From assembly GCA_043228905.1 (NCBI GenBank), contig JBHGNT010000014.1:3906001-3970000 (forward strand): a DNA stretch of 64,000 bases. The letters are read 5' to 3'. The translations under genes and the position numbers were made by a program. Below, in pieces: positions 1 through 64,000 of the stretch (positions are counted from its first letter, which is position 1; each line of letters opens with the position of its first letter). The notes below the pieces were generated by a model that worked only from the letters and a program-made list of their open reading frames with translations, was not told where the DNA came from and did no database searches. This DNA comes from Azolla caroliniana. Taxonomy: Eukaryota > Plantae > Polypodiophyta.

Positions 1-93
1 TACTAGCTTGATTTGATGAAATGGAACCACAACTAGGTACAGACTCTACATATCTAGGATGGTCCAATCAAATGGCTCCTATTTTGGCCGGAC

Positions 94-1221
94 TTATTCG
101 TTTAACACATCCTCTAATTGGCTCAAGACATCAAATCTATTCTCATGGCATGGGTTATTAGGCTTAGTAGTTAAATTATTAGAAGTGATAGTAGAACTCA
201 TGGTAGGGTTGTCATGTGCACTTACTTGGTAAACTTGTCGTCTGGGTTTATGTGGACAATTCACAGCAATATGTCCTAGACCACCACAATAGAGGCATAG
301 GCGATGCGCCCGACGTCGTTGTTTCTCAGCATCTAATAAAGGCCCTCGACGTTGTGTTGACTCTATTTCGATCGGAGTGGGACCATCCCTCGTAACGGGT
401 CTGGGAACTTGTGGCAGTGTTGCGACTATTGAAGCATACGTCTGTTCCGGTTGACGGCGTATCATTTGTTGACATTCAGAACGTCGCTCAAATAGGCGAT
501 TATCACATCGCACAGCTCGATTAATGGCCTCTGTAAGAGACTTTGGATCTTCGTGGAAAGTAAGAAGAAGATCTTTAACATCGTTACGCAAACCCTGACG
601 AAATTGATCCATTAAGGCTGCTTCATCCCAAGGGATGTCACATGCCAAGAGAAGGAAATCTGCTGCGTAGGCTGAAGCGGGACGATCTCCTTGTCGGAGT
701 CTTCGAATCTTGTTTATTTCCGTTCTAGTGCTATCGGTGTCTTCAAAACTAGCTTGAAACTCTTTAAGGAATGCCTCGAAATCCTCCAAGAATGGTGATT
801 TCTTCTCTAGAAGTGGTGCAAACCATGCTAATGCGGTACCACTTAGCAAGGTTCCTATTAATCCCACACGAGCAGCATCAGTTGGGTACCGATTGGGATG
901 TAACTGAATCACCAAACGGACTTCATTCAGGAAACCTCGAAACAAAGATCGGGTACCATCAAACTTGGCAGGGAGGCTAATCTTTGGTTCCCTTGGGGAG
1001 TTTTGAACCCCCGCCGCTTGTTCTCGTAATGTTAATATAGTAGCCTCGAGTTGATGAACCCGTTGTGATAACTCCTCATATTGATGAGCTTTCTCGGTAC
1101 TGACTTGTTGTAAATCCCCAAGTAGCCTATGATTTTCTTGCTCTAATGCCACAAACTTAGTCGTGAGCATGTCGAGCTCAGAAAGGACACGCATATACTC
1201 TTGCTCGCTGACGGATTCCAT
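94..1221 (-). CDS. gag: Gag, 375 aa (coiled coil, retrotransposon capsid domain, CCHC knuckle)
   Basis: Contains EPKISLPAKFDGTR, LRQGDRPASAYAADF and CLYCGGLGHIAVNC. Confidence 0.92.
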   Translation of the reverse strand: MESVSEQEYMRVLSELDMLTTKFVALEQENHRLLGDLQQVSTEKAHQYEELSQRVHQLEATILTLREQAAGVQNSPREPKISLPAKFDGTRSLFRGFLNEVRLVIQLHPNRYPTDAARVGLIGTLLSGTALAWFAPLLEKKSPFLEDFEAFLKEFQASFEDTDSTRTEINKIRRLRQGDRPASAYAADFLLLACDIPWDEAALMDQFRQGLRNDVKDLLLTFHEDPKSLTEAINRAVRCDNRLFERRSECQQMIRRQPEQTYASIVATLPQVPRPVTRDGPTPIEIESTQRRGPLLDAEKQRRRAHRLCLYCGGLGHIAVNCPHKPRRQVYQVSAHDNPTMSSTITSNNLTTKPNNPCHENRFDVLSQLEDVLNE

Positions 1222-1534
1222 AACTGAGGGAGAAAAAGAAAGAAGGGAAAAGAAGAAAGCTTGCTAGGGTTATTGGAAAAGGAAACAGAAATATTCATTG
1301 TAATCTTGTTTCATCGTAATATAATCTCATTTCTATTTCAAGTCTTATCTTTCTCACTCTCTCTCACTCACTCTATCTCTCTCACTCTCAGTCTCTCTCT
1401 CACGCACACACACACACACACCCTCTCTCTTTCGCTCTCACTCTATCTTCTACCCACGAGTCTCGACAGTTTGAACCGAATGAGTTGAAACGAATGTATA
1501 GACAATTATTTATAGGTCCTTATGGAGTAATCTA

Positions 1535-1640
1535 GAATGTTCTAGAATATTTTAGATTTTATGATAAGAAATATAATCATGAAATATTAAAGGATGTTCT
1601 AGAATAATCTAGAATGTTCTAGAATGTTCTAGAATATTCT
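1535..1640. promoter_or_regulatory. Heat-shock element arrays in the U3 of copy A
   Basis: Six perfect alternating nGAAn/nTTCn units at 1611-1640 and three at 1535-1547, upstream of a minus-strand TATAAAT near 1508-1514. Confidence 0.75.
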
Positions 1641-1693
1641 AATATCTTGTAATAACTAGAAACATAATTATTATAATCATACAACATATATCT

Positions 1694-1747
1694 TATTACA
1701 ATGGTTAAGGGTTCAACACATAGACCAAGAAGTCGTGGGTTCGATTC
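1694..1747 (+). promoter_or_regulatory. tRNA-like Pol III A/B-box module, antisense to copy A
   Basis: TATTACAATGG (1694) and GGTTCGATTC (1738), starts 44 nt apart. Confidence 0.6.
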
Positions 1748-1776
1748 TTGATAACCAAAATGTTGTCTTCATGACA

Positions 1777-2945
1777 CGGGGGAGGAAGGTAACCTCCACC
1801 TCGTATGTTGACTGAAGAAGAAAAGCTTTTACGGCTTAAAACAAGCGTCAAGGATGTGGTACCAGAAGTTCCACTCCTACATTAGCGAGCTTGGCTACCA
1901 CCGATCCAATTCCAACCCATGTATGTACACTTGACAACTGGCTGACGAGTCCCGGATCTATCTGACCCTATACGTCGACAAAATGCTCATTGTAGGGAGT
2001 AATCGAGTAGAGATCGGAAAATTAAAGTGGATCCTTCACGAAAATTTTGCGATGAAGGAACTTGAACAAGCCCAACACATACTAGGGATGCAGATAGAGA
2101 GAAATCGGACAGCGAAGACCCTCCAGCTCTCCCAGCTTTACTACATACAGAAGGTGTTGAAGTGCTTCAACATGGAGAATGCGAAGCTAGCATCAACTCT
2201 GCTTCCGATGTCAATCCAACTATCGGATAGAGACTCTCGTTCGACAGATGAGGAGAGAAAGCTCATTGGAAAGATACCCTACGCATCAGTGGTAGGAAGT
2301 ATCATGTACGCAATGGTGGCGATCCAACCCGATCTTGCCTATGTCGTAGGGGTCGTCAGACAGTACATGTCGAACCTAGAACGGAAGCATTGGGAGGCTG
2401 ATGAGCACATCTGTAGGGATCTGAGAGGAACCAAGGATGCACGACTTACTTTCGGATCAGCCAATTCGACCGAAGTCAAAGGCCATACCGACTTTGAGTA
2501 TTTGCCAGAAATATGGATAATCCGAAGTCGACATCAGCCTATCTTTTCACCTATGGTGGTGGCAGCATATCATGGAGGTCAAAGCTTAAAGAGTGCATGA
2601 CCTTGTCTAACACAGAGGCTGAGTATATAACAACATCAGAGGCAGCAAAGGAAGCCATCTAGCTGCACCGACTCTTAGTCAACTTCTCAGCGACAAGACA
2701 AATCAACCATTCAACGCCGACCATCTATTGTGACTCATAGAGCACAGTACACCTCATTAGAGATCTAGTCTATCATGCGAAGCCCAAACACATTGAGGTA
2801 CAATTTCATCACATCCATGAGCTCATAATAAAGAAGAAGCTCAAAGTCTGGAAGATCAATACCGAGGTGAACATTGTCGATTGCCTGACGAAGCCACTCC
2901 CAGAACAATGCTTCGAAGCACTAAGGACAATGATGGGACTATGAC
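1777..2945 (+). pseudogene. Degenerate Ty1/copia RT-RNase H
   Basis: YGLKQ, YVDKMLIVG, FAMKEL, PYASVVGSIMYAM, EAEY and KHIEV remnants with stops and frameshifts. Confidence 0.88.
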
Positions 2946-5755
2946 ATGTGACTAAGAAGAAGTGAGCTGAGCGAGGAGCAGAAGGTAAGTTGAAGGCCAA
3001 CCCGATCAAATGAGCTGAAAAGGCAAAGTCAAAAGAATCGAAATACCACGAGGCTGAAGGTGCAGCACTGAGCAAGGACATCAACTGGAGAGAGGAGACG
3101 ATCAAGGGATGAACGAAACTGAAGATAGATCGAGCATCCAACGGGGAGCCCAGGAGCAAGCACAAGCAGAAAAAAAACGGTTGACTAGAGGCCGAGAGTA
3201 AGAATCGAACATGAACCGATGCAAACAAACGAGCTGATTTAGACGCAAGATGATTCAAACAAGTCAACTTGACCGATTCAGACAAGGCAATCTGGAGGAC
3301 ATACGATCTAGATAACTAGCTGAATTAGGCTAGAGCCCGACTTTACCTCTGTAAATTAAGCCATATGCCGATAGTCTTGCATATATACATGTCACTATAG
3401 CTTATATTTGTAATCTAGGTTCACGGGGGAGATAACCCCAATTATTTGTATACATAGGAAAGAGTAGCTCTTTTATGGGGGATTTTGTTGGCATAAAAGA
3501 TTGACTCCTTCCACTTTGTATCCTTAGTGTAAACATATTCTCTAGCTAGGGCTTGAGTATATAAGATCAAAGCCTAATGTTGTAAAGACAGTGTTCCATT
3601 GAAGCTTAATCTATGTCTATCATCTACCTTTCTTCCTCTTCTTCTCGTTGTTGAAAAGTTAGTTCGGTTTGCTCCTCGAGAATCTTCGATTTGGTTGAAT
3701 TGGCTTTCGAAAGGTTAGTCGACATGGCATATGATTTCGATTGTTCGATTGCTATGTCTTTGTTCGGCTCGATTATCATCGTACTTCGACTAGTCAGCTT
3801 CGATCGATTGCTGTTTTTTTATACTCCCACTCAAGCGCGACTAGTCGGTGATCGAGAGACCAAGGTTCGTCGCGAACTACTGCAGCTTGTCAATCCCGAG
3901 GACTTTTGTGAATATGTCAGCTACCTGAAGATTGGTGCTGATGTGATGTAAGTCAACATCTCCAACCTAAACGCGTTCCCGATTGAAGTGGTGATGCACT
4001 TCGATATGTTTGGTACGCACGTGAAACATGGGGTTCTGAGCCAAGTGGATACTGCTCATAGTGTCGCAGTATAGGAGAATCGGATCCTTGATGGGAACGC
4101 CCAAATCCTTCAAAATGCGTTTGAGCTAAACAGCTTCGCATGTGGCGACTGCCACACCTCTGTATTCGGCCTCTATGCTCGACAGTGCGAATGTCGGTTG
4201 CTTCTTACTGCTCCAGTAGATTGCTCCGCTACTGAGGGAGAAGACATATCTGGAAGTCAATTGTTTATCGGCCCTGTAGCCGGCCCAGTCTGCGTTCGTG
4301 TACCCTTCGAGCCAAATAATCGTATTCGACTTATACATGATGCCGAAATCCATCGTCCCACAGACATACCTAAGTACCCGCTTAGCGCAATCGAGATGAA
4401 CATTTCAAGGATTCTACATAAATTGGCTAAGTAGGCCGACCGAATAGGTGAGGTTGAGTCCTGTGATGGTTAGATAGATTAGGCTACCGATGAGTTGTCA
4501 ACACTGAGGCAACTGACACTCTTGTGTTCCAGAATCGGCATCAAGTTTGAGATTCCGTTGACAGGTTAATATCCCGACTGGTGTCCGAATTACTTCCATA
4601 CTGAGGAAGTAATGGAGCTCATGCAAATCTTTCATTTTGAATTTTCCGGATGGGAATGGTTTGACCTTATTGATCTCAGCGAGATCCTTTCCTCTGATGA
4701 CCAGATCATCCACGTACAGGATGATGAAAACCGGGTTGTTCGACTCGTTTCGGATATATAGGGAGTTATTCGATTTTGACATTCGAAAGCCGATTTGGTA
4801 CAGATACTGGGTGATCTTTGAATGCCAAGCACGCGGTGCTTGCTTGAGGTTGTATAAAGGCTTCCAAAGTCGGTAGACTGTTGTCGGGTGTTTTCTCGAT
4901 TCGAAACTGGGTGGTTAAATCATGAAGACCTCCTCGTCTAATTCACCTTGGAGAAAGACGTTCTTTGCGTCCATCTGGTGGAGGTACCACCCTTTTGCAG
5001 CTGCGAGTGCGATGACTGTCCGAACAGTCATATCATCTTCGCCACCGGGGTTAAGGTCTCCTCGTAATCGACTTCGTGCATTTGAGTGTATCCCTTAGCT
5101 ATGAGTCGTGCCTTTTAGAGATTTATTGAGCCATCGACATTATATTTCCCTTTGAAAATCCATCTACAACCGATTGCTTTCTTTCTTGAAGTATGGGGAA
5201 CGAGATCCCATGTCTCATTTTTGCTTAACGCCTACATCTCCTCATTCATTGCTTCGATCCATCGTGGATCCTTGGCTGCCTCGGAGAAGTTTTCCGGTTC
5301 TTGGACTGTCGCCACCTTGTTTATAAAGGAACAATGGTATGCCATATACTCATCGTAGCCTAATCGACTAGCCGGGTTTTTCTCTCGGGTGGAGCGACGC
5401 AACTTCTCGTTTGCATAGTCTAAGGTTTTCTTCGCTTCATTCGTCTGGATGATTGGGATGTCCAGGCCTTTGAACTCCCTGTGAAGGGAGTGAAATCACT
5501 CATTGTCGATTGCATCTTCGTATTTCGGCATTTTGGCCTTTCCTTTGTCTAACTCCGGACTTGGTTGAGATGTGCTTTGGTCACTCGAGGGCTCTTGTGG
5601 TCCACTCAGCCTTGACGTAATCGTACTTTCTTCGAACATGTGTCTGAGTCGAACTTTGTCTTTTATCTCTCGTTCGGCCGATTCCGGGTCAACTAGGGTC
5701 GAAATTGGAGTCAACTCTGGTTCGTACCAGGATGTAGACTCGTCGAAGACAACGT

Positions 5756-6375
5756 TGTCGCGTTATTACGCACGTGAGTGTAGAAGAGCGGGACCACGGG
5801 GGTCTCGAACTAGGGAGAGAGGGGTGCCGAGAAACCGACTCTGGACGCGTTCCAGAGGCAACCGAACACTAGAGAGAGAGAGAGAGAGAGAGAGACAAAG
5901 GAGAGGGAGAGCGTGCGCGCGACACCGACTCTTATGCATAGGAAGCAAGGGTTGTGCTTCCGACTCCACCAAATACACCGATATGCACAAATAGACACAA
6001 ATATGTATATTACAAGGGAAATAATACAACCCTAGGTTCGAGCCGGATCAAGGTAGGTTACAGCTGCAGTTGGCTGTCAAGCCACTGGTTGGGGAGCTCA
6101 CGGGCTGTTGCGCCGAGTGGGGTCTTGCACAGGACCGAGCAGAAGCAAACCTCAAAAGGGGAAAGATACAACCATGGCCCCGAGGAGTTGGGCGGAGCTA
6201 AGGCGGCAAAGTTGTTAGGTTAACTTCTCTTCTTTTGTGTTTGCTCAAAAGGAGGTAGACGACTGTGTTTGCCACTTCTGCCTAGTACAATTTCGGCAGG
6301 TTTTTCTCGTTCTTTATGGCCCTTGCTACCTCTACTATGTGTTGATTCCTTCGTTCGGCTACTCTGTTTTACTAA
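5756..6375. mobile_element. Truncated LTR with a TGTCG terminus (probably the Trp-primed gypsy group) inserted in copia integrase
   Basis: Starts TGTCGCG directly after ACGT within the DVVFDE codons and carries an AG microsatellite. The far end is lost together with part of the host integrase. Confidence 0.55.
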
Positions 6376-7353
6376 GGTGTGTGTCGGTATGAGAATTCTT
6401 GTCCAATTCCTTCCTTTCGGAGGTACACCGTAAACTCGTCTGAGAAGTACTTTTTGCCTCCATCCGATGGAAGGCATCGAGCATGCTGACTTGTGGCTTT
6501 TTCGACCTTGTTTTGAAACCTTTGGAAGTATCTGAACACTTCACTCTTCTGCCACATCGGATAGATCCAGACATGCCTCGAGAAGTCGTTGATGAACGAG
6601 ACATAATATCGGCATCCGCCGAATGTGGCTGTTTGTGCTGGTCCCCATACATTTGAATGTAGGACATCCAAGATCCCTTTGCTCATATTCCCTTGTTTTG
6701 GGGATGGTTGTCAGTGTTGTTTGCCGAATTGGCAGGCTTCACATACACCCGTAATCTTCTTCTCTGTAAATGCCGGAAGTTCAATTACGACCCCTTTCGA
6801 TTGAATCCTTTTATTAAGCTTTTGGGGATTAATGTGGCCGATTTGCTTGTGCCACAGTTTCAAGTCGGTTTCAACTTTGATGTCGTTTGTGAACATGGAG
6901 GACTTCACCTCGCTCGACTCAAGGATGACCTTCCGGCCTCGACAACTGTGCACTTTGATTTGATCGTCTTTTTCAATGAAACACCCTTCCTTATTGAACG
7001 CACTTGCATGCCTTGTTCTACTATTTGGCTGACCGAGATCACATTTTTCGTGATGGTTGGGACATGCAAGACGTGTTTGAGGTAGGTTTGTTTGCCATCA
7101 TACCTAAATGGGACATTTTCGATATGCCGAATCTAGTGAGATGTTTCATCTCCGGTTTCGACATAGCCGGGCCGATCGAGCTTTCCTAATTCTCTTGAAC
7201 TAATCTTCGTGGGACGTAATATGATTGGATGCTCCCAAGTTGACAAACCATACATTATCTGAAGGAGAGGTGTTTGTCTCACCCTGTGTTGACATTGAAT
7301 GCGCTTTGTGCCTCATCATGAACATTTGGCCACGATCGTCATAGTCGAAATTC

Positions 7354-7975
7354 GAAGCATAGTTAGTGATTTGTGGGCTAGTCGAAGTCGATTCTTGTTG
7401 CTTCTTTCGGAACTCATCTTCGTAGTGGCCGAGTTTTCCACAATACCCACATTTGATCGGGTTATTGCGATGGCTTGGTTTGGCAGGATGGCTCCCCCTT
7501 CTGCCAAACTCTCTAGGATTGCTCCTACCATCTTGCCATTGGTAGGAGTTGCATTCTCGGGTCAGCTAACTCTGTGGCCTTCGACCGAATCGACCTCTGT
7601 TTCCTCGGCCGAATCCTCTTCTTTCATCCGACTGGGAGTAGAGCATCTGACCATCAGGTGCATTGAAGCATAGTTAGTGAGTTGTCGGCTAGTCAAAGTC
7701 GATTCTTGTTGCTTCTTTCAGCACTCGACTTCGTAGTGGCCGAGTTTTCCATAGTACCCACATTTGATCGGGTTATTGCGATGGCTCGGTCTGGTAGGAT
7801 GGCTCCCCCTTCTGCCAAACTCTCTAGGATTGCTCCTACCATCTTTCCATTGGTAGGAGTTGCATTCTCGGGTTAGCTAACTCTGTGGCCTTCGACCGAA
7901 TTGACCTCTGTTTCCTCGGCCAAATCCTCTTCTATCATCCGACTGTGAGTAGAGCATTTGACCATCAGGTGCATT
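7354..7975. repeat. Tandem duplication of about 311 bp in the copia gag zinc-knuckle region
   Basis: GAAGCATAGTTAGTGA...CCATCAGGTGCATTG occurs at 7354 and again at 7665. Confidence 0.93.
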
Positions 7976-8739
7976 GCTCCTTTGTTGGGCATGATTTTCT
8001 TCCACCAATAGTATCGATTGAAGGTAAAAAAAGGAAGGTGGATTCTCCCTTGCGAGAATGGCTGATGTAATTGTGCCGAATCAAGGTGCCAAGCCACCGA
8101 GGCATATTTGCACCATCTATTTATCATCAATGATGACGTTGATCGATCCTAGGGTGTCACACAACTCCTTGATCTTCAAGGTATAGCTAGTGATTGACAT
8201 ATCCCTTAGTTGCATGTTATTCAGCTCCTATCGGAGTTGGAGCTTTTGTGCAGCCATATTGGCCACAAAAATCTTCTTGAGATTGCCCCAAGCTTCTTTC
8301 GGCATTTTCGATTCTCGAATATAGCCGATCACGTGATCATGAACGCATGATGCAAGGCAATACAAATACGGCTTGTAGCCTTTTCCCACACTAGGTACTC
8401 GACGTGTGTTGGGTTGGGTTGCGTTTCGTGAGCTCCTTCGGTATAGCTCTAGTAACGTTGTCCAACAAGGTATTGATGCATCTTGTATTCCCAAGCGGCA
8501 AAGTTTGTCCTGTCGAGCTTGTCCATAGGAAGAGCGTTTCCCATTTAAGTATTCATGTGTCGATTTCTTTCTCTGATGCTTGAACTGGTTCTGATGATTG
8601 TCGATGTTGTGATCACAACATAGTTGAGCGAATTTGATCAGACAACCACACGTTCTGATACCATCTAAAGAAGGTGAGACGTAGGTGGTGCTATGCAACA
8701 AAAGCGAACTCTGTGTGTGTGTGAGTACACATAAGGCAA

Positions 8740-8770
<31 letters not shown>

Positions 8771-8773
<3 letters not shown>

Positions 8774-9600
8774 TAGATAGATAGATAGATAGATTATATT
8801 ATCATCTTCGGAGGTCAAATATGACCTATGAGACCGAAAATATTACATTTCACCTGATATGTGTGAAAGTGAGTAGTGACTCTCGATGTTCAAGAACTTT
8901 ACCAATGAATGTTGCAATCAAGAGTGCACATTGTGGTTGTGAGAGGAATTCATGCAAAGATTGGGCTCGGTCGAAGAGATGTGGAAAACATGGTCGAATA
9001 TGATCAAAGGAGAGCATTGTATCAAAGAGTGATACTCAGACTCGTGAACTTGTTTAGGGCAAAGTGTGCATAGCCGACCACTCTCATCAGTTGTGCCCCA
9101 ACGCCATGTTTCACATCGCAATGCATGTGAGCTAAGTCGCATGGAAGCAATGGTTCGAATGGCAGATAACGGTATGGGCTCTAACATGTATCGATGTGTA
9201 CGATTTCCCCGTTCCGCAAAGAATATGGTTTTGTAATTAGGTGCAACATGTGTAGTATAATGTGTGAAGCATGAGCCTCCACATTTGTCCCATGTCATGA
9301 TACATTGGTGTTGCAAAAAGGCCTCATTTACAGAGGAATCTAATGATGCATCATGAAACAAGTGTCTTGCATCCCATCTACCAAACCATTTTTCTATATC
9401 TTGCATCCAACCAGAACACAAAATTTTTCTTTTATGCGTCTTTTGGATCTTTTTGCTTGCTTCCCACACAATTCTAGGAAGTCGATGTGAGGGACTTTTT
9501 TGAACCTTAAGCATGTATTCAACAACCGTTTCCATGGCCATGATCTCAATGGGAAGCGATCCCGTCTCAAGTTGGAGAGGCATATAATGTTCGAGATTCT
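8771..9600 (-). mobile_element. 3' end of a non-LTR retrotransposon (LINE, RTEX-like C-terminus) with an (ATCT)n tail
   Basis: ORF 8918-9631 has RLSSHALRCETWRW...CTLC...ESEYHSLIQC. A 3' hairpin AGGTCA-TATT-TGACCT is followed by (ATCT)n next to (TG)n. Confidence 0.8.
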
Positions 9601-9604
9601 GGTT

Positions 9605-12600
9605 ATGGCAAGAACCAGCAACACGATACAAGTCATACCAAAAATAGTCATGGAAATCATGATAAGAGAAGAAGTAAGTCTAGGAAGAGACTTGTGGAAT
9701 GCCATTATTGCCACAAGAAGGGTCATATCAAGAAAGATTGTTATGCCTTGAAGAACAAAGAAAAGGAAAAGGGTAAAACTCATGGTGATGGACATGTTAA
9801 ACAATTGACTGGTTCATAATCTTCGGTGAAGATAGAGGAAATAAATGCCGCATGTGATGAGGATGTTGACATCTTGGTCATGGATGATAATGCTACCTAT
9901 GCTGAGGCTAATATTGCTTATGCGTTTGCTCATACATGGTTGTTGGACTCTGGTGCTTCATTTCATGTGACTCCACATAGACAGTGGTTCACACGATACG
10001 AAGCTAAACCACTTGGTACAATATGACTTGGAGATTCACATCAGTGTGATATGATTGGCATTGGAGATGTCATGGTACAGTTTTCTGATGGCTCTCAGTT
10101 TAATATACAAAATGTGCGCCATGTGCTTGATCTAACTCGTAGCTTAATGTCTATTGGACAGCTTGATAACATTGGTTTTAAAGTTATCTTTGCTTCCCAA
10201 TCCTTTCGTATTATGAAAGGAAATATGGTCATTTCCAAAGGGAACAAAGTTGGTTCACTTTATGCTTCAGTTGTCCATCGGAAAGCGGATCGTTTGACAG
10301 TCGCAAAACAACCTATGACTTGTATTTGTTGGGAAACATGTCCCTCCGGATGGGAAGAGAAGGACCGTGTTGGTGAGGCCGAGGCCAAAACCAAAACTGA
10401 AACCGAAACCGAAACCGAAACCGAAATTGAAATTGAAATTGAAATTGAAAATCGAAAACCAAAATCGTTTTGGAAGACTATAATTGTAAATAGTCTAAAA
10501 TGCCCCTTGTGGACCACACTTGTAAATAGCCAGAAAGTTGCTTTTACTAGGGCAAACTATTAGTAAGATATAGTTGATCATTATTGAAAAGTGAGAACGA
10601 GGTAGTTGCCTCTGTAACCGTGAGTGAGAGAGTGAGAGTGTAACTCTATAGCCATCTATCAGACGAAGGAGAGCTTGAGGTCGCTGCCTACAAGTTTCGT
10701 ATTTGTACTTCCTCTCTACTATAGTGATCTGTTTTCTTGGGGTTTGTGGATCCCCGTGGTTTTTCCCATTTCGGGTTTTCCACGTAAAATATCGGTGTCT
10801 CTGCGTATTTACGTTTTTCTTGTTTTCTGCACACAAATACGAACGTGAAACCGGTTCTAGCCGGTCGATTCCTAACAGTATTTGGCATGGCCGTTTAGGT
10901 CACATGTCTCATACTAGAATGGAAACTTTATCTCATTTAGCTATTTACCTGCGTTATCATTTTCAAATTTTTCAGTTTGTGAGCATTGTCAATATGGTAA
11001 ACAAACTAGAAGTGTGCATCAGAATATTAATTCTGATTCATCTACCCAACCCTTGGATCTGGTTCATACTGATGTATGTGGTCCTATGCTTACTAGATCA
11101 TTGGGTGGAGCTCTGTATTTTGTTACATTTATTGATGATGCCACTAGAAAGGTTTGGGTGTATCCCATAAAACAAAAGGGCAATGTATACTCTACTTTCA
11201 GAAAATGGCTTGCCTCGGTTGAGACTAAAGCTTAAGGCTTTACATTTTGATAATGGAGGTGAGTATACCTCTCATGAGTTCACAGATTTTTGGGAGTCTG
11301 GAGGCATACGTAGAGAGTTTACTGCCCCTTACACTCCAGTACAAAATGGTGTGGCAGAAAGGATGAATAGAATCATCTAGTACATAGTTGTTTCTATGTT
11401 GCATCATGCAAATCTACCACAAGGTTTTTGGGCTGAAGCAGTTCAGACTGCAGTCCATGTGATAAATCTATCACCTAGTACTGCCAAAGGCTTGAAAGTG
11501 GCGCAAGGGTTGTGGATAGGAAAAACCCCAAACTATGATCATCTTAGGGTACTTGGATGTGAAGCATATGTTCATGTTCCAAAACAATTAAGCCGGAAAC
11601 TAGATTTCAAAAGCATAAAATGTATTTTTCTTGGCTATGGAATAGATGGTTAGTTTGGATATCGCTTATGGAACCCTAAAACGCGCACTATAGTCAAAAG
11701 TAGTGTTGTTGTTTTCAATGAAAAGATTATGCATAAGCAACCAATTAAGGAAGTGGAAGTGAGGAAAGTGGCGTTTCAAGATGTTACACCCTCTATTAGT
11801 TTGCAAAAGAATAATTCCACACCTATGCCAAACAGTCCTACAAATGTTCACCCATATGAGGATGTTCAAAATGAGGATGCATGTGTACAACCTAAAAATA
11901 GTCTAACTCCAGTTCAGCAACCAGGGTGACGATCTACTCGTGTCTCTAGGCCACATGCTAAACTCACGGACTATGTGATGTTAATGGATGGAGGTGAGCC
12001 CTCTTGTTTGGCCAAAGTATAAAGAACGCTTGGTAGCCAAAGGTTTCAAGCAAGTACATGGAGTTAATTTTGATGAAAACTTCTCTCCTATAGTTAAGAT
12101 GACTACATTATATATGTTACTTTCATTGGTTGCAAGTCAGGATTTGGAATTAGTCCAAATGGATGTGAAGACTGCCTTTTTACATGGGGACCTTGATGAG
12201 GATATTTATATGGAACAACCAGAAGGTCATGATGTCTTGGGCAAAGAACACTTGGTATGTAAACTCAAGAAGAGCTTGTATGGGCTTAAGCAGTTCCCAA
12301 GATTGTGGTACCAAAAGTTTGATGCTTTTATGAAGACTCAGGGGTGCACTAGAAGCAATGGGGATCCTTGCCTTTATACGAAAAAATGTTCAGGTGAGAG
12401 TTCCATTATGTTGATACTCTATGTTGATGATATGATTATCGTTGGTAAAAACAAGGATGAGTTATGCTCGTTGAAGAAAAACTTGAGCTAGATTTTTGAC
12501 ATGAAGGATTTGGGAGATGCAAAACATATTCTTGGTATGCGTATGACGATGCATTTACTTGTCTCAGGCTGAGTACATATCCAAGGTACTCAAGCTTTTT

Positions 12601-13940
12601 AATATGGAGAATGCAAAGCCGTTGAGGACTCCATTGCCTACATATGTAAAGCTGAGCACATGTGATAGCTCCGCATCTGATGAGGAAACGGAATTTATGA
12701 CCAAGGTTCCTTATCAATCCGTAGTTGGGAGTCTTATGTACGCCATGGTGGCTACAAGACTTGACATTGCATTTGTAGTGGGAGTAGTAAGTAGATTCAT
12801 GTCAAATCCTGGTAAGAAACATTGGGATGCAGTCAAGTTGATTTTGAGATATCTGAGTGGCACTAAGGATAAGTGCCTTTGTTTAGGTAAAGGGGACACC
12901 TCTATCATCGGATACATAGATTCAGATTATACTAGATGTACTGATAGTAGGAAATCTACTTCAGGGTACATTTTTCAAATTATGGGAGGTGCTATTGCTT
13001 GGAGATCCCGTCTCCAAGAATGTGTCACATTGTCAACTACAATGGCTGAGTATGTTGCAGCCAATGAGGCATGTAAGGAAGCAATATGCCTGTCTTGATT
13101 AGCTAGTGACATGGGTATACCGCAACATGTACCCAAATTGTTTTGTGATAGTCAAAGTGGCATTGCTTTGGCTAACAATCTGGTACATCATGCGAAGATC
13201 AAACATATTGGCGTGCGATATCATTTCATTCGGGAATGCGTAGCTAATGGTTGCATTACCTCGCGAAAATGCCACAGATGCATTAACCAAGGCCTTACCA
13301 CAAGATGCGTTGGAGCATTGTTGTCACTTGATGGGAATGACTTAGTGCCGTACATTACATACTTGTTGTGTACATTGTGTAACATGCCCATCAGGTGGGA
13401 GGTATAGGTCTAGGTTTTGTACAACTCAACCTTCCATTATTCGTACTCCTAGTTTAGGTCTTTTGGTGGGAGATCGTTATACATGTATCCCGCATACATG
13501 CTAAGTGTGAAAAGGCCAAAATTGGTCTTCCACTTAGTACTGTGTGGGGAGAGAGTTTGGTGTATGTGTGTGAGTGAGTGAGAGAGAGAGGAAGAACGGA
13601 CAACGGGCAGAACTGCCGCCTTCTTCCTCCCTGTTGCTTTCCCCTCTCTCTATTGCAGCAATCCACTGTCTTTCCTCTTTGTTGTAACCTCCACCCTCTT
13701 GTTGTCTAGAGCGCCTTTTATTGTATCCTACTATTGCTTGCCCCCTGTTTTTGTTGTGGACACTACAACTCGCCAAGGACCACATCTCCTTCTTCCTCCT
13801 TTGTTGTCCTTGCATTACGATTCAGAGCAGAATAGAACAATTTTCTCTTGGCTCTCTGCTTTACCGATTTATAACATTCCTTCATTCCTTTATTCTTTCG
13901 TGTTCCTTATTCCTTCTTCTTCTTGTAATTATTTCTAGTC
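9605..13940 (+). mobile_element. Degenerate Ty1/copia element (gag end to RNase H and probable 3' LTR)
   Basis: [47 protein letters not shown] and DSRKSTSGY. A purine tract near 13463 precedes a probable LTR. Confidence 0.88.
10327..10877 (+). mobile_element. Solo LTR (Tnt1-like copia group), 551 bp
   Basis: TGTTGGG...TAACA with a perfect GTATT TSD (10322-26, 10878-82). It shares motifs with the 33778 LTR and contains a GAAACC/GAAATT hexamer run. Confidence 0.93.
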
Positions 13941-14134
13941 GGAAGATTGGGAATCCTTGATGGTGGAGGTAATGGGATCTTCCAACCAAGAGGAGGTTCC
14001 AATACTACTATGACCGATTCTTGACATGTGATGGAAATGGTAATAGATTTTGCACACAATGTCTTCTACTCCTTCTAGCTTCAATGTGTAATTTGTAGAC
14101 TTCTTCTCAAAGGGGGTTAGGACGTAGGACGTAG

Positions 14135-17100
14135 GACATGCCACATCAACCAGTACTACCATTAGAACCATTCCAGAAATGGGGTCTCGACTTTGTCATG
14201 CCATTCAAACCAGTAGCGGCAAGGACCGGAAATAGATATATCATAGTCGTCACCGACTACTACACAAAATGGGTCGAAGTTAAAGCCCTTTGTGATAATA
14301 CATATGGTTCCGTACGAATACATATGGAGTAGATTCGGTTGCCCGATTGAGTTAGTAAGTGATCAAGGTACTCACTTTGTTAATAAAATTGTTCATGAAT
14401 TGTCGGACTATTATGCAGTGATGCATAAAAGGAGTACACCTTACTACCCACAAGCTAATGGGTTAGCCGAATCAACAAATATAACACTACAAATGATTCT
14501 GAGGAATATAGTCAATGAAAATCTCATCGACTGGGATGAGAAGCTGCATAGTGCTTTATGGGCTTACTGTACCACATATAAAACAATGATCAAGTCGACC
14601 CCATTTCGAATGTCATTGGATTAGAGGCACTCATGCTGGTTGAATTTCAGTTTCTGACACTGCAGGTACAACTTATCGAACGACTCGACGAAGAGCAGTC
14701 GGAACAGATTGGAAGGAACAACTATTGTTGCTGGAAGAGAGTTGACTACAAGCAATGTGTCAATTGCAACAGAAGTAGAGAATAACTAAGGCGTTGACAT
14801 AATAAGGAGAAGTTGTTCGAAGTCGGTAAGACGGTTTTAGTCTTTCAGACCAAAATGGGTGCTATGCTAGGGAAACTGAGATTTCGGTGGACTGGACCAT
14901 ATTGGATAGTCGATAGCAACAATGGTACTTATCAAGTCAGAACGCTAGTTGGAGAAGTGTTGCCTAAGTGGGTCAATGGGTTTTGACTTAAGCCATATCG
15001 GGGATCGACCTCGACAAACCCATTTGAACATGACGCTAAAACAGGTAGTCTGCCGACTACCTCGTGAAAGTTGGCGATAGGACACAATTGTAAATATTAT
15101 TTGAAAAATAAATAAATGAATAAATAATCAAATCTTGGCTGAAACAAACATAACAGAAAAATCAATAGATTGTCGTCATTAATTCTTCGCACTGTCCCAT
15201 TCAGACTATAAATGGACAACCATGCTTCTAATTTGATATTCATTATGAGTGGTGGCCATTAAAGAGCTAATAATAGCATATTCTATTTTTAACATTCTGT
15301 CTCAAAAAATGGACCATTTTTCAATAAAACTCCTTCGGCTACTTCCTCTCTCATAGAAAAATACAAGTGAATAGAGCAACGGTCATCCTCACACAGGCGA
15401 ACAACGAGAGCAACAGACAACAACAGAGTAGTTCGATTCTCTCCGTCGAGTACAAACAATTGCAAGGTTAGTCATGCAGACGAAGCAGGAGATAGGCCGA
15501 TGCAAGTATCTGAGCACTTCCGTAGATGGCTGAAGTCGCAAGGCCTAGAAGGGTATCTTCTAGTGGCGGATGTAGAACCCCACTCACACGTACAGGACAT
15601 AATCAAGGAAATCGACATCGACAGAATCACCAATAAATAGGTGTGTCATTTCCTTAATCTGAAGAAAGAGGGGTATGATGAAATGGATACTCTCAAAGCC
15701 GACATTTTGCAATCGTATTTCAGTGAGTATTCTCCATCTGTGAAGGCGTACGAAACTCAGGGAGGGGACAACTTATTTTTTCATGATGTGGTGAAATTTC
15801 TTTTGGAGGTCCCTTGTGTCAGTCCACACTCATATTGTATGCCCAAATAGAGGTTGGGTTCATAATCACGACATACGAAGGGAAACAGTCAACTGGGGGT
15901 ATAACACTTCGAGAGTAGTTGCACGGGGTACAAAAGGGGAAGCCTATGAAGACAAATCCTTGGCGCATCTTCAAGCATGAATTCAGCAAGAAGCTCCTTT
16001 TTGAACTCCACCGAAGTTGTGTACTCATTTTGGATCTCCATGACGCGCTCACGGATCCCTGGTTCCACCACACGCTTAAAGCTAGAAATTTGTTTTAGAT
16101 CGTGGCCCTCTATGGCTCACAGTATTATGTCCGACAATCAGCGAAAGACCCCAAGAATGGAAAAGCGGCAGTCATCAAGACCAACGTCGACACTAGTGGT
16201 TCCGAGAACAAACAATGCCCACCCTGAACCCGACACCCAACAACAACTGGTGCCGACATCTACAACCGTGCCTGAACAACCCCAACCCCAACCACTACAA
16301 TTAAGGAAAAAGCAAAAGAGTCAACACATTCAACATGAACAAATGTAGGAGGAGGAGAATTGGCCGACCAAGAGACAAAGGGTTGATGCCCAACAAACGG
16401 TTGAGCAACCGACTATCGACACAGTTGAACAGGCACAAGGACAAGCTATGGAAAAGAGCAAAACATCGTCAATGTCCTCGAATGAAGTCCTTGGCTTGCC
16501 AAGATACCACCAACAACCCATGAAGTTGTGGCCCTATTATAGTTTGGGACGTCATATGAACTAGTGGATTGGCTCTCTAAGAGGTTATAGTATGAGTGCG
16601 ACATACTGACCCAGGAGTACAACGATCGAGAGATGATCCAGAAGGCCATGATTAGAGTAATTGAGCTTGAAGAGTAAAGAGAACTACAAACAATCGTCCG
16701 ACAATGTGATGCGAAAAACAAAGGTCGGGCGATTCAAATACCTCCTCTCCACACGGCCCTTGTCGAAGTCCATAGGGAGTACGTTAGAACGAATAGAGCA
16801 AAAAAGGACATGGCTGAAGCATGCCAAAGAGCAACAACGGCAACCGACCACATGCATACACAATGGTCGACACTGAAAAAGAGCAATGAGGAACTGTCGG
16901 ATCGACTCCAACAGATGGAAGAAAAGATGAAAGAAAGTCAACGACCATATGGAAAAGTATGATTTTGCAGGGATCCCACACATACTGGCCAAGCAATTAT
17001 GGGATCAATTGCAAGCTACCAAGATGGAGGTTGAATGATCCAATCAAAGGGCAGAAGTAGCTGAGGAAAAAGGAAAGGTGGAAGAGCGTTTGCAGCTAGC

Positions 17101-18147
17101 AAAAACCAAGCCAGGAGGCCTACTGGATGCCAAAGACGAAGCCATACACAACTTGAAACAATAGGTAGAATGACAAAAAGTGGAGAAGGAAAAGGTGGAA
17201 GAGGTGGAGCAATATGTTATTATACAAGAGGAACATTATGCCGATCAAATGTCTCAGCTAGTGCTCAAGAAGATAGACATGCATACGGAATATGAGCAAC
17301 ACAAAGAACAACTCGATTTGGAGAGAAATGAACTAGCCAAGATGTACAACGCGCTCGAGGCCAAGTATGAAGAGAAACGCCTAGCACTACCAGTGGTATA
17401 GCCGAAGATAATGTTCGACCAAGGGTCGGCGGAAACTCGCCTGGTAGAAATGCGAAAATAGTTAGCCACGATGCAATATAAAGTAAGCATGGGCAAAGAA
17501 AAAGTGCGCGTCATTTTGTCGGCTCATAAGGCTCGAACACAAAGAATGGTAATTGACTCCCTAGACAAAGGTTGGAAGACATGATCAACACAGGAAGATG
17601 AATTGCAACTTCTCTGAGCCGACTAGGAGAATAAGAAGAAGTAAGGCACCGGTTTCTTCAAGATGGATGACGCAACCATAACTATTGTCCAGGAGGAACT
17701 TGCGTGAGATATATATGAGCTTGTTGTGAACCTCTAGGAGGAGATTACTCGTCTTATGGAGGAATATGACAACCATAAGCTCGACACTACGGTACGACTG
17801 GATGCGTATGAGAAAGAACGCCGACAACAGACTAAAGAATTAGGGCCAAACAATGACAAACCACCCTCTCCAGCCGACTCAGAGCACACAATACCAGTAA
17901 ATGAAGATAAAGGCGACACAAAGCTAAAGGAGGCGGAAGTAGAATCCACGCACAGGCTGGAAAGGGAACATGCATTTGACACTGACATACGAGATATTAA
18001 TGCGTGTTAATAATTAGGTAATTAAGTAAGGTTAATTATTGTTTAATTATGTGAGTTGTTGATAACGCAACAGAAGATTATGTGATCGTGTGGGAGGAAG
18101 AGAGAGAGGAAGTTACACTTATGAACAATAATATAAATGGGGGATGA
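14135..18147 (+). mobile_element. 3' half of an Athila/Tat-like gypsy: integrase, decayed extra ORF(s), PPT
   Basis: [26 protein letters not shown] and GKLRFRWTGPY, followed by about 2.5 kb of coding-like sequence and the PPT-like AAATGGGGGATGA near 18135. Confidence 0.75.
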
Positions 18148-18255
18148 TTAACAAGAGTGTGACTAAAGACCTTTCTCTATATTAATAAGCATCATCAAAT
18201 ACAAAAATACCCACAATGAGGTATATATTGATCTTATGTGCAAGGGTGCACTGAA

Positions 18256-18950
18256 TGACAGGGACTGTACGCTCCCTATACGCAACGCTCGGCCACAACC
18301 AAGCTTAGATTCATGCACAGAAAACGGGAAATAAAGAACGACACAAAGGAGAGAAAAAGTACACAGGATGTTTACGTGGAAAACCCAAACTAAGGGAAAA
18401 ACCACGGCAGCCCACAGGCTGCAAACTATCACTATGTTGGAATGTACAAACAATGAGTTCACGGAGGCAACGACCTCGTGCTGACGATCTTCGCCACAGG
18501 CGGCGGTTACAACAGAGGCAGCGACCTCTTTCTTTCTCTCTCTCTCTCTCTGTACACTGTTACGCGCTCTAATCTCGTGCAAAACAGAAAAAGACAACAA
18601 CAACTAAAAGTTTGCCCTAAGTCATATTTATACTAATATGACTTTTCGGCTATTTACAAATATAGCCTCGATGGACTCTCAGAAACATATTTACGAATAT
18701 GTCTCTTCATCCGGTTCTCACCGGGTCTGTACCATCCGGCTCTTCGTAGCCGGGTACTCCTCATCCCGTTCATACCGGGTCTACACCATCCGGCTCTCCG
18801 TAGCTGGGTACTCCTCATCCGGTTCATACCGGGTCTGCACCCTCCGGCTCTCCGTAGCCGTGTCCTCCTCATACGGTTTCGGCCTCAGCCGAGCTTGTTC
18901 ATCAGCACTGTTCTTCTCCATTCCCATCCGGAGGGACCTGTCTCCCAACA
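18256..18950 (-). mobile_element. Solo LTR (Tnt1-like copia) containing about three 54-bp tandem units
   Basis: TG...CA termini, TSD CTGAA (18251-55, 18951-55), tandem units near 18710-18880. Confidence 0.9.
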
Positions 18951-21160
18951 CTGAAGAGAAATGCACGGAATATCGCTTAGCCACAACCGAGTAGTAAGTG
19001 ACTTCTATAAGAATCAAACACAGAAATGGGAAGTGGGGAGTACACAAGAAAAATGACACAGGATGTTTATGTGGAAACCCCTAGTAGGGAAAAACCATGG
19101 GAGCCCACAGACTCCGAACTATCACTATGAAGAGAAGGGGTACACTCAGACTCTCGGAGGCAACGACCTCGAGCTCTGTTTCTTTGTACAATGGCGGTTA
19201 CAACAGAGTATCACTCTGTATCTCTCTCTCTCTCTCCCTCTCACTCTGTACAACAGTTACAACAATATGACAACAACGCACTCATCAACGGCTAAAGTGA
19301 TTGGCCTAAGTCATATTTATAGTTATATGAACATAGGGCTATTTATAAAAATAGCCTCAATGGGCTTATTCAAGACATAATTACAAATCTGTCTTCTCTT
19401 CCGATTCTCACCGGGTCCATCAATCCAGTTTCTGGATCTCTTCCGGTTCTCACCGGGTCCTCTTTATTCATCACTGGATCCCATCCGGAGAGACCGATTT
19501 CCCAACAATCTCCCCCTTCACTCCAGTATGGGATGTCTTGTAAGTCCGATCCATTTCCGGCATGCGTCCAGCTTGTCGGGTGTCAATACCTTGGTCAACA
19601 TATCTGACCCGTTCTCCTCCGTGTGGATCTTCGTCAGCATGAACTCTCGATCTTCAACTCGCTCCCGGATCCAGTGGTACCTGCACTGGATGTGCTTCGT
19701 TCTGGAATGGTATGACGTGTTCTTTGCAAGGTGGATGGCACCTTCCCTATTGCAGTAGAGCCGATATTCCTCTTGCCGGATCCCTAGCTCTCCGATGAAG
19801 TCCTTCATCCATAATATTTCCTTGCCGACTTCCACGGCTGCCATGTACTCCGCCTCCATGGTTGACAACGCAACCGTCTTGTGCAGCCTCGACTGCCACG
19901 AAACCGCTCCCCCTGCATAGGTCATGTCATATCCGGAAGTTGATCGGCTGGTGTCCACATCAGCCAACATATTCGATTTGGTAAAGCCTTCCATGAGGGG
20001 TTTACCGGAGCCGAATCAGAGGCACATACTCGAAGTGCCCTTCAAGTACCGGAGTATCCATTTTACCACATTCCAGTGCTCTTTTCCGAGGTTGGTCATG
20101 AACCGACTCACCACTCCGACTGTGTATCCAATATCCGGTCGAGCACACACCATTACGTACATCAAGCTCCCGAATGCAAAGGCATATGGAATCTTCATCA
20201 TATCTGCCTTCTCTGCCTTTGTCTTTGGGCTTTGCGTACCGGATAATCTGCAGTTTGTCGGGAGTGTCGATTCGACGGGTTTTGCTTCTGACATGTTAAA
20301 CCGCTGAAGCACCTTTGTCACATACTTTTCCTCTGACAACCACAATTGCTTCTTCGACCGGTCCCGGATGATGTGCATCCCCAGTATCTGTCTTGCCGGA
20401 CCCAAGTCTTTCATTGACAAGGTCCGGTTAAGGGCCTTCTTCAGCATCCGTATCTTGACTTGGTCTCGTCCGATGAGCACCATGTCCTCCACGTTGTTGT
20501 GAAGATTCCGGGCCATCGGTAGAAACAAAGTGAAACGTGTGGGAGCACTGGTGTGCATGAGTGCACACCCCTGGTGAATTAGATAGTGTAAGTACTAGGC
20601 ATAGGGAAAGGGAGGTGTACTAGGTAGTTAAAGCACTAATAGCAATTTAGTCATCGTGAAGTAGGGAGAGTTACGAGAAGATCGAATCAGGGGGGGAGAA
20701 TTTAGGAAGTTAAAGCGACAAGGCCATGAATGCTCTGTAACGGTCGCTCCTTGTGCTATAAAAGGGGTGACCCTCGACTGTTTTTGGGGATGCCATTTTT
20801 TTTTAGAGAGAAAGGTCGTCGAAAGAGAGGAGAAAAGAGTGAGAGAGGAGAAAGGAGAGAGGGACAAAAGAAGAGGAGTCTTACGACGTGCCACCAGAAG
20901 GCGCTTCCCTTGCTCGCGTCAGATGCCCGAGTGCTCCCGACCAGGGGATAGACCTTCTGTGTGCCCACTCATCTCCATATCTGACTACTGTAGAGCCTAC
21001 GCTCGATCTCTCTCGTTTCGCTAATCTTTTTTGTTTAAATCGCGATCTCAGAGCTCTCGTAAACCATAGACTCTTCGTCCTCGCTTCTTGATTGCTTGGT
21101 TCAAGATCCCCATGGTCCTGCCCAACTTCTACGCATCCGCGAGGATTTCCTCGACATATT

Positions 21161-21177
21161 TGGTGAACCCGACGTGA
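21161..21177 (+). other. Primer-binding site complementary to the tRNA-Trp 3' end
   Basis: TGGTGAACCCGACGTGA lies 4 nt after the LTR end. The tRNA identity is from recall of eukaryotic tRNA-Trp. Confidence 0.8.
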
Positions 21178-22337
21178 AGAAGGGCGGCAAAGGAATCTGA
21201 AAATGAGAGGGAGCGAACTTGCAGAAGCAATGGCGGTGTCGGCAGACCGCCTGCTTAGCGCTCGCGAGGGCACGAGTGCCCTCGATAGGGCCATAGAAGC
21301 AACGGTCGACAAGATAGGTCGGTTCAGTGGGAAAGACGCCACGAGTTACTTAGAGGCCTACAAATCTGAAATGTAGATGAGGAATATACCCGAGAATAGA
21401 CGGCTGATAGGGTTTCCTCGAGTCATGACACGACATATCCATACAGAGATGACCGAAATACAAGCGGACTGTCGTGATTGGGCGGAGTTTGCGGAGGAAG
21501 TTCTTGAAAGATACAACTATGACGACTCGCTCCGGCTATTGAGAAAGGACTTTATGGATTGGGTCAACAGCCCCGACAAGGGTCAAAACGCTTCGACGCT
21601 CCTCCAGGAGTTCGAGTCACGGTTCGTGCGGCTCTCTAGATTGGACCGAACCGTGCTTGAAACGAGCAAAGTCCCGTTTTTCGTTACGTCATTTGACTCG
21701 CATGTTTGGGAAAGCGTGGGTCTTCTTCTAGAAACTAACCGCGGTCTCACGACTGACTGGCGACCATCAAAGAAGTATGCAGCAAGATTGACAAACGCTG
21801 AGATTGGAAAGGAAGGGAGTCCTCACCAGCCGGAGTAGTTGTCGAAATTAGAGTCGAGTCAATGCCGACCCGAATGGATGAAACGAGGAGGTGGCTCGAG
21901 CTAGGCCCACCCTCGGCAAACGTAGCCGCGGGACCTACAGGCAGCGCAAGACTAGAAGAACTGACAAGGATGGTGCGTGACCTCCAGATCGCCCAGGCCC
22001 GGCGAAGCGACGAGGGTCAGCCGTGCGACCGACAACCGCCAGCCAATCAGAGGTGCATATGGTGCGACACCACCGGAAATTCCTAGATTGTGCTGACCTC
22101 GGTGAAGCGCTCAGAAGTAATGTAGTCTATCTCTCGAATGGCAGGATATATGCAAGCGACACGCGAAGATTGCTTGACGCAAATTTCGGATGAGGTGGCA
22201 TGAAGAGGCTAATGGAAGAAGCCGCGGCACGGCACGTCGAAGCTGTCCACTAGTCGGCTTCGGCCGGCATCCACGTAGGCAAAAGGGCGGCCAAACCCAA
22301 TTCAAACCCTGGGTTTTGGCCAGTTATTCTCGAGACC

Positions 22338-23396
22338 ATGTCCAGAGGAAGGTTGCAGAAGGGAGAAGCGGAGTGCGTGAAGGAGCCTGTGCGCGAAGTT
22401 ACCGGCTGGAGTGACCTTGTTGAGGAGATCACTGGCTTTGTGGAGCCCACGTGTAGGAACTACAAGGCCCTGATCGACGAAAGGCGAGCGGGGAAAACCG
22501 GGGGAGCGGGCCTTTCGGGGAGGTATGACACCCGAAGCACACCGAAAGGGCACGATGCCACTTCGACCGGGTCCCAGGAGAAGGAGAAGGGCAGGATTCC
22601 GAGCTTCCGTTTAAGCTCAGAAATCGAGAAAACAACGAACCTACAGAAGGTTCTAGAGGAGCGAGTTCTTGACACTCGCATAGAACTCACACTTAGGGAA
22701 GTGCTTGGCATAGCAAGAAGGGAATTCCATGACAACATCGTGGACCTCGTTAAGAGAAAGCATCTCACGACAAAACCGGAGCTCGAGAAGCCGGTTGAGG
22801 TAAGGACAACACTCCTCGACGAGATGGCCACGGAAGACGAGATTGCGGAAAGCCACTATGCCAGGCCGCACTGGGCAAGAGCGACTACAGAAACCCCTGT
22901 TCATATCGGGGATGTGAAGGAACCGGTGGTAGCATTAATCGACCACGGGTCGGAAATTAACCTGATGTCCATGGACTTCTACAAAAAGGGGACTTGGCAG
23001 ATCCACACCAAACATGGGTGGAAGATACACACGACTACAAGAGCCACGGAAGAACTACACAGGGCTTGCCCGAACGTCAGGGTGAGCGTCAGAGACGTTG
23101 ATATAAACCAACACTTTTTCATGCAAGAGACGGCCTCCCACCCGGTCATCCTCGACAAACCATACATCACGGTGGCTAGAACGGAGACGAAAGTGTTGGA
23201 CAATGGTTCAGCCTATGCGAGGGTAAAAAGTCAGGACGGCCATCACTTTGTCCAATTTTTGACCGTTCGGAAGAATCACGAGCGGAACAGGGACACCCTC
23301 AGAAATAATGACAAGGCGGATTTTTTGAAAGGGCTATCAAGGTGTGGGGCCACGATAGTCCGGATAGTCGGAAAATTCTTCACATCTGTAAACTAG
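22338..23396 (+). CDS. C-terminal Gag-protease portion of ORF1 of the Trp-primed gypsy
   Basis: VVALIDHGSEINLM protease-like motif and HPVILDKPY. Confidence 0.75.
   Translation: MSRGRLQKGEAECVKEPVREVTGWSDLVEEITGFVEPTCRNYKALIDERRAGKTGGAGLSGRYDTRSTPKGHDATSTGSQEKEKGRIPSFRLSSEIEKTTNLQKVLEERVLDTRIELTLREVLGIARREFHDNIVDLVKRKHLTTKPELEKPVEVRTTLLDEMATEDEIAESHYARPHWARATTETPVHIGDVKEPVVALIDHGSEINLMSMDFYKKGTWQIHTKHGWKIHTTTRATEELHRACPNVRVSVRDVDINQHFFMQETASHPVILDKPYITVARTETKVLDNGSAYARVKSQDGHHFVQFLTVRKNHERNRDTLRNNDKADFLKGLSRCGATIVRIVGKFFTSVN
23318..23387 (+). other. Putative -1 ribosomal frameshift signal (G_GAU_UUU plus pseudoknot)
   Basis: 6-nt spacer, stem 1 at 23331-38/23354-61, stem 2 at 23340-46/23381-87. 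The -1 frame matches ORFs 23342 and 23627. Confidence 0.65.
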
Positions 23397-25998
23397 GGAG
23401 GAAAGTTTTATTCTCCAACAACGGGGGATGTATCATTGCCAGCATCAGTGGCCGAGAAAGAAAGCAGGCCGAGATATGCTTAAAAGCGTGCAAAGCCTTG
23501 AGTCATGATAAAGGGATTGGGGAAGCCGTGGAGCCGGTCTCATTTGATGATACCATTAGAGAAATCAGGAAGGTAGTCGAGGGAGGCCTAAGCAAAGATT
23601 GAGTCATACCGGTCAACTTAGTCGACATGTATGAAGTCATTGCGGACTTCGAAAGAAAAACTAGGGCGCATCGAATCGCCCGAGTAGACACCAAGTACAA
23701 GACTGTGGACCGGAAGGTGAAGCCCGTCGCGGCCCCCTTACCTGAGGGCAACTGGGAACGAATAAAGGGGGTCACTACCGACCTGAGCTTGCGAGATCCG
23801 GCCGGCATAGGTCACTGTTTCACCGACAAAACACTATGAGAGCTGAAGATCAATGGGGGTGACTTCCTACTACCGGCAGAAGAGGACCGGTTCAGAAGGA
23901 TGCTCGAGAGGCAAGGGAAAGCCTTTGCATTCTCACCAGGAGAGATCGGATGCGTCGAACCAACCATTGTCAAACCAATGGTGATCTTTACCGTGCCGCA
24001 CGTGCCATGGAGTCTCAAACCAATTCAAGTACCGAGAGCTTAGATGCCAATGTTGATGGAGCTTCTTATGCAGAAGGTGGAGCTGGGCATCCTCGAACCA
24101 TCGAGTGCCCCTTACTCTAACCGGTGGTTTACGGTACCAAAGAAGAATGGTACGTTGCGCTTCATCCAAGACTTACAACCGGTCAACAAGGTGACCATCC
24201 GCAATACGGGAGTTGGGTCGTCGATCGATGAGTTCGCAGAAGCCTTCGCTGGAAGGTCCATATACTCGGTCAGAGACCTTTACTCGGGGTTCAACAAGTT
24301 CCAGCTGGCCGTGGAAAGCAGGGACATCACAACAATGTGAACCCCTCTCGGCCTAGTTCGAATGTGTACCCTACCACAGGGACGGACCAACTCGGTGGCA
24401 CACATGGTAAATGCAATGAACAAAGTCTTGTGGGACTGCATTCCGGACATCTCCATGCCTTTCCTGGACGACATCCCTATAAAGGGGTGTCCGGAGGACA
24501 CCAAGGATGAATCGATCGACGCGGACAGGTGCCGAAGGTTTGTCACCGACCATATCTCCGACTGCGAGAAAATATTACAGAGGCTCGAAGGCGCACGGCT
24601 TACCTTCTCGGGAGAAAAGTTGGCCTTTGGACAACCAGAGATCTTAGTGGTGGGCCATCTATGTGGGTCGTACGGATGGAAGCCATCGCCAACCAAGGTA
24701 GAGGCCATCTCGGCAATGAAGGAGGAGTGTGGATCCGTCACAGAGGTCCGATGATTCTTAGGAGCATGCGCCTTTTACCACATATGGATCCCTCATTACG
24801 CACATGTCGCCGAACCACTCTACGGCTTGTTAAAAAAGAGAGCAAGAAATTCGAATGGACAAAGGAACATACCGAGGCAGTCCGGAGGCTAAAACGAATG
24901 CTCACCGCGGCACTAGCTTTACGCAAAGCAGAATACGCACCGGGAACCCCGGTCTACATCACGGTGAACACCAGCCTGACCAGGATCGGATGGGTCGTAA
25001 ATCAAGAGGACGAAGATGGCACGCGTTTCACTATCCGGTTCGGTACGAAGGTACTGAGCGAGCGACAACAAGGATACGCCCAAGTCAAGCGCGAGCTATG
25101 GGGTAGAGTTTCGGCGGTTAAGGTCGACAAAGATTATCTAATCGGGACAGAAGTGATTATAGAAACGGACTACCTACCGATTCTCGGTATGGTCTCCGGA
25201 TGCGCAACTCCCGACCTAGCCATGCTCAGGTGGATTGCGTACATCAAGTCCCTGAACCCAGAGATACAACACATATTGGATAAAGACAACACCGTGGCCG
25301 ATATGCTTTCCAGGGCAAGGTTCGAGGACGAGGACGGCATGGTATCGGAGAACGATGAAGTCGGCGCGGACTTCTTCGAATCGGCAAGGATGAGGATAAA
25401 AGGGAGAAGCGCTCTGCCCCTGAGCGAGTTCGACGAAAACCACTATGACGGGGAGTGGCTTCTAATCGGAAGGTTTCTAAAAACAATGACGGCGAACCCC
25501 GCGATGACTATGAAGGAGGTGGGACAGTTCCAAAAAAGGGCATATCGGTACTTCATACGGAACGGGAAAATCTGGAGGGTCCCAAAAAGGCAAAACGATG
25601 CGCCGCTCCGGGTAATAGCGCAGGCGGATGATCAAGAGAGGCTAATATCGGAGTTCCACGAAAGCCCTTGGTCTGGACACTGGGGTACATTGGCCACATT
25701 CGAGAAGTTAAAGGAGAAATATTGGTGGCCGGGTATATATAAGAGCATGCATTACTTCGTGTCCACGTGTGAAAGCTGCCAGATGCACTCGGTGGTTCGA
25801 TACCGCGGCGAGCTGCATCCAACCTACCCCCCCGACCGTACACTTCAAATGGATGGTTGACTTAGTAACCATGCCGATGGGAGAGGGTCAGAAGCGATAC
25901 CTGGTGCTGGCTAGAGAAGACCTAACGAACCAGGTAGAGGGCTGAGCGCTAACGAACAAGACCACCGCGGTAACATGTAAGTTTCTGATAGAAGATGT
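23342..25998 (+). pseudogene. pol (RT-RNase H-integrase) of the Trp-primed gypsy, with stops and frameshifts
   Basis: YKTVDRKVKPV, LRFIQDLQPVN, FLDD, YAQVKRELWG and H...H...CESC. Confidence 0.85.
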
Positions 25999-28900
25999 CC
26001 ACTTATCTCCATATCTGTCTACTGTAGAGCCTACGCTCGAACATTGGCACTGATCCAATTGTAATCACCCACAACGCCATGCGCATATATTGATTAATAG
26101 AAGCTTATCCACCTAACGCAAGTTGTTCTTAGCATATCTGTCTGCGGCTATGTCTACGCACGTTCCTCTTACACTATCTCTCTCGTTTCGCTAATCTTTT
26201 CTGTTTAAACCGCGGTCTCAGGGCTCTCGTAAACCAAAAACTCTTCGTCCTCACTTCTCGATTCCTTAGTTCAAGACCCCCGTGGTCCTGCCCAACTTCT
26301 ACGCATCTGCAAGGATTTCGTCGACAACGTACAGGAGCAATATCAGGAAATCTCCTCCATCAAATTTCTTCACAAACACACAGTGATCGGCATGCGTCTT
26401 GTGGTACCCTTGATCGGTCATGAAGGAGTCAAACTTTCGGTACCATTGCCGGGGATCTTGCTGCAGTTTGTATAAGCTCTTCTTCAGCCGACACACCAGG
26501 TGCTCCTTCCCTTTCTTCTCAAATCCTTCCGTGTAGGAATGTTGTCTTGATGTTCAGTTGCTCTACCTCGAGCTCCATGCTTGCCACTATGCCCAATACC
26601 GTCTGGATGGATGTCATCTTTACTATTGGGGCAAAGATCTCATTGAAGTCCACTCCTTTCTTCTGTTGGAAGCCCTTCACCATGATTCCAGCCTTATACC
26701 TTGGTGAATTTCCGGCGTCTCCCGGTTTCAGCTTGTACACCTACTTTTTCTGGAGTGCCCTCTTTCCTTTGGGCGACTCCACCAATTGGTAATGTGTGGT
26801 TCTCATGTAGGGAATCCATCTCATCCTACATGGCACTCAACCACCAGCTCCCCCTCATCGGTTAGTAACACATGCTCTGCATTCGGAAATCTTCGGGGGG
26901 CTCTTCTCTCCCGGAGAGGATATCTCTGTCCTTGGTTTTTGACTGCCGGTTCCTTCGTTTGTTCCTCATCTGAATCTAATTCGGGATCTTGTCCGGTTCT
27001 GGTGTCTTCTTCTTCTTCTTCGGTCGATTTGGTTTCTTGTCTGAATCCGGTCGGTTTGTCGAGTGCCATCCGGTTGTCGACTAACATCCAGTTTTCAACC
27101 GGGTACATCCTTTTGTCCTCAAGCTGGTTTTCAATGGATGATCCGGAGTTCGTTACCTTCTTCTCCAACTCCCAATCGACAATGGTCCTGTCTTCCATGA
27201 AGACTATGTCTCGACTCCGGAACACCTTTCTGTCGACGAGATCCCACACCCAGTAACTGAACTCATCATTGCCATATCCAAGGAATATGCATGGCCGGGA
27301 TTTCGGATCGAGCTGTGCTCTCTTGTCCTTCGCCACATGCACGTATGTGAGACACCCGAACACCTTCAGATGTTAGTAAGACACATCCTTACCGGTCCAT
27401 ACTTTCTGCGGTGAGTCTCCGTCCAAGGGTACTGAGCGTGATCTGTTTATCACATAGGTTGTCGTCGTCAATGCCTCAACCCAAAATGTCTTGGGTAACT
27501 TGGCATGTGTGAGCATGCTTTGGACTCTCTCTATTATGGTCCGGTTCATCCTTTCGGCCAACCCGTTTAGTTTCGGCGTCTTCGGCACAATGAATTCGAG
27601 TCAGATTCGCTTCAACCGGCAATACTCCTCGAACTGCCCCCGGTATTCTCCTCCGTTATTTTCTCAAACCGCTTTTAGCTTCTGGCTGGTTTCTCTTTCC
27701 ACTCTCATGTGGAGCTCCTTGAAGACGGATAACACTTGATCCTTAGTATTCAATGGTGAGACCCACATCTTCCGGATGTGGTATGAATGTCACAAAGTTT
27801 TGAGATCCAACATGTGACTTCATGTCAACTTGACACACATCGGTATGCACTAGCTCCAGTGGTGCATTCCATCTCATCGGTGTTCTTGACCGGAAGGAGG
27901 TGCGGTTTTGCTTGTCAGCCAGGCAGTGGGTGCACTTCTCAAGTTGCACGTCCTTCACCGGAATGAGGTTGTCTTTGGCAAGCCTCTTCATCCCCTTCTC
28001 ACTCATGTGACATAACCTTTTGTGCCACAGCTCACCAGCAGTGTCAAATGCTACGTTTACTTCTTCCCAACATATTTGGGCATTCATCAAGTACAGTGTG
28101 TTGACCTTCCGGGCTCGAGCCACTATTAAGCTCCCTTTGGAGAACTTCATGACACTGTTCCGGATGCTACCTGTGTAGCCTTCATCATCTAGCCGACCGG
28201 CTGATATCAGGTTCAGTCGAAACTCCAGAATGTGTCGGACATCCTTTAGCATCAACTTGCATCCGGTTGATGTCGTCGACAACACATCTCCTATGCCGAT
28301 AATTCAGCATGTCCCTTCATTCCACATCCAAACACAACTGTGCTCACCGGCTGTGTAGGATGAGAAGCATTTCCGGTCTGGGGTAAGGTGGAATGACGGT
28401 CCGGAATCGACAACCCACGTTGTCTCGTCGACGGCAAGGTTCAACTCACTCTCCTCAGTGATAAGCATTAGTTCTTCTTCGCTTGCCGCGATCGTCGTCG
28501 TTCCCTTTCGATCCGGGCCTCACCGATCCGATCCGTTTCGGTCTAGTGACTTCTTTGAATCGGTACTATCAGTTGCCTTGTCCTTCCGGAAATGTCGATA
28601 GTTCTTCTGGAAGTGCCCCGGCCTGCCGCAATAGAAGCAACTGGGCCTCCCCATTGACTTTGACCGTGTCCCCGACTTTTCCCAGTTCTAGGGACTCCGA
28701 TTCCTTTGTCTTCGGCGTTCCGATTCGGTAAGGAGAGCTTTGGTGTTGGAGATCACCTCCTTGTCTTTCCGACATGCCTCCTCATCTAGCAAGCTCGACT
28801 TGACCCTTGCTAGGGATAACTATTTTCCTTTCGGCCCGGTGTTGCCCAATGTGACAACTAATGTCTCCCAGCTATCTAGGAGGGAACCGAGCAGGAGTAG

Positions 28901-30002
28901 AGCAAGTACCTCATCGGCGAGAGGTACTTCCGACGAGGTTTCTTGGTGCATCTGCCCCTGGAAGACATTCATGTGCTCCACCATACTGGAGCCGTCTTGG
29001 TACCGGAGCCTCACTAGCTTCTGAAATACCGAAACCCGATTAACGACATTCTTGTTCTGGAACATGATGCCGATCTTCTCCCAGAGTTCATGAGCCTTGC
29101 TCTCTTCATTAAAGTTGTTGTACAAGCTCATGTCGATGAAGCACCGGATGTATACCGTCGTCTTCATGTGCATCACCTCCCACACCGTGGCATCGATCTT
29201 ATCCAGTCTCTTGTCCCCGAACTGAACCGGCAACCAAAGATCTTTAACCACCAACATGTCCCTCATCTTCGACTTCCACACTGAGAAGTTGGAGTTGGTG
29301 AGCTTGAACATGCCGCCGAAAGATTCTTCCATTTTCTGTGTTGTTCGCTCTGATACCAGTTTGAAGTAAAAATGCACGGAATATCGCTCGGCCACAACCG
29401 AGTAGTAAGTCACTTCTATAAGAATCAAACACAAAAATGGGAAGTGGGGAGTACACAAGAAAAATGACACTGGATGTTTACGTGGAAAACCCTAGTAGGG
29501 AAAAACCACGGGAGCCCACAGACTCCGAACTATCACTATGAAGAGAGGGGTACAATCAGAGATTCGGAGGCAACGACGTCGAGCTTTGTTTCTTCGCACA
29601 ATGGCAGTTACAACAGTGTATCACTCTGTATCTCTCTCTATCTCTCTCACTCTGTACAACAGTTACAACAATATGACAACAACACACTCATCAACAGCTA
29701 AAGTGATTGCCTTAAGTCATATTTATAGTTATATGAACTTAGGGCTATTTACAAAAATAGCCTCAATGGGCTTATTCAAGACATATTTACAAATTTGTCT
29801 TCTATTCCGTTTCTCACCGGGTCCACCGATCTGGTTTCCGGATCTCTTCTGGGTCTCACCGGATCCCATCCGGAGAGATCGATTTCCCAACATGCACATG
29901 TGTGAGGAGAATATTGGTACAAAAAGTATAAGTCCTATATTAAATGTATTTGGGAGAGGAGGATCTAGAATGTATCCCACTTAAGTACAAGGTCCTTGTT
30001 GC

Positions 30003-30268
30003 TCAAGTGTGAAGTGTCTGACATTCAATGGCGTTGACCGGCTTTCGGTGTCGGCTTCTTTTCAGCTTTGGTTCCTCCCCATCAAGCTTGTGACGAAGGC
30101 TTGTAGTGTTAAATGGTCGACGGTCAAGTGCTTGCATCTTGTCGTCCATAGGTTCCATCCCTTGGTGGTCACAAACCGCTTTTCGAAAGCTTTCGGGCTC
30201 TTGTTCGGCCATCCCCCTCATCGCAAAGGCATAGTGATGGGCCATATACTCGTTGTAGCCAAATTGAG
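30003..30268 (-). pseudogene. Copia fragment, continuation of 50511-51750 with RT deleted
   Basis: FGYNEYMAHHYAF reads on across the copy B insertion site. Confidence 0.75.
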
Positions 30269-31740
30269 TGTCATGATATGCCAAGACGCGAACATGTGAC
30301 CTTATGTTACATGGGTCGAGCTCTTACCATTAGGCTATGTATGGCAATACGAAGCTTCAGAAGTACTCCTGAGAACACTATAAAAGGAGGCACAAGGCAT
30401 TATTTCGAACCAAATCGGTTCAACGCCAGTCTTAAGCCTCCTAGCTACTATTGTATATTCCCTTAACATAATATATATATTTTGTTATCCTCATTCTCTC
30501 TCTCTCTCGATCTCTCTCTCTCACTCACTCTCTCCTTCCCTTGAGAGTTCTACACTTCCCTTAGTACTAATTCTCATCTTTTAGTACTAATTCCTTCTCT
30601 GTTTTAGTACTGTTCCTGACAATACTTCTCTCTCTTAGTACTGCTCCTAACAGTTTGAACCGATTTTGCCTCTCCTTCTTTCTCTTCCTTTATCTTCTTA
30701 CTTCTCCCTCCCTTCATAGTAATCTCTTATTCCTCTTTTCTCTCATACTATGGACAATGTTAGCGCTCAAGAATATCAATCCGTTTTCTCAGAGCTGCAA
30801 TGCTTGAAAGAGAAGTTCCTTGCTTTGGAACAAGAAAATCAACGATTGTTGGGGATCTTCAACAAATCTCCTTAGAAAACCAGCAGACACAACAACAACA
30901 TGGGGAACTAGTGGTACGCGTGCAACAACTCGAAGCAACCTTAGTAGCGATGCAACAAAAAGGACCCAGTACACAAGGGATTAATAAAGAACCCAAGATC
31001 GGCCTTCCCATGAGATTCGACGGAACGCGACCGCAGTTTAGAGGATTCCTTAATCAGGTATGATTAGTCATTCAAATGCATCCTTCTTGATATCCCACCG
31101 ATGCATCATGAGTGGGACTAGTAGGCACTCTACTTAGTGGCACGACTTTGGCATGGTTCGCCCCCCTGTTAGAAAAAAACTCTCCCTTGTTAAATAATTT
31201 TGAAGAGTTTATTACCAAGTTTAAAGCCTGTTTTGGAGATACTAATAGTGTTAAAGAACAACAATCAACAAAATCCGAAGATTGTATTGTCGTGAAGATG
31301 CGCGTGCGTGCATTGTTTGCGTGAACAAGACCACTAGGATCTTGGACCAGGGAGTTATTGAGAAGAGGACGATGTGAATGTAAGATTTGGGGAAACAATG
31401 AGCACTTCACTTGAGAAGATTGGAAATTTTTACACTCGAGAAAAAGATAGACAAGAATAATAATAAGAAGATTATTATATTGACGGTGATAGTGATGATG
31501 ATAATATCACATATTGAGCCCCCCCTTTACACAAGCCTTACTAGGGTTTTTAGAGGTCTATCCATGGTTCTAACATGCACAAAACCATGGGCTTGGACCC
31601 ATGGTTTTTGGGCACACGGTTTTTCTTGTGGCATGCACAAAACCATGGGCTTGGAACATGGTTTTGTGCACACGGTTTTGTACGGTTTTTTTTCTTTGCC
31701 TTTTGAATATGAAAAGAAATACATTTAAAGGACTTGGTAG

Positions 31741-31794
31741 TAGCCCTAATGGTAAGATAAATGTTTCCTATCTTGGAGGTGCAAGGTTCAAATC
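31741..31794 (+). promoter_or_regulatory. tRNA-like A/B-box module in the LTR, antisense to the element (second copy at 45737-45790)
   Basis: TAGCCCTAATGG and GGTTCAAATC, starts 44 nt apart. Confidence 0.62.
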
Positions 31795-33777
31795 TTGTTT
31801 GCACCCCTCTATATGCACTCAAATGCCACTAGACCTTAGGATAATTTTCATATTTATAATCGTTTGTGTAATGTGCGTGGAACTACACTATTTCACAATT
31901 TCTCCCATTGGACACGCCACATCACGACATCCACCCCCACCAAGCCGCACATCCTCCAACATGTGCCAAGAAGAAAAGAGTGAGGTGGTGGACTCAAAGA
32001 TGGTTGGCCTTTGATTTCTTTCTTTCTTACGCTTCGCCTGCAACAACCTTTGTCCTCCATTTAGAGCACATGCATTCCTTCCACCCAAACCATCGTCGCC
32101 ACCCGATCAACCATATCATTCGCTCACCCTTCACATTGCCATGACCAGTGGGCATAGCCCTTTTGCTCCACTTGAGCATAACCCTACATGTGTCGCCTTC
32201 ATCCCAACCATCTCCTTGGTCATCGAACTTCCTCCAATCGTCCTTTCTCGTCTCATGCTTGCGTTTCCTCATGCTCAGCAACCTCGACTGGGTTTCACGG
32301 CTCCTTTGCTTCGACCTCCGGCTTCGCCAGCTCAACTTTTGTCTAGATCGGTCTTGACCAATCAACTTCGGGCTTGGTAGGTCTTCTTCCGGATTCGCAT
32401 TCAGCCAAATCGGACTCAGATGATCGGCTTCCCTACGGGTCAACGTCGGTCTGGGTTTCGGTTGGGTCGGGCCCAGTTGATCAGCTCCCATCCGGGTCGG
32501 AATACCAACCGCAACATCTTCCATCCAGATTGTCTTCCAGTTATTCCTTTCTTGCCTCCCCCTGGCTTTTCATCAAACTCTATTGTAGCTTTGTTCTTGG
32601 TCTCCTTGTTGGCCATCATTCCTCTGTATGTGATGGCTTCAACCCTCATCTCCTCACCGCCACCTTCCATCTCTCTGGTCTTATGTTGGCTCTCGTGCAC
32701 AATTGCCGAAGTCTCCGGAACCGGTGTGGAGGGATCCCTTAGTCTGTGGTCATCACCCTCATCGTCGTTTCAGTCCTTCAATTTCTTGCCGTCACCTTCC
32801 GTCTCTCTCGGGCACAATTGCCAAAGTTTTAGGAACAATTGTCGGAAGAACCTTGGCACCATTGGTCACCGTCGACTCATTCATAGTTATCTTTCCCTTA
32901 TTGTTATTATTCACATTGGCTTCAATCTTTGCTTCCTCACCACTTTCCGTCTCTTGGGTCTCATGTTGGCTCTGGGACGCAACTGCCAAAGTCTCTAGAT
33001 CAAGTGTTGGGAAAGTTTCGACACGGTCATCCGCCGTGGACTCGTCCATAGCCATCTCCGACTCGATGTCGTTCCTCATGGCTACCGCCTTAATCACGTC
33101 GACCTCGCACTCTTTATCTCCCTCGATCACACAAGCTTTGCTCACTCTTGCACCTTGATCACTTGATATTTCAGACACAATGTGTGTTCCGAAATGCTTG
33201 TCCACTCTTAGAGCGGCATTTCCCGCTCTCGAGTCTTCGGCCTTATCCTTGACCCTTGTTTCTCTGCAATATGAGAAGGTGAATTGTTTTGCACCTTTTC
33301 TCTTGGTATTGTAATAAAAAACTTGAGCCTTTGTATCAGCCATTTCATTAACCCATATTTGTTGGGAGGTCTCTTTTTCCTCAATCACCGTTCTCCTTGG
33401 TTTTCGCTCCATTTAAAGCTCCTCTTAAGCATCACCTTGCACCATTAAGTTCTTGAATGTTTCTCTCATTAAGGCTTCTATGTTGAGTATCCAATCTTCC
33501 CTCTTCGAGTTTTCTTCCTTCGGTGGTGGTGTATTGCATCCCATTCTCCTTTGAACATCCCTCATGGGTCGTGTTGTTGTCGACGAGAATCTCGTCTTCC
33601 TCTTGTCGTGTTGTGGACATACCCTTTCCACTTTGACCCAATCCTCGATGAGGCCATTTGCACCATCGTCATCCTCGAGTTGGATTCCAATGGCCTTCCT
33701 TTCATTCTGATTGATTGACTTTACAAATAGTAGAACTTTATTCACCCCTACCAATCTTCGATCCTGCTCTAAGAGTT

Positions 33778-36700
33778 TGTTGGGATTTCGGTCCCTTTCG
33801 GATGGGATGGTTGGATATCGGAGATGAATGCCGACAAGCCCGGTTTCGGTTTCGGATCCGGATGACGAAGACCCCGGCTTCGGTGCCGGATGACGAATGT
33901 ACCCGGAGAGCGATCCGGATGCAGGGACATATCCGTGAATATGTTCGCTACGAGCCCCCTGAGGCTACAGTTGTAAATAGCCCAAAGTCATATAAGTATA
34001 AATATGACTTAGGGCAAACAGTTTTGTAGTTGCTTCTCATTTTTCTGTTTTTCCATTTTAGAGGAGTGAAGAGAGAGCAGCCGTGAGAGAGCGCGAGAGA
34101 GAAAGAGGTAGACGCCTCTGTGTATTTCCGCCGCCTGTGGCGAGGACAGCGAGCTCAAGGTCGTCGCCTTGGAGCTCGTCATTGTATACTTCTCTGTATA
34201 GTGTTGTTTGGAGTCTTGTACTCCCGTGGTTTTTTCCCCGCTTAGGGTTTTCCACGTTAATCCTTGTGTACTCGCGTTTCTTCGTTTTGTTTCTACGTGT
34301 GTTTCCTATTTTCTGCTCCATTGATCCGCGATTAATCGGTTGTGGCCGAGATAAGAAGGTGGATAGAAGGCACTATTACTTACAATCTGGTATCAGAGCG
34401 ACTGTTGCAGAAAATGGAAGGCGGCGGCAGCGGGCAGCCGGGGATGATGGTGCTGAACGCGCAGAATTACGCCGATTGGAAGATCAAGATGGAGGACCTT
34501 CTGATCGTTCGGGACCTGTATGAACCGATTGACAGGTCGGAAATACCGAAAGGGGTACTTGAGTCGGAGTGGAAGCTCCTGAACCGGAAAGCCGTAGCGA
34601 CGATCCGACAATATGTCGATGTAAGCGTCCTACAACATGTGGCGAACGACACCAACGCATACGAGATGTGGAAGAAGCTGTCTGGCCTCTATGAGAGGAA
34701 GAATGCGTTGAACCGGACCTCCCTGATGAGGAAGATTGTGAATCTCAAGTATCGGGACGGCGAGAGTATGGTGGAACACGTAAGCACGTTCATGGGATTC
34801 GTGAACCAGCTTGCGGCGATCAAGTTCCCGTTGGAGGATGCAATGCAAGCCATCATCCTGATGTGTACATTGCCGGAAAGCTGGGAGAACTTGGTGGTGA
34901 CTCTCAGCACCTCGTGCACCGAAGATAACTTGTCCTTACAAACTGTAAAGACAAGTATTCTGAATGAAGAAGCGCGTCGGAGAGATAAGGAACCGGCCTC
35001 CGACCCGAAGATGCTGTTTACCGAATCGGATCGGGGAAGACAATGGAACCGGAGTCCGCAAAGACGGGAGAAGTCGGGGACCCGGTCGCAGTCAAGAGGA
35101 AGGCCCACATGCTTCCACTGTGGGAAGCCGGGGCACTTCCGAAAGAATTGTCGGCATTACCGAAAAGACAACGGAGCCGACGACACCGACTCGAAGAAGT
35201 CACCGGAAAGAAACGGTGCATACCGGGGAGCCACGGACCGGAGAGGTTCGGATCGGCGAGGGCAAGACCGGAAAGGAACAACGGCACTCGCGGCAAGTGA
35301 GGAAGAAATCATGCTCATCACCGAAGAAGGTGAGCTAAACGTTGCCGGCGATGAGACGACCTGGGTGGTCGATTCCGGAGCATCGTTCCACCTGACCCCG
35401 GAGAGAAGATACTTCTCATCCTACACAGCCGGCGAGCATGGCTGTGTTCGGATGGGAAATGAAGGTACGTGCCGGATTGCCGGCATAGGAGACGTGTGGT
35501 TGACAACCCCGACCGGATGCAAAATGCTGCTAAAAGATGTCCGACACGTTCTGGAGGTCCGACTGAACCTGATTTCGGCCGGGAGGCTAGATGATGAAGG
35601 CTACACGGGTAGCATCCGGAACGGTGTCATGAAGTTCAGCAAGGGGAGCTTGATAGTGGTTCGGGCCCGGAAGGTCAACACACTGTACCTGATGAATGCC
35701 CGGTTATGTCCGGAAGAGCTGAATGTGGCAGCCGACACTGCCGGTGAGCTGTGGCACAAAAGACTGTGCCACATGAGTGAGAAGGGGATGAAGAGGCTTG
35801 CAGAAGACAACCTCATCCCAGTGAAGCACGTGCACCTGGAGAAGTGCACTGATTGCCTGGCCGGTAAGCAGAACCGAACCTCCTTCCACTCAAGGCCACC
35901 GACGAGACGTAGCGCACCATTGGAGTTGGTGCACACCGATGTGTGTCAGGTAGAGACGAAGTCACATGGCGGAGCCCAGTACTTCGTAACATTCATCGAT
36001 GATCATAGCCGAAAACTGTGGACGGCACCGATGAAGACAAAGGACCAAGTGTTGTCCGTCTTCAAAGAACTCCATGCGAGAGTGGAAAGAGAATCCGGCA
36101 AGGAGCTGAAAGCGATACGAGCGGATAACGGAGGGGAATACCGAGGGCAGTTCCAGGAGTACTGTCGCTCGAAGGGAATCCGACTCGAGTTTACTGTGCC
36201 GAAGACGCCGGAACTGAACGGGCTGGCCGAGAGGATGAACCGGACCATAATGGAGCGGGTCCGGAGTATGCTGGCGCATGCGAAATTACCCAAGGGGTTT
36301 TGGGCTGAGGCAATGTCGACGGCGACATACGTGATAAACAGATCACCCTCAGTACCTTTGGACGGAGACACGCCGCAGAAAGTGTGGACTGGTAAGGAAG
36401 TGTCCTACCGGCATCTGAAGGTGTTCGGGTGTCTCGCATACGTGCATGTGGCAAAGGACCGGAGAGGAAAGCTAGATCCGAAGACCCGGCCATGCATATT
36501 CCTCGGTTACGGCGACGACGAGTTCGGCTACCGAGTATGGGACCCGGTCGACAAGAGGATATTCCGGAGTCGTGATATCATCTTCATGGAGAACAAGACA
36601 CTCGCCGACTGGGAGTCGGAGAAGAAGATGAAGAGCTCCAAGTCGACCGGTGAGGATCAACTCTACGGGGAGCAGTCCCGACCGGCAAGGGACCGGTTAG

Positions 36701-39107
36701 CACTCGAGGATCCGGCCGAAGACGGTGAAGAAACAGAACCGACCGAAGAAGATGAAAATGATACCGGAACCGGCCCCGATCCCGAAATGGATTCGGATGA
36801 AGAAGAAGAATCGGAAGAACCGGTTACCGAAGCTCCGGAACGGAGATATCCTCTAAGAGAGAGAAGGGCCCCCCGGAGATTTCCGGAACCAGAGCATGTG
36901 CTGCTAACCGACGAGGGGGAGCCGGAGAGCTTTGAAGAAGCAAAGCATGACACCCAGAGCCGCAGGTGGTTGAGTGCCATGCAGGACGAGATGGATTCCC
37001 TGCATGAGAACCACACATATGAACTTGTGGAGTTGCCGAAAGGAAAACGGGCACTCCGTAACAAGTGGGTGTTCAAGCTGAAACCGGGAGATGCCGGAAA
37101 CCCCCCGAGATACAAAGCCAGGATCGTGGTGAAGGGGTTTCAGCAGAAGAAGGGCGTCGACTTCGACGAGATATTTGCCCCGGTAGTGAAGATGACCTCC
37201 ATCCGGACGGTGCTGAGCATAGCGGCAAGCATGGACCTCGAGGTAGAACAGATGGACGTGAAGACGGCATTCCTTCACGGCGACCTCGATGAAGAGATCT
37301 ACATGCAGCAACCGGAAGGATTCGAGAAGGAAGGGAAGGAGCACCTGGTATGCCGGTTGAAGAAGAGCCTTTACGGACTGAAGCAGGCTCCCCGGCAATG
37401 GTACCGGAAGTTCGACTCCTTCATGACCGACGAAGGGTACCTCAAAACGCAGTCCGACCACTGCGTGTTTGTGAAGGAGTTCGAAGGAGGAGACTCTCTA
37501 ATACTCCTCCTGTACGTGGACGACATGTTGATCGTCGGACGGGACCAGGTCAAGATACGGATGCTGAAGAAGGCTCTTCACCGAACCTTCTCAATGAAGG
37601 ACCTGGGTCCGGCGAGGCAAATACTAGGGATGCACATCATCCGGGACCGGAAGAAGAAGCAGTTGTGGCTGTCACAGGAGAAGTACGTGACGAAGGTGCT
37701 TCACCGGTTCAACATGTCGGAAGCAAGACCGGTCGGATCGACCCTCCCGGCAAACTGCAAGCTGTCCAGCAAGCAAAGTCCCAAGACAAAGGCTGAGAAG
37801 GAGGATATGATGAAAGTGCCGTATGCCTCAGCCGTCGGGAGCTTGATGTACGCCATGGTGTGTACGAGACCGGACATCGGATATGCAGTCGGAGTGGTGA
37901 GCCGGTACATGAGCAATCCCGGCAAAGAGCATTGGAACGCGGTCAAGTGGATACTCCGATACCTGAAGGGCACGGCAAACGTGTGCCTCCGATTCGGCTC
38001 CGGTAAACCCGAACTCGACGGTTTCACCGATTCGGATATGTCGGCTGATGCAGATACCAGCCGGTCCACATCAGGGTATGTGATGACGTATGCAGGGGGA
38101 GCTGTTTCGTGGCAGTCGAGGCTGCAGAAGACGGTTGCGTTGTCAACCACGGAGGCGGAGTACATGGCAGCTGTTGAAGCCGGCAAGGAAATAATATGGA
38201 TGAAGGACTTCATTAGAGAGCTCGGTATCCGGCAAGAGGAGTACCGACTCTACTGCGACAGTCAGAGTGCCATCCACCTTGCGAAGAACGCAGCCTATCA
38301 CTCCCGGACGAAACACATCCAGCGTAGATACCACTGGATCCGGGAAAGGATAGAAGACAAGGAGTTCGTGCTGACGAAGATCCACACCGACGAGAACGGG
38401 TCGGATATGCTGACCAAGGTGCTCACACCCGACAAGCTGGAAGCATGCCGGAAGAGGATCGGATTGGAAAGACATCCCATGCCGAAGTGAAGGGGGAGTT
38501 TGTTGGGATTTCGGTCCCTTTCGGATGGGATGGTTGGATATCGGAGATGAATGCCGACAAGCCCGGTTTCGGTTTCGGATCCGGATGACGAAGACCCCGG
38601 CTTCGGTGCCGGATGACGAATGTACCCGGAGAGCGATCCGGATGCAGGGACATATCCGTGAATATGTTCGCTACGAGCCCCCTGAGGCTACAGTTGTAAA
38701 TAGCCCAAAGTCATATAAGTATAAATATGACTTAGGGCAAACAGTTTTGTAGTTGCTTCTCATTTTTCTGTTTTTCCATTTTAGAGGAGTGAAGAGAGAG
38801 CAGCCGTGAGAGAGCGCGAGAGAGAAAGAGGTAGACGCCTCTGTGTATTTCCGCCGCCTGTGGCGAGGACAGCGAGCTCAAGGTCGTCGCCTTGGAGCTC
38901 GTCATTGTATACTTCTCTGTATAGTGTTGTTTGGAGTCTTGTACTCCCGTGGTTTTTTCCCCGCTTAGGGTTTTCCACGTTAATCCTTGTGTACTCGCGT
39001 TTCTTCGTTTTGTTTCTACGTGTGTTTCCTATTTTCTGCTCCATTGATCCGCGATTAATCGGTTGTGGCCGAGATAAGAAGGTGGATAGAAGGCACTATT
39101 ACTTACA
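33778..39107 (+). mobile_element. Intact Tnt1-like Ty1/copia retrotransposon with 607-bp LTRs (33778-34384, 38501-39107)
   Basis: TSD GAGTT, PBS TGGTATCAGAGC at 34388, PPT before 38501, LTRs identical by eye, single open ORF. Confidence 0.98.
34414..38490 (+). CDS. Copia Gag-Pol polyprotein (about 1358 aa)
   Basis: CFHCGKPGHFRKNC, WVVDSGASFH, HTDVC, DNGGEY, NGLAERMN, YVDD and SDMLTK. The first ATG after the PBS is at 34414. Confidence 0.97.
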   Translation: MEGGGSGQPGMMVLNAQNYADWKIKMEDLLIVRDLYEPIDRSEIPKGVLESEWKLLNRKAVATIRQYVDVSVLQHVANDTNAYEMWKKLSGLYERKNALNRTSLMRKIVNLKYRDGESMVEHVSTFMGFVNQLAAIKFPLEDAMQAIILMCTLPESWENLVVTLSTSCTEDNLSLQTVKTSILNEEARRRDKEPASDPKMLFTESDRGRQWNRSPQRREKSGTRSQSRGRPTCFHCGKPGHFRKNCRHYRKDNGADDTDSKKSPERNGAYRGATDRRGSDRRGQDRKGTTALAASEEEIMLITEEGELNVAGDETTWVVDSGASFHLTPERRYFSSYTAGEHGCVRMGNEGTCRIAGIGDVWLTTPTGCKMLLKDVRHVLEVRLNLISAGRLDDEGYTGSIRNGVMKFSKGSLIVVRARKVNTLYLMNARLCPEELNVAADTAGELWHKRLCHMSEKGMKRLAEDNLIPVKHVHLEKCTDCLAGKQNRTSFHSRPPTRRSAPLELVHTDVCQVETKSHGGAQYFVTFIDDHSRKLWTAPMKTKDQVLSVFKELHARVERESGKELKAIRADNGGEYRGQFQEYCRSKGIRLEFTVPKTPELNGLAERMNRTIMERVRSMLAHAKLPKGFWAEAMSTATYVINRSPSVPLDGDTPQKVWTGKEVSYRHLKVFGCLAYVHVAKDRRGKLDPKTRPCIFLGYGDDEFGYRVWDPVDKRIFRSRDIIFMENKTLADWESEKKMKSSKSTGEDQLYGEQSRPARDRLALEDPAEDGEETEPTEEDENDTGTGPDPEMDSDEEEESEEPVTEAPERRYPLRERRAPRRFPEPEHVLLTDEGEPESFEEAKHDTQSRRWLSAMQDEMDSLHENHTYELVELPKGKRALRNKWVFKLKPGDAGNPPRYKARIVVKGFQQKKGVDFDEIFAPVVKMTSIRTVLSIAASMDLEVEQMDVKTAFLHGDLDEEIYMQQPEGFEKEGKEHLVCRLKKSLYGLKQAPRQWYRKFDSFMTDEGYLKTQSDHCVFVKEFEGGDSLILLLYVDDMLIVGRDQVKIRMLKKALHRTFSMKDLGPARQILGMHIIRDRKKKQLWLSQEKYVTKVLHRFNMSEARPVGSTLPANCKLSSKQSPKTKAEKEDMMKVPYASAVGSLMYAMVCTRPDIGYAVGVVSRYMSNPGKEHWNAVKWILRYLKGTANVCLRFGSGKPELDGFTDSDMSADADTSRSTSGYVMTYAGGAVSWQSRLQKTVALSTTEAEYMAAVEAGKEIIWMKDFIRELGIRQEEYRLYCDSQSAIHLAKNAAYHSRTKHIQRRYHWIRERIEDKEFVLTKIHTDENGSDMLTKVLTPDKLEACRKRIGLERHPMPK

Positions 39108-39316
39108 GAGTTGAGCAAAGCGACACTCAAACTCAATGAACGCATCCATGGCACTCCGGTGGGTCTTCATCGATGACACCCATTGGTCGAACTTGCACAA
39201 ACTTTGTCCCTTCGGTCTCTCGTAGCCATATGCCTCCAATAGAGCCTCCTTGAAAGTCACCCATGAATCATGAGCTTCTTGAAGCTCTTTTACCTCTTTG
39301 TACTTCGGTTCAGCCA

Positions 39317-42300
39317 TTTTGAGAGACAAGCTCAACATTTGTGCATAATATGATGCGTAACCAGTGTGTAGACTGGGTGCGTAAACTGGTACGCAGACCG
39401 GTGCGTAGGAAGGCCATATCGGTGCGTAAACCGAAAGGCCGTTAGAGAGATATTCCTCGTAAGGAATAGTTTTGGGAGTAAGAGTCAAAGCTCATTTATG
39501 AGCAGTCAAGTATTGTCAGTACTTGTGTCAGCCCGATTGTCAAGGCTTGTATAAAAGTGCTCACTGAGCACATCCTATGTACAGATTGAGTATTTTTTGA
39601 ATTAAGTTCGTTTGTTACTCTCTGTCTCTCTCGTGCGTACTGTGCAAACCTAAGCTTTCCATTAAACCTACATTTTCTGTTGTTCGGTTTCCTGTACTAC
39701 TTCCGCATGCAATTCTTTTCATGGTATCAGAGCGCGAGGGTTGAGAACCTCTGCAGCCGACATAGCATGAAAGAAAAACCAACCAAGAAGAACATGCAAA
39801 ACCGATGGATAGAGGCATGGCCAACTTGCTTCCGACGGAGAAGCTCCACAGAAACAACTACGCGTCTTGGTCTTACAAGATGCACCAGTGCCTGCTCGGA
39901 CATGGTTACTGGAGCTATGTCGATGGTGCAAATGACACAACACCCGATTCAACACACAAAGACTTCCTGATGTGGGAACAATCAGTGAGCAGTGTTGTAC
40001 TGTTTCGCGTCTTGTGTGGATGAATAATTATTAAGCTACGTTCAGGATGCAAAAACACCGAAGGGTGCGTGGGAAAATCTGAAGAAGATCTTCGCCGCGA
40101 GCACCACAACTAGGAAGCTTCAGCTTTGACAAGAGTTGAGCAACCTACGGCAACATGATTTGTCGGTGGCTGACTATACCTCGAGGATTAAGGACATCTA
40201 CGACTCCTTAGCTTCCATCGATGTGAACATCGACGAAAGCGAGATGGTCCAGGTCTGTCTCGGGGATTTGGCGTCAAAATTTGGAGCGTTCCGAACTGTT
40301 GTGTGTACACGAGAGAATACGCTGTCATTTTTCGACTTACAGTTGATGCTCCTTATAGAGGAGAACCACGCGGGACGCGGGTGCATCGACAAGCATGCAC
40401 ACCGACAACAAGATGTTGTACACGGAGGGAGAGAGGCCCCGTGGTCGTGGCAGACGAGGCGAGTCAGTACGCAATGGAAGCGGTTGACAGGATCAAGGAA
40501 GAAGGCACCGAAGTGATGCCGACAGCAATTCCGGACCCTCCGGAAACAGGGGGAGTCGAGGCGACGAGAACCGGCAAGGGAAATCCGCCGTAGAATGCTG
40601 GTACTGTGGCAAGAAAGGCTATAGGGAGAGTGAGTGCTGGAAGAAGCGCGCCGATTCGGAGAGAACCAGGTCCGGATCAGGTTCCGGACAGACTGACAAA
40701 GGAAATCGGCAATGATTGCACTATGCCGAAGGATCCGGAGAAGGCGAAAAAGGGTCAATCTTCGTGATGAGACACAAAGCAAACTCAATGAAGCAGACCA
40801 CCCCGAAATCGGACGAGGTGTGGTACGTCGAGTCCGGCATGTCAAATCACATGACGAGCCATAAGGAGTGGTTCTCGTACCTAGAAAAACCGTTGCAACC
40901 GGGAGTAGTCGCAATCGGAGACAACACTCCGCATCCGATCGCGAATGTCAGAGAAGTTCCCCTGAGCCATGTCGGGCAGAAAGGGAAACTCATGAACGTG
41001 CTACACGTTCCGACAATCACGAAGAGCTTGGTGTCGATTGGACAGATCGTCGACTAAGGGATGGAGGTCCGGTTTACGCACCTTGGGTGCTTCATTGAGG
41101 AAGAAGGCCCTGTTATTGCGCAAGGGCGCAGAGATGGGAGGATGTTCATCCTCGACTCTACTGACGGTGGCACCGCAATGTTCGCGAAGGGACAAAAAGT
41201 CAAGTCGGACATTGACTTATGGCACAAGCAGATAGGCCACGTCAACTACCAGCGGCTTCAAGACCTGCAATCGAAACTAGTGGTGTTCGTATTGCCCAAA
41301 TTTAGTGGTCGGAGGGCACAGATTTGTGAAGCCTTCCAACTTGGGAAGCAACACCGACTTCCCCTCCCCAACGAGCGTAACCGGAGCCGGAACAAGCTCG
41401 ACTTGATACACTCCAATGTGTGGGGGCCGGCACAAAACGTTAGTCTTGGCGGGAGCCGATATTTCGTCTCCTTCATCGACAACTACACGCGGCACACGTG
41501 GATCTACCTCATTGAGAAGAAGAACGAAGTCTTCGACTGATTGCAGAACCTCAAAGGGTTCGTGGAAATGGAAACAGGGAGAAGGATCAAGTGCCTGCGG
41601 TCGGATGGCGGAAAAGAATACTTTTCCAGCCAATTCAACGGTTATCTACAACAGATGGGAGTTCGGCGCGAATTCAGTTTTAGATACACGCAGGAGCAAA
41701 ACGGCATGGTCGAGAGGAAAAATCGGTCGGTTGTTGAAGCGGCACGGGCAATGCCAGAGGAGAAGAGCTTGCCCAAGTTCTACTAGGCCAAGGCGGTAAG
41801 GACAGCGGTATACATCCAGAACCGAATTCGAGAAAAGGTGTCGGCCCACGAGCTATACTTCGGAACGAAGCCGAACTTGCGACACTTACGTGTTTTTGGT
41901 AGCATTGCGTATGTGCATGTGCCGAAGGAGAAACGGAGGAAGCTGGACGCAAAGGCCGAGAAATGTATCTTGGTCGGTTACTCGGACGAGCAGAAGGGTT
42001 ATAAGTGTTACAACCCGCGCACCAAACAAGCACGCGTGAGCCGCAACGTTGTGTTTGATGAGTCCACGTCCTGGTACTTGCCCTCGACTCCGGATCTCAC
42101 CTCCAATTTGAGTTCTAACGATGAGGTCAGCGAGGCCGAGATGTCTCCGGATGAGCTTGAAATCGGGACCTGCGAAGAGAGTCCGATTTCGTTTCCGTTA
42201 AGTGGACCAAATGGATGATTGAGTCGGCTCGACCAGTTCGATGAAGAGCTGGCGAGTAGCGGAGACTTGGTCGTGCATTCCCCCTTGCAGGAAGCCAAGG

Positions 42301-45005
42301 AGACGGCTTACGCACACAGAGAAAGGGAAGAAGCAGGTGTCGGATTCCGGCACGGATAGGAACGAGTCAGACCGAAGCGAGTCTGACTCCGAGGAAAGCG
42401 GTGATGGGTCTTCAAGAGCAAAGTCTGCATCAGCCGAGAGGACCTCGACATCAACTAATGACCGATTGCGCCGATCTGCCCGCCAGAAGAACCTAGTTGT
42501 GCGGTACGGATACAACGAGTACATGGCGCATCATTATGCATACATGACCCGTGTAGCGGAAGTGCGTGAGCCGGAGAGCTACGCAGAAGTGGCTAAGGAC
42601 GCAAACTGGCGCACCACGATGGAGGAAGAGATGCACACACTGGCGGAAAACGAGACCTGGGACCTGGTTGACGCACCGAAGGGTGTGAAGCCGATCGGAT
42701 GTAGGTGGGTGTACAAGGTCAAGTACAACACCGACGGCTCGGTCAACCGATACAAGGCCCGGTTAGTGGCAAAAGGCTATGCGCAGAAACACGACATCGA
42801 CTACGATGAGACATTCGTGCCGGTCACGAAGATGAAGACCATCCGTGTTTTGCTCACGGTAGCTACGGCAAAGGGGCGGCACTTACATCAGATGGATGTA
42901 AAGAATGCGTTCCTGCAAGGTGAGCTTGAGGAACACGTGTACATGGTACAGCCCCCCGGATTTCACTCCGGAACGAACACTTCAGCAGTGTGTCGATTGA
43001 AGAAGTTCCTTTACAGACTGAAGCAAGCCCCGCGTGCCTGGAACGCGAAGATTACGCAGCAACTGCGTCGGATGGGCTTTGCAACGTCGAAATCGAACTC
43101 TTCCCTGTTCGTCCGGAAAGGTCGACTTGGTCCGGTCAGTATTTTACTATATGTTGATGACTTGGTCATCACCGGCGCCGACCTAGGTGAGATCGACCGC
43201 ATGAAGATCCAGCTTGCGGCATCATTCGACATGAAGGATTTGGGGGACCTTCATTACTTCCTCGGGATCGAAGTGATCCGCACCCCCGAAGGCATACTGA
43301 TCAGCCAACGTCATTACGCGCTGAATATGCTCTTCAAATTCGGGATGGCAGACTGTAAGTCCGTCTGGACTCCTCTGGATAGAACCGTCAAGCTTCGCCC
43401 CGAGTTCGGAAAGGTATGCGACCCGACGAGGTTCCGTCAGATAGTCAGCAACCTCATATACTTGACCATCACCCGACCCGATCTCAGTTATCCGGTCAGG
43501 ATGATCAGTCAGTTCATGGCACGACCTACCGAGGAGCACCTTTAGTGTGCGCAACGCATACTGTGGTACGTAAGTGGCACTAAGGATCGGGGACTGCTAT
43601 ATCGGACCGGTACAGCCTCGCCGTTGGTCGGCTACACCGACGCCGATTAGGCTAGCATCGCCACCGATCGCCGATCCATGTCCGGATACTCGTTCTCTCT
43701 TGGGAGCGCCGCGATCGCGTGGAGTAGTAAGAAGCAACCGACAGTTGCACTGTCGAGCACCGAAGCTGAGTACCGAGGAGCGGCTGTCGCGACATGCGAA
43801 GCCATATGGTTGAAACGGCTACTTAAGGACCTGCAAGAGGAGGTGTCCGATCCGACAACGATCTACTGCGACAACCTCAGCATCATCTAGCTTGCCAAGA
43901 ACCCCGTTTTCCATGCCTAGACTAAGCACATTGAGGTGCACTACCATTTCGTCCGTGAGCGTGTTCTCTTCGGTGAAGTTGAACTTCAGTATGTTCCGAC
44001 GGATCGGCAGCCCGCCGACATCTTCACCAAGCCTCTTGGTCTAGACAAGTTACGGCAATTCTCGGTTGTGCTTGGGCTACGTCACCTCGACGTACTGAGC
44101 TTGAGGGGGAGAGGTGTCCCGAATGACCACGAAAGGGGGAGAGAAGACTACGACGCCGAGTCGGATGATGAATTCGATTTCGGATCGGCTAAAGAAGCCG
44201 AGGGCGGACCCTTGGAAGAATCCGGAAGCAGACAGAAGGAGAGTAGTCGAAATGAAGAGCTGAAGCCAACCAAGTGTGGGAGAGATGAAGCCATCAAGGG
44301 CCAGAAGACTGAAGACAAGTTGGAGACAGCCCACTCGAACAACAACGAAAACCAATCGGAGGTAGATGAGTCAGTTCAGATGTTTGATTCGAATACGCTG
44401 AATCAACCATGGGTCAAGCGGAAGAGAAGGCGGCATAAGAGGTGCGAACACCGCAACAGCAAGGAAGCTGAGAAGGGCTGTGGGAGCAGACAAGCCGACC
44501 GGAAGGGTTGAAGCGTGCGGAGTCGAACAGGCCGAGGAACGCGAGTGAGCATGGATCTAGGACAAGCTGCAGTGTAGATCCGGCGGAGCAGGCGGAACCT
44601 CAAGTTAAGCTTGAGGGGGAGTGTTGAGAGACAAGCTCAACATTTATGCGTAATACGATGCGTAACCAGTGCGTAGACAGGGTGCGTAAACCGGTATGCA
44701 GACCGGTGCGTAAACTGAAAGGCCGTTAGAGAGATATTCCTCGTAAGGAATAGTTTTGGGAGTAAGAGTCGAAGCTCATTTATGAGCAGTCAAGTACTGT
44801 TAGTACTTGTGTCAGCCCGATTGTCAGGGCTTGTATAAAAGTGCTCACTGAGCACATCCTATGTATAGATTGAGTATTTTTTGAATTAAGTTCGTGTGTT
44901 ATTCTCTGTCTTTCCCGTGCATACTGTGCAAATCTAAGCTTTCCATTAAACCTGTGTTTTCTATTGTTCGGTTTCTTGTACTTCTTGCGCACGCAATTCT
45001 TTTCA
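39317..45005 (+). mobile_element. Full-length degenerate copia element (LTRs 39317-39721 and 44622-45005)
   Basis: TSD AGCCA, Met PBS at 39722, PPT near 44613-44621, gag-pol with multiple stops. Confidence 0.95.
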
Positions 45006-46534
45006 AGCCACCACCCGACAAAAGTATTGCAAGCTCATAGCTTCTTTTACACCTCTCGAATCCATCTCAGCATTGTAGGTGTCTAGAAAATTTTGGACTA
45101 TGCCCCCGTTGAAATAGCCGACTCCCTCGACCACGCTTTCGACGGCTTGTTGGGCCGCATCTCGTCTTTTACCTTCTCTCGAAAATTCTATCATCATCTT
45201 CGACATTCCCTTCATGAGATATTCCTCGTCCATCTTCATCCTCCCCTGCTGCTCTTCACATCGGGTTCACCAAGAGATGTCGCGAAGATGCGCATGTGGG
45301 CGTGCTTTGCTTGAATAGGACCACTCGGGTCTTGGACCAGGGAGTTATTGAGAAGAGGACGATGTGAATGTAAGATTTGGGGAAACAATCAGCACTTCAC
45401 TTGAGAAGATCGGAAATTTTTACACTCGAGAAGAAGATAAACAAGAAGAAGAAGAAGAAGAATATTATATTGATGGTGATAGTGATGATGATAATATCAC
45501 ATATTGAGCCCCCCCTTTACACAAGCCTTACGAAGGTTTTTATAGGTCTATCCAATACTTCTAACATGAACAAAACCATGGGCTTGGACCCATGGATTTT
45601 GGGCACACGGTTTTTCTTGTGGCATGCACAAAACCATGGGCTTGGAACATGGTTTTGTCCACACGGTTTTGTACGGTTGTTTTCCTATGCCTTTTGAATA
45701 TGAAAAGAAATACAAAATATTTAAAGTACTTGGTAGTAGCCCTAATGGTAAGATAAATGTCTCCCACCTTGGAGGTGCAAGGTTCAAATCTTGTTTGCAT
45801 CCCTCTATATGCACTCAAGTGCCACTAGACCTTCGGATAATTTTCATATTTATAATCGTTTGCATAATGTGCGTGGAACTACACTGTTTCACAATTTCTC
45901 CCATTGGACGTGCAACATCACGATAGTGCCAAGGTAAACGGCCGGCCTTGGCTTATGTTGCAGATTTCCGTTTTCTCGCCACCGATATTCCCTGGGATGA
46001 CCAGGCACTAATGGAGCAATTTCGTTTTGTCCTACGTAATGATGTTAAAGATTTACTCTTAACTTTCCCCGAGTAGCCAAAATCATTGACCGAAGCAATC
46101 AGTCGTGCGGTGTGATGCGATAATCGCCTCTTCGAACGACGTTCGGAACGTCAGTTCCAAATGCCACGGATAAGATCGGAACCCACCAATGCTTCAATCC
46201 TAGCAGAGCCTTTAGCAAGGGAGTCATTCAATACGCGTCTAACTAATACTCAAACTCCAAAGGAAACGACATCACTCGTCGTCGCGGACCACTATCGGAA
46301 GAAGAAAAGTAGCGACGCAAGGCAAATTGATTATGTCTTTATTGCGGTGGACCGAGGCATATTGCAGTGAATTGCCTCCATTGGCCAAAAAGGTAGGTAA
46401 TTCAAATAACCTCTAGTACTAATAGTACTAAACTCGAATCTATTCCTCTAGGTTTGTTTGATAGTCCTAATAGCCCAAGCCTTTCAAACAAATTTGAAAT
46501 CCCTAGTCAACTAGAAGAAGAGTTAAATGATTAA

Positions 46535-49500
46535 GTCCAGCCAAAGTAGGAGCTGTTTGGTTGGAGAGCCCTATATTTGTGTAGCCCATTAGTGGTTCCA
46601 TTTCCTCTAAGCAAGTTAGCAATGTGTTCTTAGCTCAAGTAATGGTTAGTACTAAACGTACTCCTCTAGTACATATCTTAGCACTCTTAGATTCCGGAGC
46701 CAACTCTTGCTTCATGGATAAGAATTTTTCCCAAGCTCATAAGATATCCTTAAAGAAACTTCCATGTCTAGCCTCTGTAGTAGTCATTGATGGTCGTCCC
46801 ATTGCTTCCGGGAATATTATAGAAGAGTCAGAACCCGTTAATATCATCCTAGATAAGTTGGCGTGTGTTGTATCTTTTAATATAATTAGTATCCTAGAAC
46901 ATCCCATTGTTTTGGGATTACCATGGTTCGAATTACATAACCCAACCATAGATTGGAGAACAAGAGAAATACGGTGTCGACAAACTCGAGGATCTACTCA
47001 TAAGACTGCAACCATTTCGCTACATCAGTTGCGTGAGGAAGGATGCAAGGAAGAAATGTTTCTCTTTGCAATATTAGTAAACCCCTCTAGTATCAATAAA
47101 GAGGACTCCACCGTTCAACTTCCAGAGAAGTATCATCATTATGCCGATGTGTTCAATAAAGTACGAGCTAATACACTTCCTCACCATCGACCATATGATT
47201 GCCCCATTGATTTACAACTGGGAAAAGAGCCACCATGGGGACCGATCTACAATTTGTCACCAATCGAGCTAGAAGTCCTTCGAGCCTATATAGAGGAGAA
47301 TTTGGCAAATGGTTTCATTCGACATTCGACATCTCCAACTGGCGCACCCATTTTCTTCATCAAGAAAAACGATGGATCACTTCATCTCGTCATAGATTAC
47401 CATGGGTTGAATAAAGTCACCATCAGGATAAGGTATCCACTTCCTCTTATATCAAGTCTTTTAGAACGGATCAATGGTACAAGGTTCTTCACAAAGATCG
47501 ACTTATGAGGAGCATATAACCTCATATGGATCTGACTAGGAGATGAATGGAAGACTGCGTTTCGCACCAGATATGGGCACTTCGAGTATACGGTCATGCC
47601 ATTTGGCCTTACTAATGCGCCAAGTCTTCTAGCACATGGCAAATGATATATTCTGAGATCTCTTGGATGAATTTTTGATCATCTATTTGGATGATCTACT
47701 GGTTTATTCGAAGACCCAAGAAGAGCATGATTCTCATGTATTGTTAGTACTAAAACGGCTTCGAGAACATGGTCTTTATGCAAAACTGGAAAAATGTAGT
47801 TTCGGGTGCAACCAGGTAGAATTTTTGGGCTATGTCATTTCCTCGGAAGGCATCTCCATGGATCCAGCTAAGGTCAAAACGGTGGTAGAGTGGGAGACTC
47901 CACGTTCATTGCGAGATGTGCAATGCTTTTTAGGCTTTGCCAATTTTTACCGCAAGTTCATACAAGATTACTCAAAGCTTGTTCTGCCTCTCACACAACT
48001 TACCAAGAAGGGAAAATCTTCTGTTTGGTCTGAAGAAGCGGACATTGCTTTTGAGAGTCTTAAGAAGGCATTTACATTAGCTCCTATTTTAGCTCATGTT
48101 GATCCAGAAAAACCATTCATCATTGAAGCAAACGTGTCGGATTTCGCCTTGGGTAGCATTCTATCTCAACAAGGCGATGATGAAAAGCTACATTTTGTGG
48201 CTTTCCATTCACGCAAGTTTGACGCTGCGGAAATCAACTATGAAATTCATGATAAGGAGCTATTAGCAATAGTGGACTCTTTTACGCAATGGAGGCATTT
48301 TCTAGAGGGATCTTCTCATCAAGTCATCGTATTCAATGACCACAAAAACCTTGCCTACTTTCAGAATGCTCGTGTGTTAAATCGACGTCAAGCTCGGTGG
48401 GCCCAATTCCTCACTCGTTTCGACTTCAAAATTACATCGTCCGGGGAAGCAACAAGGGAAGGCAGATGCATTATCACGGCATTCGTATCTAGTACCGCGT
48501 TCCAGCGAGCCAACTTTCGATAACCAAAAGCAAGTAATCTTGGGACCGGCATGATTGCAAGCAACATAGGTCTTCGGTATGCCCTTGGATTCCCACGTTA
48601 TCAATACCATACGTGAGGACTAGAAGACAGATGTTTTCGCTTAGGCAATTCTAGCACAAATTGATCCCTCTCAAGCATCTTGTTCACAATTGCAACAACA
48701 AGGTACGGACTATCGACAATTCGAATGTCATGACGGATTACTATTCTTTAAGAAACTCTTGTATGTTCCTAATGGTATTTGTCGCCTTCAAGTAGTCCAA
48801 AACTTTCATGACACATATATACAACTGGGCATTTTGGTAGTACTAAAATACTACATTTAGTACAACGATCCTTCTGGTGGCCCCATATGCGACAATTTGT
48901 TGAAGATTTTGTTTGGACTTGTGATACATGTTGCAGAGCAAAAATGCCAAGGCTTCATCCATATGGTTTATTAGAACCATTACCAATTGCAAGCAAGCCA
49001 TTACAATCCATTGCCCTAGATTTCATCACACATCTTTAGGTCTCTAAGGGATTTCATGCGATCTTAACAGTAGTAGATCGATATACGAAGATGGCCCATT
49101 TCCTGCCATGTACTAAGGAAATCTCCAATGAAGAAACCACCGAAATTGTCATGCATGAAGTATGTCGGCATCATGGCCTTCCTGATAGTATCATCAGCGA
49201 CTGTGGACCCCAGTTCGTCTCAAAGTTCTGGAAGCACCTCTTTAAAATGCTTAAGGTCCCTTGTAACCTCTCCTCCGGCTACCACCCGCAAATAGACGCC
49301 CAAGCAAAACAAACAAATCAAACGCTGGAGCAGTATCTTCGGTGCTTTTTAAGCTATCATCAAGATGACTTGGCGGATATTCTCCACTTCGCCGAATTTG
49401 CGTATAATAACTTTGTCCACTCATCGACAAAGGTGACACCATTTTATGCTTACATGGGTTGTCACCCCCGGTGGTGCGTATTTGAAACCCTAGAGTTACC

Positions 49501-50011
49501 TACAATTCCTTGTGGAGAGGATCGTTTGGAGCAGCTACGTAAGATACAAGCAGATTTATCTACTCATCTATAGCAAGCTCAACAAACACACAAGGTTTAC
49601 GTGGATCGTCATCGGCTTCCATCCAGTTTTGACATTGGAGATCGGGTGCGGCTACTACGACGACACATCAAGACTACTTGCCCATGTGAGAAGTTGGATT
49701 ACCGGCGATTAGGTCCTTTTCGTATTATCGGAAAAATTAATGATGTCGCTTTTCATCTCGATCTACCTCCACAACTTCGGATAAATCTGGCGGCACCCCT
49801 GATCGAGCTTGAAGATGAACCTGAGTACGAGGTTGCCGCCATCCTCGATTCCAAGATTGTTCGCAACAAGCTCTACTATTTAGTCGATTGGCTAGGATAT
49901 AGTCCCAGCGAGCGTACTTGGGAAGAATGTGACCAATGCTCGTGCTCTTCTTCAAGCCTTCTATCGTCAATATCCAGACAAACTGGGTCCTCAATCCAAA
50001 ACGACTCGTGA
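46535..50011 (+). pseudogene. pol of chromovirus copy B (PR-RT-RH-INT-chromodomain)
   Basis: ALLDSGANSCF, YLDDLL, NYEIHDKELLA, GPFRI and EYEVAAILDSK...YLVDWLGY, with many stops. Confidence 0.92.
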
Positions 50012-50510
50012 CACTCGTCATGTTTTAAAGGGGGGTTAGTGTCATGATATGGGAAGACTCGAACCCATGACCTTATATTACATGGGTCAAGCTCTTACCA
50101 TTAGGATATGTATTGTAATACGAAGGATATTATTTTCATTTAAGTTTTACTATAGAAAATTGATGTATATTCCAGATTTCTCTGGAACATTCTAGAAACT
50201 TCAGGACTACTCCTAAGAACACTATAAAAGGAGGCACAAGGCATTGTTTCGAACCAAATCAGTTCAACGCCAGTCTTAAGCCTTCTAGCTACTATTGTAT
50301 ATTCCCTTAACATAGTATATATCTTTTGTTATCCTCATTCTCATTCTCTCTCTCTCTCTCTCTCTCTCACTCACTCACTCACGCACTCTCTCCTTCTCTC
50401 GAGAATTCTACACTTCCCTTAGTACTAATTCTCATCTTTTAGTACTAATTCCTTCTCTGTTTTAGTACTATTCCTGACAGTACTTCTTTGTCTTAGTACT
50501 GCTCCTGACA

Positions 50511-51750
50511 CCGAGTGACCGAGTTCTTCTCTTAAGATGAGCGTCGGAGTTTTTCGTTTGCCGATGTGAGTGCCTTTTGTATTCCAAATGTCCGGAAAAT
50601 GGGTACACCAAACTCAGTATCTAGTGAGCGAGCCGACACATCCAAGCGAGCCGACACATCCGAATCACTGTCGTCGTGTTGGTCAACTTCATATTTGGGC
50701 ATCTTACCTTTGCCTTTGTCCGATTTCGGACTTGGCTGTGATGTGCTTTGGTCACTTGTGGACTCGTGTGGTCCACTTAGTTCGGTAGAGCTTGGATTGT
50801 CCTTTGGTAAAGGACTTGATCGAACATCTTCATCCGAGTTGATGACCAAGTGTTCATCGATCAGTTTGGATGGAGCCGAATCGGGCTCATACCATGATGC
50901 TGATTCGTCGAAAAATACGTCCTGACTTATCTGAACCGCTCGGGTCGAAGGATTGAAGCACCTGTATCCCTTTTTCTCGGACAAGTATCCTATGGGGATA
51001 CATTTCTCTGACTTCATGTCGAGCTTCTATCGTCTTTCGTTCAATATGTGTACATATGCAATGCTTCCGAACACCTTGAGGTGCGACATGATTGGCTTCC
51101 TTCCAACAAAGATCTCGTATGGAGTTAGCTCATGTACTCCATTAGTGGTGCATCGATTCAGGAGATAGATGGCTGTGGATGCCACTTTAGCCCAATAGAA
51201 ATTTGGCATGTGCTTCTCATGCAACATGGCGTGTGCTACCTTGAGTATGTGCCGATTCTTCCTTTCGGCAACTCCATTTTGTTGGGGTGTGTCGGCACGA
51301 AAATTCTCTCCGAATGCCTTCACCTTGGAGGTAGGAGATTAATTCGTTGGAGAAGTACTCCTTGCCTCCATCCGATCGTAGGCATCGAATATGCCAACCA
51401 GTTTCTTTTTTGACTTGGCTCTAGAGCTTTTGAAAGTGGGAGATCACTTCACTCTTCTTCTTCATCGGGAAGATCCACGTGTAGCGGGAGTAATCCTCGA
51501 TGAAGTTGATGTAATATCGGCATCTGCCGATCATCGGCATTTGAGCCGATCCCCATACATTCGAATGGATGATGTCAAGGAGGCCTTTCCTTATGTGGCT
51601 CTCCTTTGGAAATGGGAGTCGATGTTTTTTTCCGAGTTAACATGCTTCACACACTCGGTAAACTCGTTTCAACTCAAAGGTCGAAACTTCGATGACGACT
51701 CCCTTTGATTGCATAGCTCGGAGCCATTGGAGGTTGATGTGACAGGTCCT
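50511..51750 (-). pseudogene. Copia integrase region (host of copy B)
   Basis: TPQQNGVAERKN, HLKVFGSIAYVH and DVFFDESASWY. Confidence 0.88.
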
Positions 51751-53205
51751 TGTAGATGCCTATTTTATCTTCTTAATAGGACCACCTCCACCCAGACACT
51801 TTTATTTGGCTAGGTAATACAAATACATCTTTCCCCTTTCGCCCACGCCAAAAAATTTCAATAGTAATAGACTACGATTTTTTATTTCTGAAACCGCTTA
51901 ATGCTACCCTTCGAATAGAAAGTAAAATTCACAATTTATCTAAACACCCCCTCACATATAAAGGAAACACAATTGCTAAGCATAGGACTCAAATACATTC
52001 CACCATCCTCTCTACCTTCCACTAATACTATCCTTAAAGAATTTGCTAGTTTAAGTAGATCTTTAGGTTTAAAACATTCCTTTAGAGACATGGACTCACC
52101 CCCCCCCTTAATCCATTTAAACTACCAAATCCTAATTGGAATCCACGATCTCAATATCCTTCTCTTGAAATATTATTAAAAAACATGAAACCCTCCTTTT
52201 GTCTAAACTCTAATAACCTAAACCGAAACCTGTTAGGACACCGCTTTACCTTCGCACATCCCTTAAGAGCCTTAGGAAAAACAACCAAATTATCATTCTT
52301 TCGGCTCATAAGAACATGGGAGTATGTGTTCTAGACAAAGATACCTATTATGAAAAAGCTATAAACCACATCTCGGATACCACCACCTATAGAAAAGTAA
52401 CCCATTTTCCGTTAGAAGAATTCTTATTTTGCCTTAATAGTATAGTGCAAAAAAATCTAGGAACACTTTACTTTATCGAAACTAATTACATACTCCATAA
52501 ACCCCTAAAGGGATATCAAGTATCTAATATTTACTTTCTCCCTAAACTCCATAAAACACCCATAACACGTTCGCGTTCACAAGTGGAAGGATCGCACATT
52601 CCACTTATAGATTCCGTTTATAATCTTGCGATTTTAGGCAATTTTTCAAAAACTTGATACACCAGTATCGCATGTTTTAAATCACATGTAAAATTTGCTA
52701 AAGTTCTGAGATTTAACAAGTTTCAAAATGATAATTTCTAAAATTGAATAGTTTTTCAATAAATGTTTAAACATTCATGGTTTGCAGATATGAAATGTAG
52801 TTAAGTTAAAGAAAATCACAATGATTAACTCAAGGCACAAGTTAAGATTAATGGTTTCACCATCTTGAGGAGATGTAGGTTCTAGAAGTGGAAGTTACAT
52901 CTATTGTTAGACTTCAAAATGTTTTAGGTATAAGAGGTAACATTATAATCCTTAATGCCATCATCTATAAATTTAGTGCTCATTAAAATCCATATATTCA
53001 CAACTCAAGAAATGTATACAATATTCATAAACAATTTTGATAAATTCATAACTCCTAAAATATAGACGATATTCGTAAACTGTCAAAACTGCCACACTTA
53101 CATGTAAACATTAATATATCAATTTGAGCATATCACATATTTATCAAGGTATCCACAATGCTCTCCTCTTCTTCATTTTGAGAACTCCCCTACAAAATAT
53201 GTGAA

Positions 53206-54432
53206 GTAAATGACATTTGCAAGGTTCAATTACCATCAACACAATTATTAATGGTTTTTTGTTAATCAAGGAAGCACATGTTCAACATACTTCTTTACAG
53301 TATCGATATGCATCTTTTACTCTTGTAAAAACAGAGATTTTAGTACAATTAGAGTTCATGTAAATCCTAAACCTCTTTTATTTGAAAAAAAAGAAGATTT
53401 CTAAACATGAACTCCATACATTGTATCGAGTTGATTTAAAAAACAAAGTTTTCATCACAATTCCATACAATGTATCGAATTCATGTTTAAATTTTTGTTT
53501 TTCCAAATAAATAAATAAATAATAAAATAAAAAAAATTGAAAAAAATTACTTTAAACATGAACTCCATATATTGTATTGAATTGTGGTAAAAATTACTTT
53601 AACATGAACTCAGATTTTCAACACGCGATACGGTGTATCGAGTTCATGTTTAAAAACTTAGCTTTTTGACATGAACTCGATAGGATGTATCGAGTTCTTC
53701 TTTAAAACATTTAAACATGAACTCAATACATTGTATTGAATTCATGTTGAAAAGTCAACATTTCAACACGAACTCGATACAGTTGAAAAACAGAGTTTTC
53801 AAGACCAACTTGATACATTATATCGAGTTCATGTTTAAAGTTCTTCTTTTGGGTTTTTTAAAAAACAATTTTGATTTTTTTTCTATTTATTTTGGGGTTT
53901 TTTGTTTTTAAAAATAAAATAAAATTTGAAGTGCTAAAAAAACCAAAGTTTTCATCACAAGTCGATCCAATGTATCAAATTCATGTTTAAAGTCTTCCCC
54001 CCCCCCCTCCCCCTCCCCCCAAAAAAAACAATTTACTTTAAACATGAACTCGGTACATTGTATTGAATTGTGGTGAAAAATCTAGTTTTTTCATGAACTC
54101 AAGCTCGATTTTTTTATTTTAAATACGAGAAAAAAAACTTTGAACATGAATTTGATATATTGTATCGAATTGTGATGAAAACTCTATTTTTTACATCAAC
54201 TCGATACAATGTATGGAGTTCATGTTTAGAAATCTTCTTTTTTTCCAAATAAAAGAGGTTTAAGGTTTACATGAACTCTAGAGGTTTTTACAAGAGAAAA
54301 AGATGCATATCGATACTGCAAAGAAGTATGTTGCATAGCAAGACACCTTATGGTTAACATGTGCTTCATTGATTAACAAAAATCCATTAATAATTGTGTT
54401 GATGGTAATTGAACCTTGCAAATGCCATTTAC
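53206..54432. repeat. Foldback element with arms of about 290 bp and internal palindromic units of about 37 bp
   Basis: 53206-53490 is inverted at about 54140-54432. The unit is AAACATGAACTCGATAC-NNN-GTATCGAGTTCATGTTT and the flanks are GTGAA/GTGAT. Confidence 0.85.
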
Positions 54433-54499
54433 GTGATTTATAAAATTTTCTCGTGGTTCTTAATTCCCACTTCAAGCACTTGGTTAATCTTCATAGTTT

Positions 54500-54990
54500 G
54501 GTTCATCTACAACAGAGAAACATTTATGCGGAACTAAGGATGACAACACAAGCATGATTCAGATGACAAGGAAACTTGCAAGAACTCAAGGTTGGGATAT
54601 TAATAGCTACACATGTAGATGGCCATGACCTAGGGCACCAATTTTGCATTGGTAAAGTTTTGGATGTGGTGATGTATTAAACCTTTGTAATACATCTATT
54701 ATTGACACTAGTGAGGTGGATATCATTGTGTATGACTTTACACTAACAAAAGTTGGATGTGTAAGGACGACAATGATAGAAATAATAAATGAGATATTAC
54801 CAAGTCTAGAAAATATCTCAGATTGAAGGCAAACAAGATTTAGTGCACACAATTTGGAGACACTATTTGGTGAAGAAAATGATTTGATGGGTACATTTGA
54901 AAATGAGGAGGAAGAGTCACAATTGTATATTAGCTATAGTAGTGATTCTCATGAAAGGAATGATGATAGTGATGCAAATAACTCCTAAAT
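54500..54990 (+). pseudogene. Decayed C-terminal coding remnant inside the DNA transposon
   Basis: Reads ELKVGILIATHVDGHDLGHQFCIGKVLDV, then DIIVYDFTLTKVG and an acidic tail, with stops. Confidence 0.45.
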
Positions 54991-55911
54991 GTATTTTTTG
55001 TGCAACGATATGTAACAAATTTAGACAACATTTTATCGAATGAAATAAAAAAGTTGATTGTTTTGAAATCTTTCACTTATGATATCGTTAGGATCTAAAA
55101 TACTACTAGTTGTAATTTGTCCTTAAAAATACACAAAGTTGCTTTTCGTATTTGGCCAAAATTTGGCATTTCTCAATTTTGCCAAATGGTGAAAATTTTA
55201 GCTTTTTCATTAAGTTTTGGAGAACATGTGATATTGGTATCAAGGTGTTTTGTGAAATGGCCAAAAAAGCCTCAAAATAAGACGAAATATTCCTTATCCT
55301 TCCATTTGTCCGCGATCCTTCCACTTGTGAATGCGAATGTGTTCCATTAGCTTTAGACCGATCTGTTCTTATACTAACTCGATATTCGAACAAACCTCAA
55401 AATGGCTACATTTTCAACTTTTACCCATCCTAGTACTCCAAAACCAATACCTAAAAGACTCACACTCCCTCATCCAAAAACTAGAACAACGAACCGCCCC
55501 TCCTAACAGTTTCATCTTCTCTTTCGATGTAGAATCCCTTTATCCTAGCATCCGCCATAAGTTAGGACTCGAAGCACTTTGCCATCATCTACCCCCATTT
55601 TTCCTTAGCCAAGACTAATCTTATCTATACCCTTAGTGGTCTAACCCTAGAGTATCACTACTTGACCTTTGATAATCAAGTATACCAACAAATCAAAGAA
55701 ACAACCATGGGTAGCAACTTCTCAGTTGTCTATGCATGCCTTTTCTTATCACACTTAGAAAACTCACAAACCACACCCCATCTCTTCTATTTTACTAGGT
55801 ACATTGATGATACCTTCGGGGTTTAGACAGGTACGAAATCCAAACTCTTAGACCACCTTATTTTCTAAAGCCTTATGACCGATAACTCTATTAAACTTAC
55901 GATCCATACAT

Positions 55912-56954
55912 TGTTGTGAAGATCCGTCACTACGCACAGATCATGAGGCAGAACCGCCGGTGTTCTGGACCGGAAGGACTCGAAGTTTGCATAGCTTTAG
56001 CAAGAAAGGAATTAAGATAGATTGAAAGAGAGAGAGATTGAGATAAGATAGAACACTTGACTTTAGATTGAGAGAGATTAAGATTGAACTCTTGACTTGA
56101 GATTTGAAGAACAAGATTGATACATCAATTGGATAACGAATTTCTTACTTTTAATTTCTTAATTAGTACATTGCTCCCCTTTTGTCTTTTTCAACCACTC
56201 TTTTATAGACACCCCCATGCATATGATGCATGTGAGGCTACAAGACTTGCATACAATGCATGTGATGCATGTTTGCCATTTGGCGCTCATGCATTACATG
56301 TGATGCATGTTTGCCATTTGGCGCTCATGCATTACATGTGATGCATGATAACCATGTCACTCAATCAAGCTCTAATATGAGAATTTCATGTAAAAGTATA
56401 ATGATAGAAAAAACATTTCTAAGCAAATGACTTGTCTTAGTGGTGAGTTTACTTCCTCCTACCTTGGAGGTGCAAGGTTCAAGCCTTGCTTGCATCCCTT
56501 TGATTACAAATTTCTAATAGGTTTTTTTAGTCTAGATCATTTTGTTCGTTTCACATCGAAATTATCGTGATTAACCTATCCGATCGATCCGTCTATCTGG
56601 TTCGGTTCCGACCTAGTGCTCCGGTTTATCCAGTCCGGTTTCAGTGCTGGTGCCAGTTCTGGTTTGATTGCCGTCTCCATCCGGTTTCGGTTTCGGTTCC
56701 GAGTCCATCCTCGTCCACCTGGTTCCCAAAACCATTATGACTAGTTAAGCCACAGTTTAACCCAAGAACATTATGTGCTCCACTCATAGACAAAAAGTAA
56801 TAGGTTCTGGCTCTGCTTATATACTGTGGGATCCTGATTTGTCCTATCTATGTGGGATATCTCATAGTTTTGTTTTTCTCTTCTTTTTCTCAAACTTCAC
56901 ATTCACATAACTTGACATTTATTTGTCCGTTTCAAATGTAGTAAAGTACATTCG
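55912..56954 (-). mobile_element. Partial LTR of the Trp-primed gypsy group with a 38-bp tandem repeat and a tRNA-like module (56432-56485)
   Basis: TGTTGTGAAGAT terminus after ACAT, a minus-strand TATAAAA near 56201-56207, and the CCTTGGAGGTGCAAGGTTCAA block shared with the 31288/45278 LTRs. Confidence 0.65.
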
Positions 56955-58420
56955 TGAAAAGAATGGCGTGCCGAAGCAGTATAGGAAAACCAAACAACAG
57001 AAAACGCAGGTTTAATGGAAAGCTTAGGTTTTCACAGTACGCACGGGAGAAACAGAGAGAGAGTAACACAAGAACTTAAATTTGAAAATAATACTCAATC
57101 TGTACATAGGATGTGCTCAGTGAGCACTTTTATACAAGCCCTGACAATGGCTGACACAAGTATTGATAGTACTTGATTGCTCATAAATGAGCCTCGACAC
57201 TTACTCCCAAAACTATTCCTTACGAGAAATATCTTTCTAACGGCCTTTCGGTCTACGCACCGATATAACCTTTCTATGCACCGGTCTGCGTACCGGTTTT
57301 ATGCACCCAGTCTACGCACTGGTTACGCATCGTATTACGCACAAATGTTGAGCTTGTCTCTCAACACTCCCCCTCAAGCTCAACTTGAGGTTCCGCATGC
57401 TCTGCCGGACCTACGCTCTGGCTTCTCGTAGCTCCACACCTCGCTCGCGCTCCTCGGCCTGTTCGACTCCGTGCGCTTTGACCCTTCTGGTCGGCTTGTC
57501 TGCTCCCACGGCCCTTCATAGGTCCCTTGCTGTCGCGGTGTTGGCACTTCTCCTGCTGCCTTCTTTTCCGCTTGGCCCTCAGTTGATTCAGTGTATCTGA
57601 ATCAAACATCTGAACCAACTCGGCTACCTCCGATCGGTTTTCGCTCTCGTCCGAGTTGGCTGTCTCCAACTCGTCTCCAGTCTTCTCGCCCTTGACGGCA
57701 TCATCTCCCCCATGCCTGGTTGGCTTTGGCTCTTTCTTTCGACTACTCCCCTTGTGTCCACTTTCGGACTCTTCCGCGGATTCGCTCTCGGCTTCTTCAG
57801 CCGATCCGAGGACTTTTCCGCTCCTTTCCTGCTCCCTTTCGTGGTCATCTGGGACATTTCTCCCCCTCAAGTTCGGCACGTCGAAGTGACGCAACCCAAG
57901 CGCACCCGAAAATTGCCGCAACTTGTCTAGACCAAGAGGCTTGGTGAAGATGTCGGCAGTCTGCCGATCTGTCGGAACATATTGAAGTTCGACTTCACCA
58001 GAAAGGACACGCTCACGGACAAAATGGTAGTGCACCTCAATGTGCTTGGTCCATGCGTGGAAGCCGGGGTTCTTCGCGAGTTGGATGCTGCTGAGGTTGT
58101 CGTAGTAGATCGTCGTTGGATCGGACACCTCCACCTACAGATTCTTAAGTAGCCGCTTCAACCATATGGCTTCGCATGTTGCGACAGTTGCTCCTCTATA
58201 CTCGGCTTCAGTGCTCGACAGTGCAATTGTCGGCTGCTTCTTGCTACTCCACGCTATCGCGGCACTCCCAAGAGAGAATGCATATCTAGACGTGGATCAG
58301 CGATCGGCGACATTGCCGGCCTAGTCAGCATCGGTGTAGCCGACCAACTGCAGGGTTGTATCGGTCCGATATAGCAGTCCACGGTCCTTAGTGTTGCTTA
58401 CGTACCGCAGTACGCGTTGC
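56955..58420 (-). mobile_element. 3' LTR (56955-57366) and RNase H end of a copia element of the 39317 family
   Basis: The LTR and the ORF 57361-58134 match 43936-45005. Confidence 0.92.
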
Positions 58421-58813
58421 GCACATTTTCTTCAAGTTCTCCCACACTTCTTTAGGCGTCTTGGCGTCTTGAATGTGGCTAAGCATGTGATCGTGGACAC
58501 ATGTTGCCAAGCAATACATTACCCAACTTACTCCTTGCTCCCACGTTGGGTAGTTGGCATTTGTGATGTCGGGTTCATTTTCGAGTGTGATGTTGATGTA
58601 GCTCCAATACCCTTGGCCGACTCGGTATTGGTTCATCTTGTACTCCCAAGATGAAAATTGCTCGGTCTAGCTTTTCACTACAAAGCAAGCTACCCATTTG
58701 TGTGTTCATGTTGATGTAGTGTCTTCCTTTTTGGTTTTTCTTCCTTCGTTCACGTAAATGTTGTCATACCTTTCGACGCCGGATCGTTGCATGAGTCGGG
58801 TGGGAACCACTAG
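58421..58813 (-). pseudogene. Copia gag N-terminus and leader, fused by deletion to the RT end of another copia
   Basis: GQGYWSY...CVHDHMLSHIQDAKTPKEVWENLKK. Confidence 0.78.
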
Positions 58814-58824
58814 TGTCATGGCAA

Positions 58825-58877
58825 GACTCGAACCCATGACTTTATGCTACATGGGTCGAGCTCTTACCATTAGATTA
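58825..58877 (-). promoter_or_regulatory. tRNA-like A/B-box module at the LTR 5' end, antisense (also at 30285-30337 and 50056-50108)
   Basis: TAATCTAATGGTAAGAGC...GGTTCGAGTC, box starts 43 nt apart. The copy at 30337 has a consensus TAGCCTAATGG. Confidence 0.65.
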
Positions 58878-58953
58878 GGAATTGTATTTTGTAGAATATT
58901 ATTTTCATTTATACTTTATCATAGAAAATTGATGTATATTCCAGATCTCTCTG

Positions 58954-58998
58954 GAACATTCTAGAAGCTTCAAGATTATTCCTAAAAACACTATAAAA
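58954..58998 (+). promoter_or_regulatory. Heat-shock element and TATA box
   Basis: GAAcaTTCtaGAAgcTTCaaGATtaTTC followed by TATAAAA at 58992. Confidence 0.75.
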
Positions 58999-59023
58999 GG
59001 AGGCACAAGGCATTGTTTTGAAC

Positions 59024-59249
59024 CAAATTGGTTCAACACCAGTCTTAAGCCTCTTAGTCGATTTGTACTTATTTTTCATATAATATAAGAGTTGCTGTCA
59101 TCATCCTATTTCTCTCTCTCTCCTCTTCTCACTTCCTCGCTCTCGGGAATCTTACGCAGTCCCGTCCTCTTAGTACTAATAGTACTACTCTTCTTAGTAC
59201 TAATTCCATCTCTGTTTTAGTACTATTCCTGACAGTTTGAACCAATTTG
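59024..59249 (+). other. Self-priming duplex (predicted RNA 5' end paired with the PBS)
   Basis: CAAATTGGTTCAA (59024-36) is the exact complement of TTGAACCAATTTG (59237-49). Confidence 0.8.
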
Positions 59250-59301
59250 CCTCTAGCCTACTTGTCACTCTCCCTCATCCTCCTACCCTTTTCCCTATAC
59301 T

Positions 59302-60459
59302 ATGGCTACTGTTAGCGCCCAAGAATACCAATCCGTTTTCTCCGAGCTACAGTGCCTAAAAGAAAAGTTTGTTGCCCTGGAACAAGAAAACCAACGGCTG
59401 ATAGGGGATCTGCAACAAATCTCTCTAGAAAAACAACAAACGCAACAACAACATGGGGAGTTAGCGTTACGGGTACAACAACTCGAAGCAGCGTTGCAAC
59501 AACAAGGATCCAGTCCCCAAGGATTTCATAAAGAGCCCAAGATTGGACTTCCTGTGAAATTTGATGGAACGCGTTCGCAATTCCGGGGATTCCTTAATCA
59601 GGTACGCTTAGTCATCCAGATGCATCCTTCCCGATATCCCACTGATGCATCTCGAGTCGGCCTAATAGGCACGCTACTTAGCGGCTCAGCCTTGGCATGG
59701 TTTGCTCCGCTTCTAGAAAAACAATCACCCTTACTTAATAATTTTGAAGATTTTATTGGTGAGTTTAAAGCCTGCTTTGGAGACACCGACAGCATCAGGA
59801 CGGCGATCAACAAGATCCGGCGATTGCGTCAAGGCGATCGTCCAGCCTCTGCCTACGCGGCGGATTTCCGCCTACTTGCTTCAGATATACCCTGGGATGA
59901 TCAAGCACTAATGGAGCAGTTTCGCTATGGCTTGCGAAACGATGTCAAAGATCTACTTCTAACTTTCCCCGAAGAACCAAAGTCTCTTACGGAGGCAATC
60001 AGTCGAGCAGTTCGATGTGACAACCGCCTTTCTGAGCGGCGTTCAGAACGTCAATTACAGATACCACGCTCGAGGCCAGAGCCCACTTACGCCGCAGTCG
60101 CGGCTAAACCGTTTGCACGAGACACACCTCAAGCAAATACTTCGACACCGATGGAGATCGATACCATGCGTCGACGCGGCCCGTTATCGGAAGAAGAAAA
60201 GCAACGACGACGTGCCAATCGATTATGTCTTTATTGCGGTGGACCAGGACATATCGCCATCAATTGTCCCCATAGGCCAAGAAGACAGGTAAATCAAATC
60301 GTCGCCTGTACTAAACCCGAGTCAATTCTTCCCTTTGGAGTGTCTGATAGTATTAATAGTACTAATAGAGTGTCAGATAGTATTCATAGTACTAATAGCC
60401 CAAGTATCTCAAATAAATTTGAAATCCTTAGTCAATTAGATGAAGAGTTAAAGGATTGA
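59302..60459 (+). CDS. gag: Gag, 385 aa
   Basis: Intact ORF with a capsid motif and CLYCGGPGHIAINC. Confidence 0.95.
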   Translation: MATVSAQEYQSVFSELQCLKEKFVALEQENQRLIGDLQQISLEKQQTQQQHGELALRVQQLEAALQQQGSSPQGFHKEPKIGLPVKFDGTRSQFRGFLNQVRLVIQMHPSRYPTDASRVGLIGTLLSGSALAWFAPLLEKQSPLLNNFEDFIGEFKACFGDTDSIRTAINKIRRLRQGDRPASAYAADFRLLASDIPWDDQALMEQFRYGLRNDVKDLLLTFPEEPKSLTEAISRAVRCDNRLSERRSERQLQIPRSRPEPTYAAVAAKPFARDTPQANTSTPMEIDTMRRRGPLSEEEKQRRRANRLCLYCGGPGHIAINCPHRPRRQVNQIVACTKPESILPFGVSDSINSTNRVSDSIHSTNSPSISNKFEILSQLDEELKD

Positions 60460-60501
60460 GTCCAGCCAAAATAGGAGCCATTTGGTTGGACAGCAGCCCT
60501 A
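60447..60501 (+). other. Putative -1 frameshift signal (G_UUA_AAG plus pseudoknot)
   Basis: 11-bp stem at 60460-70/60481-91, and loop TAGG pairs with CCTA at 60498-60501. Conserved in all three copies. Confidence 0.75.
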
Positions 60502-63500
60502 GATCTGTACAGCCCATTAGTGGTTCCATTCCTTCCAAGCAAGTTAGCAATGTGTTCCTAGCCCAAGTCATTGTTAGTACTAAAAGTACTCCCCCAGTAC
60601 CCGTCCTAGCACTTTTAGATTCCGGAGCTAATTCCTGTTTCATGGATCGAAATTTTGCCCAAGCTTCTCAGATATCCTTAAGAAAACTTCCTTGTCCCGC
60701 ATCTGTAGTGGTCATTGATGGTCGTCCCATTGCTTCCGGGAATATTGTAGAAGAATCAGAACCCATTCAAGTTGTCCTAGGTAGTTTTGTGTGTATAATA
60801 TCATTTAATATAATTAGTAGTCCAGAGCATCCCATTGTCCTAGGATTACCTTGGCTTGAATTACATAATCCAGCCATAGATTGGAGAACAAGAGAAGTCC
60901 GATATCGACCACCCCAAGAATCAACTCACCGAGTTTCGACCATTTCACTCCATCAACTACGCGAAGAAGGACCCAAGGAGGCAATGTTCCTATTTGCCAT
61001 ATCAGTACATCCTTCTAGCACTATTAAGAAGGACTCCTCAATACAACTTCCGGCAAAATATCATCCTTATGCCGATGTATTTGACAAGGTAAAAGCCGGT
61101 ACCCTTCCTCATCACCGTCCCTATGACTGTCCCATCGATTTACAACCAGGAACCGAGCCACCATGGGGACCAATTTACAACTTGTCACCCACCGAGTTAG
61201 AAGTCCTTCGAGCCTACATAGAGGAGAACTTGGCAAGCGGGTTCATCCGTCATTCGAAATCTCCGGCCGGTGCACCCATCTTCGTTGTCAAGAAGAAAGA
61301 TGGCTCACTCGTCTTGTCGTTGATTACCGCGGATTGAATAAAGTCATCATCCGGAATAGGTATGCACTTCCTCTTATATCAAGTCTTTTAGAGCGAGTTA
61401 ATGGTGCCAAGTTTTTTACTAAAATCGACCTACGAGGAGCGTATAATCTCGTGCGGATCCGACCGGGAGATGAGTGGAAGACCGCTTTTCGCACGCGGTA
61501 TGGGCATTTCGAGTATACTGTTATGCCGTTTGGCCTAACCAATGCACCCGCAGTCTTCCAACACATGGCAAATGATATATTCAGAGACCTCTTGGATATC
61601 TGTTTGATCATTTATCTGGATGATCTGTTGATTTATTCGAAGACCCAGGAAGAGCACGATTCTCATGTACTATTAGTACTAAAGCGACTCCGCGAGAATG
61701 GTCTTTATGCCAAGCTAGAGAAATGTAGCTTTGACTGCAAGCAAGTGGAATTTCTAGGCTACGTCATCTCCTCAAAGGGCATCGCCATGGATCCAGCTAA
61801 AATCCAAACTGTACTAGAGTGGCAAATTCCACGGTCGGTACGAGATGTACAATGTTTTCTAGGCTTTGCTAACTTCTACCGTAAGTTTATACAGGATTAC
61901 TCGAAGATTATTTTACCTCTCACACAACTTACGAAGAAGGGCCAAGCATTTCTTTGGTCCATCGAAGCAGATATGGCTTTTCGGCATCTTAAGAAAGCCT
62001 TTACATCAGCACCGATTCTAGCTCATGTGGATACAAGCAAACCATTCATCATGGAGGCCGACGCATCAGATTTCGCCCTCGGTAGCATCCTTTCTCAACA
62101 AGGCGATAAAGAAGAGTTGCATCCGGTGGCTTTCCATTCGCGCAAATTCAATGTCGCAGAAATCAACTACGAAATACATGACAAGGAGTTATTAGCCATC
62201 GTGGATTCATTTGTACAATGGCGGCATTTCTTAGAGGGCTCTCCACATCAGGTCATCGTCTTTAGCGATCATAAAAATCTTGCTTATTTTCAGAACGCTC
62301 GCGTACTAAATCGACGGCAAGCTCGGTGGGCGCAATTCCTCACGCGTTTCAACTTCGAAATCACATATCGACCGGGGAAGCAGCAAGGAAAAGCAGATGC
62401 ACTATCACGGCGTTCATATCTTGCACCTCGTCCTGGTGACGCAACATTTGATAATCAAAAGCAAGTAATCTTGGCACCAACACGATTGCACACGACGCGG
62501 ATTTTTCACACCCCGATGGATTCACGGATTACCGATGACATACGTGCAACCTTGAAGACGGATAGTTTTGCTCAAGACATCCTGGCGCACATTGATACTT
62601 CTCGGGCATCCTGTTCTCAGTCTCAACAACCAGGTATTGACTACCGACAATTCGAATATCATGATGGGTTGTTATTCTTTAAAAAGCGCGTATATGTCCC
62701 CGATTGCTCCTGTCGCCTTCAAATCGTCCAACATTGTCACGACACCCATACGGCGGGACATTTCGGTAGTACCAAGACGTTGGAGTTAGTGCAGCGATCT
62801 TTTTGGTGGCCCCACATGCGCCGTTTTGTCGACGACTACGTTCGGACCTGTGATGCTTGCTGCCGAGCAAAGATGCCACGACACCATCCATATGGCTTGT
62901 TGGAACCTTTACCAATTCCAAGTAAGCCATGGCAGTCTATTTGTCTTCATTTTATTACAGATTTGCCGGTCTCGAAGGGGTTCGATGCTATCCTAACCGT
63001 CGTCGATCGATATACGAAGATGGCACATTTTGTGCCATGTACTAAAGCCATCACTAGCGAGGAAACCGCCGCTCTTGTTATGCGTGAGGTATTTCGGCAT
63101 CATGGCCTACCAGAGAGTATTATCAGTGACCGAGGCCCGCAATTTGTCTCCAAATTTTGGCAGCATCTCTTCAGGATGCTCAAGGTCTCCTGCAACCTCT
63201 CCTTCGGCTACCATCCTCAAACTGACGGACAGGCGGAACGAACAAACCAAACGTTGGAGCAATATCTCCGGTGTTTCCTGAGTTATCAACAGGACGATTG
63301 GGCCGAGATTCTCCACTTTGCGGAGTTTGCGTATAATAATGTTATTCATTCCTCGACTCGGGTCTCCCCATTTCTCGCTTATACCGGTTTCCATCCTCGC
63401 TGGTCGGTGATCGACACTCCGGAGCTACCTACCAACCCTCGTGCCGAGGACCATTTGGAGAGGCTACGCAAGATCCAGATGGATCTCTCTACTCACCTTC

Positions 63501-64000
63501 GTCATGCTCAAAACACACAGAAGACTTATGCGGATCGTCATCGGATTCCCTCCTCTTTTGCCATCGGAGATCGAGTATGGCTCTTACGTCGTCACATCAA
63601 GACTACTCGACCGTGCGACAAGTTGGATTATCGACGACTCGGTCCTTTCCGTATTACGGGGAAGATTAATGATGTCACCTTCCGCCTGGATCTCCCTCCG
63701 CAGCTTCAGATACATCCGGTTTTCCATTGTTCTCTTCTTGAACCTTATAAAACAAACACCATTCCCGATCGTGTGACACCACCGCCGCCCCCGCTGGAGT
63801 TGGACGCCGGCCCGGAGTATGAAGTTGCTGCCATCCTCGATTCCAAACTTGTTCGCAACAAACTTTATTACTTGGTCGATTGGCTCGGTTATAGTCCGAG
63901 CGAACGTACTTGGGAACCCGTCGAGAATGTTGCCAATGCACAAGATCTTCTTGCTGATTTCCACCGAAAGTATCCGGACAAACCCGGTCCGCAGTTAGCG
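60456..64000 (+). CDS. pol: Pol (PR-RT-RH-INT-chromodomain) with a single 1-nt deletion near 61309; open to the window end
   Basis: DSGA protease. The frame starting at 61310 carries YLDD, RNase H, integrase and EYEVAAILDSK at 63815 in the same phase. Confidence 0.9.

Follow-up and report, generated by a model that had tools for sequence, protein, structure and literature searches.

Why would a retrotransposon that encodes its own gag-pol and keeps a Pol II TATA box also carry, at the end of its LTR and facing outward, the A and B boxes of a tRNA promoter? The question is raised by the window analysed here (the whole 64-kb stretch of Azolla caroliniana DNA, 64,000 nucleotides), which is a stack of nested retrotransposons. 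In it, the initial annotation had placed an A-box-like and a B-box-like motif, 43 to 44 nt apart and antisense to the element, at the U3 end of four chromovirus LTRs, and had suggested that they form a tRNA-like Pol III promoter module built into the LTR terminus, which may serve as a TFIIIC insulator or as an outward or antisense Pol III transcription unit.

The module in the chromovirus LTRs of the window

We found an antisense A box and B box at the U3 end of all four chromovirus LTRs (Table 1), with A-to-B distances of 43, 43, 43 and 44 nt in D, C, B and A, so both the placement and the spacing of the initial annotation are borne out. The number of LTRs was also correct; however, they belong to three separate elements, since LTR B (5') and LTR C (3') are the two LTRs of one element. 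These two are identical at 352 of 384 aligned bases, the element is split by nested insertions at 31288-45925, and its flanks, checked for a 5-bp target site duplication, agree at three of five bases, the other two being C-to-T differences. The statement that every LTR carries both boxes needs a similar adjustment: both are recognizable in all four, but the B box of copy B has decayed, having lost G52 and the normally invariant A58.

Element A lies on the minus strand and keeps both boxes, as had been claimed; the odd look of its LTR is partly explained by an inverted R-U5-primer site segment. At 1270-1490 of copy A, the segment holding R, U5, the LTR end and the primer site is inverted relative to U3, TATA box and gag. 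The self-primer here runs straight into the complement of the U5 end, an arrangement that resembles a self-primer fused to minus-strand strong-stop DNA. The relative L024 has the normal segment order.

The features of element D are given in Table 1; its 3' LTR lies outside the window, past position 64000. Its chromodomain matches Pfam Chromo (E 2e-14), and we recognized the aromatic cage residues by eye. In the U3 of A and D (1510-1660 and 58940-58990), repeated palindromic units of TCTAGA type stand between the module and the TATA box; such units are common to diverged relatives and are possibly enhancer sites. Elsewhere in the window, 53197-54441 holds an array whose ~50-nt AT-rich units run in both orientations and which ends in long inverted arms, much like a foldback or MITE element.

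Table 1. Positions of the modules and of the surrounding features in the window
Feature	Position	Strand	Remarks
Module in LTR of element A	1694..1747	+	LTR on minus strand, terminus 1776; spacing 44; A box 1694, B box 1738-1747
Module in LTR B (from 30269)	30285..30337	-	B box 30285-30294, decayed (G52, A58); A box 30337
Related module, 3' LTR of non-coding element E	31741..31794	+	LTR 31288-31929, minus strand; antisense, U3
Same module, 5' LTR of element E (45278-45925)	45737..45790	+	
Module in LTR C (50040-50510)	50056..50108	-	directly after polypurine tract; B box 50056-50065, A box 50108
Related module, LTR-like sequence F (from 55912)	56433..56485	+	minus-strand TATA-like box at 56207
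5' LTR of chromovirus D	58814..59234	+	421 bp, TG...CA
Imperfect inverted repeat (20-bp hairpin, 11-nt loop)	58818..58870	-	arms 58870-58850 and 58838-58818
B box of LTR D (tRNA positions 52-61)	58825..58834	-	11 nt inside LTR end
Conserved block of LTR D (tRNA positions 44-48)	58838..58842	-	AGGTY across lineages; G46, T47 invariant in 26/26
A box of LTR D	58866..58877	-	T8 at 58877; 43 nt before B box
Pol II TATA box of LTR D	58992..58999	+	114 nt from A box, facing away from it
Predicted self-primer of LTR D	59024..59036	+	13 nt complementary to sequence just past LTR (from 59235)
gag-pol of element D	59257..64000	+	Gag, protease, RT, RNase H, integrase, SH3, chromodomain (~63818-63970)

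Chance produces such modules rarely. When we scored the LTRs with an A/B-box detector, whose consensus agrees with published motifs, the module score was reached by 0 of 200 dinucleotide shuffles for D, C and A and by 1 of 200 for B. A matrix scan of the whole window returned seven sites, all in LTR-type sequence, against none in five shuffled windows. Besides the four chromovirus LTRs, these sites comprise the two LTRs of an element E and one LTR-like sequence F. Our analysis adds to the initial annotation three further modules, in two other LTR types, together with a hairpin in D.

Occurrence and conservation among relatives

We chose relatives by integrase-chromodomain similarity, blind to the motif, taking the best 80 of 534 related metagenome-contig stretches, which gave 76 loci. 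The start of the 3' LTR after the polypurine tract was placed by script in 64 of the 76 and by hand in one (L046); 11 loci had no callable LTR start, and four with <100 nt were dropped. Together with window copies C and D, this left 63 sequences in 34 clusters at 85% amino-acid identity. A sequence was called positive if it scored at least 13 of 15, antisense, within the first 130 nt of the LTR, a cut that was set after the scores were known.

Under this definition, the module occurs in 25 of the 34 protein clusters, down to 55% amino-acid identity of the integrase. The score of each positive cluster was matched by at most 3 of 200 shuffles, and the nine other clusters score 0-12. Orientation and place are strongly biased: among 37 rows, 28 are positive in antisense and one in sense, whereas LTR bases 130-260 are positive in 1 of 31. 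All 28 positive rows have an A-to-B distance of 43 or 44 nt, with 40-47 allowed by the search, while the distance from module to LTR end ranges from 11 to 65 nt. The positives are D and 24 of the 25 clusters from one ENA assembly series, against none of eight clusters from other assemblies, and a matrix scan of 116 kb from the other-assembly loci gave no module site. The survey result rests on one sample series and the window. No module was seen in the LTR of Selaginella SM-Tcn1, which we read by eye, and among viral contigs there were no relatives of the integrase or of the element E motif.

In a tree of 44 rows, the label of presence or absence needs three changes. The module is found in a main group and again in L050, L057 and L071, which are nested among module-less rows, so that two chromovirus lineages carry it in the same orientation. 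Two separate gains, an exchange of LTRs, or a single old gain followed by losses would each produce this pattern. In four loci inside module-bearing groups (L058, L072, L074 and L032) the module is eroded or gone, L032 having a weak B box and no A box, and these relatives are useful as natural mutants.

We then compared the letters of the module across 26 lineages (25 cluster representatives and copy A). Mean information content is 1.08 bits in the A box, 1.59 in the block at tRNA positions 44-48, 1.47 in the B box and 0.43 in the fixed-length spacer, where the box values are partly circular, the boxes having been scored by the detector, and positions 44-48 were unscored. It is in this unscored block, outside the textbook B box, that G46 and T47 are invariant in all 26. 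Unanchored alignments of six groups agree: the B box and block 44-48 exceed the identity of flanking U3 in six of six, and the A box does so in four of six, being no better than its flanks in two, including D's own group. Thousands of contigs match LTR D (three other species-labelled DNA samples, four runs), and among the 40 of 75 variable rows listed for this LTR, one falls in 58814-58873 and 13 in 58874-58925. The initial annotation had named boxes no more conserved than adjacent U3 as a result that would speak against its proposal; we observed the opposite.

Conservation does not extend to the structures of a tRNA or to the end of a transcript. The stems of the cloverleaf are not paired above column shuffles (acceptor 39% vs 36%, D 54% vs 57%, anticodon 39% vs 37%, T 51% vs 54%), and this pairing test led us to reject both the cloverleaf stems and a 15-48 pair as conserved features. 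A conserved terminator was likewise rejected, the first T4 lying 1-1589 nt past the B box in 3'-LTR context (1-909 nt in 22 of 24 loci), and T4 runs occur inside the module about as often as expected (2 of 26 vs 2.6). Upstream, AT content is 86% in the stretch 16-30 nt before the A box, against 60% in the spacer, with U3 at 73-78% AT further upstream; CAA occurs near the start in 10 of 26 vs 4.6 expected, among rows that are related. On the other side of the module, a Pol II TATA box lies at 114-208 nt in the 17 rows with a credible call; seven further rows have none, and two more gave calls at 28 and 49 nt that we discounted as probably false. We also considered conservation of the integrase attachment site as the cause and rejected it, as the offset from the LTR end varies.

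The hairpin gives a more mixed picture. The D module folds at -29 kcal/mol (z -5.56, reached by 0 of 200 shuffles), with the B box paired to the DNA that follows the A box, and D also folds on its sense strand (z -3.6). A fold is seen for the C module (z -2.9) but not for those of A, B and E. When the boxes are kept constant, z is below -2 in 6 of 26 lineages and below 0 in 19. A single register (positions 21-36 with 48-64) has at least seven of ten outer pairs in 11 of 26 lineages. Outer pairing in this register is 61% vs 58% in column shuffles, a level reached by 64 of 1,000 shuffles (10 of 1,000 for Watson-Crick pairs only) and inflated by kinship; the inner pairing is reached by 174 of 1,000. 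In the 11 lineages, wobble pairs favour the antisense strand by 29 to 13, though the conserved Gs of the boxes confound this count. The hairpin is a real feature of some lineages and not of the module overall.

The searches for ordinary tRNA genes and for a SINE are consistent with these results. ARAGORN called no tRNA in the window and, at its default threshold, no module in the 76 loci; under relaxed settings it called the modules of L016 and L050, among many chance calls. Rfam gave no tRNA match up to E 10. The possibility that the module is itself a tRNA gene was rejected, as it has no cloverleaf stems and no T-run terminator. The initial annotation had also allowed for a recent SINE present in a few copies. 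In a scan covering 408 kb this outcome did not appear: the matrix sites lie in LTRs, seven of seven in the window and 48 of 50 in the 76 loci (five judged by eye), the other two being real tRNA genes that serve as a positive control. Loose contig ends before the D module proved to be a longer LTR terminus with its polypurine tract. Three real tRNA genes (Asn, Thr-AGT and Asp; L030 552-627 and 831-906, L016 128-201) lie ~140-270 bp from 5'-truncated chromovirus fragments, amounting to three in 344 kb and to 2 of 76 loci.

Altogether, spacing and conservation lend good support to the initial proposal of a tRNA type-2 Pol III promoter geometry built into the LTR, and to its being kept by selection; on this sequence evidence we consider it highly probable that the module is a selected tRNA-type promoter motif.

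Related modules in LTR types E and F

The modules of E and F extend the observation to other LTR types. Element E has ~640-bp LTRs and ~2.3 kb of internal sequence, in which five ORFs gave no Pfam match, so there is no coding domain by which to classify it. Its primer site and purine tract place it on the minus strand, and its module is therefore again antisense in U3, ~135 nt from the end. E and F have 62 bp at 82% in common, only around the module. The primer site of E is a putative tRNA-Trp match, as in Phygy. Its flanks, checked for a 4-bp NCGN duplication, differ at two of four bases. A Phygy-like identity for E is possible, by the putative tRNA-Trp match and this decayed duplication only.

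Contig depth along the U3 of E, which is a rough measure, peaks about tenfold over the flanks at the B-box block, and two contig records hold this block and the LTR end at differing spacings, which suggests that diverged relatives share the B-box block of E. Five contigs of one presumed-RNA run match the E region; contigs give neither strand nor level.

Two copia insertions are nested in element E (31288-45925), and that at 33773-39107 has identical 612-bp LTRs and an open frame of 1384 aa, so it is very young. F interrupts a fragment at 55331-55911 that, by eye, is like a Penelope-type reverse transcriptase; the other end of F was not found.

Possible roles of the module

The explanation that we favour, to which we give somewhat less than an even chance, is that a captured Pol III type-2 promoter is kept as a TFIIIC/TFIIIB site protecting the Pol II promoter of the LTR. 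A tRNA gene or SINE would have been captured in U3, and the module would then be copied into both LTRs in each round. Host TFIIIC, with TFIIIB, would bind the outward-facing A and B boxes and keep the Pol II promoter open; at the 5' LTR, the bound factors may form a nucleosome-poor barrier against flanking heterochromatin or read-through transcription. The outward direction would put TFIIIB on the promoter side and send any Pol III away from the promoter. Such a barrier would suit elements whose chromodomain is thought to steer them into heterochromatic repeat islands, and selection would act only on copies that transpose again, leaving old copies such as B to decay.

We favour a DNA site because boxes, spacing, side and direction are kept, whereas the fold and the end of a product are not: with neither a terminator nor a tRNA fold conserved, the DNA itself is favoured, while the hairpin of some lineages leaves an RNA product as a further candidate. 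The barrier part of the reading is drawn by analogy with yeast and mammalian barriers, where tRNA genes and ETC sites are reported to act in a TFIIIC-dependent manner (PMC12409998; PMC2040200) and Pol III complexes to block Pol II read-through (PMC4228148), and from moss chromoviruses that are heterochromatic yet transcribed, as described for RLG1 of P. patens in its heterochromatic islands (PMC7466625). Several points weigh on the other side. The B box alone suffices at ETC sites (PMC12409998), so the A box kept here suggests TFIIIB loading and possibly real transcription. Barrier activity in fission yeast is independent of orientation (PMC2040200), so a barrier alone does not explain the fixed antisense orientation, and at the 3' LTR the bound factors would be in the way of Pol II as it transcribes the element itself. 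In some lineages the module folds into a long hairpin, and in two of six groups the A box is no better conserved than U3. In addition, nine of 34 clusters and SM-Tcn1 are without the module, which implies that it is dispensable for this element type. A broader version of the proposal seems to us rather doubtful, namely that a portable anti-silencing tRNA promoter was repeatedly domesticated in two unrelated Ty3/gypsy lineages, which would carry their own TFIIIC barrier into targeted heterochromatin and, in some lineages, make an antisense RNA whose hairpin engages small-RNA machinery of the host, akin to viral Pol III RNAs.

If the module were a working Pol III gene with the antisense hairpin RNA as the selected product, transcription from the 3' LTR would pass through the U3 end and the polypurine tract into the end of pol, and the RNA could be a small-RNA precursor, a decoy for silencing enzymes or a brake on element RNA. 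Both boxes are kept at a spacing competent for transcription, AT-rich upstream DNA and CAA match the upstream elements of plant tRNA genes (PMC13578239), and foamy-virus LTRs carry A/B boxes from which Pol III makes miRNA precursors (PMC3993851); the folds of D and C (z -5.6 and -2.9), the register pairs in 11 of 26 lineages and the antisense-leaning wobbles are in line with this. Yet most lineages have a weak hairpin or none and register pairing barely exceeds column shuffles, U3 is AT-rich in any case, and the wobble count is confounded by the box G residues; we regard this reading as rather unlikely, though it is the main rival. Antisense RNA and a TFIIIC site can coexist. It is improbable, in our estimate, that tRNA-derived motifs serve a purpose unrelated to TFIIIC, either as sense-strand Pol II enhancer sites or as a stem-loop of genomic RNA or cDNA beside the polypurine tract that aids plus-strand priming or end processing: what is conserved is the set of invariant tRNA promoter letters at the spacing of a tRNA gene, the module lies anywhere from 11 to 65 nt from the terminus (~135 nt in E), and its fold is not conserved. 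In favour of such a use, the module of the 3' LTR directly follows the polypurine tract, D can also fold on its sense strand (z -3.6), and G46 and T47 are invariant while lying outside the textbook B box.

Alternatively, TFIIIC on the cDNA ends might guide insertion or nuclear position by tethering either the pre-integration complex or inserted copies to clusters of Pol III or condensin. The module is close to the cDNA end engaged by integrase, Ty3 is reported to target Pol III genes, and three real tRNA genes stand near element fragments in 2 of 76 loci; however, no tRNA gene accompanies the four module LTRs of the window and the elements already have a chromodomain, which leaves tethering with a quite small probability. 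That the module is a neutral relic, a SINE or tRNA fragment in an ancestral LTR carried along as a functionless passenger, is largely refuted, and we give it very little credence: its boxes are conserved against a nearly saturated spacer of fixed length, and this holds in two lineages and at integrase identities as low as 55%. The lost B-box residues of copy B, the weak or absent module in L032, L058, L072 and L074, and the derivation of all positive loci from one assembly series and the window would fit such a relic.

Comparison with known systems shows what is new. The TRIMs Helenus, Ajax and Cassandra ('TRIMp3'; PMC10886601) are alike in having tRNA-like (or 5S) LTR sequence in which boxes A and B are conserved and the RNA fold is largely lost, and SINE capture has been proposed as their origin (PMC10886601). 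They are short and non-autonomous, and their Pol III promoter is proposed or shown to make their own RNA, while their autonomous partners are argued to need Pol II (PMC10886601). In contrast, the present chromoviruses code for gag-pol, retain their Pol II TATA box and have the module facing outward. The foamy-virus cassettes (PMC3993851) resemble ours in their A/B-box units, autonomous carrier, overlap with the Pol II genome transcript and hairpins; however, they have terminators at the hairpin base and demonstrated miRNAs, whereas our modules have no conserved terminator, a hairpin in some lineages only, and an antisense position at the very end of the LTR. The barriers of tRNA genes and ETC sites also place TFIIIC sites, which here are predicted, beside Pol II promoters and stop heterochromatin or read-through (PMC12409998; PMC2040200; PMC4228148). 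They are fixed yeast or mammalian host loci, and an ETC site is an extended B box without TFIIIB; the site proposed here would be carried by a mobile element and has both boxes, and its conserved A box argues against a pure ETC site.

As to family, A-D may be Tcn1 chromoviruses, with which they share a chromodomain integrase and predicted self-priming (PMC2864245; PMC6317226), and the primer site and possible 4-bp target duplication of E fit Phygy (PMC6317226). Among plants, Tcn1 is on record in mosses and club-mosses; Phygy is known from P. patens (PMC6317226). The accessible parts of the papers on Tcn1, Phygy and P. patens contain no mention of a tRNA-like or Pol III element in these LTRs (PMC2864245; PMC6317226; PMC7466625). 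The only plant Helenus is from Selaginella, and 'not a few' Repbase LTRs are said to have tRNA-like parts, of which only TRIMs were analysed (PMC10886601); a term search of that source found no statement on their orientation. Given this remark, the tRNA-like match may have been noticed before without study (PMC10886601). The initial annotation knew of no description for these elements, and the literature agrees as far as it was covered, thinly for subscription papers and Repbase annotations: no antisense A/B-box module was found described in autonomous plant LTRs. Capture of small-RNA genes in the LTRs of non-autonomous elements is known, and the autonomous, outward-facing case appears to be new.

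Our results thus extend such capture from non-autonomous elements, which use it as their own promoter, to autonomous ones in which it faces away, so that another role is needed. The invariant G46-T47, outside the textbook B box, is maintained although no RNA fold is, which suggests that TFIIIC makes a longer contact in these plants. LTRs of this kind may also inflate the tRNA and SINE annotations of the genomes that carry them. The broader question addressed is how a retrotransposon stays transcribed after insertion into heterochromatin; the TFIIIC barrier evidence cited here comes from yeast and mammals, and a 55-bp, high-copy, point-mutable element would make both questions testable.
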